Below are positions 1-44,677 of a DNA stretch of 44,677 bases, in pieces. Origin of the DNA: Alphaproteobacteria bacterium (GTDB lineage: Bacteria; Pseudomonadota; Alphaproteobacteria; SMXP01); assembly GCA_021774915.1 (NCBI GenBank), contig JAJFIO010000114.1, forward strand, positions 1 through 44,677, written 5' to 3'. The stretch's first letter is position 1. Each line of letters opens with the position of its first letter. The notes beneath the pieces are model-generated. The model saw nothing but the letters and a program-made list of their open reading frames with translations, was not told where the DNA came from and did not search any database. Both the position numbers and the translations under genes were made by a program.

Positions 1-288
1 ATTGATCCGCGCACCACATCCCCGCTTGACACCGAAAGCATTATTGAAAGCGTTGAGCAGACCGGACGACTGGTGATTGTCGATGAATCCGGACCGCGTT
101 GCGGCATGGCGAGTGACATCTCCTCCATAATCGCGGAGCAAGCCTTCGGGGCGTTGAAGGCCCCCATCATGAAAGTCACGCCGCCGCATGTCCCCATTCC
201 CGCAGCGCCCAATCTGGAACAACTATATATACCGAATGCAGAGCGGGTTATCGATGCCGTTCAGCAAACCATGGAGTACACACGATGA
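1..288 (+). CDS. acoB: Acetoin/2-oxoacid dehydrogenase E1 beta subunit, C-terminal part (5' truncated by window edge)
   Basis: Frame 1 is open from base 1: IDPRTTSPLD...TGRLVIVDE...LKAPI..V..PHVPIP..PNLEQLYIP, a transketolase C-terminal/E1-beta signature. The stop overlaps the acoC start (ATGA). Confidence 0.8.
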   Translation: MDPRTTSPLDTESIIESVEQTGRLVIVDESGPRCGMASDISSIIAEQAFGALKAPIMKVTPPHVPIPAAPNLEQLYIPNAERVIDAVQQTMEYTR

Positions 289-1421
289 GCAACAACCAGA
301 TCACCCCCTTGATCATGCCCAAATGGGGCATGTCTATGGTCACCGGTAAAGTCGTCGACTGGCTGGTGGAAGAAGGAGCAAGTATCGCAACGGGCGATGA
401 ACTGGCCGAGGTCGAGACCGACAAGATCGTCAATGTGGTTGAGGTGCAGGGCAATGGCATCTTGCGCCGCCGCGTCGCCAAAGAAGGCGACGAGTTACCC
501 ATCGGCGCGCTTCTGGGCGTGATCGCGGATGCCGCAATGCAAGACTCCGAGATCGACGCCTTTATTGAAAAGTTTCAGGAAAATTTTGTCCCTGAAGAAG
601 TGGAAGAAGGTCAGACCAACGAACCCTTAAGCGTCGAAGTGGATGGACGCCCCCTTTCTTATCAAAAGGCCGGCCCGGAAGATGCCGAAGGGACACCGGT
701 GCTTTTTATCCATGGGTTTGGCGGCGATTCCAGCTCCTGGATGTTCAATGTAACGGACCTCGCTGCAAGCCGTGCCGTCTATACTCTGGACATGCCGGGT
801 CATGGCGGTTCAGCCAAGGAATTGGGGCCTGATCCGTTTGAAACACTTGTATCCGCAGTATCCGGGTTCATTGAAAAACTTGAATTGGCACAGATCCACC
901 TCATTGGACATTCTTTGGGAGCGGCTGTCGCCATGGCCGTGGCAGTACAAAAACCCAATAACATTGCCTCACTCACGATCGTCGATGCGGCGGGCCTCAG
1001 CGACACGCTCTCTGGTGGATCTTACATTGAAGAGTTTATCAAAGCCGAGCGCCGCAAAGACATGAAGCCCGCCCTGCAAAAACTATTCGCAAATCCTTCT
1101 CTGGTGAGCCGGGAGATGATCAATGAAACGCTCAAATACAAGCGCATAGAAGGCGTTGCAGAAGTATTGACCGCCATCGCCCGTGCCGTCTTTCCAGATG
1201 GAAAGCAGATTCATGTTTTTCGCGATAAACTTGAAGCACTCCCCATGCCGATAACAGCCATCTGGGGCGCTGAGGATCAATTAACCAACCCTGAGGACGC
1301 TCAAGGAATGCCGGAAAATGTCCGTGTCCACATTATAGACAAAGCCGGGCATATGCCTCATATGGAAGCCGCGCCCCAGTTCAACAAGATCGTGAGCGCA
1401 TTCTTCAAGTCGATCGAATAG
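285..1421 (+). CDS. acoC: AcoC-type protein: N-terminal lipoyl domain fused to an alpha/beta-hydrolase domain
   Basis: MPKWGMSM..G, lipoyl-lysine motif EVETDKI, then HGFGGD, nucleophile motif GHSLG and GHMPHME. This is the typical proteobacterial AcoC architecture, and it follows an E1 beta gene. Confidence 0.85.
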   Translation: MSNNQITPLIMPKWGMSMVTGKVVDWLVEEGASIATGDELAEVETDKIVNVVEVQGNGILRRRVAKEGDELPIGALLGVIADAAMQDSEIDAFIEKFQENFVPEEVEEGQTNEPLSVEVDGRPLSYQKAGPEDAEGTPVLFIHGFGGDSSSWMFNVTDLAASRAVYTLDMPGHGGSAKELGPDPFETLVSAVSGFIEKLELAQIHLIGHSLGAAVAMAVAVQKPNNIASLTIVDAAGLSDTLSGGSYIEEFIKAERRKDMKPALQKLFANPSLVSREMINETLKYKRIEGVAEVLTAIARAVFPDGKQIHVFRDKLEALPMPITAIWGAEDQLTNPEDAQGMPENVRVHIIDKAGHMPHMEAAPQFNKIVSAFFKSIE

Positions 1422-1429
1422 AATCTACT

Positions 1430-3514
1430 CTAAAATGAGTGAAAGCTCCCGCCTTGCTTTGCCAATCTTTCAATCAACGGCGCGGGGGTCCACCAGCGTC
1501 CTCCGTGCTGATCCCTTAAGGCGCAGATAATCTCAAATGTTTTCGCCAGTCCCACATGGTCGGCATAATGCATCGGGCCGCCACGATAGCGCGGGAAGCC
1601 GTAGCCATTAACATAGACGACATCGATATCGCCGGAGCGGTAGGCAATGCCTTCCTCCAAGATCTGCGCGCCGATATTCACCAGTGCAAAAATGCAGCGC
1701 TGGACGATTTCATCATCTGAGATAGATCGCCGCGCAATCCCCCGGGCTTCAGCTTCTTGCCCAATGATGGCGTCAACAGCCAAGTCAGGGATGGGTGTGC
1801 GGTTGCCCACCTCATAGCGGTAAAACCCGGCACCGGTTTTTTGCCCTTTGCGCCCCATTTCCACCAGACGGTCATGCACCGCAAAAGCGTTGGCATCATA
1901 AGCGGAAGGATCAAGCGCCTGGCGGATCATAGTGCCGATATCAATCCCCGCCATATCGGTCACTGCAATCGGGCCCATCGGCATGCCGAAATCATAAAGC
2001 GCCTGATCAATCTGCCCGGGCGAGGCCCCTTCGAGCAGCATCAACCCGGCCTCGCGGGCATAACCCTGCAACATGCGGTTGCCGATAAAACCAAAGCAGA
2101 CACCAGCCACCACGCCCACCTTGCCGATGCGTTTCGCCAAGGCGCTCACTGTGCTTAAAACATCCGGCGCGGTTTTGTCCCCGCGCACGATCTCAAGCAA
2201 TTTCATGACATTGGCCGGGCTAAAAAAATGCAGGCCTACCACATCTTCTGGGCGCTTTGTCGCCGCTGCAATCTCGTTGACATCAAGATAAGACGTATTG
2301 GTCGCTAATATGGCGCCAGGCTTCACCACGTCATCCAGAGTCTCAAAGACTTGTTTCTTAACCTCCATTTTCTCAAAGACAGCTTCAATTACAAGATCCA
2401 TGTCCGCCAGGTTGGCATATTCGGTCGTGCCCGAAATGCGGCCCATACATTCATCCGCTTGGGCTTGAGTAATCCGCCCGCGTTTGACGTTTCCCCCATA
2501 GTTATTGCCGACACGGGCAAGCCCGGCGTCGAGCGCATCTTGCGCAATCTCAAGGAGGGTGACATCAATCCCGGCAGAGCTGAACGCCATGGCAATGCCG
2601 CCGCCCATGGTTCCAGCGCCGATGATCCCGACTTTTTTGATGAGGCGTTTAGCCGTGTCTTTGGGCAGATTCGGGATATGACCACAGGCGCGCTCGGCAA
2701 AGAACAAATGCCGCTGCGCCGCTGATTGCGGCGACGCACGTCGTTCCAGCGTGATCTCCCGCTCCCGCGCCACGCCTTGGGGGTAAGGCAGCAGTGCCGC
2801 CTCAACCGCATCGACGCAAGCCTGCGGCGATTCAAAGCCGCGCTTGCTTTTAGCGAGGGACTTACGGGTGTCGTCAAAAAGGCCCGCCGGAATTGACTGA
2901 GGGTCGATCATGATTTCAGAAAGGCGGCGCACGCCCTCGCCTTGCGCAAGAATGTCACGGGCAAAATCCGCCGCTTGCCCCATCAGATCGTCACCAGACA
3001 GCCGGTCGAGTATGCCGAGGGATAATGCTGTGTCCGCGGTGATCTGCTTGCCTGTGGTGATGAGGTCAAGAGCCGCTTTCACGCCGACCAGACGCGGTAG
3101 GCGCTGGGTGCCCGTAGCACCGGGAATAATCCCTAAAGTCACTTCCGGAAACCCGAGTTTTGTTCCGGTGGCAGCGATCCGGTAATGGCACCCCAGCGCA
3201 ATCTCCAACCCACCGCCCAGCGTAAACCCGTGCAGCGCCGCAATCACCGGTTTGCCTGCCGCTTCCAACGTCTCTACCACTTGGCTCAAATGCGGCGGCT
3301 GAGGCCCTTTGTCGAATTCAGTAATGTCGGCGCCCGCCATGAAGGTGCGGCCGCGCGCGGCCAAAATAATCGCCTCCACCCCGTCATCTTCGAGCGCCTC
3401 AACCAGCCCTTCTAAAATACCTTGCCGCACGCCGTGGGAAATGGCGTTCACAGGGGGGTTATCGACCCACACATAAGCCAGCCCATCTTTTACTTCCATA
3501 GAAACCACAGACAT
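1430..3514 (-). CDS. Bifunctional enoyl-CoA hydratase / 3-hydroxyacyl-CoA dehydrogenase (FadJ/PimF-like)
   Basis: Crotonase N-terminus (NPPVNA, FMAGADI, GGGLE, PEVTLGIIPG), then GAGTMGGGIA Rossmann motif, NTSYL, HFFSPA and GFIGNR. Confidence 0.9.
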   Translation of the reverse strand: MSVVSMEVKDGLAYVWVDNPPVNAISHGVRQGILEGLVEALEDDGVEAIILAARGRTFMAGADITEFDKGPQPPHLSQVVETLEAAGKPVIAALHGFTLGGGLEIALGCHYRIAATGTKLGFPEVTLGIIPGATGTQRLPRLVGVKAALDLITTGKQITADTALSLGILDRLSGDDLMGQAADFARDILAQGEGVRRLSEIMIDPQSIPAGLFDDTRKSLAKSKRGFESPQACVDAVEAALLPYPQGVAREREITLERRASPQSAAQRHLFFAERACGHIPNLPKDTAKRLIKKVGIIGAGTMGGGIAMAFSSAGIDVTLLEIAQDALDAGLARVGNNYGGNVKRGRITQAQADECMGRISGTTEYANLADMDLVIEAVFEKMEVKKQVFETLDDVVKPGAILATNTSYLDVNEIAAATKRPEDVVGLHFFSPANVMKLLEIVRGDKTAPDVLSTVSALAKRIGKVGVVAGVCFGFIGNRMLQGYAREAGLMLLEGASPGQIDQALYDFGMPMGPIAVTDMAGIDIGTMIRQALDPSAYDANAFAVHDRLVEMGRKGQKTGAGFYRYEVGNRTPIPDLAVDAIIGQEAEARGIARRSISDDEIVQRCIFALVNIGAQILEEGIAYRSGDIDVVYVNGYGFPRYRGGPMHYADHVGLAKTFEIICALRDQHGGRWWTPAPLIERLAKQGGSFHSF

Positions 3515-3556
3515 GTTTCTTCCTTGTCCTTCTTGAAAGAGGATTCGAATAGAAAA

Positions 3557-4363
3557 TTACGCCTTAAATTTCGGCGGACGTTTTTCTTGGGCAGAGGCAA
3601 GACCTTCTTTCACGTCAGGCAATCTGAACCCGAGAAACTCCAACGCCAGGGACGTGTCGAAATTCGGGCCCGCCAGACGCAGCCAGTTATTGAGCGCATA
3701 TTTGGTGAAACTGAGCGCACTGGCGCTGCCCTCACTCAACTGAAGGGCTGTTTTGAGCGCCGTCTCATAAACTTCTTCGTCATCGACGCATAAAGAGACA
3801 AGCCCCATCTGCTCCGCCGCTTCACCCAAAATCGGCGTGTTGGTCATCAGATGATATTTGGCTTTGGCCAACCCGCACAGCAACGGCCAGATGATCACCG
3901 CATGATCCCCCGCCGCAACGCCAAGCTTGACATGACCGTCGAGAATGCGGGCGTTCTTTCCTGCAATGGAGATATCCGCCAACAAGGCCACCGCCAGACC
4001 GGCGCCGACCGCAACGCCGCGGATAGCCGACACCACCGGCTTGCTGCAATTGATGATATTGTATACGAGATCGCGGGCTTCCTTCCACACACGTAACAAA
4101 ACGGCGTCATGGTCGATCATATCTTCAATGAGGGAAAAATCCCCACCGGAAGAAAAATTGTCCCCCGCCCCGCGCACTAGAACCACTCTTACGGCCTCAT
4201 CGCCATCTATCTCAGGCCAGAGCGATGCCAGATCGGTGTGCATGCGGGCGTCCGCTGCGTTCAGTTTCCCGCTCTTTTCAAGGATGACCTCAAGAATGCT
4301 TGTCCGGGGCTCAGCAAAAGTGAGGCTGGGAAACCGCGCCTGATATTTTTCTAATGTGATCAT
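3557..4363 (-). CDS. Enoyl-CoA hydratase/isomerase (crotonase) family protein
   Basis: [36 protein letters not shown] and C-terminal EKRPPKF. Confidence 0.85.
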
Positions 4364-4373
4364 GGGTTAAGAG

Positions 4374-6404
4374 TTAGCCGCGCATGGCGTTCATGGTCAA
4401 GAGATCATAAGTGGCGACGGGCTCTCCCTCCTGGTTAGTCACCTCGACATCCCAGCGCACTTCGCCATAGCCAGCGCCGATCCGCTCGGTTTTTTGCTTG
4501 CAAGTGAGTCTAACCTGGATGCGATCGCCGGGATAGACTGGCTTAGAGAAGTTCAGATTCTCCAAGCCATAATTCGCCAGGACAGGCCCTGGCGCCGGAT
4601 CGACAAAAAGACCCGCCGCCGCGGATAGAATGAGATAACCATGGGCGACCCGGCCCTCGAAAAACGGATTGGCCTTCGCCGCTTCCTCATCCATATGGGC
4701 ATAAAATGTATCGCCGGTGAGAGCGGCAAATGCCTCCACGTCTTTCAAGTTGATTTCACGCGATTCTGTATGCAGCGTTGTGCCGATGGCAAGATCCTCA
4801 AAATGTTTGCGGAAAGGATGCTCGGCACCGGTGATTTCATGCGCCCCTTTCTGCCAGACATCCGTAATCTCAGCCAGCATCGCGGGTGATCCCTGAAGGG
4901 CCGTGCGCTGCATGTAATGCATGACGCTGCGGATGCCGCCCAGTTCCTCGCCGCCGCCGGCCCGACCCGGCCCGCCATGAACAAGATGCGGCAAGGGCGA
5001 GCCATGGCCTGTCGATTCCTTGGCGCAGTCGCGATTGATGAGAGCCAGACGGCCATGATAACAGGCGGTTCCATAAACCATCTCGCGGGCGATTTTAGCG
5101 TCATGAGTAAAAAGCGAGCCCACCAGACTTCCTTCGCCTTTGCGGGCCAGGTCAATTGCATCGTTTGTGCTCGAATAGGGGATCAGGGTCGTCACGGGAC
5201 CGAACGCTTCCACCCGGTGCACCGCTTCGTCCGATCCGCCCTCACGCATCCGCAATAAGGTTGGCGCGACAAAGGCCCCTTTACCCATATCCGCATCGAC
5301 AAGCGGAAACTCCTGTCCGCCGCCATAAACGATCTCGGCTTCTTGCCCCAGTTCGCGAACCCGCGCGTTGACATCATCGCGCTGCGCCAGACCCACAAGC
5401 GGGCCCATGGCGACGCCGTCAGATCGCGGATTGCCGATCACCACTTTTTCCAACCGCTCCGCCAGCGCGCCTTCAACCTCTTCAATGTAATTTGAGGGCA
5501 CGATAGCACGGCGAATGGCGGTGCATTTCTGTCCTGTTTTCACCGTCATCTCCGCCGCGATTTCTTTCACGAAGAGGTCAAATTCAGGCGAGCCAGGCGC
5601 GGCGTCCTTTCCCAGAATGGAGCAATTCAGCGAGTCCGTCTCTGCAACAAAGCGCGTGGCATTAGCCACAATCTCAGGATGGGTTGCCAATTTATGCCCC
5701 GTCGAGGCTGAGCCGGTAAACACCACCGCATCCTGACAGGAGACATGATCAAGCATATCGCCTAAGGACCCGCATACAAGCTGCACTGCCCCTTCAGGCA
5801 CAATCCCGGACTCGATGATCCGCCGAAAAACCCGCTCACTCAAATAAGCACTCGCTGTTGCCGGTTTAACCACCGCCGGAACGCCTGCCAGAAGCGACGT
5901 TGCCAGTTTTTCCAGCATTCCCCAGCAGGGAAAATTAAACGCGTTGATCTGGACCGCAACCCCTTCTCTGGGCACAAAAATATGCTGGCCGACAAAGGTT
6001 CCGTTTCGCGAGACAATTTCCGGCGGGCCATCGACGATATGATGGGCATCCGGCAACTCCCGCCGCCCCTTTGAGGCGTAGACGAATAATGTTGCAAATC
6101 CCCCATCAACATCTATCCACGTATCGCTTTTGGTGGCGCCCGTTGCCAGTGAGAGTTCATAAAATTCGTCTTTGAATTGACCCAAATGCTGCGCGATAGC
6201 TTTGAGCATCAGCCCCCGCTCATGAAATGTCAGATTGCGGAGGTTAGGCCCCCCAACCCCGCGGCTGTGATCCAGAATGCGCCGCATGTCGAGCCCATGA
6301 CTGCTACACGTCGCCACCACGTCCCCGGTCGAAGCGTCATGCAAATCGACAAAACCGCCTGACGCCGTCACCCACTCTCCATTGACATAATTTTGCAATT
6401 TCAC
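4374..6404 (-). CDS. paaZ: PaaZ, bifunctional oxepin-CoA hydrolase / aldehyde dehydrogenase
   Basis: ALDH domain (INAFNFPCWGMLEK, FTGSA, ETDSLN, GQKCTAIRR, EAFGPV, HGSPLP.LVHGGPGRAGGGEELGG) plus C-terminal MaoC domain (GDTFYAHMD, VAHGY). Start placed at GTG 6404 behind a GGGAG RBS. Confidence 0.95.
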   Translation of the reverse strand: MKLQNYVNGEWVTASGGFVDLHDASTGDVVATCSSHGLDMRRILDHSRGVGGPNLRNLTFHERGLMLKAIAQHLGQFKDEFYELSLATGATKSDTWIDVDGGFATLFVYASKGRRELPDAHHIVDGPPEIVSRNGTFVGQHIFVPREGVAVQINAFNFPCWGMLEKLATSLLAGVPAVVKPATASAYLSERVFRRIIESGIVPEGAVQLVCGSLGDMLDHVSCQDAVVFTGSASTGHKLATHPEIVANATRFVAETDSLNCSILGKDAAPGSPEFDLFVKEIAAEMTVKTGQKCTAIRRAIVPSNYIEEVEGALAERLEKVVIGNPRSDGVAMGPLVGLAQRDDVNARVRELGQEAEIVYGGGQEFPLVDADMGKGAFVAPTLLRMREGGSDEAVHRVEAFGPVTTLIPYSSTNDAIDLARKGEGSLVGSLFTHDAKIAREMVYGTACYHGRLALINRDCAKESTGHGSPLPHLVHGGPGRAGGGEELGGIRSVMHYMQRTALQGSPAMLAEITDVWQKGAHEITGAEHPFRKHFEDLAIGTTLHTESREINLKDVEAFAALTGDTFYAHMDEEAAKANPFFEGRVAHGYLILSAAAGLFVDPAPGPVLANYGLENLNFSKPVYPGDRIQVRLTCKQKTERIGAGYGEVRWDVEVTNQEGEPVATYDLLTMNAMRG

Positions 6405-6459
6405 GGTGAAACTCCCTCTTATACAGCATCCCAAAGACTCTGATCACAGAGCCGATTAT

Positions 6460-6499
6460 ATGATACAATATTGATAATATTGCAATATTATTGTATCAT
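6460..6499. promoter_or_regulatory. Putative PaaX operator, TGATAC-N26-GTATCA (site 1)
   Basis: ATGATACAATA...TATTGTATCAT inverted repeat in the divergent paaZ/paaX gap. It resembles the long-spaced TGATTC...GAATCA PaaX operator of E. coli and recurs at 9788-9825. Confidence 0.75.
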
Positions 6500-6518
6500 T
6501 TTAACGGCAAATGAAATT

Positions 6519-6547
6519 TTGACCCGCCTCGCGCCAGTGTATATCGT
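6519..6547 (+). promoter_or_regulatory. Putative sigma70 promoter of paaX
   Basis: TTGACC-N17-TATCGT about 75 nt upstream of the paaX ATG. Confidence 0.45.
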
Positions 6548-6621
6548 AAGCTCTTCCTCCCACCCCAACCCGCACGGCCTGCCCTTCTTGAGGTCATCAC
6601 GATAACGGATCCAGTTCATTT

Positions 6622-7560
6622 ATGTCTCAAGGTTTTCAAAAGACCATCGATACACTTGTGGCGAATTTTGCCAATCAACGCCCGATCCGCACCGGTTCTT
6701 TGATCGTCACCCTGTTTGGCGATGCCATCCTGCCTCGCGGAGGAACAGTCTCTCTCGCCAGCCTCGTCCGGGTTCTTGAAACCTTTGGTCTCAGCGAAAG
6801 ACTGATTCGCACGGCGGCTTTCCGCTCAACTAAAAACGGCTGGTTGACCGCCACAAAAATCGGACGGCAAAGCTATTACAGCTTGACCGAATCGGGGCGT
6901 CGACAATTCGATGAAGCCAGCAGACGGATTTATGGCGATGTTGCTGACACTTGGGATGGCGCGTGGACGCTGATCATTCTTCCCCAAGGACTGGAGGGCA
7001 AACGCGACACCATCCGCAAAGATTTGATCTGGCTCGGATTTGGACAGATTACAACCGGACTGCTGGGGCACCCCTCGATCGATTCAACACCCACAATCCG
7101 GCATCTGTCTGATCATGGCGTTCTTGATCAGGTTATCATCATGCACGCCAGATTAGATCGTGTGACGTCCAATCAATCGCAAAATGACATGGTGCGCTCA
7201 TGCTGGCCTTTAGGCGAAATCGAAGACCAGTACCGACATTTCCTGAAAACCTTCCGCCCGGTCTACAAAGCGGCGCGTTCTTCAAAAACGCTCCCACCCC
7301 ATCTTTGCCTCCTGGCTCGAACCATACTCATTCATGAATACAGAAAAATTATTCTTCACGACCCTCTGCTGCCCCGTGAACTTCTGCCCTCAAATTGGCT
7401 CGGCACTTCAGCCTACCAACTTTGCCGTAATCTCTATGGACTTATTTATCAGAATGCGGACAAATATCTCACGAGTCATCTGGAATCAGCCGAAGGTCCT
7501 TTGCAGAACCCTGGGCGTAATTTTGAAAAACGCTTTGGCGGCCTGCCTCACAGCATATAG
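6622..7560 (+). CDS. paaX: PaaX, phenylacetyl-CoA-responsive transcriptional repressor
   Basis: RTGSLIVTLFGDAILPRGG, GRQSYYSLT, WDGAW, L.WLGFG and LIHEYRKIILHDPLLPRELLP.NW.G motifs. Divergent from paaZ. Confidence 0.95.
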   Translation: MSQGFQKTIDTLVANFANQRPIRTGSLIVTLFGDAILPRGGTVSLASLVRVLETFGLSERLIRTAAFRSTKNGWLTATKIGRQSYYSLTESGRRQFDEASRRIYGDVADTWDGAWTLIILPQGLEGKRDTIRKDLIWLGFGQITTGLLGHPSIDSTPTIRHLSDHGVLDQVIIMHARLDRVTSNQSQNDMVRSCWPLGEIEDQYRHFLKTFRPVYKAARSSKTLPPHLCLLARTILIHEYRKIILHDPLLPRELLPSNWLGTSAYQLCRNLYGLIYQNADKYLTSHLESAEGPLQNPGRNFEKRFGGLPHSI

Positions 7561-7571
7561 AGAATTCATGC

Positions 7572-8630
7572 TCAGCTGTTCTGCGGTGCTTGGGTATATT
7601 GGTCCCCCGGAAGCATTTCGGGTTTGTGCTGCCCAAAATAGCCTTCCGTATGGATAAGCGCCGGTGACGCACCCAAAGCCTTGGTCTTAGCAACACAGGC
7701 ATCGACAAAGTCTGGACTGCCGGCAATGAAAACACTGTGGCGTGAGAGATCCGGCACAACTTCAGCTAATATGTCTGGAATGCGGCCTTGAAAACCATCA
7801 CTCTTTTCCCTCGTTAGGGTGTAGAGGAATTTAAAATTACGGTATTTTTCCTGCCAATATTCCATTAAACCCAGGTCGTAGACATCTGCGCGGGTACGGG
7901 CCGAAAAAAGGATGGTCACAGGATAAGCAAACCCCCGCCGCAGAGCAGCATCCGCTAAAGCCAGAAGTGGAGCCAGGCCTGAGCCCGCCGCGAGGCAAAG
8001 TATCGGCGATTCAACGCCAGGATCTCCGATAAACGTGCCGTAAGGTCCAGAGATCTGAACACGACTGCCTTCATGCAAATCATCATGAATCCAACGGCTG
8101 GTCACGCCATCATCGACACGGGCAATCTGCAAGACGATTTCACCATTTTGCCGGGGCGCATTTGCTATCGAATAAGACCGACTGGGTACGCCATGCTCTT
8201 CAGAACCCATCATGATATATTGACCCGGCCAAAATCTCATCGGCTCACCCACCGGTCTTAGTCTGAGTTCCATGATACTCTGTGTACGTGGCACGCGGTC
8301 AACGACAATATAGGAACTGTTTTCGAGGGGAGGAAAAAGTTTTGGTCTCGCGTCTTCAGTGCCCCATTCGATTTCAAGCACATCATCAAGTGGCTTGGCC
8401 ATGCACATCAGGCCAAAGCCTTTGGCGCGGTCCTCCTGGGACAATGCCATATCCAGCACAAAGCCTTGATCGAAGCGCCCTTGACGCACCTTGATTTTGC
8501 ACTCGCCGCACGCACCCGCCCGACAATTATTCGGCAGCGCGTAGCCCGCAGCTTCCAAAGCAGAGAGCACTGTATTTTCCGGCTGGCATTCAATCTCCTG
8601 ACCGGATGGAAACAGACGAATCTTCGACAT
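7572..8630 (-). CDS. Oxygenase reductase: N-terminal plant-type [2Fe-2S] ferredoxin plus FAD/NAD(P)-binding domains
   Basis: CRAGACGEC...LMC iron-sulfur motif, RSYSIA FAD motif, GPYG, AAGSGLAP, FIAGSP and HTEGYF. Start taken at ATG 8630 (GTG 8636 is an alternative). Confidence 0.9.
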   Translation of the reverse strand: MSKIRLFPSGQEIECQPENTVLSALEAAGYALPNNCRAGACGECKIKVRQGRFDQGFVLDMALSQEDRAKGFGLMCMAKPLDDVLEIEWGTEDARPKLFPPLENSSYIVVDRVPRTQSIMELRLRPVGEPMRFWPGQYIMMGSEEHGVPSRSYSIANAPRQNGEIVLQIARVDDGVTSRWIHDDLHEGSRVQISGPYGTFIGDPGVESPILCLAAGSGLAPLLALADAALRRGFAYPVTILFSARTRADVYDLGLMEYWQEKYRNFKFLYTLTREKSDGFQGRIPDILAEVVPDLSRHSVFIAGSPDFVDACVAKTKALGASPALIHTEGYFGQHKPEMLPGDQYTQAPQNS

Positions 8631-8699
8631 CAGCACCCTTTTTACGCATGAACGTCAGGGATCTTACCTGTCATACCTTTCCGATAAGATCAAGCTGAC

Positions 8700-9725
8700 C
8701 TAAAAAACCGGGATGATATCTTCCATCTCAACGTCGGAAATCTCTTTACCTGTAATACCGACTTCGGGGATGGCGGGAAACTCGGTCCCGTATTTGTCGA
8801 GCACACCTTTGAGGTTCAACATGGCATTGCGCCAGTTTTCTTTCTTCTGGTCATAGGTTGGGATTCCAAAGCCGGCTTTACGCGCCACTTCATCGCATGC
8901 GCGTTGATTGGCAATAAAGTCTTGCGGAATATCCCAGAATTCTTCCGGCGGCTCAAACAAAACACCTGACAGGAACAGATAGCCTGCGCGAATCTGCCTG
9001 GTGATGATCGCCTTGTCCTCATCTTTGAGATGCGGATAATCGCGTTCCATCAGCGACATGCAGATCGCCATGTGCCGCCCCTCATCCCGGCCGATATTGC
9101 GAAAAGCCTCCTGGAAAACAGGTTCCGTGCATCCCGCCGCCATCTGATGGAAAATGGTCGCCGCGGCAATCTCTCCCATCAGAAACGAACTGAACAAAAC
9201 AGCGAGACTGTATTTCGGAACGGCGTTCTTATAGCCCTCCCAATAGCGCGCGCCATTGTAGTAAAGCCATTTAACGTTTTTCTGTGCTCTCAGACCCAGC
9301 TCCGATTTGGGCTCATGGGTCAGGTAACTCGTCGATCCCAAAAGTTTTGTGATTGCCAAGCCGCACATCTGTTCATGGTTCTGCTCATCACGGGTTACGG
9401 AGAAAAAACATCTGCGCACCGGATCCTCTTCGTGGGCCTCATAGGTTTTGATCAGCGCAGCTGCAAAAACCGGCGGGGCAGAAGCATCAAATACAGACAA
9501 GATGGACCACCAATAGGCGATCGCTTCACGCTCTTCCCATGAATATTTCTCGACATCGAACGTATCCCAACTCAATTTCGTCGGATCCCAGTTTTCGCGC
9601 TGGGCGGCTTCCCATATCTCCTCCATCTTTTTGGTTTTGGATTCCCAACTCAGAGGATAGACATTGGGCTGCTGCGTTTCAGGAGGAAACTCAACCTTAT
9701 GGGCGATTCTGTCTTTGGGGCTCAC
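8700..9725 (-). CDS. Ferritin-like di-iron carboxylate protein, putative oxygenase/epoxidase subunit
   Basis: Two ExxH motifs about 100 aa apart (RDEQNHE, RDEGRH) with acidic ligand candidates before each (VFD, MGE), and an N-terminal WDP..L.W motif. Lies directly upstream of an oxygenase reductase. Start placed at GTG 9725 behind GAGGAG. Confidence 0.75.
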   Translation of the reverse strand: MSPKDRIAHKVEFPPETQQPNVYPLSWESKTKKMEEIWEAAQRENWDPTKLSWDTFDVEKYSWEEREAIAYWWSILSVFDASAPPVFAAALIKTYEAHEEDPVRRCFFSVTRDEQNHEQMCGLAITKLLGSTSYLTHEPKSELGLRAQKNVKWLYYNGARYWEGYKNAVPKYSLAVLFSSFLMGEIAAATIFHQMAAGCTEPVFQEAFRNIGRDEGRHMAICMSLMERDYPHLKDEDKAIITRQIRAGYLFLSGVLFEPPEEFWDIPQDFIANQRACDEVARKAGFGIPTYDQKKENWRNAMLNLKGVLDKYGTEFPAIPEVGITGKEISDVEMEDIIPVF

Positions 9726-9786
9726 GGCACGTTCTCCTCGTTTAATCTTTCCCTGGCGGGCCGGATGACCTTCGCTAGGGCGCAAT

Positions 9787-9826
9787 ATGATACATTATAT
9801 TTATAATATCAATATTTTTGTATCAC
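9787..9826. promoter_or_regulatory. Putative PaaX operator, TGATAC-N26-GTATCA (site 2)
   Basis: TGATAC at 9788-9793 and GTATCA at 9820-9825 with an AT-rich 26-nt spacer, the same geometry as 6461-6498. About 60 nt upstream of the di-iron gene. Confidence 0.75.
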
Positions 9827-10461
9827 TTAAGGGCGCTTTCTGGCTCTTTGGACTCAAATGCCAGAAAATGGCCATTTTTCAGCCCTCCTATGAAAAGATC
9901 TGCAGCCAGATCAGCAATCTGTTCGCTGGTCAGCCCCTTTGCGGGGTCAAACCATGTGTAAGTCCAGTTGATCATCCCTAAAAATAACATCGAAAACACA
10001 GTGAGATTGGCTCTTGAAGCGTGCCCACCCCCTAAAATATCGCCGATAAGGGTGGAGATGAGACTCACCACACCGTCCTCTTGAGCAATGATGAGATCCC
10101 GATCCTCTGCACCCAACGCCTCAAGCTCATTGAGCAAGACGATATGCTTGGCTTTCGCCTTCTCATAAAGCTGTAAAAAATCCCGCGTCAGATGACGGAA
10201 TTTATCTTCCGGGTCGCCCGACCCCCTAACGATGGCGCGCGCGGTCTGGCTCAGCGCCCTTGTATGTCCCTCCACCGAACAAAACAACATTTCCCGTTTT
10301 GATGAGAAATAATGGTAAAGCAAGGACTTTGATATTTTACACGATGCGGCTATTTCGGATATCGAAGTTTTATGAAACCCGTGTGCGGCGAAGAGCTCCG
10401 TAGAAGTATCGATGATATGCTGTCGTCGTTCGTCATAATCGGCAGATTGGGTCCGCGCCAT
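9823..10461 (-). CDS. TetR-family regulator, PaaR-like
   Basis: MART.S.DYD..R..I....ELFA..GF..TS..EIA..C.ISKSLLYHYF.SK helix-turn-helix and C-terminal GMINWTYTWF. Directly downstream of paaK. Confidence 0.85.
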   Translation of the reverse strand: MARTQSADYDERRQHIIDTSTELFAAHGFHKTSISEIAASCKISKSLLYHYFSSKREMLFCSVEGHTRALSQTARAIVRGSGDPEDKFRHLTRDFLQLYEKAKAKHIVLLNELEALGAEDRDLIIAQEDGVVSLISTLIGDILGGGHASRANLTVFSMLFLGMINWTYTWFDPAKGLTSEQIADLAADLFIGGLKNGHFLAFESKEPESALK

Positions 10462-10504
10462 GTCACATGACTCCCCTTCTCAATAACATCTGATGGGGCG
10501 CCGC

Positions 10505-11821
10505 TCAGGCGGGTCTGGTTCTTGCGTGACGCATATCAATCACACGGGCCGCTTTTCCTTCAGATCTTTCCAGTTTCATAGGCTCTTCCACATGAACCGT
10601 CGTACTCACCCCGACCATCACCTTGATTTGGTGCTTGAGATCCTGCGCGGTATTTAGGCGGTTTTGAGTATCTACCGCACCTTGTAAAGAGGAACATTCC
10701 ACGCGCACAGTGAGGGAGTCGAGCGCTCCTTCGCGGTGGATCTCCAGAACATAATGAGGCGACAAGCGATCATCTTTCAAGATCAGCTCTTCGATCTGTG
10801 TGGGAAAAACGTTCACGCCTCGGATGATCATCATATCATCACTGCGCCCTCTTATGCGACCCATGCGCCGCATAGAGCGCGCCGTGCCGGGAAGCAGACG
10901 CGTGAGATCCCGTGTTCGATAACGGATGACCGGCATTGCTTCTTTGGTAAGAGACGTAAAAACCAACTCGCCTTCCTCACCATCTTCCAACACGTCGCCT
11001 GTTTCGGGATTGATAATCTCGGGATAAAAATGATCTTCCCAGATATGAGGGCCGTCTTTTGTTTCTATGCATTCATTGGCGACGCCGGGTCCCATCACTT
11101 CCGACAGGCCATAAATATCGACAGCGTCGATATTAAAACGCCCCTCGATTTCCCGGCGCATTTCATCCGTCCATGGCTCCGCCCCGAAAATACCAACGCG
11201 CAGAGAAACTTCGCGCGAATCAAGCCCCTGGCGCATAAACTCATCGGCCAGAGCCAACATATAGGACGGTGTCACCATGATGATATCGGGTTTAAAATCC
11301 TGCATCAGTTGCACCTGGCGCTCCGTCGCCCCGCCCGACATCGGAACTACCGTGCAGCCCAATCGCTCCGCGCCGTAATGCGCCCCCAATCCGCCGGTAA
11401 AAAGCCCGTAGCCATAGGCGACATGAACCATATCGCCCGGCTTGCCACCCGCCGCCCGAATGGAGCGGGCGACGACATCAGCCCAGATATCAATATCGTT
11501 TTTGGTGTAACCGACAACCGTGGGCTTGCCGGTGGTGCCGCTTGATGCATGAATGCGCGCAACCTTTTCACGCGGCACGGCAAACATGCCGAAGGGATAA
11601 TTCGCCCGCAGATCGTCTTTTACCGTAAACGGAAAGAGACTAAGATCTTTCAAAGACTTCAGATCGCCGGGATGCACGCCTTTGTCTTCAAAAGCCTTGC
11701 GGTAAAAAGGAACATTGTCATACGTGTGCACAAGCGTCTTTTTCATCCGCTTAAGCTGAACCGCAGCAATCTCATCCCGAGACGCCTTTTCCAGATGATC
11801 TAATCTCGAGCAATCCGGCAT
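10505..11821 (-). CDS. paaK: Phenylacetate-CoA ligase
   Basis: RIHASSGTTGKPTVVGYT, YGYGLFTGGLGAHYGAE, IFGAEPW, DIYGLSEVMGPGV, RYRTRDLT and GRSDDM. Start placed at ATG 11821 behind GGAGG. Confidence 0.95.
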   Translation of the reverse strand: MPDCSRLDHLEKASRDEIAAVQLKRMKKTLVHTYDNVPFYRKAFEDKGVHPGDLKSLKDLSLFPFTVKDDLRANYPFGMFAVPREKVARIHASSGTTGKPTVVGYTKNDIDIWADVVARSIRAAGGKPGDMVHVAYGYGLFTGGLGAHYGAERLGCTVVPMSGGATERQVQLMQDFKPDIIMVTPSYMLALADEFMRQGLDSREVSLRVGIFGAEPWTDEMRREIEGRFNIDAVDIYGLSEVMGPGVANECIETKDGPHIWEDHFYPEIINPETGDVLEDGEEGELVFTSLTKEAMPVIRYRTRDLTRLLPGTARSMRRMGRIRGRSDDMMIIRGVNVFPTQIEELILKDDRLSPHYVLEIHREGALDSLTVRVECSSLQGAVDTQNRLNTAQDLKHQIKVMVGVSTTVHVEEPMKLERSEGKAARVIDMRHARTRPA

Positions 11822-11858
11822 TGGCCTAAAGCCTCCCTCCCCGTCTATCAATTAATGG

Positions 11859-13064
11859 TCACACCCGTTCGAAGATGGCGGCGATGCCCTGCCCCACGCC
11901 AATACACATGGTGCAGAGAGCATAGCGGCCCTGGCGGCGCTTCAGTTCAAGACAGGCGGTCAGCGCCAGGCGCGCGCCGCTCATACCCAGAGGGTGGCCA
12001 AGAGCAATGGCGCCGCCATGAGGATTGACGTGCGGTGCATCATCGGCCAACCCGAGCGCGCGCATCACTGCCAAGGATTGCGCCGCAAAAGCTTCATTCA
12101 GTTCAATGACGTTCATATCGTTAATATTCAGACCGGCTTGGCCCAGGAGTTTCTTCGTCGCGGGCACAGGGCCGACTCCCATGATGCGCGGGGGCACACC
12201 GTGTACGGCACTGCCGACAAAGCGCGCACGCACGTTGAGATCATATTCCTTGACCGCTTTTTCCGAGGCGACGATCATCGCGCATGCGCCGTCATTGACG
12301 CCCGATGCATTGCCTGCGGTAATAGTCCCGCCGGCCTTAAACGGGGTCGGCAGAGAGCTTAGCTTTTCAAGTTTGGTTTCAGGTCGCGGATGCTCATCGC
12401 GCGTGATGTCCTTTTCTTGTTGGCGGGAAACGCGCACGCGCACGGGAATGATCTCGTCATCGAATATGCCTGCTTCTTGAGCCGCCCCCGCCTTTTGCTG
12501 CGAGCGCCAAGCGAACTGATCCTGGTCTTCTCGTGAAATCTGAAAATCTGTCGCCACATTTTCCGCCGTCTCAGGCATAGAATCCACACCGTAGTGCTTT
12601 TCCATCAGCTTATTCACGAAGCGCCAGCCGATCGTGGTGTCATAGATTTCCGCCTTGCGCGAAAACGCGCCCTCCGCCTTGCCCATCACAAAAGGCGCAC
12701 GGCTCATGCTCTCCACACCGCCGGCAATCACCAGATCCGCCTCGCCGCATTTCACCAGACGCGCCGCCTGAGCGATGGCATCGAGTCCCGATCCGCACAA
12801 ACGGTTCACGGTTGCGCCCGGCACCACTTCCGGCAGGCCGCTGAGCAGAACCGCCATGCGCGCCACATTGCGATTGTCCTCGCCCGCCTGATTGGCGCAG
12901 CCCAGAATCACATCATCAAGACGCGCCCAATCCACTTGTGAAGTGCGCTCCATCAGTGCGCGCAAAGGCACCGCCGCCAAGTCATCAGGGCGAACAGAAG
13001 ACAGCGCGCCGCCATACCGCCCAATCGGGGTGCGCACACCATCACATATAAAAGCATCATTCAT
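11859..13064 (-). CDS. paaJ: 3-oxoadipyl-CoA / 3-oxo-5,6-dehydrosuberyl-CoA thiolase (PaaJ/PcaF)
   Basis: RTPIGRYGG, NQAGEDNRNVARMA, NRLCGSG, NEAFA, GHPLG and CIGVGQG. Confidence 0.9.
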   Translation of the reverse strand: MNDAFICDGVRTPIGRYGGALSSVRPDDLAAVPLRALMERTSQVDWARLDDVILGCANQAGEDNRNVARMAVLLSGLPEVVPGATVNRLCGSGLDAIAQAARLVKCGEADLVIAGGVESMSRAPFVMGKAEGAFSRKAEIYDTTIGWRFVNKLMEKHYGVDSMPETAENVATDFQISREDQDQFAWRSQQKAGAAQEAGIFDDEIIPVRVRVSRQQEKDITRDEHPRPETKLEKLSSLPTPFKAGGTITAGNASGVNDGACAMIVASEKAVKEYDLNVRARFVGSAVHGVPPRIMGVGPVPATKKLLGQAGLNINDMNVIELNEAFAAQSLAVMRALGLADDAPHVNPHGGAIALGHPLGMSGARLALTACLELKRRQGRYALCTMCIGVGQGIAAIFERV

Positions 13065-13081
13065 CTTAGCTGAATCTCCAC

Positions 13082-13873
13082 TTAACTGCCGGTATAATGC
13101 GGCGTTCTCTTGCCTAAAAATGCCGCCACGCCTTCGGCATAATCGTCCGAATTACCCGCCTGGCGCTGAAGCTCTTCCTCAACATCAAGCTGCGCCTCCA
13201 GCGTATTTTCCAGCGACAGCGCCAGCGCTTTTTTGGTGAGGCCGTACCCTAAGGTCGGTTGACCGGCCATTTCCAATACCAGTTTTTCCGCCTCACCCAT
13301 CAAATCCTCATCAGGGTACGCTTTCCAGATCATCCCCCAGTCGGCCGCCTGCACCCCCGTGATCGGCGTTGCCAACATCGCGATGGCCTTGGCCCGCGGC
13401 AGACCAATGAGCCGGGGCAGGAAAAACGTGCCGCCGCTGTCGGGGATCAGCCCCAGCTTTGAAAAGGCCTGAATAAAACGCGCCCCTTCCGCCGCCAGAA
13501 CGATATCGCACGCCAGCGCGAGATTGGCGCCCGCCCCGGCTGCCGTGCCGTTCACCGCGCAGAGGGTTGGTTTAGGCAAAGAGACGAGTTTAAGAATAAG
13601 GGGGTTATAGCCTTGCCTCAGCGATGCGCCGAGATCCGTTTTCGCGCCTTGGGCTTTGACCGCGCGATCATTGAGGTCTTGACCCGAACAAAAGCCCCGC
13701 CCCGCCCCCGTCAGCAGCACCGCGCGAATATCATCGCGCGTCGCCGCCTCATCCAGCGCCGCGCCCAGCTCCTCCAGCATCTGCCGGGTGACCGCGTTCA
13801 GCCGCTCTGGGCGATTGAGCGTCAGTTTAGCCACCCCCGCCTCAACGGTGAAAAGAATGGTTTCAAAGGTCAT
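13082..13873 (-). CDS. paaG: 1,2-epoxyphenylacetyl-CoA isomerase (PaaG)
   Basis: Crotonase with GRGFCSGQDL, YNPLI, NG.AAGAGANLALACD, IQAFSKLGLIPDSGGT and DYAEGV.AF..KR. First gene of paaG-J-K. Confidence 0.9.
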   Translation of the reverse strand: MTFETILFTVEAGVAKLTLNRPERLNAVTRQMLEELGAALDEAATRDDIRAVLLTGAGRGFCSGQDLNDRAVKAQGAKTDLGASLRQGYNPLILKLVSLPKPTLCAVNGTAAGAGANLALACDIVLAAEGARFIQAFSKLGLIPDSGGTFFLPRLIGLPRAKAIAMLATPITGVQAADWGMIWKAYPDEDLMGEAEKLVLEMAGQPTLGYGLTKKALALSLENTLEAQLDVEEELQRQAGNSDDYAEGVAAFLGKRTPHYTGS

Positions 13874-13945
13874 AGTGTTTAACGCCCCTTTTCACGCGCG
13901 CCCTCGCCCAGGCTGAAAACCCCAGAAACTCGGGAAATATTAATT

Positions 13946-13962
13946 AACCGACCGATCATTCA
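13946..13962. promoter_or_regulatory. Putative PaaR (TetR) operator upstream of paaG
   Basis: AACCGACCGATCATTCA (reverse complement TGAATGATCGGTCGGTT) resembles the ACCGACCG..CGGT-type boxes of PaaR regulators. Confidence 0.55.
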
Positions 13963-14062
13963 TATTTTAAAATCAAGTCCCTGTCTATGGCAGATTAAAT
14001 GACAAGAGGCGCCGCTAGCCCAAACCAGCCTGTTGTGTTTACTCTCAAACACCAGAGGATAT

Positions 14063-14078
14063 ATTTTAAGCTTAAATC
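14063..14078. promoter_or_regulatory. TTTA-N4-TAAA palindrome, putative MarR operator (copy 1)
   Basis: ATTTTAAGCTTAAATC with a perfect 12-bp core, upstream of the CoA ligase. Related copies at 31793 and 34502. Confidence 0.5.
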
Positions 14079-14141
14079 TTTATCGAGCGTGTGGTACAGG
14101 CAATCATTCACTCTCCCCTTAAACTTCGGCACCGCAAAACC

Positions 14142-15755
14142 ATGACCGTGTATCGCGAATTCATCAAATCAAATCTCGACTTCTCAACGAGGCCTTTTTT
14201 GTGCTTGCCGGAAGGCGCAGGAGATCTGACCTATGGCGCCGCAGGGACCCAAGTGGAAGACCTGCGCGCCTGCTATTCACAAGCCGCTTACGGCCTGGGC
14301 CACAGGGTCTGTTTGGTCCTCGACAACCGGCCGGAGTTTTTCATCCATTTTTTAGCCTTAAACGCTTTGGGCGTCAGCGTCATCCCGGTTAGCGCCGGAC
14401 TGAGACCAGAAGAGATCGCTTTCATTTTCGAGCGCAGCGATACCGATCTCGTGGTCAGCCTCGATCAGCACAAGAGCCTGGTGGCAGAAGCCATTCGACA
14501 GTGCGATACAGCTATTCCCCTTGCGGCCTTAGAACACCTTTCTCCAGTGCCCAAGCCCTTTTCGCAGGCACGGCGCGGCGCGCCGGATCTGGCCAGCGAA
14601 GCCGCCATGCTGTTCACCTCGGGCACAACAGGCAAGCCGAAGGGATGTCTTCTTTCCAATGAGTACTTTACCGGCCTTGGGCGCTGGTATGCTGATATGG
14701 GGGGATTGTGCGCTCTGGAGCCGGGTGCGGAACGCCTGATCACGCCGCTGCCGGTCAGCCATATGAACGCCATGGCCTGCTCGTTCATGGCCATGCTTAT
14801 GTCTGGCGGATGCATCATTCAGCTTGACCGTTTTCACCCCTCAACCTGGTGGGCTAGCGTGCGCGAGGCGCGCGCCACGATCCTCCATTATCTGGGCGTC
14901 ATGCCGGCCATGCTCCTCAATGCTCCGCCAGAGGAAGAAGATGATTTCAGTGCCCAGATTAAATTTGGATTTGGCGCCGGCGTCGACCCCAAGCATCACC
15001 GTACTTTTGAAGAGCGCTTCGGCTTTCCGCTGATCGAAGCCTGGGCCATGTCTGAGACCGGTGCGGGGGCCTGCATTGCGGCCACCCAAGAGCCGCGCCA
15101 TGTGGGCACACGCTGCTTTGGCAAAGCCTTGCCCGGCCTTGAAACCCGGATGGTTGACGAACAGGGCGAAGACGTGGTCCAAGGCACGCCCGGCGAACTT
15201 CTGGTGCGCCGCAAAGGGCCCAACCCGCGGCAATATTTCTTCAGTGGCTATTACAAGGACGCCCAAGCCACGGCGCAAGCCTGGGAGGGCGGATGGTTTC
15301 ACACCGGCGATGTCGTGCGCAAAGATAGCGAGGGATATTATTATTTCGTCGATCGGCGCAAAAACATTATCCGCCGCAGCGGTGAAAACATCGCCGCGGT
15401 CGAAGTTGAAGGCGTTTTGATGCAAAGCTCCCTTGTCGAGAACTGCGCCGTGGCCCCCATCCCGGACGAGATCCGGGGAGAAGAAGTGATGGCGTTGATC
15501 GTCGTCGTGCAAGGACAAGCAAAAACGATAGAGACGGCTGAAAAAATTGCCGCTTCTTGCCGGGGCGCTCTCGCCTATTACAAAGCACCCGGCTACATTG
15601 CCTTGGTCGATAGCTTGCCGATGACGGGTTCGCAAAAGTTACAACGCGGCAGGATTAAAGAAATCTGCCGTGATCTGGCGGCGCGTGGGGAGTGTTTTGA
15701 TCTGACCCCCATGAAATCACGCTCACGGCAAAACAACAAAGGCGCACGCGCGTGA
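14142..15755 (+). CDS. Acyl-CoA ligase (CaiC-like AMP-binding enzyme) of the iad-like cluster
   Basis: FTSGTTGKPKG, EAWAMSE, WFHTGD, DRRKNIIRRSGENI and terminal SQK lysine. Start taken at ATG 14142 (GTG 14091 is an alternative). Confidence 0.9.
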   Translation: MTVYREFIKSNLDFSTRPFLCLPEGAGDLTYGAAGTQVEDLRACYSQAAYGLGHRVCLVLDNRPEFFIHFLALNALGVSVIPVSAGLRPEEIAFIFERSDTDLVVSLDQHKSLVAEAIRQCDTAIPLAALEHLSPVPKPFSQARRGAPDLASEAAMLFTSGTTGKPKGCLLSNEYFTGLGRWYADMGGLCALEPGAERLITPLPVSHMNAMACSFMAMLMSGGCIIQLDRFHPSTWWASVREARATILHYLGVMPAMLLNAPPEEEDDFSAQIKFGFGAGVDPKHHRTFEERFGFPLIEAWAMSETGAGACIAATQEPRHVGTRCFGKALPGLETRMVDEQGEDVVQGTPGELLVRRKGPNPRQYFFSGYYKDAQATAQAWEGGWFHTGDVVRKDSEGYYYFVDRRKNIIRRSGENIAAVEVEGVLMQSSLVENCAVAPIPDEIRGEEVMALIVVVQGQAKTIETAEKIAASCRGALAYYKAPGYIALVDSLPMTGSQKLQRGRIKEICRDLAARGECFDLTPMKSRSRQNNKGARA

Positions 15756-16930
15756 CTATGACACCGAAATCTTTTGAAGGCGTGGCCCTGGTGGCCCCGG
15801 TAGCTGTGCCTTATGTCCGCCATTCAGATCATGGCGCCGCGTGGTTCATCGGCCGGGCGCTCAAATCTATGATCACCACCACCGGACTTGAAAAATCAGA
15901 CGTGGACGGACTGGCCATTGCCAGCTTTTCTCTGGCTCCGGACACGGCGGTGGTTTTAAGCGAACATTTCGGCCTCACCCCGCGTTTTTTGGAACACATT
16001 CCCATGGGTGGCGCCAGCGGCATTGTCGCCCTGCGCCGGGCGGCGCGCGCCATCCAGGCGGGGGATGCCGAAGTTGTAGCGTGCATCGGCGGCGACACCA
16101 TGGCCAAGGGCGGTTTTGCCGATCTCATTTCCAATTTCAGCCGCTTCTCAACAGATGCGGTCTTCCCTTACGGCGCGGCGGGACCCAATGGCGTATTTGC
16201 GGGCATCACCCAGAACTATATGGCGCGCTATGGCGTTACCCGGGCAGATTTTGGCCGGGTCTGCCTGTCCCAGCGCCGCAACGCCCAAAGCTTTCCCCAT
16301 GCCCTGCTGCAAAAACCCATGACCATGGAGGATTACCTGAACGCCCGGCCCATTGCCGGTCCGCTGCATCTTTTTGACTGCGTGATGCCCTGCGCCGGGG
16401 CTGACGGCTTTCTCGTGATGTCCACAGACAGGGCAAAAAAACTGGGCCAGCCCTATGCGGAAATTTTAAGCGCCGAAGAATTGCATAACGCTTATCCGGA
16501 AGACCCTATTGCCACGAGAGGCGGCTGGGCGCTCTATCGCGACGCCCTCTATGATGCCGCCGGAGCGGGGCCCGGCGATATGGATTTTCTTCAGACCTAT
16601 GACGATTACCCGGTGATTGTGATGATGCAGATCGAAGACTTAGGCTTTTGCGCCAAGGGCGAGGCGGCCCGCTTTGTCCGCGAAACCTCTCTTGATGTTG
16701 ACGGCGGCGGCCTGCCCCACAACACGTCCGGAGGCCAGCTCTCCTGCGGGCAGGCGGGGGCGGCGGGGGGTTTTCTCGGACTGGTGGAAGGTCTGGCCCA
16801 AGTGACCGGGCAGGCCTTGGGCCAAGCGGTTTCAGACGCCCGTATCGGACTTGTCAGCGGCTATGGCATGGTCACTTATGACCGCTGCCTCTCGAGCGCC
16901 GCGGTCATTATTGCGCGGGGGCCACAATGA
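15752..16930 (+). CDS. Thiolase-superfamily (SCP-x/Ltp2-like) protein lacking the canonical N-terminal Cys
   Basis: PMGGASG in place of the Cys motif, plus LFDCVMPCAGA, QTYDDYP, EDLGFC.KG and NTSGGQLS. Coupled to a DUF35 gene. Confidence 0.85.
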   Translation: MTMTPKSFEGVALVAPVAVPYVRHSDHGAAWFIGRALKSMITTTGLEKSDVDGLAIASFSLAPDTAVVLSEHFGLTPRFLEHIPMGGASGIVALRRAARAIQAGDAEVVACIGGDTMAKGGFADLISNFSRFSTDAVFPYGAAGPNGVFAGITQNYMARYGVTRADFGRVCLSQRRNAQSFPHALLQKPMTMEDYLNARPIAGPLHLFDCVMPCAGADGFLVMSTDRAKKLGQPYAEILSAEELHNAYPEDPIATRGGWALYRDALYDAAGAGPGDMDFLQTYDDYPVIVMMQIEDLGFCAKGEAARFVRETSLDVDGGGLPHNTSGGQLSCGQAGAAGGFLGLVEGLAQVTGQALGQAVSDARIGLVSGYGMVTYDRCLSSAAVIIARGPQ

Positions 16931-17400
16931 GCACTCCCCTCACACCACCGTCATCCCGCACCCCGCTTTGGGCTGAGATCACCAAAGCGGCAAAAGAAAG
17001 GCGCTTCACTCTTCAAGTGTGCGCCTCCTGCGCCACGGTGCAATATCCACCACGCGAAGTTTGCCGCTCCTGCCTATCGGACAGGCTCGACTGGAGCCAA
17101 GTCGATCCTGATGGCACAGTGCTGACGTGTACGGAGCTCCATGTTTCCAGCGATCCCTTTTTCCAAAACCACATGCCGTGGGTTATGGGCACGGTGCACC
17201 TCGACTGCGGACCTGTCATCTTCGCCCATCTGGCGCCAGGCGCGCACAAAATAAGCGGCCACGTGACGATGATCAATCGCCTTGACCCGTCAGGCCAGGG
17301 CGTTTTTATCGCACTGCCTAAATCTGCCCACACTCCGCCTCAAGATTTCGACTTTGCTGATCTGCTAACTGGGCAAAATGAAGAGGGGAAGAACTCATGA
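16927..17400 (+). CDS. DUF35/ChsH2-like Zn-ribbon plus OB-fold protein
   Basis: LQVCASCATVQYPPREVCRSC zinc ribbon followed by OB-fold (G.V.LDCGP). ATGA overlap with the thiolase-like gene. Confidence 0.85.
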   Translation: MSTPLTPPSSRTPLWAEITKAAKERRFTLQVCASCATVQYPPREVCRSCLSDRLDWSQVDPDGTVLTCTELHVSSDPFFQNHMPWVMGTVHLDCGPVIFAHLAPGAHKISGHVTMINRLDPSGQGVFIALPKSAHTPPQDFDFADLLTGQNEEGKNS

Positions 17401-18134
17401 CCAGTGAACAGGATCGCGGGAGCGCGCTCGTCACCGGCGGCTCCACCGGAATCGGCGAAGCCATTTGCCGGCATTTGCTGGATGCGGGATATGACGTTAT
17501 CTCACTCGCCCGCCGCAAAGCGCCCTTCACCCATGATCGCCTCACATCCGTTGAGGTGGATCTCACCGACCGCACAGCCACCCGCCAGGCGGCGCAAGAG
17601 ATCTGTGCGCAACACAATGTGTTGAACGTGGTTCACAATGCCGGGATAATCCGGCCTGCCTTGCTGGCGGATGTCAAATTGCAAGACCTCGACTATCTCA
17701 CCAATCTTCATCTGGCGGCGGTTTTGATTATCGTTCAGGAAGCGCTGCCAGCCATGAAAAAGGCGGGCTATGGCCGCATCGTTAACATCTCATCGCGCGC
17801 CGCTCTTGGCCTTGAAACGCGTTCTGTCTATTCCGCCACCAAATCCGGTATGCTCGGGCTGACCCGAACCTGGGCGCTGGAACTGGCGCCTTCGGGGATA
17901 ACCGTTAATGCGGTCTCCCCCGGCCCCATCGTCACCGACATGTTTCATGAATTGGTCCCGGCAGACAGCTCCAAGAAAACTTCCCTGGCGGGGTCCATTC
18001 CCGTCCGGCGCCTCGGCACAGCCGATGACGTGGCGCGCGCAGTGATGTTTTTCCTGGCGCGTGACAGCGATTTTATCACCGGCCAGAATCTTTTTGTCTG
18101 CGGGGGAACCAGCATCGCCTCTTTAGCGCTTTAA
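17397..18134 (+). CDS. Short-chain dehydrogenase/reductase
   Basis: TGGSTGIG, HNAG, catalytic YSATK and NAVSPGP. Confidence 0.9.
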   Translation: MTSEQDRGSALVTGGSTGIGEAICRHLLDAGYDVISLARRKAPFTHDRLTSVEVDLTDRTATRQAAQEICAQHNVLNVVHNAGIIRPALLADVKLQDLDYLTNLHLAAVLIIVQEALPAMKKAGYGRIVNISSRAALGLETRSVYSATKSGMLGLTRTWALELAPSGITVNAVSPGPIVTDMFHELVPADSSKKTSLAGSIPVRRLGTADDVARAVMFFLARDSDFITGQNLFVCGGTSIASLAL

Positions 18135-18172
18135 TTTAAGATATTTTTCGTTTGGACTTATTCATAAGTTCT

Positions 18173-18244
18173 CTGGATCCCGGATCTAACATTCGTCTAT
18201 CAAAAACCTACGGTTTTTGCGCTCATGTAACGTCCGGGATGACG
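18173..18244. repeat. REP-like palindromic element with an internal hairpin between convergent genes
   Basis: CTGGATCCCGGATC...GTCCGGGATGACG ends, where ATCCCGGA pairs with TCCGGGAT, enclosing CAAAAACC-TAC-GGTTTTTG (18201-18219). Resembles alphaproteobacterial extragenic palindromes. Confidence 0.55.
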
Positions 18245-18268
18245 CAGATCAGACTTGGCTACCCCTTC

Positions 18269-18748
18269 TCATTCATAGGGTGAGCGGATGAGGTTTTTCT
18301 GAATGTGACGTAGAACAGAGTTGAGCTGATTGATCTCAGTATTCTCCAAGCCGTCAAAAGCGCGTTCAAAAATATTTCCCGCAACTTTTTTGACTTGTCT
18401 CAGAGCATCGCGCCCCTGCCCGGTCAGGAAAACTTCCGTCACGCGATTATCCTGCGCGCGCGGCGCACAGCGCACCAGATCCTCCTCCTGCATACGCTGG
18501 ACGATCCGCGTGATGGTCGGCAGCTTCATCACCGCCTTGTCAGCAATGCCGCTGACGCTACACGGACTTCTATCCCCCAAAATCATAAGAACACGCCAAC
18601 GAGGCGGATCCATATCGATGGATTTCAAAACCGAACTCATGACGTCGCTATAGGTGGACCAAGCCTGGGCCATCAGAAAAAAAGGGTATTTCTCCAGCTC
18701 AAAACTTTGAGATGCGGGATGGCCGGTTTTTTTCGCTTTTTTTTGCAT
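18269..18748 (-). CDS. MarR-family regulator divergent from the Rieske oxygenase (IadR-like position)
   Basis: PRWRVLMIL, SVS.IA..AVMKLPTITRIVQRM and D.RVTEVFLT..G winged helix. Start taken at ATG 18748. Confidence 0.9.
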   Translation of the reverse strand: MQKKAKKTGHPASQSFELEKYPFFLMAQAWSTYSDVMSSVLKSIDMDPPRWRVLMILGDRSPCSVSGIADKAVMKLPTITRIVQRMQEEDLVRCAPRAQDNRVTEVFLTGQGRDALRQVKKVAGNIFERAFDGLENTEINQLNSVLRHIQKNLIRSPYE

Positions 18749-18825
18749 GGTGCTGGAACGGAGTGCTATTCTCGAAAACAAGGTGAGGAAAACTTAGGTA
18801 AGCTGGTGCAGTATGGCGCGATATT

Positions 18826-18841
18826 ACTTGAATATTCAAGT
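18826..18841. promoter_or_regulatory. Perfect 16-bp palindrome ACTTGAATATTCAAGT, putative operator of the adjacent MarR
   Basis: Exact inverted repeat in the divergent marR/Rieske gap. Confidence 0.65.
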
Positions 18842-18892
18842 GATTTTTGTTACAAACAACCTTCATGAGCGGGCTCAAGGGAGAAGCAACAA

Positions 18893-20206
18893 ATGTCACA
18901 GGCAAACACCATAGACATTGAACCTTTGCTGCACAAAGACGAAGTGCACCGCAAAGTCTACACAGATCCTGACATCTTTGACCTGGAGATGGAACGCCTC
19001 TGGCACCGCACATGGATCTATGTCGGCCATGAAAGCCAGGTAAAAAATCCAGGCGATTATTTCGCCACCACCATCGGGCGGCAACCGGTCATCCTGGTAC
19101 GCCATAAAGATGATAAAATTCATGTTCTTTATAACCGTTGCGCCCACAAGGGCGCCCAATTGGTAGGGGACACGTCGGGCTGCGTCAAAGCCTTTCGCTG
19201 CTGCTACCATGGATGGCGGTTTGACACTGATGGCGCGCTGCTCACCATCCCGCTTGAAGGCGGCTATGACAACACCGGGTTTTGCCGCGACAATCCGGAC
19301 ACCAATGTCAAAAAAGTACCGCGATATGACTCATACCGCGGGTTTGTTTTTGCCAGCCTGAGCGCCAAAGGTCCTGACCTCAAAACATGGCTCGGGGGCG
19401 TCGCCTCGTCCATTGACAACATGGTCGACCGCGCACCCGATGGCGAATTAGAGGTTACTGGTGGGGTCTTGCGCTATACGCATGATTCCAACTGGAAATT
19501 TTTTGTCGAAAACCTCAACGACCTCATGCACGCCATCGTTACCCATCAATCGTCAAGCCAGACGGCACGTATTGTCGCCAAACGCGTGATGGACGAAAAA
19601 GATGAAGTCCCATGGGCGGTGGAAATTTTCAGTCCGTTCACCAACAGATACTCATTTTTTGAAGAGATGGGGTTACACGCATTTGAATACGGGCATTCTT
19701 ATTCAGGAGGCAAAGTCTCGATACACTCCGCCTATTCGGATATTCCCGGCTATGTTGAAGCTCTGGAATCGGCTTACGGCAAAGAAAAAACTTTGGATAT
19801 ATTTTCCGAGAATCGCCATAACACCGTGTTTTATCCCAGCGCGACCATCAAAGGGCCCATTCAGACCATGCGTGTTGTCAAACCGCTGGCAGTCGATAAA
19901 ACAGTGATTGAATCCTGGACGTTCCGCCTCAAAGGCGCGCCAGAAGCCATGACGCAACGCTCTATTCTCTATTGCACATTGATCAATTCATCGGCCAATC
20001 TGGTGGGGCCTGATGATTATGAATCCTATCACCGCCTGCAATACGGACTTCAGTCGGAAGCAAACGACTGGGTCAGCATGCACCGCCACATGGACCAAGA
20101 AATCGTCAATGCTGACGGCACGATTGAAGCTGAAGGCACAAATGACATTGTGTTCCGCAACCAGTTCAAGGCCTGGAAACAATACATGTCGGCGGAGGAT
20201 GCCTGA
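18893..20206 (+). CDS. iadD: Rieske aromatic-ring-hydroxylating oxygenase alpha subunit (IadD-like, indole-3-acetate)
   Basis: NRCAHKG...CCYHGW Rieske motif, NWK...ENLND.MH...TH mononuclear iron ligands and PDD. The iad assignment rests on the neighbourhood (cyclase, iorAB, ligase, thiolase, MarR). Confidence 0.7.
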   Translation: MSQANTIDIEPLLHKDEVHRKVYTDPDIFDLEMERLWHRTWIYVGHESQVKNPGDYFATTIGRQPVILVRHKDDKIHVLYNRCAHKGAQLVGDTSGCVKAFRCCYHGWRFDTDGALLTIPLEGGYDNTGFCRDNPDTNVKKVPRYDSYRGFVFASLSAKGPDLKTWLGGVASSIDNMVDRAPDGELEVTGGVLRYTHDSNWKFFVENLNDLMHAIVTHQSSSQTARIVAKRVMDEKDEVPWAVEIFSPFTNRYSFFEEMGLHAFEYGHSYSGGKVSIHSAYSDIPGYVEALESAYGKEKTLDIFSENRHNTVFYPSATIKGPIQTMRVVKPLAVDKTVIESWTFRLKGAPEAMTQRSILYCTLINSSANLVGPDDYESYHRLQYGLQSEANDWVSMHRHMDQEIVNADGTIEAEGTNDIVFRNQFKAWKQYMSAEDA

Positions 20207-20209
20207 GCC

Positions 20210-20710
20210 ATGACGAGCGTCACATCACTTGCCGAACTGGACCTTAAAACAGTCGAGGAGTTTCTTTTTCATGAAGCGCGCCTGCTAGATGAAAAAAAAT
20301 GGCAAAAATGGGATGGGCTCTTTACCACAGACGGGACATATTGGATGCCCGCCTCCGTCGATCAACCGGACCCTTTGAATTATGTCTCCCTTATTTATGA
20401 GGACAAGCTGTTAAGGGCCGTGCGGATAGAACGGTTCGACAACGAGAACGCCCACTCGCTGCAACCAATCCCACGCAGCGTCCACCTCGTCTCTAATGTT
20501 ATGATTGATGCCTATGATGCGGTAAGCGGCACCTGCACTGTGAACTCAAGGTTCGTGGTTTTTGAATACCGCCGCGATGAACAGCGCATCTATGGCGGCG
20601 CTTATATTCATGACCTCATCTTTGACGGAACGGATTTCAAAATAAAACAGAAACGCGTCAACTTAGTGAATTGCGAAAGCGCGCTGGATAACATCAACGT
20701 TTATCTTTAA
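20210..20710 (+). CDS. iadE: Ring-hydroxylating oxygenase beta subunit (IadE-like)
   Basis: FL..EARLLD....W..LF..DG.YWMP, R..HLVSNV and KIKQKRVNLVN. Confidence 0.7.
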   Translation: MTSVTSLAELDLKTVEEFLFHEARLLDEKKWQKWDGLFTTDGTYWMPASVDQPDPLNYVSLIYEDKLLRAVRIERFDNENAHSLQPIPRSVHLVSNVMIDAYDAVSGTCTVNSRFVVFEYRRDEQRIYGGAYIHDLIFDGTDFKIKQKRVNLVNCESALDNINVYL

Positions 20711-20737
20711 AATTAGAGCGCCATCAGGGAGAAACAT

Positions 20738-21532
20738 ATGTCATCTACTCAAACCACATTAGCCGATATGGTCACCGCCATCGCAAGCGGAGACATTCGC
20801 GTGATCGATCTCAGCCAAACTCTGGGGCCTGACACGCCGGTGATCATGCTGCCGCCGGAAATCGGCAAAAACTCACCGCCTCTGAGTATCGAACGCATCT
20901 CGCACTTCGATGATGATGGGCCCGCCTGGTATTGGAATGTGTTGACGCTCGGTGAACATACCGGCACGCATTTCGATGCGCCCAATCACTGGATCAGCGG
21001 CAAGGATTACGCCGATGGCGGCACGGACACCATACCCGCCGACCGCTTCATCGGCCCGGCTTGCGTAATTGACTGCTCATCCGAGACTGCCGCCGACCCC
21101 GACTTTCTACTGACGGCGGATCATGTCCAGAAATGGGAAAAAGAACATGGAGAAATTCCGGCAGGCGCGTGGGTTTTGATGCGCACCGATTGGTCGAAGC
21201 GCACCAATGGGGATGAATTTCTCAATGCAGATGAAAACGGTCCGCATTCACCGGGCCCGCGCCTTGATGCCGTTGAATATCTGGCGCGTGAACGCGGCGT
21301 TTTGGGCTTTGGCGTCGAAACCGTCGGCACCGATGCGGGTCAAGCCGGCATGTTCGAACCACCCTTCCCGTGCCACACCATCATGCATGGCGCCAATAAA
21401 TTCGGGCTGGCGAGCCTGACCAATCTCGATGCGCTACCGCCAAAAGGCGCCGTGGTCATTGCCGCGCCGTTGAAAATTATTAACGGGTCGGGTTCTCCGG
21501 TACGGGTGTTGGCACTGGTTCCCGGGCACTAG
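20738..21532 (+). CDS. Cyclase-family metal hydrolase, isatin hydrolase-like
   Basis: GEHTGTHFDAP.HW.SG, PAWYWN, ETVGTDAGQ and APLKI..GSGSP.R motifs of the kynurenine formamidase/isatin hydrolase family. Confidence 0.8.
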   Translation: MSSTQTTLADMVTAIASGDIRVIDLSQTLGPDTPVIMLPPEIGKNSPPLSIERISHFDDDGPAWYWNVLTLGEHTGTHFDAPNHWISGKDYADGGTDTIPADRFIGPACVIDCSSETAADPDFLLTADHVQKWEKEHGEIPAGAWVLMRTDWSKRTNGDEFLNADENGPHSPGPRLDAVEYLARERGVLGFGVETVGTDAGQAGMFEPPFPCHTIMHGANKFGLASLTNLDALPPKGAVVIAAPLKIINGSGSPVRVLALVPGH

Positions 21533-21609
21533 ATTGCTCACGCCAACACGCGTCGGCGCGCGGCACCGCGGGAGCGGCGCGGGAAGCGCCGGGCTGCGCT
21601 TGCAGCCTA

Positions 21610-21637
21610 GACCATTCCCGGTTAACCGGGAACGGTC
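21610..21637. repeat. Intergenic palindrome/hairpin between cyclase and iorA
   Basis: GACCATTCCCGGTTAACCGGGAACGGTC with a perfect 18-bp core, preceded by the GGCTGC-GCTT-GCAGCC hairpin (21592-21607). No U-tract. Confidence 0.55.
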
Positions 21638-21689
21638 ATAAGAAACAAAAACGCTGCCAATCTGATCAGCGGGATGAGGATAACAACAC

Positions 21690-23810
21690 ATGGCAGAGAG
21701 ATCCTTCGCCAAAGAAATTCTGTCTTTGCGCCTTGGCGCGGGCGATGATTTCTGTGGAGAGGGAATCCTCGCCGTCACCAAAGCCCTTCTTCAGTCGGGC
21801 GTTTCTTATGTCGGCGGCTATCAAGGCGCCCCAATCTCCCATCTAATGGACGTGCTCTCGGACGCCGAAGACATTCTTAACGAACTGGGCGTGCATTTTG
21901 AGACCAGCGCCAGCGAAGCCAGCGCCGCAGCAATGCTGGCAGCCTCGGTCAACTATCCCTTGCGCGGAGCCGTTACATGGAAATCGACCGTCGGCACCAA
22001 TGTCGCCTCTGATGCCCTGGCCAATGTCGCCTCAGGCGGCGTCACCGGCGGCGCGCTCATTATTATTGGCGAGGATTACGGCGAAGGCTCGTCCATCATG
22101 CAAGAGCGCAGCCACGCCTTTGCCATGAAATCGCAGATCTGGCTGCTGGATCCCCGGCCCAATCTCACCAGCATCGTGGACAGTGTCGAGAAGGGATTCG
22201 AACTCTCCGAAGCCTCTAACACACCGGTGATGTTAGAGCTGCGCATCCGCACCTGCCATGTCTTTGGCCATTTCGAAGCCAAAGACAATCAAAAGCCGGA
22301 TTTCACCCTGCAAGAGGCCATGGAAAACCCGCAGCGCGATACCGAGCGGATCGTCCTGCCGCCGGCGAATTTTCTTCATGAACAGGAAAAAATCAATCAA
22401 CGCTGGCCCGCAGCCATTGAATTCATCAAAAAGAACAAGCTCAATGAATTTCTTGGCGGCGCCACCGGCGTGCAAGGGCTCATCATACAGGGCGGCCTTT
22501 ACAACACGCTGATCCGCGCCCTCGACCTCCTTGATCTGTCGGACTGTTTCGGCAACACCGATATTCCGATCTATGTCTTGAACGTCACCTATCCCCTTAT
22601 TCCCGATGAGATTGTCGGCTTTTGCGCTGATAAAAAATCCGTGCTGATCATCGAGGAAGGGCAGCCTGACTATATCGAACAAGCCATCAATACGATATTG
22701 CGCCGCGCTGATCTCCAAACCAAAATCAGTGGCAAGGATGTCCTGCCCATGGCGGGCGAATATACCGGCCAGGTTCTCAAAAATGGTTTGAAGACATTCT
22801 TCGCCATAACGGACGACCAAGAAGAAGCCTCTTTGCCCGCCGTGGATGCGATGAATACCACCCTGCCGCCACGCCCGGCGGGCTTTTGCACCGGCTGTCC
22901 GGAGCGCCCTGTCTTCACAGCCATGAAACTCCTGGAGCGAGAGCTGGGGCCAGCCCATGTCAGTTGCGATATCGGCTGCCACCTTTTTTCCATCCTGCCC
23001 CCCTTCAATATCGGCAACACGACCATGGGTTACGGGCTTGGCGCGGCCGGGGCGTCGGCTTTCACGGCGCCGTCAATAAAGCGCACCATCGCCATCATGG
23101 GCGATGGCGGGTTCTGGCATAACGGCCTGACCAGCGGTGTCGGCAATGCGGTCTTTAATGAAAGCGACAACGTGCTGATGATCGTGGATAACGGCTATTC
23201 GGCCGCCACCGGCGGGCAAGACATATTGTCGTCGCGCAGCAAAAACAAAACGCGCAGCACGCGCCACCGGATCGAAGACGCGGTGCGGGGGCTGGGCGTC
23301 ACATGGGTGCGCCGGGTCCGCACCTATGATCTGGCCGATATGATGGAGACCTTGCGTGAGGCCCTGACCACAAAGCAAAAAGGACCAAAAGTTCTGATCG
23401 CCCAGTCGGAATGTCAGCTTAACCGACAGCGCCGCTTAAAACCTATTGTCCGCCGGATGCTGAGCCAAGGAAAACGCGTGGTGCGCGAGCAATTCGGCGT
23501 CGATGCCGAAACGTGCACGGGCGACCATTCCTGTATCCGCCTGTCGGGCTGTCCGTCCCTCACCATCAAGGAAAACCCCGACCCCTTAAGGCAAGACCCA
23601 ATCGCTTATGTCGATAACACATGTGTCGGCTGCGGCCATTGTGGTGAAGTGGCTGATGTCGCCATATTATGCCCATCGTTTTACAAAGCTCAAATCATCT
23701 CCAACCCCTCGGCATGGGATATGACCATCACCAAAGTCCGGCAAGCGGTGATCGGCTTTTTCCAGCGCAAGTCTGAAAAATCCCTTCGTCTGCGGACTTA
23801 CCAATCATGA
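21690..23810 (+). CDS. iorA: Indolepyruvate:ferredoxin oxidoreductase-family alpha subunit
   Basis: GYQGAP, KSTVGTNVA.D, FCTGCPERP, DIGCH, TPP-binding motif MGDGGFWHNG...DNGY and a C-terminal ferredoxin domain (CTGDHSC..GCP, CVGCGHC). Confidence 0.9.
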   Translation: MAERSFAKEILSLRLGAGDDFCGEGILAVTKALLQSGVSYVGGYQGAPISHLMDVLSDAEDILNELGVHFETSASEASAAAMLAASVNYPLRGAVTWKSTVGTNVASDALANVASGGVTGGALIIIGEDYGEGSSIMQERSHAFAMKSQIWLLDPRPNLTSIVDSVEKGFELSEASNTPVMLELRIRTCHVFGHFEAKDNQKPDFTLQEAMENPQRDTERIVLPPANFLHEQEKINQRWPAAIEFIKKNKLNEFLGGATGVQGLIIQGGLYNTLIRALDLLDLSDCFGNTDIPIYVLNVTYPLIPDEIVGFCADKKSVLIIEEGQPDYIEQAINTILRRADLQTKISGKDVLPMAGEYTGQVLKNGLKTFFAITDDQEEASLPAVDAMNTTLPPRPAGFCTGCPERPVFTAMKLLERELGPAHVSCDIGCHLFSILPPFNIGNTTMGYGLGAAGASAFTAPSIKRTIAIMGDGGFWHNGLTSGVGNAVFNESDNVLMIVDNGYSAATGGQDILSSRSKNKTRSTRHRIEDAVRGLGVTWVRRVRTYDLADMMETLREALTTKQKGPKVLIAQSECQLNRQRRLKPIVRRMLSQGKRVVREQFGVDAETCTGDHSCIRLSGCPSLTIKENPDPLRQDPIAYVDNTCVGCGHCGEVADVAILCPSFYKAQIISNPSAWDMTITKVRQAVIGFFQRKSEKSLRLRTYQS

Positions 23811-25330
23811 TCGAACGGGATCGCCCCAGACCCCTTTCGATCGCCATTGCTGCCCTCGGCGGTCAGGGCGGGGGCGTGCTGTCCAATTGGATCGTCACTC
23901 TGGCCGGTAGCGCAGGGTATTTAGCTCAGTACACTTCGGTACCGGGCGTCGCCCAGCGCACGGGCACAACGATCTATTACATTGAGATCTTTCCTAAAGC
24001 CAAAGCCTTGGGCCAGGAGCCTGTGTTTGCGCTCAATCCTGTCCCCGGCGACGTCGATATTGTGATTGCCTCAGAATGGATGGAGGCGGGCCGGGCAATT
24101 CAACGCGGGCTTGTTTCCCCGAACCTCACAACGTTAATCGCCTCGTCCCACAGGGTTTATGCCATATCCGAAAAATCCGCGATGGGACAGGGTATCGTCG
24201 ATGACAAGAGCGTGCATGAAGCCGCACAGGCAAGCGCACATTCTTTGATTCACTTTGATATGGAGCAAGCGGCGCACGAAACCGGCAGCGTGATCAGCGC
24301 CGTATTGTTTGGGGCGTTGGCAGGTTCAAAAGCGCTTCCCTTCGAAAAATCGTCGTTTGAAGAGACCATCTCCCGCAGCGGCATTGCCGTTGAAACAAAT
24401 CTCGCCGGCTTTAATGAAGGGTATCGCTTAGCGAAAGCCAATCTTGCGGACGCTACCAAGACCAGCGAACCCGAAATGCCACCATTAGAAAAGATCTCCG
24501 TACACAGAGATGACCAGCTTTCTCAAAAGGTACAACAAATATTCCCCAAATCCTGCCGGGAAATCCTGATGGTCGGGACCAACAGAACCCTTGACTATCA
24601 GGATAAAGCCTATGGCGCCTTCTATCTTCAGCAGATGGAAGATATCCTTACCCTTGATGATACCGCGCGGGGACATCGACTTACGCAAACAGTTGGGCGG
24701 CACCTTGCCCTCTGGATGACTTATGAAGATACCATTCGCGTTGCCGATTTTAAAATCCGTAAAAAAAGGTTTGACCACATCGCACAAGAAACCGGCGCCA
24801 CCCAAAACCAAGTCGTGAACGTGGTGGATTATGTGCATCCGCGCGTCGAAGAAATTTGCGATTCGCTTCCCGCACCCCTCGGCCGCGCTCTCATGAGCGC
24901 ACCGCGGACCAAAAGATGGGTAGGGCGGCGGCTCAAAAAAGGGCGGCGCATTCAATCAAGCAAGCTGTCGGGCTTTTTGTTGTTTTATATGATCTCATCA
25001 ATGAGACGCTGGCGTCGCGGCACCTATCGTTACCATGTCGAGCACGCCCGCATAGAGGACTGGCTTGCGCGCATCAAACAAACGGCCAGTAGTGATTATG
25101 ATCTGGCTGTCGAGATTGCCGCCTGTCAGCAACTGGTTAAAGGCTATGGTGACACGCATGCACGGGGGCTCAAAAACTTTACCCTCATTATGGGTGCGCT
25201 CGACGCATCCGGCCCGGATGCAAAGCTCGCCTCGGTGATACGTCGTTTACGCGATGCCGCGCTAGCCGACGAAGCTGGCGAGATGTTACAGCTGGAATTG
25301 ACCCGCCTCAACGATGCGCATGCAGAATAA
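23807..25330 (+). CDS. iorB: Indolepyruvate oxidoreductase beta-subunit family protein (long form)
   Basis: ALGGQGGGVL, TSVPGVAQRTG.T.YY and extended C-terminus (DYQD, LALWM.YED.IRVA, LVKGYGDT). ATGA overlap with iorA. Confidence 0.88.
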   Translation: MIERDRPRPLSIAIAALGGQGGGVLSNWIVTLAGSAGYLAQYTSVPGVAQRTGTTIYYIEIFPKAKALGQEPVFALNPVPGDVDIVIASEWMEAGRAIQRGLVSPNLTTLIASSHRVYAISEKSAMGQGIVDDKSVHEAAQASAHSLIHFDMEQAAHETGSVISAVLFGALAGSKALPFEKSSFEETISRSGIAVETNLAGFNEGYRLAKANLADATKTSEPEMPPLEKISVHRDDQLSQKVQQIFPKSCREILMVGTNRTLDYQDKAYGAFYLQQMEDILTLDDTARGHRLTQTVGRHLALWMTYEDTIRVADFKIRKKRFDHIAQETGATQNQVVNVVDYVHPRVEEICDSLPAPLGRALMSAPRTKRWVGRRLKKGRRIQSSKLSGFLLFYMISSMRRWRRGTYRYHVEHARIEDWLARIKQTASSDYDLAVEIAACQQLVKGYGDTHARGLKNFTLIMGALDASGPDAKLASVIRRLRDAALADEAGEMLQLELTRLNDAHAE

Positions 25331-25335
25331 CATCC

Positions 25336-25731
25336 TTAATTCTTTGGAATAACCGCCGTGGTTTCAATTTCAATCTTGGCCCTGTCTTCCACTAAGGAAC
25401 AGACCTCAACCGCCGCCATTGCGGGATAATGAGGGCCCATGATCTCGCGATAGGCCGCACCGATTTCTTTCAGGCGAGAGACGTATTCTTTTTTATTGGT
25501 GAAATACCATGTCATGCGCACAATATGTTCAGGCCCCGCTTCAGCCACCGCCAGAACCTCTCTGGTGTTAATCAATACCTGCCTCAGTTGACCAACAAAA
25601 TCATCGGTTTCAAAAACATATTTACCATTCCATCCCACCTGACCCGCAACAAAGACAAGACGACCTTCTGCACTAATGCCGTTTGAATATCCTTTGGGGC
25701 GTTCCCAGCCATCAGGGAGCAGATGTTTCAT
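25336..25731 (-). CDS. RidA/YjgF-family enamine/imine deaminase
   Basis: PKGYSNG, FVAGQVG, YPAM and KIEIETTA. Last gene of the abm operon. Confidence 0.9.
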   Translation of the reverse strand: MKHLLPDGWERPKGYSNGISAEGRLVFVAGQVGWNGKYVFETDDFVGQLRQVLINTREVLAVAEAGPEHIVRMTWYFTNKKEYVSRLKEIGAAYREIMGPHYPAMAAVEVCSLVEDRAKIEIETTAVIPKN

Positions 25732-25762
25732 ATAAGCTTACCTTTTGTTATTCATCGTCTTT

Positions 25763-26188
25763 TTATTCATCATCCGACCCCAGAAGAAAGGGAACCATAG
25801 CGGCGCGCATTTCTTCGGGAAAAGGTACGGCACAATAATCATCGAGATTGGCATACACAAGAACCGCCTTCGCCACCAGGCGCTTTTCACCTTCACAGAC
25901 GGCCGAAACCGACACCGTACACGATGTCCGGCCAAGATCCAGCAAGATGAGAGAGAACTCAAGCACGTCTTCAATCATACTGGGCCGGAAAAAATCAGCC
26001 TCGATATGGACCGTAGGCGTCGCCACCCTGTTTTCAAGCGCCATTTTTCGGAAACTGGCGCCGATCTCATCGGCAAACCAGCTTTCAACAACACCGTTGA
26101 CCATTTCAAAATAGCGTGGATAAAAAACGATACCCGCAGGATCCGTATCGGCAAAGCGCACCGGCCAGTCTAATCTGAACACACTCAT
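25763..26188 (-). CDS. 4-HBA-CoA-type acyl-CoA thioesterase
   Basis: [20 protein letters not shown] hot-dog-fold signature. Confidence 0.9.
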
Positions 26189-27360
26189 GATGTTTTATGT
26201 TGAGCCAGTATCTGGCTGGCGATGATCACCTTCTGAACTTCAGAGGCGCCTTCATAGATTCTGAGCGCGCGAATCTCACGGTACAATTCCTCAACCTTCA
26301 CCCCGGTGACCACACCCAGACCCCCAAAAATCTGAACAGCTTTATCAATCACTTCCTGCGCGGTTTCGGTGGCATAATATTTTGCCATGGCCGCTTCCTT
26401 GGTTACACGTGGCTGGCCACCATCTTTTGTCCAAGCCGCACGGTACACCAGAAGCGCGCTGGCATCCACCTTCAGAGCCATTTCCGCGATCATGCCTTGG
26501 ATCAATTGCTGATCGGAAAGGACGCCGCCAAAGATTTCGCGCGTGCTGGCGCGAGATGCCGCTTCATCCAGCGCCCGCCGGGCAAGACCCAAAGCGGCGG
26601 CGCCTACAGTCGAGCGAAAAACATCGAGGGTCGCCATGGCGATTTTAAACCCCTGCCCCACTTCACCAAGCAAATGGGATTTGTGCACTTTGCAGTCTTC
26701 AAACCTCACCGTCGCCAAAGGATGAGGCGCAATGGTCTCGATGCGTTCAGAGGCATCAAGGCCCGGCGTGTCGGCATCGACGACAAACGCGCTGACACCC
26801 CGCGCCCCGGATATGGGCTCAGTACGGACGAAAACGACATAAAAGTCGGCAATGCCACCATTGGAGATGAACGTCTTGACGCCATTGATCTCAAAGTGGT
26901 CGCCGTGATGCGTAGCTGTGGTAATCAAATTCGCTGCGTCCGACCCCGTCTCGGGTTCAGTAAGGGCAAAGGCGGCGACTTTTTTCCCGCTCCGCACTGC
27001 GGGCAGATAATGGCCTTTGAGCGCCTCGTCGCCAAAAAGTGAGATCGGGCCTGAACCCAATCCCTGCATGGCAAAGACAAAGTCCGCCAGTCCCGAAGAG
27101 CGTGCGAGGGTTTCGCGGATGAGGCACAAAGACCTAACATCCAGCGTGTCAGTCGCGCCGCCATAAGCAGAAGGAACCGCATATTCAAGAATGCCTGCCG
27201 CTGCCAAGCGGCTTAAGATGTCCGCACAGGTCTGATCGACATCGCTGTGCGCTCCCTCCAGAAGTTCTTGCTCCTCTAAAACCCAAGCTTCGATGCGAGC
27301 CGCCAGGCTCCGATGCGTGTCGTCAAAAAAAGGCCAATCGAGAAAACTCTTGTCACTCAT
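26185..27360 (-). CDS. Acyl-CoA dehydrogenase (abm cluster)
   Basis: [30 protein letters not shown] and IYEGASEVQ. The ATG overlaps the upstream TGA. Confidence 0.92.
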
Positions 27361-28169
27361 CAATTGCCCTCGAACACCGGTTTTTGTTTGTTCACGAACG
27401 CTTCATAAGCCCGCCTGAAATCCCCCGTCTGCATACAGAGGGCCTGAGCCTGAGCCTCTGCTTCAATCGCCGTGTCGAGGCTCATATCCCATTCCATATT
27501 GAGTTGGTTCTTAGTCATGGCATTGGCGAAACTTGGGCCCTTCGCCAGACGCAGCGCCATGGCGTGCGTTGTTTCTAAAAGCTCCTCGCGCGCACATAGC
27601 TTATTGAAAAAACCCCAGCGCTCAGCTTCCTCGCCGCCAAGACCGCGCCCGGTAAACAGTAATTCCGATGCCCGCCCCTGCCCAATGATGCGGGGCAGGA
27701 TGGCGCACGCCCCCATATCGCATCCGGCCAACCCAACCCGGTTGAACAGAAAAGCTACCTTCGCTTGCGACGTGCCATAGCGAAGATCAGACGCCATCGC
27801 CAGGATCGCCCCAGCCCCGGCGCAAACGCCATCGATCGCGGCAAGGATCGGTTGCGGACAGCCGCGCATCGCCTTCACCAGATCGCCGGTCAGGCGGGTG
27901 AACTCAAGAAGCTCAGGTGCGCTCATCTCCACAAGCGGGCCGATAATGTCGTGGACATCCCCGCCTGAGCAGAAATTATCTCCGGCCCCGGTGATCACCA
28001 CCGCCTTCACGTCAGGGGCATATACGAGCTGGCGAAACAGATCGCGCAGCTCGGCATAAGACTCAAATGTCAGCGGGTTTTTGCGCTCTGGCCTGTTGAG
28101 CATAACAGTGCCGACGCCGTCCTCGCATTCCCACTGAAAATGGGTGGCTTTATACGCGGCGCCCTTCAT
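27360..28169 (-). CDS. Enoyl-CoA hydratase-family protein (abm cluster)
   Basis: [29 protein letters not shown] and [10 protein letters not shown]. Confidence 0.9.
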
Positions 28170-28672
28170 TTTGAACGGCCCTTCCCGCGCGCCTGCCCCA
28201 TCGATATTTTTGTTTTATGAAGAAGCTCCAGAAGTGTTTCTATTTCCGAAGCGTTCAGTAGACCCATCATTTCATCAACCCAGCCTTCATGAGCGCTGGC
28301 CCATTTTTGAAATTCTTTGCGGCCATAAGGGGTCAATTTCACGCATTGAGTACGCCGGTCAGGCTTTGTTACCTGCCGGACAATGAAGTCATCTTGTTCC
28401 AAACGATTAGCGAGACCCGTCACATTGCCGTTCGAGACCATCAGGCGTTCGGAGATTTGTCCCATAGTCAGCCCCTCGGGGGCCCGATCGAGCGCAGACA
28501 AAAGATCAAAGCGCGGCAACGTAGTGTCGAACTCAGTGCGCAATTTATCGCGAATTTCCCGCTCCATAACTGAGGTGCAGGTGAGCAGCCTGAGCCAGAG
28601 GCGCAATGATTGCTTGGAGTGGGGCGCCCCGCCTCCCAGCTTGTCTTCCAGAACATCGGACATCATTTGCAT
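28166..28672 (-). CDS. MarR-family regulator within the abm operon
   Basis: [30 protein letters not shown] and DRR. Start placed at ATG 28672, a TAATG overlap with the SDR stop. Confidence 0.9.
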
Positions 28673-29454
28673 TACATCACCTCTCCTCCAGCCACCGCAA
28701 TGGATTGGCCGGTAATGGCGGCGCTTTCCAGCGAACAAAGCCAAGCCACCGTCGCGGCCACCTCCTCCGGGTGCACCAAACGACCCTGGGGATTGGCAGC
28801 CGTCAGGTCGTCCAGCGCTTGGGCAGGACTGCGCCCGGTCTTTTTAATAAGTGTTTCGACCGAATGTGCAACAATATCCGTATCCGTGTAACCCGGACAA
28901 ACGGCGTTGACAGTAATATTTTTTTGGGCGAGCTCCAGCGCCAATGCGCGTGTGAGGCCAATGAGACCGTGTTTTGCCGCGCAATAGGCGGCAACATAAG
29001 CATAACCTTTAAGACCCGCCGTGCTGGCAATTGAGACAATCCGGCCCCAGCCTGCCTGCTCCATTGACCCCACCACCGCCTTGGCGCAGTAAAAGGCGCC
29101 CGTGAGATTAACCTGCAGCATGGCGCGCCAGTGGGCGCTATCCATTTTTCTGAACGGCATGGACTGCACCGCGCCTGCGTTGTTGACCAGAATAGAAACC
29201 GGCCCCATCCCCTCCACAGCACCCGCAAAAGCGCGATCCACCGCAGCTTCATCGGTTACATCCAGTGTGACCGCTTGAGCGTTATCCAGGTCTCGCGCCG
29301 TGGCGGCAAGGCGCTCTGCGTCCCGGCCCATCAGCGTAATGCACGCCCCTTCAGCCGCCAAGCGGGCGGCGATGGCCGCGCCGATTCCCTTTCCCCCACC
29401 GGTGATCACGGCATGGCGGCCTTTCAGAGGCATATGTGCAAAACTTGGCGTCAT
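28672..29454 (-). CDS. Short-chain dehydrogenase/reductase (3-hydroxyacyl-CoA dehydrogenase-like, abm cluster)
   Basis: [19 protein letters not shown] and NAVCPGY. Start placed at ATG 29454, overlapping the abmA stop. Confidence 0.9.
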
Positions 29455-31760
29455 GCGTTCAGCGTCAACATCTGGCCCTGGCGTTCCAGATTGCGTTCCA
29501 ATTGCGCTTGACCGCTTAAGTATTGCGGTGGGCATTTCACATCATGGTAGCGTTGCTCTGCCGCGGCGCGCAACGTCCAGCCCGGATCGGTGAGATGGGG
29601 ACGCCCCAGCGCGCACAGATCCGCCCGGCCGGCGGCAATGATGGAATTAACGTGATCCACCTCATAGATATTACCGACTGCCATGGTCGCCATATGGCCC
29701 TCATTGCGGATCTGATCTGAAAACGGCGTCTGGAACATCCGGCCGTAAACGGGTTCAGCTTGCTTGGACGTCTGACCGGCAGACACGTCTATCAGATCAC
29801 ACCCCGCACGATCGAAAGCTTGGGCGATCCGAACAGCATCTTGCGCTGTGATCCCGGCTGCGCCGCGCCAGTCGGTGGCAGAGATGCGTACCGACATGGG
29901 CTTGTGCGAAGGCCAGACATCGCGCATGGCCTGAAACACCTCCAGCGGGAAACGAAGCCGGTTTTCAAGCGAGCCGCCATACTCATCGGTGCGCTTGTTC
30001 GTCAAAGGCGTGACGAACGCCGACAGCAAATACCCATGGGCGCAGTGAAGCTCGACCATATCAAAGCCGCACGTCTGGGCCCTTATGGTGGCGCTGACAA
30101 AATCCGCCCGTACTTTGTCCATATCTTCGCGCGTCATCACGCGCGGGGTCTGGTTCTCGGGCGACCAGGGGATGGCCGATGGCGCGATGATTTCCCAATT
30201 TCCTTGTTCCAGAGGCTTGTCGGCCCCTTCCCATTCGAGGCGGGTTGAACCTTTGGGCCCTGCATGCCCCAATTGGAGGGCGAATTTAGCAGTGCTGTGC
30301 GTGTGGACATACTCGACCACACGGCTCCACGCTTCGGCCTGTTCTTCAGTGTACAAGCCGGCGCAGCCCGGCGTGATCCGGCCTTCCGCCGAGACGTCTG
30401 TCATTTCGGTGAAGAGCAACCCCGCGCCGCCCATCGCCCGGGCGCCATAATGAACCATATGAAAATCGTTGATGGCGCCTTCCTCGGCGGAGTACATGGA
30501 CATGGGCGAGACCACGACCCGGTTGGCGATCTCCATGTCGCGCAGCCTCAAAGGCGTGAACATCGGCGGCATGGCATGAGTGACCGCGCCGCCCGTGGCT
30601 TGGCGCGCAAACCATGCCTCGACGGATTCAAGCCAGGTTTGATCGCGCAAACGCAGGTTTTCATGGCTCACCCGCTGACTCCGGGTCATCAAAGAGTAAG
30701 CGAACTGGAGAGGATCAAACTTCGTATACCGATCAAGGTTTTCGAACCAGTCTGTAGAATTGCGCGCCGCGCTTTGAACCTTCAGCGCCTCCAGATGCCT
30801 TGTGTCTTGATAGGCTTCCAGCGCCCCTTCGATACTCTCGTATTCTTTGCCCGCTGAGAGAGTTTCAGCCAACTCAATGGCGTCTTCAAAGGCAAGCTTG
30901 GTGCCGGACCCAATGGAGAAATGCGCTGTATGCGCCGCATCGCCGAGCAGAACGATATTCTTGTGATGCCATTTCTCGCACTCAACCCGGGAAAAATTAA
31001 GCCAGGCGGAACCGCGCAAATGCTTGGCGTTGCTCATCAATTCATGCCCATCCAGATAAGCGGCAAACAATTGCTCGCAGCGCCGCGAACAGTCATCCTG
31101 ACTCATGTCACCAAAACCGAATTTTTCCCATGTGTCTTGCGAGCACTCGACAATGAAAGTGGATGTATCCTTGTCGAACCGATAGGCATGCGCCCATATC
31201 CAGCCATGTTCTGTTTGTTCAAAGATAAACGTAAAAGCTTCAAATATTTTATGGGTGCCGAGCCAAAGGAACTTGTTTTTCCTGACATCAATACTGGCCT
31301 TGAATTCTTCCGGCCATCTGTTGCGAATTTTACTGTTAATGCCATCCGAGGCGATCAAAAGATCCGCATCGGAAAATTCAGCCAGATCGTTTTCAACATC
31401 AACCTCATATTCGAACACCAGCTTGATGCCGAGATCCCTGGCGCGATCTTGAAGAATATTCAGCAGCCTCTGGCGGCCAATGCCGCAAAATCCGTGTCCG
31501 GTCGATGTGGTGGTCTGCCCTTTGATGTGAACATCAATATCATCCCAATGGGCAAAACTATCCAGAATATCCTGCGCACTTTTGGCGTCGTTCTTAGCCA
31601 GGTTTTCCATGGTCTGATCGGAAAATACCACGCCCCAGCCAAATGTATCGCCCGGCTGATTGCGTTCATACACGGTAATTTCGTGTGACGGGTCGCGCCG
31701 TTTTAACGAAATCGCAAAGTAAAGACCCGCAGGGCCTCCTCCCAGACAAGCAACTTTCAT
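29451..31760 (-). CDS. abmA: Anthraniloyl-CoA monooxygenase/reductase (salicylyl-CoA 5-hydroxylase family)
   Basis: GGGPAGLY and [29 protein letters not shown] flavin monooxygenase half, fused to an OYE half ([30 protein letters not shown]). 769 aa. Confidence 0.9.
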
Positions 31761-31791
31761 GGCGCATTCCTTCGTTTGTAAGAAGTGATAT

Positions 31792-31809
31792 TATTTTATG
31801 ATTAAAATA
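31792..31809. promoter_or_regulatory. TTTA-N4-TAAA palindrome, putative MarR operator (copy 2)
   Basis: TATTTTATGATTAAAATA about 30 nt upstream of the abmA start. Confidence 0.6.
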
Positions 31810-31929
31810 TATATTGCGCAAGATACGGTGGCAGATAAAATGGAAACATGCGACCTTTAGTCCAAGTCCGAGTAATACCGCTTTTCCGCCAAATTTCACG
31901 ACCAAGTCAGCCGCAAAAGGACAGTCCTG

Positions 31930-32910
31930 ATGACAGCTAAAATAAGGTGGGGACTGATCGGGACGGGCGCTATGGCCCATCGCTGCGCCGCCGCCCTGTC
32001 CAGCCTGGACGATGCTGAAGTGGCCGCTGTGGGCTCACGCAGCCTATCTCAGGCGCAGCGTTTTGGTGACACCTTCGGTATCCCACGGCGCCACGGCAGC
32101 ACCCAGGACCTGGCGCAGGATTCCGACATTGATGTGATTTATATCGCCACGCCCCCGGCGCTCCACGCCGCGCAAGTCCGGATGTGTCTGGAGGCGGGCA
32201 CGCCCGTGCTCTGCGAAAGGCCCTTTGCCATCAACAGCCGCGAGGCCGAGCCGGTGATCGCGCTGGCGCGTGAAAAAGGCCTGTTTCTCATGGAGGCCAT
32301 GTGGACGCGGACCTTGCCGGCCACTGAAACCCTGAAAGAGTGGCTTGCCAAAAAGATGATCGGAAAGGTCGAGATGGTGGTTGGTGGCGGCGGCTACGCG
32401 CAATCAGGTGCGCCCGGGCCCTCCCTATTTAATCTGGAGACGGGCGGCGGTGTGCTCCTGAACCGCGGCGTCGATCTGGTCGCCATGATTTCACTGATTC
32501 TCGGCCGTCCGGCCACCATGACCAGCATGGGCTCCCTTAATGAGCGCGATATTGACGATCAGGAGATGGTCCTTCTGGGTTATTCCGGCGGGCGCATGGC
32601 CAATCTCACCCTGTCGAGCAAAATAGACTGGCCTCCCGATCTGACTATTTTAGGCGATGCCGGATCAATCAAGGTGCATGCGCCGCTGACCTGCCCACCC
32701 GCCCTGACCCTCACCACAGGGGCGGGCACGCACACCACGACTTTTGATGAGCCTCATGACGGCATGACCTCTGGCGCGGCCGAAGTGATGCGCTGCCTAC
32801 GCGAAGGGCGTCTGGAAAGCGATCTCATGCCCCTCGATGAGACCGTGAGGCTCCTGGATATTCTCAATGAAATCCGCCTACAGATCGGCCTCAGATTCCC
32901 GACCGAGTAA
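31930..32910 (+). CDS. Gfo/Idh/MocA-family oxidoreductase with atypical catalytic motifs
   Basis: WGLIGTG, DVIYIATP and LMEAMWTR are present, but CERP replaces CEKP and GGVLLNRGVD replaces GG.LLD.G.Y/H. Confidence 0.8.
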   Translation: MTAKIRWGLIGTGAMAHRCAAALSSLDDAEVAAVGSRSLSQAQRFGDTFGIPRRHGSTQDLAQDSDIDVIYIATPPALHAAQVRMCLEAGTPVLCERPFAINSREAEPVIALAREKGLFLMEAMWTRTLPATETLKEWLAKKMIGKVEMVVGGGGYAQSGAPGPSLFNLETGGGVLLNRGVDLVAMISLILGRPATMTSMGSLNERDIDDQEMVLLGYSGGRMANLTLSSKIDWPPDLTILGDAGSIKVHAPLTCPPALTLTTGAGTHTTTFDEPHDGMTSGAAEVMRCLREGRLESDLMPLDETVRLLDILNEIRLQIGLRFPTE

Positions 32911-34372
32911 ATTCCAAATCGGATACGGCTGACGGCGCAGCCCAAGGCATGTCAACGCTGACGGAGTTGGAGGGAAGTGATGGTGTCCCCGCTTCCCCAA
33001 ACGCCCGCACATAATAAGTATAGTTCAACCCTCCCAAAACGGTCCGGTCATCGAATTTCGTGCTCTTTTTGGCTTCGATACAAATGACCTCACCTCGGTC
33101 CTCGGCCCGGTAAATATCATAACCTAACACCCGTGGCCCTGTCGCGGGTGGCCAGTTCAGCCGCACCATGCCGCCTTCAATCCGCGCCGTCAGGATATTG
33201 CCCTCCGGCCATGCAGGGCGATCAGCGTGAGGATCATCGCGTGGGGCTTGGGCATTGCCCTTGGGCCACAGGAAACACGTCACGGGTTTGAAATTCTCAT
33301 CAAGCTGCTTGCACACATTGCAGTAGATACAGCGCAGGATCTCATCCGTGCGGCCTTCGCTCACTTTTTTCGGCCAATCAGGATCAGCCAGCAATTGCCG
33401 CGCCATGCCGATCATATCGCCGCGGCCTTCTTCCAAGACCCGCTCGGCGTCCTCCGGCGCGCTGATTTTCCCGATTGCGACCACGGGGACCTGATAGCCT
33501 TTATCGCGCAGGTATTTTCGGATACGGGTCGGGTATTCGATATGCGGCATCGCCGGATAGTGCGCCCCGGGCATGCACCGGTCGCCTGAATAGCCGGTAT
33601 AAGGATAAGGCGGACGGCCTTTCTGGGGAATAGCGTCCTCGAATTTACCGCCAACCGACAAGGAGATGTAATCACAGCCCAATTGCGCCATCCGCAGGGC
33701 AATCAACCGCGAATCTTCCAGCGTATAGCCATCCTTGATCATTTCATCGGCGAGAAAGCGCACACCGACGGGAAAATCCTCCCCCACCTGCGCGCGCACT
33801 TCAGCAAAGACCTCTCCAAACATGCGCAGACGGCCCTCTAAGGTGCGCCCATCATAGTGATCCCGGCGTCGGTTCAAGCGCGACAGCGACGACGCCAGGG
33901 TATAGGCATGGGCGGCATGCAGTTCGACCCCGTCATACCCCGCCTCACGCACCCTCAAAGCGGCCTCGCCGAACTGCCGGATGATGTCAGTCATCTCATC
34001 GGTCGACAACATATCGAGAGTTTGACGCCAGCCGGACCGGGCCACCTTCATGAAGTGAATGATCTGGGGCACGATTTTGGAAGGCCCGGCCTCATGGACC
34101 CGCGCGACGAGTTCTTTGTGGCCGGCAATGAATTTATCATCAGAAAGACGGAGCAACGGACCTGACTTCGATTCGTGGATCGCCGTCGCCTCGACCACGA
34201 TCAGACCCACATGACCTTGGGCAAAACGCACATACCGATCAATAATCGCCTGATTGACAAAACCATCATCCCCCGACAGGCGGGTCACCATCGCCGGGAC
34301 AATCATCCGGTTGGGCACAGTCATGCCGTTCATGGTGAGTGGCGCCATCAGCTTTTGATATGACATGGCCAT
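32891..34372 (-). CDS. NADH:flavin oxidoreductase (old yellow enzyme family) with an Fe-S motif and a C-terminal fibronectin-III-like domain
   Basis: PNR...PAMVT, GYDGVELHAAHAYTL, GMARQLLADPDWP.K and CIYCNVC...C, then a LNWPP..VLGYDIYR...YTYYVRAF...S.PSN tail. Start placed at ATG 34372. Confidence 0.85.
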   Translation of the reverse strand: MAMSYQKLMAPLTMNGMTVPNRMIVPAMVTRLSGDDGFVNQAIIDRYVRFAQGHVGLIVVEATAIHESKSGPLLRLSDDKFIAGHKELVARVHEAGPSKIVPQIIHFMKVARSGWRQTLDMLSTDEMTDIIRQFGEAALRVREAGYDGVELHAAHAYTLASSLSRLNRRRDHYDGRTLEGRLRMFGEVFAEVRAQVGEDFPVGVRFLADEMIKDGYTLEDSRLIALRMAQLGCDYISLSVGGKFEDAIPQKGRPPYPYTGYSGDRCMPGAHYPAMPHIEYPTRIRKYLRDKGYQVPVVAIGKISAPEDAERVLEEGRGDMIGMARQLLADPDWPKKVSEGRTDEILRCIYCNVCKQLDENFKPVTCFLWPKGNAQAPRDDPHADRPAWPEGNILTARIEGGMVRLNWPPATGPRVLGYDIYRAEDRGEVICIEAKKSTKFDDRTVLGGLNYTYYVRAFGEAGTPSLPSNSVSVDMPWAAPSAVSDLEFTRSGI

Positions 34373-34501
34373 TAGCACTTTCCTATTGTCACATGAGGTT
34401 TCACTGCCAAACATCACTGGCGGACCTCACACCATTGCAGGCGCCTTCTCGCGCTCAGCAACGCACCAAGAGTATAGAGGAACTTTGCCTATTTGAATAT
34501 T

Positions 34502-34517
34502 ACTTTATGCATAAAAT
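34502..34517. promoter_or_regulatory. TTTA-N4-TAAA palindrome, putative MarR operator (copy 3)
   Basis: ACTTTATGCATAAAAT in the divergent OYE/qhpA gap, immediately before a TTGACG -35-like hexamer at 34520. Confidence 0.55.
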
Positions 34518-34660
34518 ACTTGACGGGCTCTGGTCATTAGCGTCATCATCCGGCATACTTTGAATCCAAAAATCGGGTTGTTCTCGGGGTTCACCACGTT
34601 TAAGGCCAGATTTTCATATTCACGAGTTTTCCAATAATTCCTAACTTCAAGAGTGGACGA

Positions 34661-36406
34661 ATGACACGAGGGCGGCAGTGTAAATTAACCCATTTCTTGG
34701 GCGTGCTTCTTCTCATCATAGGCAGTGCATCGCTGGCGGGGTGCGACGAGAGCGAGACAGACGCCCAGAGCACGCCGCCAGAGGCCATGAGCCCGGCCGA
34801 ATCCACTTTATCCTCCACTTCAGTCGATGCGCCTGAGACCCCTCAACCTGTCACCCCAACCCCTCAGCCAATCTCCATAACAGTCGAACCTTCAGAGCCA
34901 CTTGCCGCATCCGAATTGCTGAGCCTTTATTGCGGCGCTTGCCACACGCCAACCAATAATGGCGGCCTCAGCCGAATCAGCAATATGCGCAAAACCCCTG
35001 AGGGCTGGGACATGTCCATTGTGCGCATGTCTATATTTCATGGTGTTGACGTGCCGGTGGATATCCGGCGCACACTGGTGAAATATCTTGCCGATGCCCA
35101 GGGCCTGGCGCCCAGTGAAACGCAAGGCCACCGCGCGGTGCTGGAGCAGCGGCACAACATTATCGAAACCGGCTTTGATGAAGAACTGAATGTCATGTGC
35201 GCGCGCTGTCATTCCAATGCGCGTTACGCGTTGCAGCGCCGGGATACTGACGAATGGAATCTACTGGCCAACATGCATGCCGGCCAATGGCAGTCGATCG
35301 AATACCAGGCGCTCGCCCGGGATCGGAACTGGTGGGAGATCGCCTCCACAATCGTACCGGAAAAACTAGGCTCCCTTTATCCCCTGGAGACCACTGCCTG
35401 GTCCGACTGGCGCGCAATGCCGCGCGAAGATCTGTCCGGCACTTGGGCGGTAACAGGCCACTGGCCCGGTAAGGGCGATTATGCCGGCGCCATGGAGATC
35501 GATGCCGATGGGGACGACGCCTATCACGCTACATACACCCTCACCACGAGTTCCGGCGACACACTGACCGGAACCACAAAGGCCATTGTTTACACAGGCT
35601 ATGAATGGCGCGGTCGGGGCACATGGGGTGACATGCCGATCCGGGAAATCTTTGCCCTGTCGGAAGAAGGTACGGAACTTACCGGACGCTGGCATATTGA
35701 AGACAGTTTCGAGATTGGCTCCGATTTCAGCGCATCGCGCGTAGACGCCAATGCCCCCCACATCACGTCCGTCTGGCCCGCCGTAGTTGAGAGCGGAGAG
35801 TCGGTCGATGTCACAATCATCGGCATGAATCTGGAAGGCGATGTTTCTTTAGGACCTGATATCAAAGCGCAGGTGACCGAGCGCAGCGCAACCAAAATCA
35901 TTGTGCGCGCCAAAGCGAAATGCAGCGCTGCCTCCGGCTTGCGCAATATCGAAGTGGGTGATGCCAGCGCTCAAAACGCGCTGACGCTTTATGAAGACGT
36001 GGATTATATTCAGATCTCACCGGATTACGGCATTGCACGGGTGGGCGGCGGCATGACACCGCCGGTCACCGCCCAGTTTGAAGCCATCGGCTACACCAAT
36101 GGGCCGGACGGCATTGCGCAAACGGAAGATGACCTGTCCATTGGCCCGTTACAAGCAGAGTGGCGGGTGGAAGCCTATGATGAGGTGGCGCAAGCGCTGG
36201 AAGATGTGAAATATGCCGGCACCCTTGATGACAGTGGTCTTTTTACACCCGGCGACGCAGGCCCCAATCCGGAGCGCAAATACGGCACCAATAATGTCGG
36301 TGATCTCAAAATCATCGCATCCGTGCCCACTTATAATGGCAAGGCGGAAAATGCTGCACATCTGATTGTCACCGTTCAGAAATGGAACAATCCGCCGATA
36401 CAGTAA
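34661..36406 (+). CDS. qhpA: Quinohemoprotein amine dehydrogenase alpha subunit (di-heme c) with lipoprotein signal
   Basis: Heme motifs CGACH and CARCH, plus RKTPEGWDM, YTGYEWRG, ARVGGG, AGPNPERK..TNNVG.L and LIVTVQKWNNPPI. Confidence 0.95.
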   Translation: MTRGRQCKLTHFLGVLLLIIGSASLAGCDESETDAQSTPPEAMSPAESTLSSTSVDAPETPQPVTPTPQPISITVEPSEPLAASELLSLYCGACHTPTNNGGLSRISNMRKTPEGWDMSIVRMSIFHGVDVPVDIRRTLVKYLADAQGLAPSETQGHRAVLEQRHNIIETGFDEELNVMCARCHSNARYALQRRDTDEWNLLANMHAGQWQSIEYQALARDRNWWEIASTIVPEKLGSLYPLETTAWSDWRAMPREDLSGTWAVTGHWPGKGDYAGAMEIDADGDDAYHATYTLTTSSGDTLTGTTKAIVYTGYEWRGRGTWGDMPIREIFALSEEGTELTGRWHIEDSFEIGSDFSASRVDANAPHITSVWPAVVESGESVDVTIIGMNLEGDVSLGPDIKAQVTERSATKIIVRAKAKCSAASGLRNIEVGDASAQNALTLYEDVDYIQISPDYGIARVGGGMTPPVTAQFEAIGYTNGPDGIAQTEDDLSIGPLQAEWRVEAYDEVAQALEDVKYAGTLDDSGLFTPGDAGPNPERKYGTNNVGDLKIIASVPTYNGKAENAAHLIVTVQKWNNPPIQ

Positions 36407-36444
36407 TCGGGCGCAACCAAAGCCACAAGGAGCATGCGATCAAC

Positions 36445-37926
36445 ATGGGGATGTTACAGCTCAAACACGACACCATCCATGACGTCCATGTGGGCGCACG
36501 CCGTGTATTGTTTCATGTGCCCACCACAGGATTGTTTGAGTTGGACACGCTCAGCAGCGCAGTCCTCGATCTGTTCAAAGACAAAGGGCAGGTCACCCCC
36601 GGCGATGTCCGTGACTGTTTTGAAGGCAGCCATAACGCCGATGACATCGCGCAGACGATCCGCGACTTTCTCGATCTTGGTGTTGTGACGGATGGCCCAA
36701 ACCCAACGCAGGACGCCCGCCCCCCTCTCAAAATTGACAATTACCCCCTCAGTACTATTATTTTGAACGTTAATACAGGCTGCAATCTGAGTTGCAGCTA
36801 TTGCTACAAGGAAGATCTGGCGACGCCCAAAGAGGGGCTCAAGATGGATTTTCCTACGGCACGCAAAAGCATAGACCTGCTCTTAGCCGAAGCTACCATG
36901 CGGGACCGGATCAATGTGGTTTTTTTTGGCGGCGAACCGCTGACCAATTTCGATCTTATCCAACAGGTTGTAGCGTACACGGAAAAAAGATGCGCGGAAG
37001 AGAATAAAATTGCCGATTTTTCCCTAACCACCAACGCCACACTGCTTACCCCTGAGATTGTCGATTTTTTCAACGCGCATAAATTCGGTATCGCGGTGAG
37101 CATTGACGGCCCCAAAGCCGTGCACGACAAAAATCGTAAAACAGTCGGTGGCAAAGGCACCTATGATGTGGTTTCCGATAAAGCCTGTATGCTGCTCGCC
37201 CGCTATACCGCCCGGCCCGTCGGCGCACGGGTGACCCTCACGCGCGGGGTCACGGATGTCGTGGGGATACACCGGCATTTGCGTGATACATTCGGATTTT
37301 ATGAAGTCGGCTTCGCTCCGGCAACCTCGGCCGACATTTCCGCATTTAATCTTAACGCTGAGGAACTCTCTGAAGTGTTTCTTAAGATGAAAGAGCTGGG
37401 CCGCCTTTACCTCAAAGCTGCGCTCAAGGGGGAAAATATTGGCTTTGGCAATCTCCATCAACTTATGACGGACCTTCATGAAGGCACGCGCAAATCCCTG
37501 CCTTGCGGCGCCGGTCTAGGGCTGCTTTCGGTCGACACCAAAGGCGACCTCAATTTATGCCACCGGTTCACCGGCTCCACATTACCGACTTTCGGGTCAG
37601 TTGATAAAGGTATTGATAAACCCCGCCTGGGCGCTCTCATCGAGGCGGCCGGAAAGCGCGCGGGAACAGGATGCGAGACCTGCCGTATACAAAATATTTG
37701 TTCAAGCGGCTGTTATCACGAATCATACGCCAAATATGGCGATCCCCTTCACCCGACTTATCATTATTGCGATCATTTGCGCGATTGGGTGGATTTCGGC
37801 ATTGAAGTTTATATACAAATTCTGAATGAAAACCCCGATTTTTTCGAGCGCCATATAAACCCCCGGATCGCCGCAAAAGACAGTACAGGTCAATTCGCCA
37901 TTTTGTCAGGACAGGACGCATCATGA
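36445..37926 (+). CDS. qhpD: Radical SAM/SPASM thioether cross-linking maturase of the QHNDH gamma subunit
   Basis: [30 protein letters not shown]...CHRF and C..C...C.SGCYHE SPASM cysteines. Start placed at ATG 36445 behind AAGGAG. Confidence 0.95.
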
Positions 37927-38243
37927 ATCACCTGAAACCACTCAACAAAAAAGCTCATCTGGTCTCCCGCGCTCTCGATGAAGGCCATATGAAAGAGGTC
38001 ACCGCAATGCAGACCGTGGTCGGCTGCACCGCTTCGTTGGATCCGGGCTGGGAGGTTGATCCCTTCGGCACGCTGACATCGCTTTGCCAACCCATGGAAG
38101 CCGATCTTTACGGCTGCGCCGATCCCTGCTGGTGGCCGGCGCAAGTGCCCGATACCATCAACTCTTACCCCAATTGGAACGCTGAAGCGGCATCGGGCCA
38201 AAATGACTGGCGCAAGCTGGAAGCGGTCTTTCCAAAAGACTGA
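37923..38243 (+). CDS. qhpC: Quinohemoprotein amine dehydrogenase gamma subunit precursor (CTQ-bearing)
   Basis: 28-aa leader, then M..VVGCT.S.DPGWEVD.FG....[24 protein letters not shown]. The Cys7/Glu16, Cys27/Asp33, Cys41/Asp49 and Cys37/Trp43 positions are all conserved. Confidence 0.97.
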
Positions 38244-38290
38244 CACGAGACCGGTCGCCTGCGGAATCATACTTAAGCGAAAGAGAACAC

Positions 38291-39406
38291 ATGGCCGCTT
38301 CAGATTTCAAAAGTTCCATAACCCGCGCTCTTCTTTTCTGTCTTGGCCTGATGTTCAGCCAATCGGCAGCTGGTGTGTCACACGCCAAAGAATACCTCCT
38401 GACCGCCGCCAAGCCCGATCGCCTGTTCCTGATGGACATGAGCGCGCGGAAAATTGTCCGCGAATACAAAATCCCGGGACCCATGATCGCGCCGATGACA
38501 TTTGTCCCTTCGCCCGACGGAAAAACCGTCTACATCGTCACCAATCGCGAAAAGTCCATCACCGGCATAGATATGGACAGCGGCGCGCAAGTTTTCAGCG
38601 CCGACATGAGCCCTGAGTTTGATATCCGCACTAAAAATTTCGGCCTTGAGATCAGCCCCGACGGCAAGGAACTTTATTCTTATGATGTGGCGGCGCGACT
38701 CCACCCCGATAGATACGAAGTGCTTGAGTCGCGCATTTCGGTGTTCGCCACCGATGGCGGAGTGCAAGCCAAAGCCATCCGGTCCTTTGCCGCGCCCCGG
38801 CGCATTCACTTGCTGATGATGTCGACAGACGGCAATTCTCTTTATGCTCTGGGCAAGGATTTTTACACTTTCGATCCGGTGAGCGGCGAGCTTGTGGATA
38901 CCTACCCCTTTCTCAACTGGAAGCGGCCCAACATGTCGCCGCCGGATCTGCTGAATTTCTGGCCATTGTGGGATCAGACCATGATCTTCAGATCACTCTA
39001 CACGGTGGCCCGGACCAATCTGCCGCCCACAGATCCCAATGCTTTTGCCGTAGGAATTTTAAGCCTCGATTTGAAAAGCGGTGAGATGGGGGTCGAGGAA
39101 TTGAAAATTCCGCCTGAAGTGCTGTTCACCATCGTCACCAGTCCCAATCGCCGCGACGCCTTTGCGGTCTTCAATAATCTGGTGAAAATTGATTTGGAAA
39201 CCGGCGAGGCCGTTAAGACAGTTGAGGTTGACCACTCTTACTACATTGCCCAGATTTCCGGCGACGGAAGGGAAGTCTATCTGGGCGGCACCATGTGCGA
39301 CATTCCCATCTATGCGGCGGACACGTTGGAAAAACTGGACCAGATCGAACTTCCCGGATGTCCTGACATGGCTGGATCTCCCCTTAAAATTATCCACCGC
39401 GATTAA
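38291..39406 (+). CDS. qhpB: Quinohemoprotein amine dehydrogenase beta subunit (beta-propeller)
   Basis: Sec signal peptide, EYLL..AKPD.L, SPDGK repeats, PRRI, HSYY....S.DG..VYLGG and C-terminal LPG..DM. Follows qhpC. Confidence 0.9.
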   Translation: MAASDFKSSITRALLFCLGLMFSQSAAGVSHAKEYLLTAAKPDRLFLMDMSARKIVREYKIPGPMIAPMTFVPSPDGKTVYIVTNREKSITGIDMDSGAQVFSADMSPEFDIRTKNFGLEISPDGKELYSYDVAARLHPDRYEVLESRISVFATDGGVQAKAIRSFAAPRRIHLLMMSTDGNSLYALGKDFYTFDPVSGELVDTYPFLNWKRPNMSPPDLLNFWPLWDQTMIFRSLYTVARTNLPPTDPNAFAVGILSLDLKSGEMGVEELKIPPEVLFTIVTSPNRRDAFAVFNNLVKIDLETGEAVKTVEVDHSYYIAQISGDGREVYLGGTMCDIPIYAADTLEKLDQIELPGCPDMAGSPLKIIHRD

Positions 39407-41100
39407 ATGGGTACTGACGGGAACGCCATCACCTGGGCGCTGACATTCATCAAAGCGCATGCGCGGCGCTTGTGGCTAGTGCTCTTCTTGTCTTTCCCGA
39501 CCGTCGGTCTCGGGCTCGCACAACCTTACCTGACAAAAATCCTGATTGACGACGGCATCCTGGCAGGAAGGATCAACGTGGTGTTCTGGACGTGCGCGCT
39601 TTTCCTGGCCGCTTCCGCATCTCTGTTCGCTTTGAGTGCTCTTCATCGGTGGTTCTATATTGATGTTTCCAGCCGCATCCTGTTCGACATGCGCGAAGAC
39701 GTGTTCCGCCATCTTCTTAAACTCTCCCCGCGCTTTTACACGCACCACAAAAAAGGGGACATCCTCTCACGCATTGACGGAGACATTGCACAAGTCCAGA
39801 GATTTTGCACTGACACCCTGCTAATGATGATCAACAACACACTTCTTCTTTTCGGATCACTCATCATTATGCTGGGTTTAAGCTGGAAGCTTTCGCTCCT
39901 GGCTTTCGCTCTTCTGCCCGCGCAGGTTTTTTTTTACGCGCCATGCGCACGCGCCTCGAACGGATTGCCTTAAAGGTTAGGCAAAACGTTGCCCGCATCA
40001 CCGACTTTCTGGTCACCTCTCTTTCTGCAGTGAAATATATTCAAGCGGTGGCTACCGAACGCCATGAGAATGAGCGCTTGGAAGACCTCAATCAAGGCTA
40101 TAGAAAAGACCTCCTCCGCCAGCAAATGACCGGCTATGTCGCCACCGGCGTACCCGGACTGATGCTCTCCATCGCCACCACCGGCGTGTTCCTGGCGGGC
40201 AGCCAGATGGTCATCTCCGGGTCCCTGTCTCTGGGCGCCCTGGTGGCGTTCACCACCTATCTGGCGCGCGCCACGGGGCCGGTGCAGTCTTTTCTGGGGC
40301 TCTATCCGGCGTATCAGAGGACCAAAGTCTCTCTCGCCCGCGTGATGGAGATCGCCGCAGAGCCTGTTGGCGTGCCGCGCGGGGGACCCGGCTTGGCTCT
40401 TCCTCCCGGCGGCACAGGGGAGATCAAACTAGACGGCGTTTTTTTTCGGTATGAGGAGGACGCGGACTGGATCCTTCGTGACGCCACACTCACCCTCCCC
40501 GGCGGACAAAAAACCGGCGTGCTTGGCCTTTCGGGCGTGGGCAAAAGCACGCTGATTGATCTTCTCCACCGCCATTATGACCCGCACAAAGGCACAATCC
40601 GGTTGGACGGCATTGATCTCAAAGACCTCAATTTAGCTGACATGCGCCGGAAGATCGCCGTGGTTTCTCAAGATCCGGTTCTATTCAGGGGCAGCTTTCG
40701 CGACAATATCCGCTATGGCACAGATCACGCCACCGACGTGCAGGTGAAAGACGCGGCCAAGGCGGCGCAACTCCATGATCATATCAACGCATTACCGCAA
40801 GGGTATGACAGCGATGTCGGCGTCGATGGCCGCACTCTGTCCGCCGGGCAAAAGCAGCGCCTCTCAATCGCCCGGGCGGTGCTCGCCGATCCGCTGATCC
40901 TGATCCTTGATGAAGCCACCGCCGCACTAGATATCGAAACGGAAGAAAAACTGATGGCCCGGATCGATGCTCTGTTCTCAGAGCGCACACGGATTATCAT
41001 CTCCCACCGGGCTTCGGCTTTCCGTGACGCGGATCTCATTTTGAAGATGTCAAATGGCGCTCTCCTCCCTCAGTATAAAGCGCCTGACCAGAAAACATGA
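39407..41100 (+). pseudogene. qhpF: QhpF-like ABC exporter (TMD plus NBD), split by a frameshift at a T9 tract into ORFs 39407-39973 and 39943-41100
   Basis: The transmembrane domain (QPYLTKILIDDGI, GDILSRIDGD) continues in another frame into Walker A GLSGVGKS, signature LSAGQKQR and Walker B LILDEAT. One extra T at 39927-39935 fuses the two ORFs. This may be a sequencing artefact. Confidence 0.8.
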
Positions 41101-41780
41101 CCACACGGTGTAAAATCGGACTTCTGGATTCAGGCGTTGGGGCGAGCATTGCCTGCTCTGCCGCCATTCGCATTGAACTGAGTACAGAGGGAGAGTGCGT
41201 GCACAGCCCTGCCGTGGCCGATCAGCTTGGCCATGGCGATGCGATAGCCCAGATTATCTTAGCGGGGGCGCCGCAGGCTGATTTGGTCAGCGCACAGATT
41301 TTCCATGACACGCTCACCACCAGCCCCGCACTCATCGCAGAAGGGATAGACTGGGCGCTTGGCCAAGGCGCGCGCCTGATCACTATGTCTCTGGGCGTGC
41401 GGGCGGACCGGGCGGTGCTGCGCCACGCCTGCCAAGTGGCACTGGGGGCGGGCTGCATTCTGGTTGCCGCGACGCCGGCGCGGGGACCTGATGTTTTCCC
41501 GGCGCATTATGACGGCGTGATCCGCGCCATGGGCGATGCGCGGTGCGGCCCACATGACATCTCGGCGCTCATGACACAGCGTGCGCATTTTGGCGCGCCG
41601 CCGCAAGCAAGTGATATTCTGGGGTCGGATCATCCCTTACGCGGCGCGAGCTGCGCCACGGCGCGGGTTACCGGACGCTTGGCCGCCCTGATGGAGGTTG
41701 AGCCCCACATCTCCAGCCAAGAACTCATCGACAAGCTGGCCCAAACGGCGCGTTTCCATGGCCCCGAGCGGCGTGTTTAG
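41097..41780 (+). CDS. qhpE: Subtilisin-like (S8) leader peptidase for QhpC
   Basis: Catalytic triad motifs LLDSG, DQLGHG and GASCATA, plus FPAHY.GV..A.GDARC and C-terminal GPERR. Short S8 protein in the qhp cluster. Confidence 0.88.
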   Translation: MTTRCKIGLLDSGVGASIACSAAIRIELSTEGECVHSPAVADQLGHGDAIAQIILAGAPQADLVSAQIFHDTLTTSPALIAEGIDWALGQGARLITMSLGVRADRAVLRHACQVALGAGCILVAATPARGPDVFPAHYDGVIRAMGDARCGPHDISALMTQRAHFGAPPQASDILGSDHPLRGASCATARVTGRLAALMEVEPHISSQELIDKLAQTARFHGPERRV

Positions 41781-43135
41781 AGCGGCGTTACCGACTGCTC
41801 GCGCAGCCAACGCAACGCCACCTCGATTTGGCGGGGAGCGACGTCAAATTTTCGGGCCAATTGGTCCTCCGACAGGCTAGTGCCGGGAGCTTTGACCTCC
41901 CGCCACAAATCCGCCATGGGGACACCGTCCAACATCAACACCCCATCGGGATTTGCGGGGGTGACAAGCACGTCCCTTTCCACCACGAACCCCTCCTCGA
42001 CCACCCCGCGCCGGTCAAGAGTTATTGGCGCATTACCTTCGTCCACAGTGTGGTCGATCTCCTCCCGGTGCAGCCAATCCCGTCTCTCCTGCCAAAAGGG
42101 ACGGCCGCTCCATTGCTTTTCTTCAGCATAGAATTCCTGTCCCGCCTTGACCTGATGAATGAAGCGGCGTTTCACACGGGATCCATAAAACGCCATGGCA
42201 AGGTCTGCCTGCGCGGGTCGATTGAGGATCGTGTTCAGGGTGGGGGCAGCCGTCAGGCCCGATGAGATCGCCTGAAAAATGCCATGCCCTGACAAGGGGT
42301 CAACACTCGCGGCGGCATCTCCAACCCGGATCATAGCCTGCGTGATAGGCTCGTTCGATAAAGCAACGCTCGCATCGCGCACAAAAAATTCATCCAAAGG
42401 CGTGAGATGTTCTCCCAAGTCATCGCGATACTGATTCAAAATATCGCCCACGATAGCCCCATGTTGGTCCATAAGGTGTTTGCGGGAACCGGAGGGTGTG
42501 TTGTCAAATCCCGTGAGCGCCTGAACTGAGACCCGTCCGTCTCCTAAATTAGCCAACCAGGACCACCCATCACAGTGGGAGGCAATCGCGGTAAAACTTT
42601 TCCCAAGCTCAGCGCCCTCATACCAACGGGCGAGAGAAAAAGTGACCGGCCCGCATATTTGAGCTTGTCCACGAGACAAAGCCCGCCGCCCGCGCGCCTC
42701 CACGATCATCCGTGCACGGCAAATATGTGTTTTACCTTGCGTCTCACGCGTATGAATGCGCCATCCGGCTTCGTCATGCTTCATGCGCACTGCGGACCCG
42801 TTGACGACCGTCACGCCCGCCTCAGCTACGCAATCCAGCAGCGCCCTGTCAAAACCCGTGCGCTCGACAAGGACTTCGCTGTTGGCGGCAGACTCTTGCC
42901 CATTCCAGTGCACCCGGCGTATTGCGGGCGCGGTGCTGAGCGCAGCGGCGCGCGCAAAGCCCAGATTTTTAAGCGCTTCCACCGTGCGCGGCGCCAGCCC
43001 TTCCAGCGCGCCTCTCGGGCGGGGGCGCGCCATAAGGATGACGGCCATCCCAAGCTCCGCTGCCCGTGTCGCGGCGATGCCCCCCGCCGGGCCGCCGCCA
43101 ATCACCGCCACATCAAATTCAGGCTGTACTGTCAT
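41777..43135 (-). CDS. qhpG: FAD-dependent monooxygenase, QhpG-like protein-tryptophan hydroxylase for CTQ biogenesis
   Basis: VIGGGPAG, VEARGR, RVGDAAASVDPLSGHGIFQAISS and FY..E...FW motifs. Adjacent to the qhp genes. Start placed at ATG 43135. Confidence 0.85.
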   Translation of the reverse strand: MTVQPEFDVAVIGGGPAGGIAATRAAELGMAVILMARPRPRGALEGLAPRTVEALKNLGFARAAALSTAPAIRRVHWNGQESAANSEVLVERTGFDRALLDCVAEAGVTVVNGSAVRMKHDEAGWRIHTRETQGKTHICRARMIVEARGRRALSRGQAQICGPVTFSLARWYEGAELGKSFTAIASHCDGWSWLANLGDGRVSVQALTGFDNTPSGSRKHLMDQHGAIVGDILNQYRDDLGEHLTPLDEFFVRDASVALSNEPITQAMIRVGDAAASVDPLSGHGIFQAISSGLTAAPTLNTILNRPAQADLAMAFYGSRVKRRFIHQVKAGQEFYAEEKQWSGRPFWQERRDWLHREEIDHTVDEGNAPITLDRRGVVEEGFVVERDVLVTPANPDGVLMLDGVPMADLWREVKAPGTSLSEDQLARKFDVAPRQIEVALRWLREQSVTPL

Positions 43136-43192
43136 TGCGCCCCGGCCCAGAGTCTTCATTGCGGGGCACACTCTAACAGGCATTGCCTGGAT

Positions 43193-43230
43193 AAAGAAAA
43201 AGTGCGCCCCCTTTTCAAGGGACGCACTTT
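43193..43230 (-). terminator. Rho-independent terminator downstream of the TonB-dependent receptor
   Basis: On the minus strand an AAAGTGCGTCCC / GGGCGCACTTT stem-loop is followed by a T-rich tail, about 45 nt after the stop. Confidence 0.7.
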
Positions 43231-43273
43231 CCAAAGTCTGCCTTTTTTCAGGCTATTGCCTGGAACCCGCTCC

Positions 43274-44677
43274 TTAAAGATGAGCGGCGGCTCTGATGCC
43301 CCACCAGCGCGGCCGGCCAAAGGCCTGCTGGTTGAAGCCAAAAAATCCGGTGAAGTCGAATGTATAAACTTTGTATTCTTCTTCAAAGGCGTTTTGCACG
43401 AAACCACCCAGCTCCCACCTTCTGTCGGGGCTGTAATAGGTTGCGCGGAAATTCCAGATATCATAGCCATCTTCGCTCGACACGGGATGGTTTTGAATAT
43501 CAAAGAACGTCTTGGTCTGATAGGACGCATCGACTTGAAAAGCGATAGAGCCCATATCAGCCATATCATGCTCATAACGCACCAGACCATTCAACTGCAC
43601 TTTGGGTGCCAGCACCATGCGACGATCATGTGGCACGCCCAGAGAATCGGCGACGTTCTTAGCCTTGGCTTCAGGCAGATAGGAAATTCCGAACAGCGCG
43701 TCCAGTCCCTCAACAGGAGTGAGGGTAATTTCCGCCTCAGCGCCCGCCACTTTAGCGTCTGCATTGACGATGACCTGGCTTAAGCCCTCGAAAGTAAAGG
43801 CCTGGAAGTCTTCGTAATCATAATAGAAGCCAGCGGCATTGATACGGGCCTTACCGTCCAGAAGAGTGAGCTTGACCCCGGCCTCATAAGAGGTAAGCGT
43901 CTCTTCCTTGTAAGGAATTTCCCCCGGCACATTCGATCCAAAAACACCGCTTCCATCCAGGATACCCGTATTAAAGCCGGCCGATTTGGTGCCGCGCGAC
44001 ACGGTGGCGTAAAGCAGCGTGTCTTCATTGGGCCGGAAATCAATCCCGATTCGCCCGGTGACATTATCCGTCTTCTGCTCCGCCAGTCCGCCATTAACGG
44101 CTTTATTAAAGACAAAACCAACCGGTCCGCAGCAACCCGAAATGTCGGTGCTCAGATAATTGAGCTCTTTATCCTCGTCGGTAAAGCGCAAGCCGCCGAT
44201 CAGGGTCAATTGCTCGGTCACATCAAACTCCGCCTGACCGAAGAGCGACCAGGACGTGGTTTCCTGTTTATATTCCACATCTATGTTCACGAATCCGAGT
44301 CCCGATGTATCCAGATCCGGGGATCCGTCCACTTCCTGATCGAAGAAATAGAAACCACCGGTCCAACGCAGACGCTCGCCTTCACCGGCAATCCGCAATT
44401 CCTGCGTAAACTGATCAATCTCCGCCGAAAAGGTTGGGTTGATGAGCGGGAACGGGCTCATTTCCGTATCTTCTTCAAAGAAGCGTTCGAACTTCTCATA
44501 GGCTGTAACGGATGTCAGGGTTACTGTATCGTTCAGATCCCAATTGATGGTCGCGGAAGCGCCGCGATTCTCAATCTTCAAGCCGCCGTCGCGGTCATAA
44601 GACCCTTTCCAGGGCGAACCGTCGGTGTCTTTAAATCCGAACGCATCACACCCCGGGCAGGTTGCATAAAAATCAAC
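43274..44677 (-). CDS. TonB-dependent outer-membrane receptor, C-terminal beta-barrel part (5' truncated by window edge)
   Basis: Frame open to the window end. Motifs LTSVTAY, QELRIAG, GGLRFTDEDK, YATVSRGTKSAGFN, EETLTSYEAGVK, NAFEEEY and GRPRWWGI, with alternating beta-strand pattern. Confidence 0.92.
   Translation of the reverse strand, partial: VDFYATCPGCDAFGFKDTDGSPWKGSYDRDGGLKIENRGASATINWDLNDTVTLTSVTAYEKFERFFEEDTEMSPFPLINPTFSAEIDQFTQELRIAGEGERLRWTGGFYFFDQEVDGSPDLDTSGLGFVNIDVEYKQETTSWSLFGQAEFDVTEQLTLIGGLRFTDEDKELNYLSTDISGCCGPVGFVFNKAVNGGLAEQKTDNVTGRIGIDFRPNEDTLLYATVSRGTKSAGFNTGILDGSGVFGSNVPGEIPYKEETLTSYEAGVKLTLLDGKARINAAGFYYDYEDFQAFTFEGLSQVIVNADAKVAGAEAEITLTPVEGLDALFGISYLPEAKAKNVADSLGVPHDRRMVLAPKVQLNGLVRYEHDMADMGSIAFQVDASYQTKTFFDIQNHPVSSEDGYDIWNFRATYYSPDRRWELGGFVQNAFEEEYKVYTFDFTGFFGFNQQAFGRPRWWGIRAAAHL

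What the first reader, a model, noticed from the sequence alone, without database searches (positions are those of the whole stretch)
7572..9826. Candidate new two-component aryl-CoA epoxidase replacing PaaABCDE in a paa cluster
Seen: the cluster has paaK, paaG, paaZ, paaJ, paaX and beta-oxidation genes but no paaA/B/C/D/E. Embedded in it are a ~341-aa ferritin-like protein (D...EQNH...E...EGRH di-iron pattern) and a [2Fe-2S]-FAD-NAD reductase, with a copy of the paaZ/paaX operator directly upstream. Established: PaaG and PaaZ act only on the ring-1,2-epoxide/oxepin normally made by PaaABCE. BoxB/BoxA shows that a single di-iron subunit plus a reductase can epoxidise an aryl-CoA. PaaE carries its [2Fe-2S] domain at the C-terminus, whereas this reductase has it at the N-terminus. 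Inference: the pair is a non-orthologous minimal phenylacetyl-CoA (or substituted aryl-CoA) epoxidase. I do not recognise the di-iron protein as PaaA, PaaC, BoxB, AurF or an RNR R2.
Basis: partly seen in the sequence, partly recalled or inferred. Interest (0 to 1): 0.9.

Follow-up and report, generated by a model that had tools for sequence, protein, structure and literature searches.

The report
Candidate alternative phenylacetyl-CoA ring epoxidase
A conserved, unnamed two-gene iron oxygenase sits in the phenylacetate breakdown genes of a bacterium that lacks the usual ring-attacking enzyme, and it is the best candidate for the "missing" enzyme that a 2015 study of such bacteria asked for.

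Summary
Window 8700-9725(-) encodes a 341-aa ferritin-like protein with a full D/E...ExxH...E...ExxH di-iron ligand set. Window 7572-8636(-) encodes a Fer2-FAD-NAD reductase. Both lie among PaaK, PaaJ, PaaG, PaaZ and PaaX genes, behind a second copy of a TGATAC-N26-GTATCA box. The own genome (92% complete) has no PaaA, PaaB, PaaC, PF05138 or BoxB.

The pair is a small, very conserved, unannotated family. The reductase follows in 76 of 76 evaluable loci. Of 50 pair-holding genomes, 43 carry PaaK and 41 PaaG above cut-off. Its promoter carries a PaaX-type box in many lineages and the Burkholderia PaaR-operator core in Rhodocyclaceae, so it belongs to the phenylacetyl-CoA regulon.

Twenty-two of 50 genomes have PaaK, PaaG and the pair but no PaaA. 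Published Sedimenticola strains grow aerobically on phenylacetate without paaABCD.

Against simple replacement: 21 of 50 genomes also have PaaA, and in Nitrincola and Marinospirillum the pair sits directly beside paaABCDE.

The fold is closest to R2lox and RNR R2, not to PaaA or BoxB.

Best reading (about 0.55): a non-orthologous two-component phenylacetyl-CoA 1,2-epoxidase. No biochemistry exists yet.

The parts
8700..9725 (-). Di-iron (ferritin-like, R2lox/R2-like fold) oxygenase component, 341 aa. Proposed catalytic subunit.
   Evidence: ORF and translation. Ligand columns conserved. Pfam AurF scores only 22.9 bits, below its 29.6 cut-off, and no NCBIfam family matches. AF2 model has pLDDT 90.5. 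Best folds are R2lox at Z 19.1 and R2 at Z 18.8.
7572..8636 (-). NAD(P)H-dependent reductase with domain order [2Fe-2S] ferredoxin - FAD - NAD. The ATG at 8630 is the likelier start. Proposed electron donor.
   Evidence: Pfam Fer2, FAD_binding_6 and NAD_binding_1. Best NCBIfam matches are BenC at 145 bits, MmoC at 116 and PaaE at 112, all far below their cut-offs. It lies directly downstream of the di-iron gene in 76 of 80 loci; the other 4 are cut by contig ends.
9788..9825 (.). PaaX-type box TGATAC-N26-GTATCA directly upstream of the di-iron gene. It overlaps the stop codon of the TetR gene.
   Evidence: 2 matches in the window, 0 expected. A sigma-70-like -35/-10 on the - strand (9812..9784) lies inside it (a consensus match only).
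6461..6498 (.). Second copy of the same box, in the paaZ/paaX intergenic region.
   Evidence: A promoter-like site at 6471-6499(+) lies inside it.
6622..7560 (+). PaaX repressor gene, convergent with the reductase gene.
   Evidence: TIGR02277 at 288 bits, cut-off 265. Pfam PaaX, PaaX_M and PaaX_C.
4374..6434 (-). PaaZ, bifunctional oxepin-CoA hydrolase and aldehyde dehydrogenase.
   Evidence: TIGR02278 at 1001 bits.
9823..10461 (-). TetR-family regulator (possible PaaR-like), last gene of the paaG-paaJ-paaK-tetR run.
   Evidence: Pfam TetR_N and TetR_C_24.
10505..11851 (-). PaaK, phenylacetate-CoA ligase.
   Evidence: TIGR02155 at 738 bits.
11859..13064 (-). PaaJ/PcaF 3-oxoadipyl-CoA thiolase.
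   Evidence: NF006551 at 709 bits and TIGR02430 at 687 bits.
13082..13873 (-). PaaG, 1,2-epoxyphenylacetyl-CoA isomerase.
   Evidence: TIGR02280 at 356 bits, cut-off 345.
1430..4363 (-). Lower-pathway genes: a crotonase (3557-4363) and a FadJ-like enoyl-CoA hydratase/3-hydroxyacyl-CoA dehydrogenase (1430-3514).

Best explanation
The two genes encode a two-component, oxygen-dependent phenylacetyl-CoA ring 1,2-epoxidase. It is not orthologous to PaaABC(D)E.

Proposed mechanism:
1. The reductase takes electrons from NAD(P)H through FAD to its N-terminal [2Fe-2S] cluster and passes them to the di-iron centre of the 341-aa protein.
2. The reduced di-iron centre activates O2 and epoxidises the ring of phenylacetyl-CoA made by PaaK, or by the indolepyruvate/phenylpyruvate oxidoreductase encoded further along the window.
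3. PaaG isomerises the epoxide to oxepin-CoA.
4. PaaZ opens and oxidises the ring.
5. PaaJ and the hydratase/dehydrogenase genes finish the breakdown.
6. Transcription is held off by PaaX at the box in front of the gene and released by phenylacetyl-CoA.

What is shown: gene content, ligand motif, fold class, conserved pairing, operator copies, genome-level co-occurrence, and absence of PaaA, PaaB, PaaC and BoxB in this genome.

What is inferred: the substrate, the epoxide product, electron transfer between the two proteins, and repression by PaaX.

Where PaaABCDE is also present, I infer that the pair is an isoenzyme. It may suit low oxygen or a different metal supply. Nothing here tests that.
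For: 1. In this genome PaaK, PaaG, PaaZ, PaaJ and PaaX are present, but PaaA, PaaB, PaaC, PF05138 and BoxB are not found. The pair lies in the middle of the cluster.

2. The pair is a fixed unit. The reductase follows in 76 of 80 loci, and the other 4 are cut by contig ends.

3. Among 50 pair-holding genomes:
- PaaG is above cut-off in 41.
- PaaK is above cut-off in 43, and at E<=1e-60 in 46.
- PaaA is above cut-off in only 21.
- 22 of 50 have PaaK and PaaG above cut-off but no PaaA above cut-off.

4. In an even sample of 400 other genomes of the same class, the family was found in 12 of 68 genomes with a PaaG-like gene (E<=1e-95) and in 3 of the 332 without one. Of 46 genomes with both PaaK and PaaG, 30 have PaaA (2 of them also have the family), 7 have the family only, and 9 have neither.

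5. Regulatory links:
- A PaaX-type box lies within 350 nt upstream of the di-iron gene in 28 of 77 loci. These include Azospirillum, Nitrincola, Burkholderiaceae and Pseudomaricurvus.
- The published E. coli PaaX site is TGATTC-N27-GAATCA (review PMC9493321, passages read).
- In 10 of 10 aligned Rhodocyclaceae loci the promoter region holds TGACC(G/A)ACCG(G/T)TC.
- That shares the core of the B. cenocepacia PaaR operator ACCGACCGGTCGGT (PMC2770484, passages read).
- In G010, G032 and G038 the 12-mer GACCGACCGGTC occurs exactly twice per genome, once upstream of the paaG operon and once upstream of the di-iron gene (with coordinates).

6. A complete 3.3-Mb genome, G098, has no PaaA match. It carries a three-gene island of PaaG, PaaK and a di-iron homologue (51% identity) between housekeeping genes.

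7. Published physiology (PMC4453571, abstract and passages read). Sedimenticola selenatireducens CUZ and Dechloromarinus NSS grow aerobically on phenylacetate. They have paa genes including a 'paaE' but no paaABCD. [quoted passage not shown] A Sedimenticola thiotaurini locus (L080) has PaaK, PaaJ, PaaH, crotonases, PaaZ, the di-iron gene, the reductase and PaaX in one cluster, and its genome has no PaaA match.

8. The di-iron protein is the most conserved protein of the cluster: 76-82% identity across classes, against 49-71% for PaaG, PaaJ and PaaK.
Against: 1. PaaA is above cut-off in 21 of 50 pair-holding genomes.

2. In Nitrincola the gene order is paaK, di-iron, reductase, paaA, paaB, paaC, paaD, paaE on one strand. 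Marinospirillum (L077) and L057 are similar. Two enzymes for one step in one gene array argue for a non-redundant role.

3. Only 14 of 80 loci have paaK, paaG or paaJ within the fetched flanks.

4. The fold is not specifically like the known aryl-CoA epoxidases. R2lox scores Z 19.1, an aldehyde-deformylating-oxygenase-like protein 18.9 and RNR R2 18.8, against PaaC 15.3, a PaaA-like archaeal protein 15.9 and BoxB 13.6. hhalign against a PaaA gives probability 0.2.

5. Four Bdellovibrionota genomes hold the pair at 77-82% identity without any PaaK. In one of them a 4-hydroxyphenylpyruvate-dioxygenase-like gene sits directly upstream.

6. In Azospirillum the neighbours include fumarylacetoacetate-hydrolase-like and homogentisate-dioxygenase-like genes.

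7. In strain CUZ, proteomics pointed to a homogentisate-type cluster with three other oxygenases during growth on phenylacetate with oxygen (PMC4453571).

8. Nine of 16 sampled PaaK+ PaaG+ PaaA- genomes lack the family, so it is not the only way around PaaA.

9. Many genomes are metagenome bins of unknown completeness, and about 30 of the 80 loci are Azospirillum, so the counts are not independent.

10. No enzyme assay, mutant or expression datum exists.
Confidence: 0.55

Rival explanations
1. The pair belongs to the phenylacetyl-CoA regulon but does another oxygen-dependent job. Examples are oxygenation of a substituted phenylacetyl-CoA (hydroxy- or other ring-substituted), or salvage or detoxification of a pathway side product. 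In PaaA-less genomes the main epoxidation would then be done by something else.
For: The pair coexists with PaaA in 21 of 50 genomes and lies next to paaABCDE in L074, L077, L079 and L057. A second, weakly PaaA-like ferritin family (67-120 bits to TIGR02156, about 240-280 aa) sits beside PaaG-like genes in several PaaA-negative genomes and could be the real substitute there.
Against: The own genome has no PaaA-like or PF05138 match at all. G098 has only PaaG, PaaK and the di-iron gene together and no PaaA-like match at E<=1e-20. No other oxygenase is conserved with these clusters. PaaG and PaaZ would have no substrate.
Confidence: 0.22
2. The pair is a ring hydroxylase. It turns phenylacetate or phenylacetyl-CoA into 2-hydroxyphenylacetate or homogentisate, which feeds a homogentisate-type ring-cleavage route as in fungi.
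For: There is an HPPD-like gene directly upstream of the pair in a Bacteriovoracaceae locus. Azospirillum has FAA-hydrolase-like, HgmA-like and FAD-monooxygenase neighbours. The CUZ proteomics highlighted a homogentisate-pathway cluster on phenylacetate with oxygen (PMC4453571). The own genome has homologues of these genes on other contigs.
Against: This does not explain the tight link to PaaG, PaaZ and PaaK or the PaaG-PaaK-di-iron island. In the own genome the homogentisate-like genes are on other contigs, and HmgA scores only 68 bits against a cut-off of 511. The Azospirillum neighbours are one lineage and are transcribed separately. The HPPD neighbour was seen in 1 of 80 loci.
Confidence: 0.12
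3. The di-iron protein is an R2lox-, desaturase- or aldehyde-deformylating-type enzyme acting on an aliphatic acyl-CoA or lipid. Or the reductase really serves the Rieske dioxygenase at 18893-20710. In either case the link to paa would be loose.
For: The best structural matches are R2lox and an ADO-like protein. The reductase's best NCBIfam match is BenC, the reductase of a Rieske dioxygenase. A Rieske alpha/beta pair without its own reductase lies 9 kb away.
Against: The reductase is fixed next to the di-iron gene in 76 of 76 evaluable loci, and the Rieske genes were found in none of the 80 loci. PaaX- and PaaR-type operators precede the pair. Structural Z scores differ by only about 3-5 among all di-iron families, with 8-14% identity, so they carry no functional information.
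Confidence: 0.06

Closest known systems
PaaABC(D)E phenylacetyl-CoA 1,2-epoxidase (E. coli, P. putida)
   Same: The proposed substrate, product, pathway position and regulator are the same (PaaX or PaaR with phenylacetyl-CoA as inducer). Both use a di-iron carboxylate four-helix-bundle catalytic protein fed by an NAD(P)H-dependent FAD/[2Fe-2S] reductase.
   Different: There is no sequence membership: no PF05138 or TIGR02156 match, and hhalign probability is 0.2. It has one oxygenase polypeptide instead of PaaA, PaaB and PaaC (plus PaaD). The ferredoxin domain of the reductase is N-terminal rather than C-terminal. The fold is nearer R2lox/R2 than PaaA/PaaC.
BoxAB benzoyl-CoA 2,3-epoxidase
   Same: It is a precedent for a single di-iron subunit plus one reductase epoxidising an aryl-CoA.
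   Different: BoxB has about 470 residues, and TIGR03225 gives no match. BoxB ranks 26th structurally at Z 13.6. The BoxA model scores only 27.8 bits against a cut-off of 459 on the reductase. That BoxA uses [4Fe-4S] clusters is recalled, not tested here.
R2-like ligand-binding oxidase (R2lox) and class I ribonucleotide reductase R2
   Same: This is the closest fold: 4hr0 at Z 19.1, rmsd 3.4 over 266 residues, and 2uw2 at Z 18.8. It is also the closest profile match to solved structures, with 7qbp at E 1.7e-4. The ligand pattern D/E, ExxH, E, ExxH is the same.
   Different: Identity is only 11-13%. A dedicated reductase gene is attached. The genes sit in a paa regulon. A conserved Cys stands four residues after the first His ligand, where E. 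coli R2 has its radical tyrosine (that numbering is recalled).
AurF / CmlI arylamine N-oxygenases (PF11583)
   Same: This is the only Pfam family that touches the protein. It is a di-iron ferritin-like oxygenase acting on aromatic substrates.
   Different: The score is 22.9 bits, below the 29.6 cut-off. Structural Z is 14.6 and 13.7. The genomic context is unrelated.
Reductases of bacterial multicomponent monooxygenases and class IB Rieske dioxygenases (MmoC, BenC)
   Same: The domain order is the same: plant-type [2Fe-2S], FAD, NAD. These are the best NCBIfam matches.
   Different: All scores are far below the equivalog cut-offs (145 against 430, 116 against 500). The partner is a different oxygenase family.

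Membership tests
PaaA/PaaC family (PF05138; TIGR02156, TIGR02158) | Sequence match to the family models | tested here: not met
   No Pfam or NCBIfam hit of these models on the 341-aa protein. hhalign of the family alignment A1 against a Nitrincola PaaA gives probability 0.2.
PaaABC(D)E epoxidase complex | Oxygenase built from PaaA with PaaB and PaaC; reductase PaaE with a C-terminal [2Fe-2S] domain | tested here: not met
   No PaaB or PaaC genes in the own genome. The reductase has Fer2 at residues 10-82, and PaaE model positions 281-351 map to its N-terminal end. It scores 112 bits against a cut-off of 421.
PaaABC(D)E epoxidase complex | Converts phenylacetyl-CoA to ring-1,2-epoxyphenylacetyl-CoA | not testable with these tools
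   This needs an enzyme assay or complementation.
BoxAB benzoyl-CoA epoxidase | Match to BoxB (TIGR03225) and BoxA (TIGR03224) | tested here: not met
   No BoxB hit on the protein or in the genome. BoxA scores 27.8 bits against a cut-off of 459 on the reductase.
AurF family (PF11583) | Score above Pfam's gathering threshold | tested here: not met
   22.9 bits against a cut-off of 29.6. Some relatives carry a precomputed PF11583 label.
Ferritin-like di-iron carboxylate superfamily | Four-helix bundle with D/E, ExxH, E, ExxH metal ligands | tested here: met
   D79, E114/H117, E185 and E215/H218 lie on helices 63-80, 101-129, 174-198 and 202-232 of the model. Z is 13-19 to many di-iron enzymes.
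RNR R2 / R2lox | Close fold and sequence relation; radical tyrosine (R2) or bound fatty-acid ligand and Tyr-Val cross-link (R2lox) | tested here: inconclusive
   These are the best fold matches (Z about 19, 11-13% identity) and give a weak profile match (E 1.7e-4). Foldseek E is only about 1e-3. Cys121 stands at the +4 position after H117. The comparison with R2 Tyr122 rests on recalled numbering. A bound ligand cannot be tested.
Fer2-FAD-NAD oxygenase reductases (BenC/MmoC type) | N-terminal plant-type [2Fe-2S], then FAD- and NAD-binding domains | tested here: met
   Pfam domain order. C-x4-C-x2-C...C, RxYS and GxGxxP motifs are visible in the translation. That these motifs mark such reductases is recalled.
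PaaX regulon | Operator of two 6-bp inverted half-sites about 26-27 nt apart in the promoter (E. coli: TGATTC-N27-GAATCA) | tested here: met
   TGATAC-N26-GTATCA at 9788-9825 and 6461-6498, 2 against 0 expected. Related boxes occur upstream of the gene in 28 of 77 loci. The consensus comes from PMC9493321. Binding itself was not tested.

The most novel reading that the evidence does not exclude
A third, independently evolved class of aryl-CoA ring epoxidase, built on an R2lox/R2-like scaffold with a BMM-type reductase. It would carry aerobic phenylacetate catabolism in many microaerophilic and denitrifying Proteobacteria, and in some Campylobacterota and Bdellovibrionota. Examples are Azospirillum, Magnetospirillum, Azoarcus and its relatives, Sedimenticola and Aliarcobacter. 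It would act either alone or beside PaaABCDE as a condition-specific isoenzyme, for example for low oxygen or a different metal cofactor.
Probability: 0.5. Interest if true: 0.85.

Novelty: new variant of a known kind. Interest (0 to 1): 0.75.

Why it matters
Ring epoxidation is the key chemical step of the phenylacetate hybrid pathway. That pathway funnels phenylalanine, styrene, phenylethylamine and many pollutants into central metabolism.

PaaA and PaaC are used as the genomic markers of the pathway. A 2026 survey kept only ligases co-located with PaaABCDE (PMC13186573, passages read). A second epoxidase family would mean that pathway potential is under-counted.

It would also answer the open question from Sedimenticola and Dechloromarinus of how phenylacetate is oxidised aerobically without paaABCD.

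It would add an enzymologically distinct di-iron catalyst for arene epoxidation of CoA esters. Its coexistence with PaaABCDE in one operon offers a natural system for asking why cells keep two such enzymes.

Tried and rejected
Sequence search of the protein against solved structures found nothing meaningful: the best hit was a designed helix bundle at E 0.08.

The ESM Atlas gave only 'ferritin-like domain-containing protein' clusters.

Complex prediction of the di-iron protein with the reductase, using my own alignments A1 and A3, returned 'no answer' with score 0.01. This is not evidence either way.

The look-up of sequencing runs listed four DNA holders from one biofilm-metagenome study and no RNA holder. 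Expression therefore could not be examined, and read laying was not used.

My first ORF picker chose antisense ORFs in high-GC loci and found the di-iron gene in only 40 loci. I replaced it with a GC3-weighted picker, which found it in 80 of 80. Gene maps from it are approximate.

Literature searches found no paper that names this family or an alternative phenylacetyl-CoA epoxidase. That holds only for the library searched.

The GapMind paper (PMC9007349, passages) reports an alternative oxepin-CoA hydrolase, not an epoxidase. The Aromatoleum systems paper (PMC9765128, passages) does not mention the pair.

I considered and set aside the idea that the neighbouring TetR gene, rather than PaaX, controls the pair in the window. 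The box in front of the pair is the PaaX-type one, and no PaaR-type ACCGACCGGTC core was looked for in the window.

The supplementary table of locus tags and the proteomics tables of PMC4453571 could show whether the gene next to 'paaE' in strain CUZ is this di-iron gene and whether it is induced. Supplements were closed, so that link is an inference from S. thiotaurini (L080).


Full report
WHAT IS THERE

On the minus strand the window carries a run of phenylacetate (paa) genes.
- PaaG, 13082-13873: TIGR02280 at 356 bits, cut-off 345.
- PaaJ/PcaF thiolase, 11859-13064.
- PaaK, 10505-11851: 738 bits.
- A TetR regulator, 9823-10461.
- The 341-aa ferritin-like protein, 8700-9725.
- A Fer2-FAD-NAD reductase, 7572-8636.
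- After the convergent PaaX gene (6622-7560, plus strand): PaaZ at 4374-6434 (1001 bits), a crotonase and a FadJ-like hydratase/dehydrogenase.

The ferritin-like protein has no NCBIfam match and only a sub-threshold Pfam AurF match: 22.9 bits against a cut-off of 29.6. In an alignment of 28 relatives, D113 and D214 are invariant, and E114, H117, E185 and H218 are nearly so.

The reductase has its [2Fe-2S] domain at the N-terminus. The PaaE model matches it only in permuted order.

The own genome is 3.04 Mb in 324 contigs and 92% complete. It gives no match to PaaA, PaaB, PaaC, Pfam PaaA_PaaC or BoxB.

The box TGATAC-N26-GTATCA occurs twice in the window, in the paaZ/paaX intergenic region and directly before the di-iron gene. 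The expected number was 0.

WHAT KIND OF PROTEIN IT IS

The family is small and isolated.
- In 1.84 billion cluster representatives, only 239 score E<=1e-3 and 59 score E<=1e-30. Many of these are fragments.
- Within the main clade it is very conserved. More than 120 proteins of about 341 aa show 76-94% identity, from Alpha-, Beta- and Gammaproteobacteria, Campylobacterota and Bdellovibrionota.
- Where the sources name it at all, they call it rubrerythrin, aminobenzoate oxygenase, ferritin-like or hypothetical.

An AlphaFold2 model built with alignment A1 is confident, with pLDDT 90.5.
- Foldseek finds only RNR R2 and R2lox chains, at E about 1e-3 and TM about 0.5.
- An all-against-representatives alignment ranks R2lox at Z 19.1, an aldehyde-deformylating-oxygenase-like protein at 18.9 and human R2 at 18.8.
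- These stand ahead of an archaeal PaaA-like protein (15.9), methane monooxygenase (15.6), PaaC (15.3), AurF (14.6) and BoxB (13.6). All have 6-14% identity.
- A profile of A1 hits R2lox at E 1.7e-4 in the PDB sequences.
- hhalign against a PaaA gives probability 0.2.

It is therefore a separate lineage of the di-iron carboxylate superfamily, nearest the R2/R2lox branch. It is not a member of the PaaA, BoxB or AurF families.

THE PAIR IS A UNIT AND BELONGS TO THE PHENYLACETYL-CoA REGULON

Of 247 relatives found in one-genome-per-species contigs, 80 loci were kept.

Pairing. The reductase lies directly downstream in 76 loci. In the other four (L040, L061, L063, L071) the contig ends within 600 nt.

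Neighbours, by lineage (with gene maps):
- A PaaX-like gene (about 40% identity) is adjacent in 37 of 80 loci, mostly Azospirillum.
- paaK, paaG or paaJ lie within the flanks in 14 of 80. Two of those are duplicate contigs of one bin.
- In Magnetospirillum-type loci and in Aliarcobacter, a branched-chain-type ABC transporter precedes the pair on the same strand.
- In Rhodocyclaceae the neighbours are housekeeping genes: DUF520, argG, argF, argD.

Regulatory signals tie even these unlinked copies to the paa genes.
- A relaxed PaaX-type box lies within 350 nt upstream of the di-iron gene in 28 of 77 loci. There are 30 hits in 32.8 kb of upstream windows.
- Elsewhere in the 1.37 Mb of loci scanned there are 63 hits. 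By my own count of the listing, 27 of those are a second box in front of the adjacent paaX gene.
- The E. coli PaaX site is given as TGATTC-N27-GAATCA in a review (PMC9493321, passages).
- In ten aligned Rhodocyclaceae loci, the region about 110 nt upstream holds an invariant TGACC(G/A)ACCG(G/T)TC.
- The validated PaaR operator of Burkholderia cenocepacia is ACCGACCGGTCGGT (PMC2770484, passages).
- In G010, G032 and G038 the 12-mer GACCGACCGGTC occurs exactly twice per genome, upstream of the paaG-led operon and upstream of the di-iron gene. G011 has it only before paaG. G040 has six copies, including both of these places (positions compared). The reversed-pattern control gives 2-13 hits per genome. 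The argument therefore rests on where the sites lie, not on their rarity.

GENOME-LEVEL CO-OCCURRENCE

I could search the genomes of 50 of the 80 loci.
- PaaG is above cut-off in 41.
- PaaK is above cut-off in 43, and at E<=1e-60 in 46. The four genomes without PaaK are Bdellovibrionota.
- Bifunctional PaaZ is above cut-off in 15.
- PaaA is above cut-off in 21. Seven more have weak hits, and 22 have none at E<=1e-3.
- 22 of 50 have PaaK and PaaG above cut-off without PaaA above cut-off. Three of those (G002, G003, G050) have a weak 67-69-bit PaaA-like hit.

I also searched an even sample of 400 other genomes of the window's class.
- 68 have a PaaG-like gene at E<=1e-95.
- The di-iron family is in 12 of those 68 and in 3 of the remaining 332.
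- Two of the 12 are about 80% identical to the window protein, and both have PaaA.
- The other ten are 47-55% identical, and none has PaaA above cut-off. Six of these ten do have a weak PaaA-like hit of 77-93 bits.
- Among the 46 sampled genomes with both PaaK and PaaG, 30 have PaaA, 7 have only the di-iron family and 9 have neither.

Relatives are not independent, and many genomes are bins, so I give no test statistic.

THE CASES THAT BEAR MOST ON FUNCTION

For an epoxidase role:
- In the own genome and eight or nine other genomes, the pair lies among paaK, paaJ, paaG and paaZ and no PaaA is found. These are G001, G014, G023, G025, G029, G033, G035, G049 and G050.
- The complete genome G098 has an island of just PaaG, PaaK and a 51%-identical di-iron gene, lying between DNA ligase/DUF1326 and a nucleoside hydrolase. 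The enzyme missing between a phenylacetate-CoA ligase and the epoxide isomerase is the epoxidase.
- Carlstrom and colleagues (PMC4453571; abstract and passages read) showed that Sedimenticola selenatireducens CUZ and Dechloromarinus NSS grow aerobically on phenylacetate. These strains express paa genes and have a 'paaE', but no paaABCD. The authors asked for an unidentified oxygenase-epoxidase.
- In S. thiotaurini (L080) the only PaaE-like gene of the paa cluster is this reductase, and the di-iron gene lies beside it.
- That the 'paaE' of CUZ is the same gene is my inference. The locus-tag table is in a closed supplement.

Against a simple replacement:
- In Nitrincola the order is paaK, di-iron, reductase, paaA, paaB, paaC, paaD, paaE on one strand, with the PaaX-type box between paaK and the di-iron gene.
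- Marinospirillum is alike.
- In L057 the adjacent PaaA reads in two pieces. This may be decay or an assembly error.
- Azoarcus-type genomes keep both systems under the same operator.
- A Bacteriovoracaceae locus has an HPPD-like gene directly before the pair.
- Azospirillum has homogentisate-type neighbours.
- The CUZ proteome pointed to a homogentisate-type cluster on phenylacetate with oxygen.

MOST LIKELY MECHANISM

I commit to a two-component phenylacetyl-CoA 1,2-epoxidase, with confidence about 0.55.

NAD(P)H reduces FAD and then the [2Fe-2S] cluster of the reductase. The cluster reduces the di-iron site, which activates O2 and epoxidises the ring. PaaG, PaaZ and the beta-oxidation-like enzymes follow. 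PaaX (or PaaR in Rhodocyclaceae) represses the genes until phenylacetyl-CoA appears.

The pattern of genomes with PaaABCDE only, with both systems, or with the pair only is what in-place non-orthologous displacement or isoenzyme retention would give. Many hosts are microaerophiles or denitrifiers, which suggests a low-oxygen isoenzyme. That is speculation.

The main rival (about 0.22) is a different oxygenation within the same regulon. A hydroxylase feeding homogentisate cleavage (about 0.12) and an unrelated lipid or acyl role (about 0.06) fit less of the evidence.

COMPARISON AND NOVELTY

If the proposal is right, the pair works like PaaABCE and BoxAB. It is a member of neither: the family models, subunit make-up and reductase architecture were tested and not met.

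It is a member of the ferritin-like di-iron superfamily, and its reductase has the BMM/BenC-type architecture.

No paper in the searched library names it.

I rate it a new variant of a known kind, namely a third type of di-iron aryl-CoA epoxidase, pending biochemistry.

LIMITS

- There is no catalytic, genetic or expression evidence.
- The genome counts rest on model cut-offs, on bins of unknown completeness and on related genomes.
- Gene maps of the loci come from my own simple ORF picker.

Noticed in passing
G154:C104:14369-15103, G179:C17:7751-8491, G333:C247:6458-7198, G292:C119:127737-128471; also G004:C53:249129-249869 and L002/L003/L005 just upstream of paaX: A second unnamed ferritin-like family of about 240-280 aa scores only 67-120 bits to the PaaA model (cut-off 280). 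It sits directly beside PaaG-like genes in genomes without canonical PaaA. It could be yet another epoxidase variant or a partner subunit.
   Followed up: partly
L081 (G098:C1) 7436-10675: A three-gene island of PaaG, PaaK and a di-iron homologue (51% identity) lies in a complete 3.3-Mb genome, flanked by DNA ligase/DUF1326 and a nucleoside hydrolase. No reductase and no other paa gene were found in the 20 kb fetched.
   Followed up: partly
L091 (Nitrincola) 4638-12745; also L074, L077: paaK, the di-iron gene, the reductase, paaA, paaB, paaC, paaD and paaE lie on one strand. Both oxygenase systems are in one array, with a PaaX-type box before the di-iron gene.
   Followed up: yes
L057 13211-14147: The PaaA next to the pair reads in two overlapping pieces (model positions 1-150 and 147-289). 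This is a frameshift that may be gene decay or an assembly error in this bin.
   Followed up: no
L058 8973-9998: A 4-hydroxyphenylpyruvate-dioxygenase-like gene ends 3 nt before the di-iron gene in a Bacteriovoracaceae genome that has no PaaK. It was seen in 1 of 80 loci.
   Followed up: partly
L012 9232-9717 and 17 other Azospirillum loci: A 161-aa BLUF (blue-light FAD sensor) gene lies between paaX and the di-iron gene in many Azospirillum species.
   Followed up: no
L026-L075 (Rhodocyclaceae), about 70-90 nt upstream of the di-iron gene: A second conserved palindrome, TTGA(T/C)C-N2-3-(G/A)ATCAA, follows the PaaR-type box.
   Followed up: no
window 18893-20710: Rieske dioxygenase alpha and beta subunits (BenA/HcaE-like, far below equivalog cut-offs) with no reductase or ferredoxin gene of their own nearby. 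A putative cyclase gene follows at 20738-21532.
   Followed up: no
window 21690-25330 and 34661-36406: Indolepyruvate-type 2-oxoacid:ferredoxin oxidoreductase alpha and beta genes and a quinohemoprotein amine dehydrogenase alpha subunit. Both could feed phenylacetyl-CoA or phenylacetaldehyde into the pathway, so the window looks like an aromatic-amine and aromatic-amino-acid catabolic island.
   Followed up: no
window 29451-31760: A 769-aa ORF joins an N-terminal FAD_binding_3 domain to an Old-Yellow-Enzyme-type FMN oxidoreductase domain. My ORF call may be over-long.
   Followed up: no
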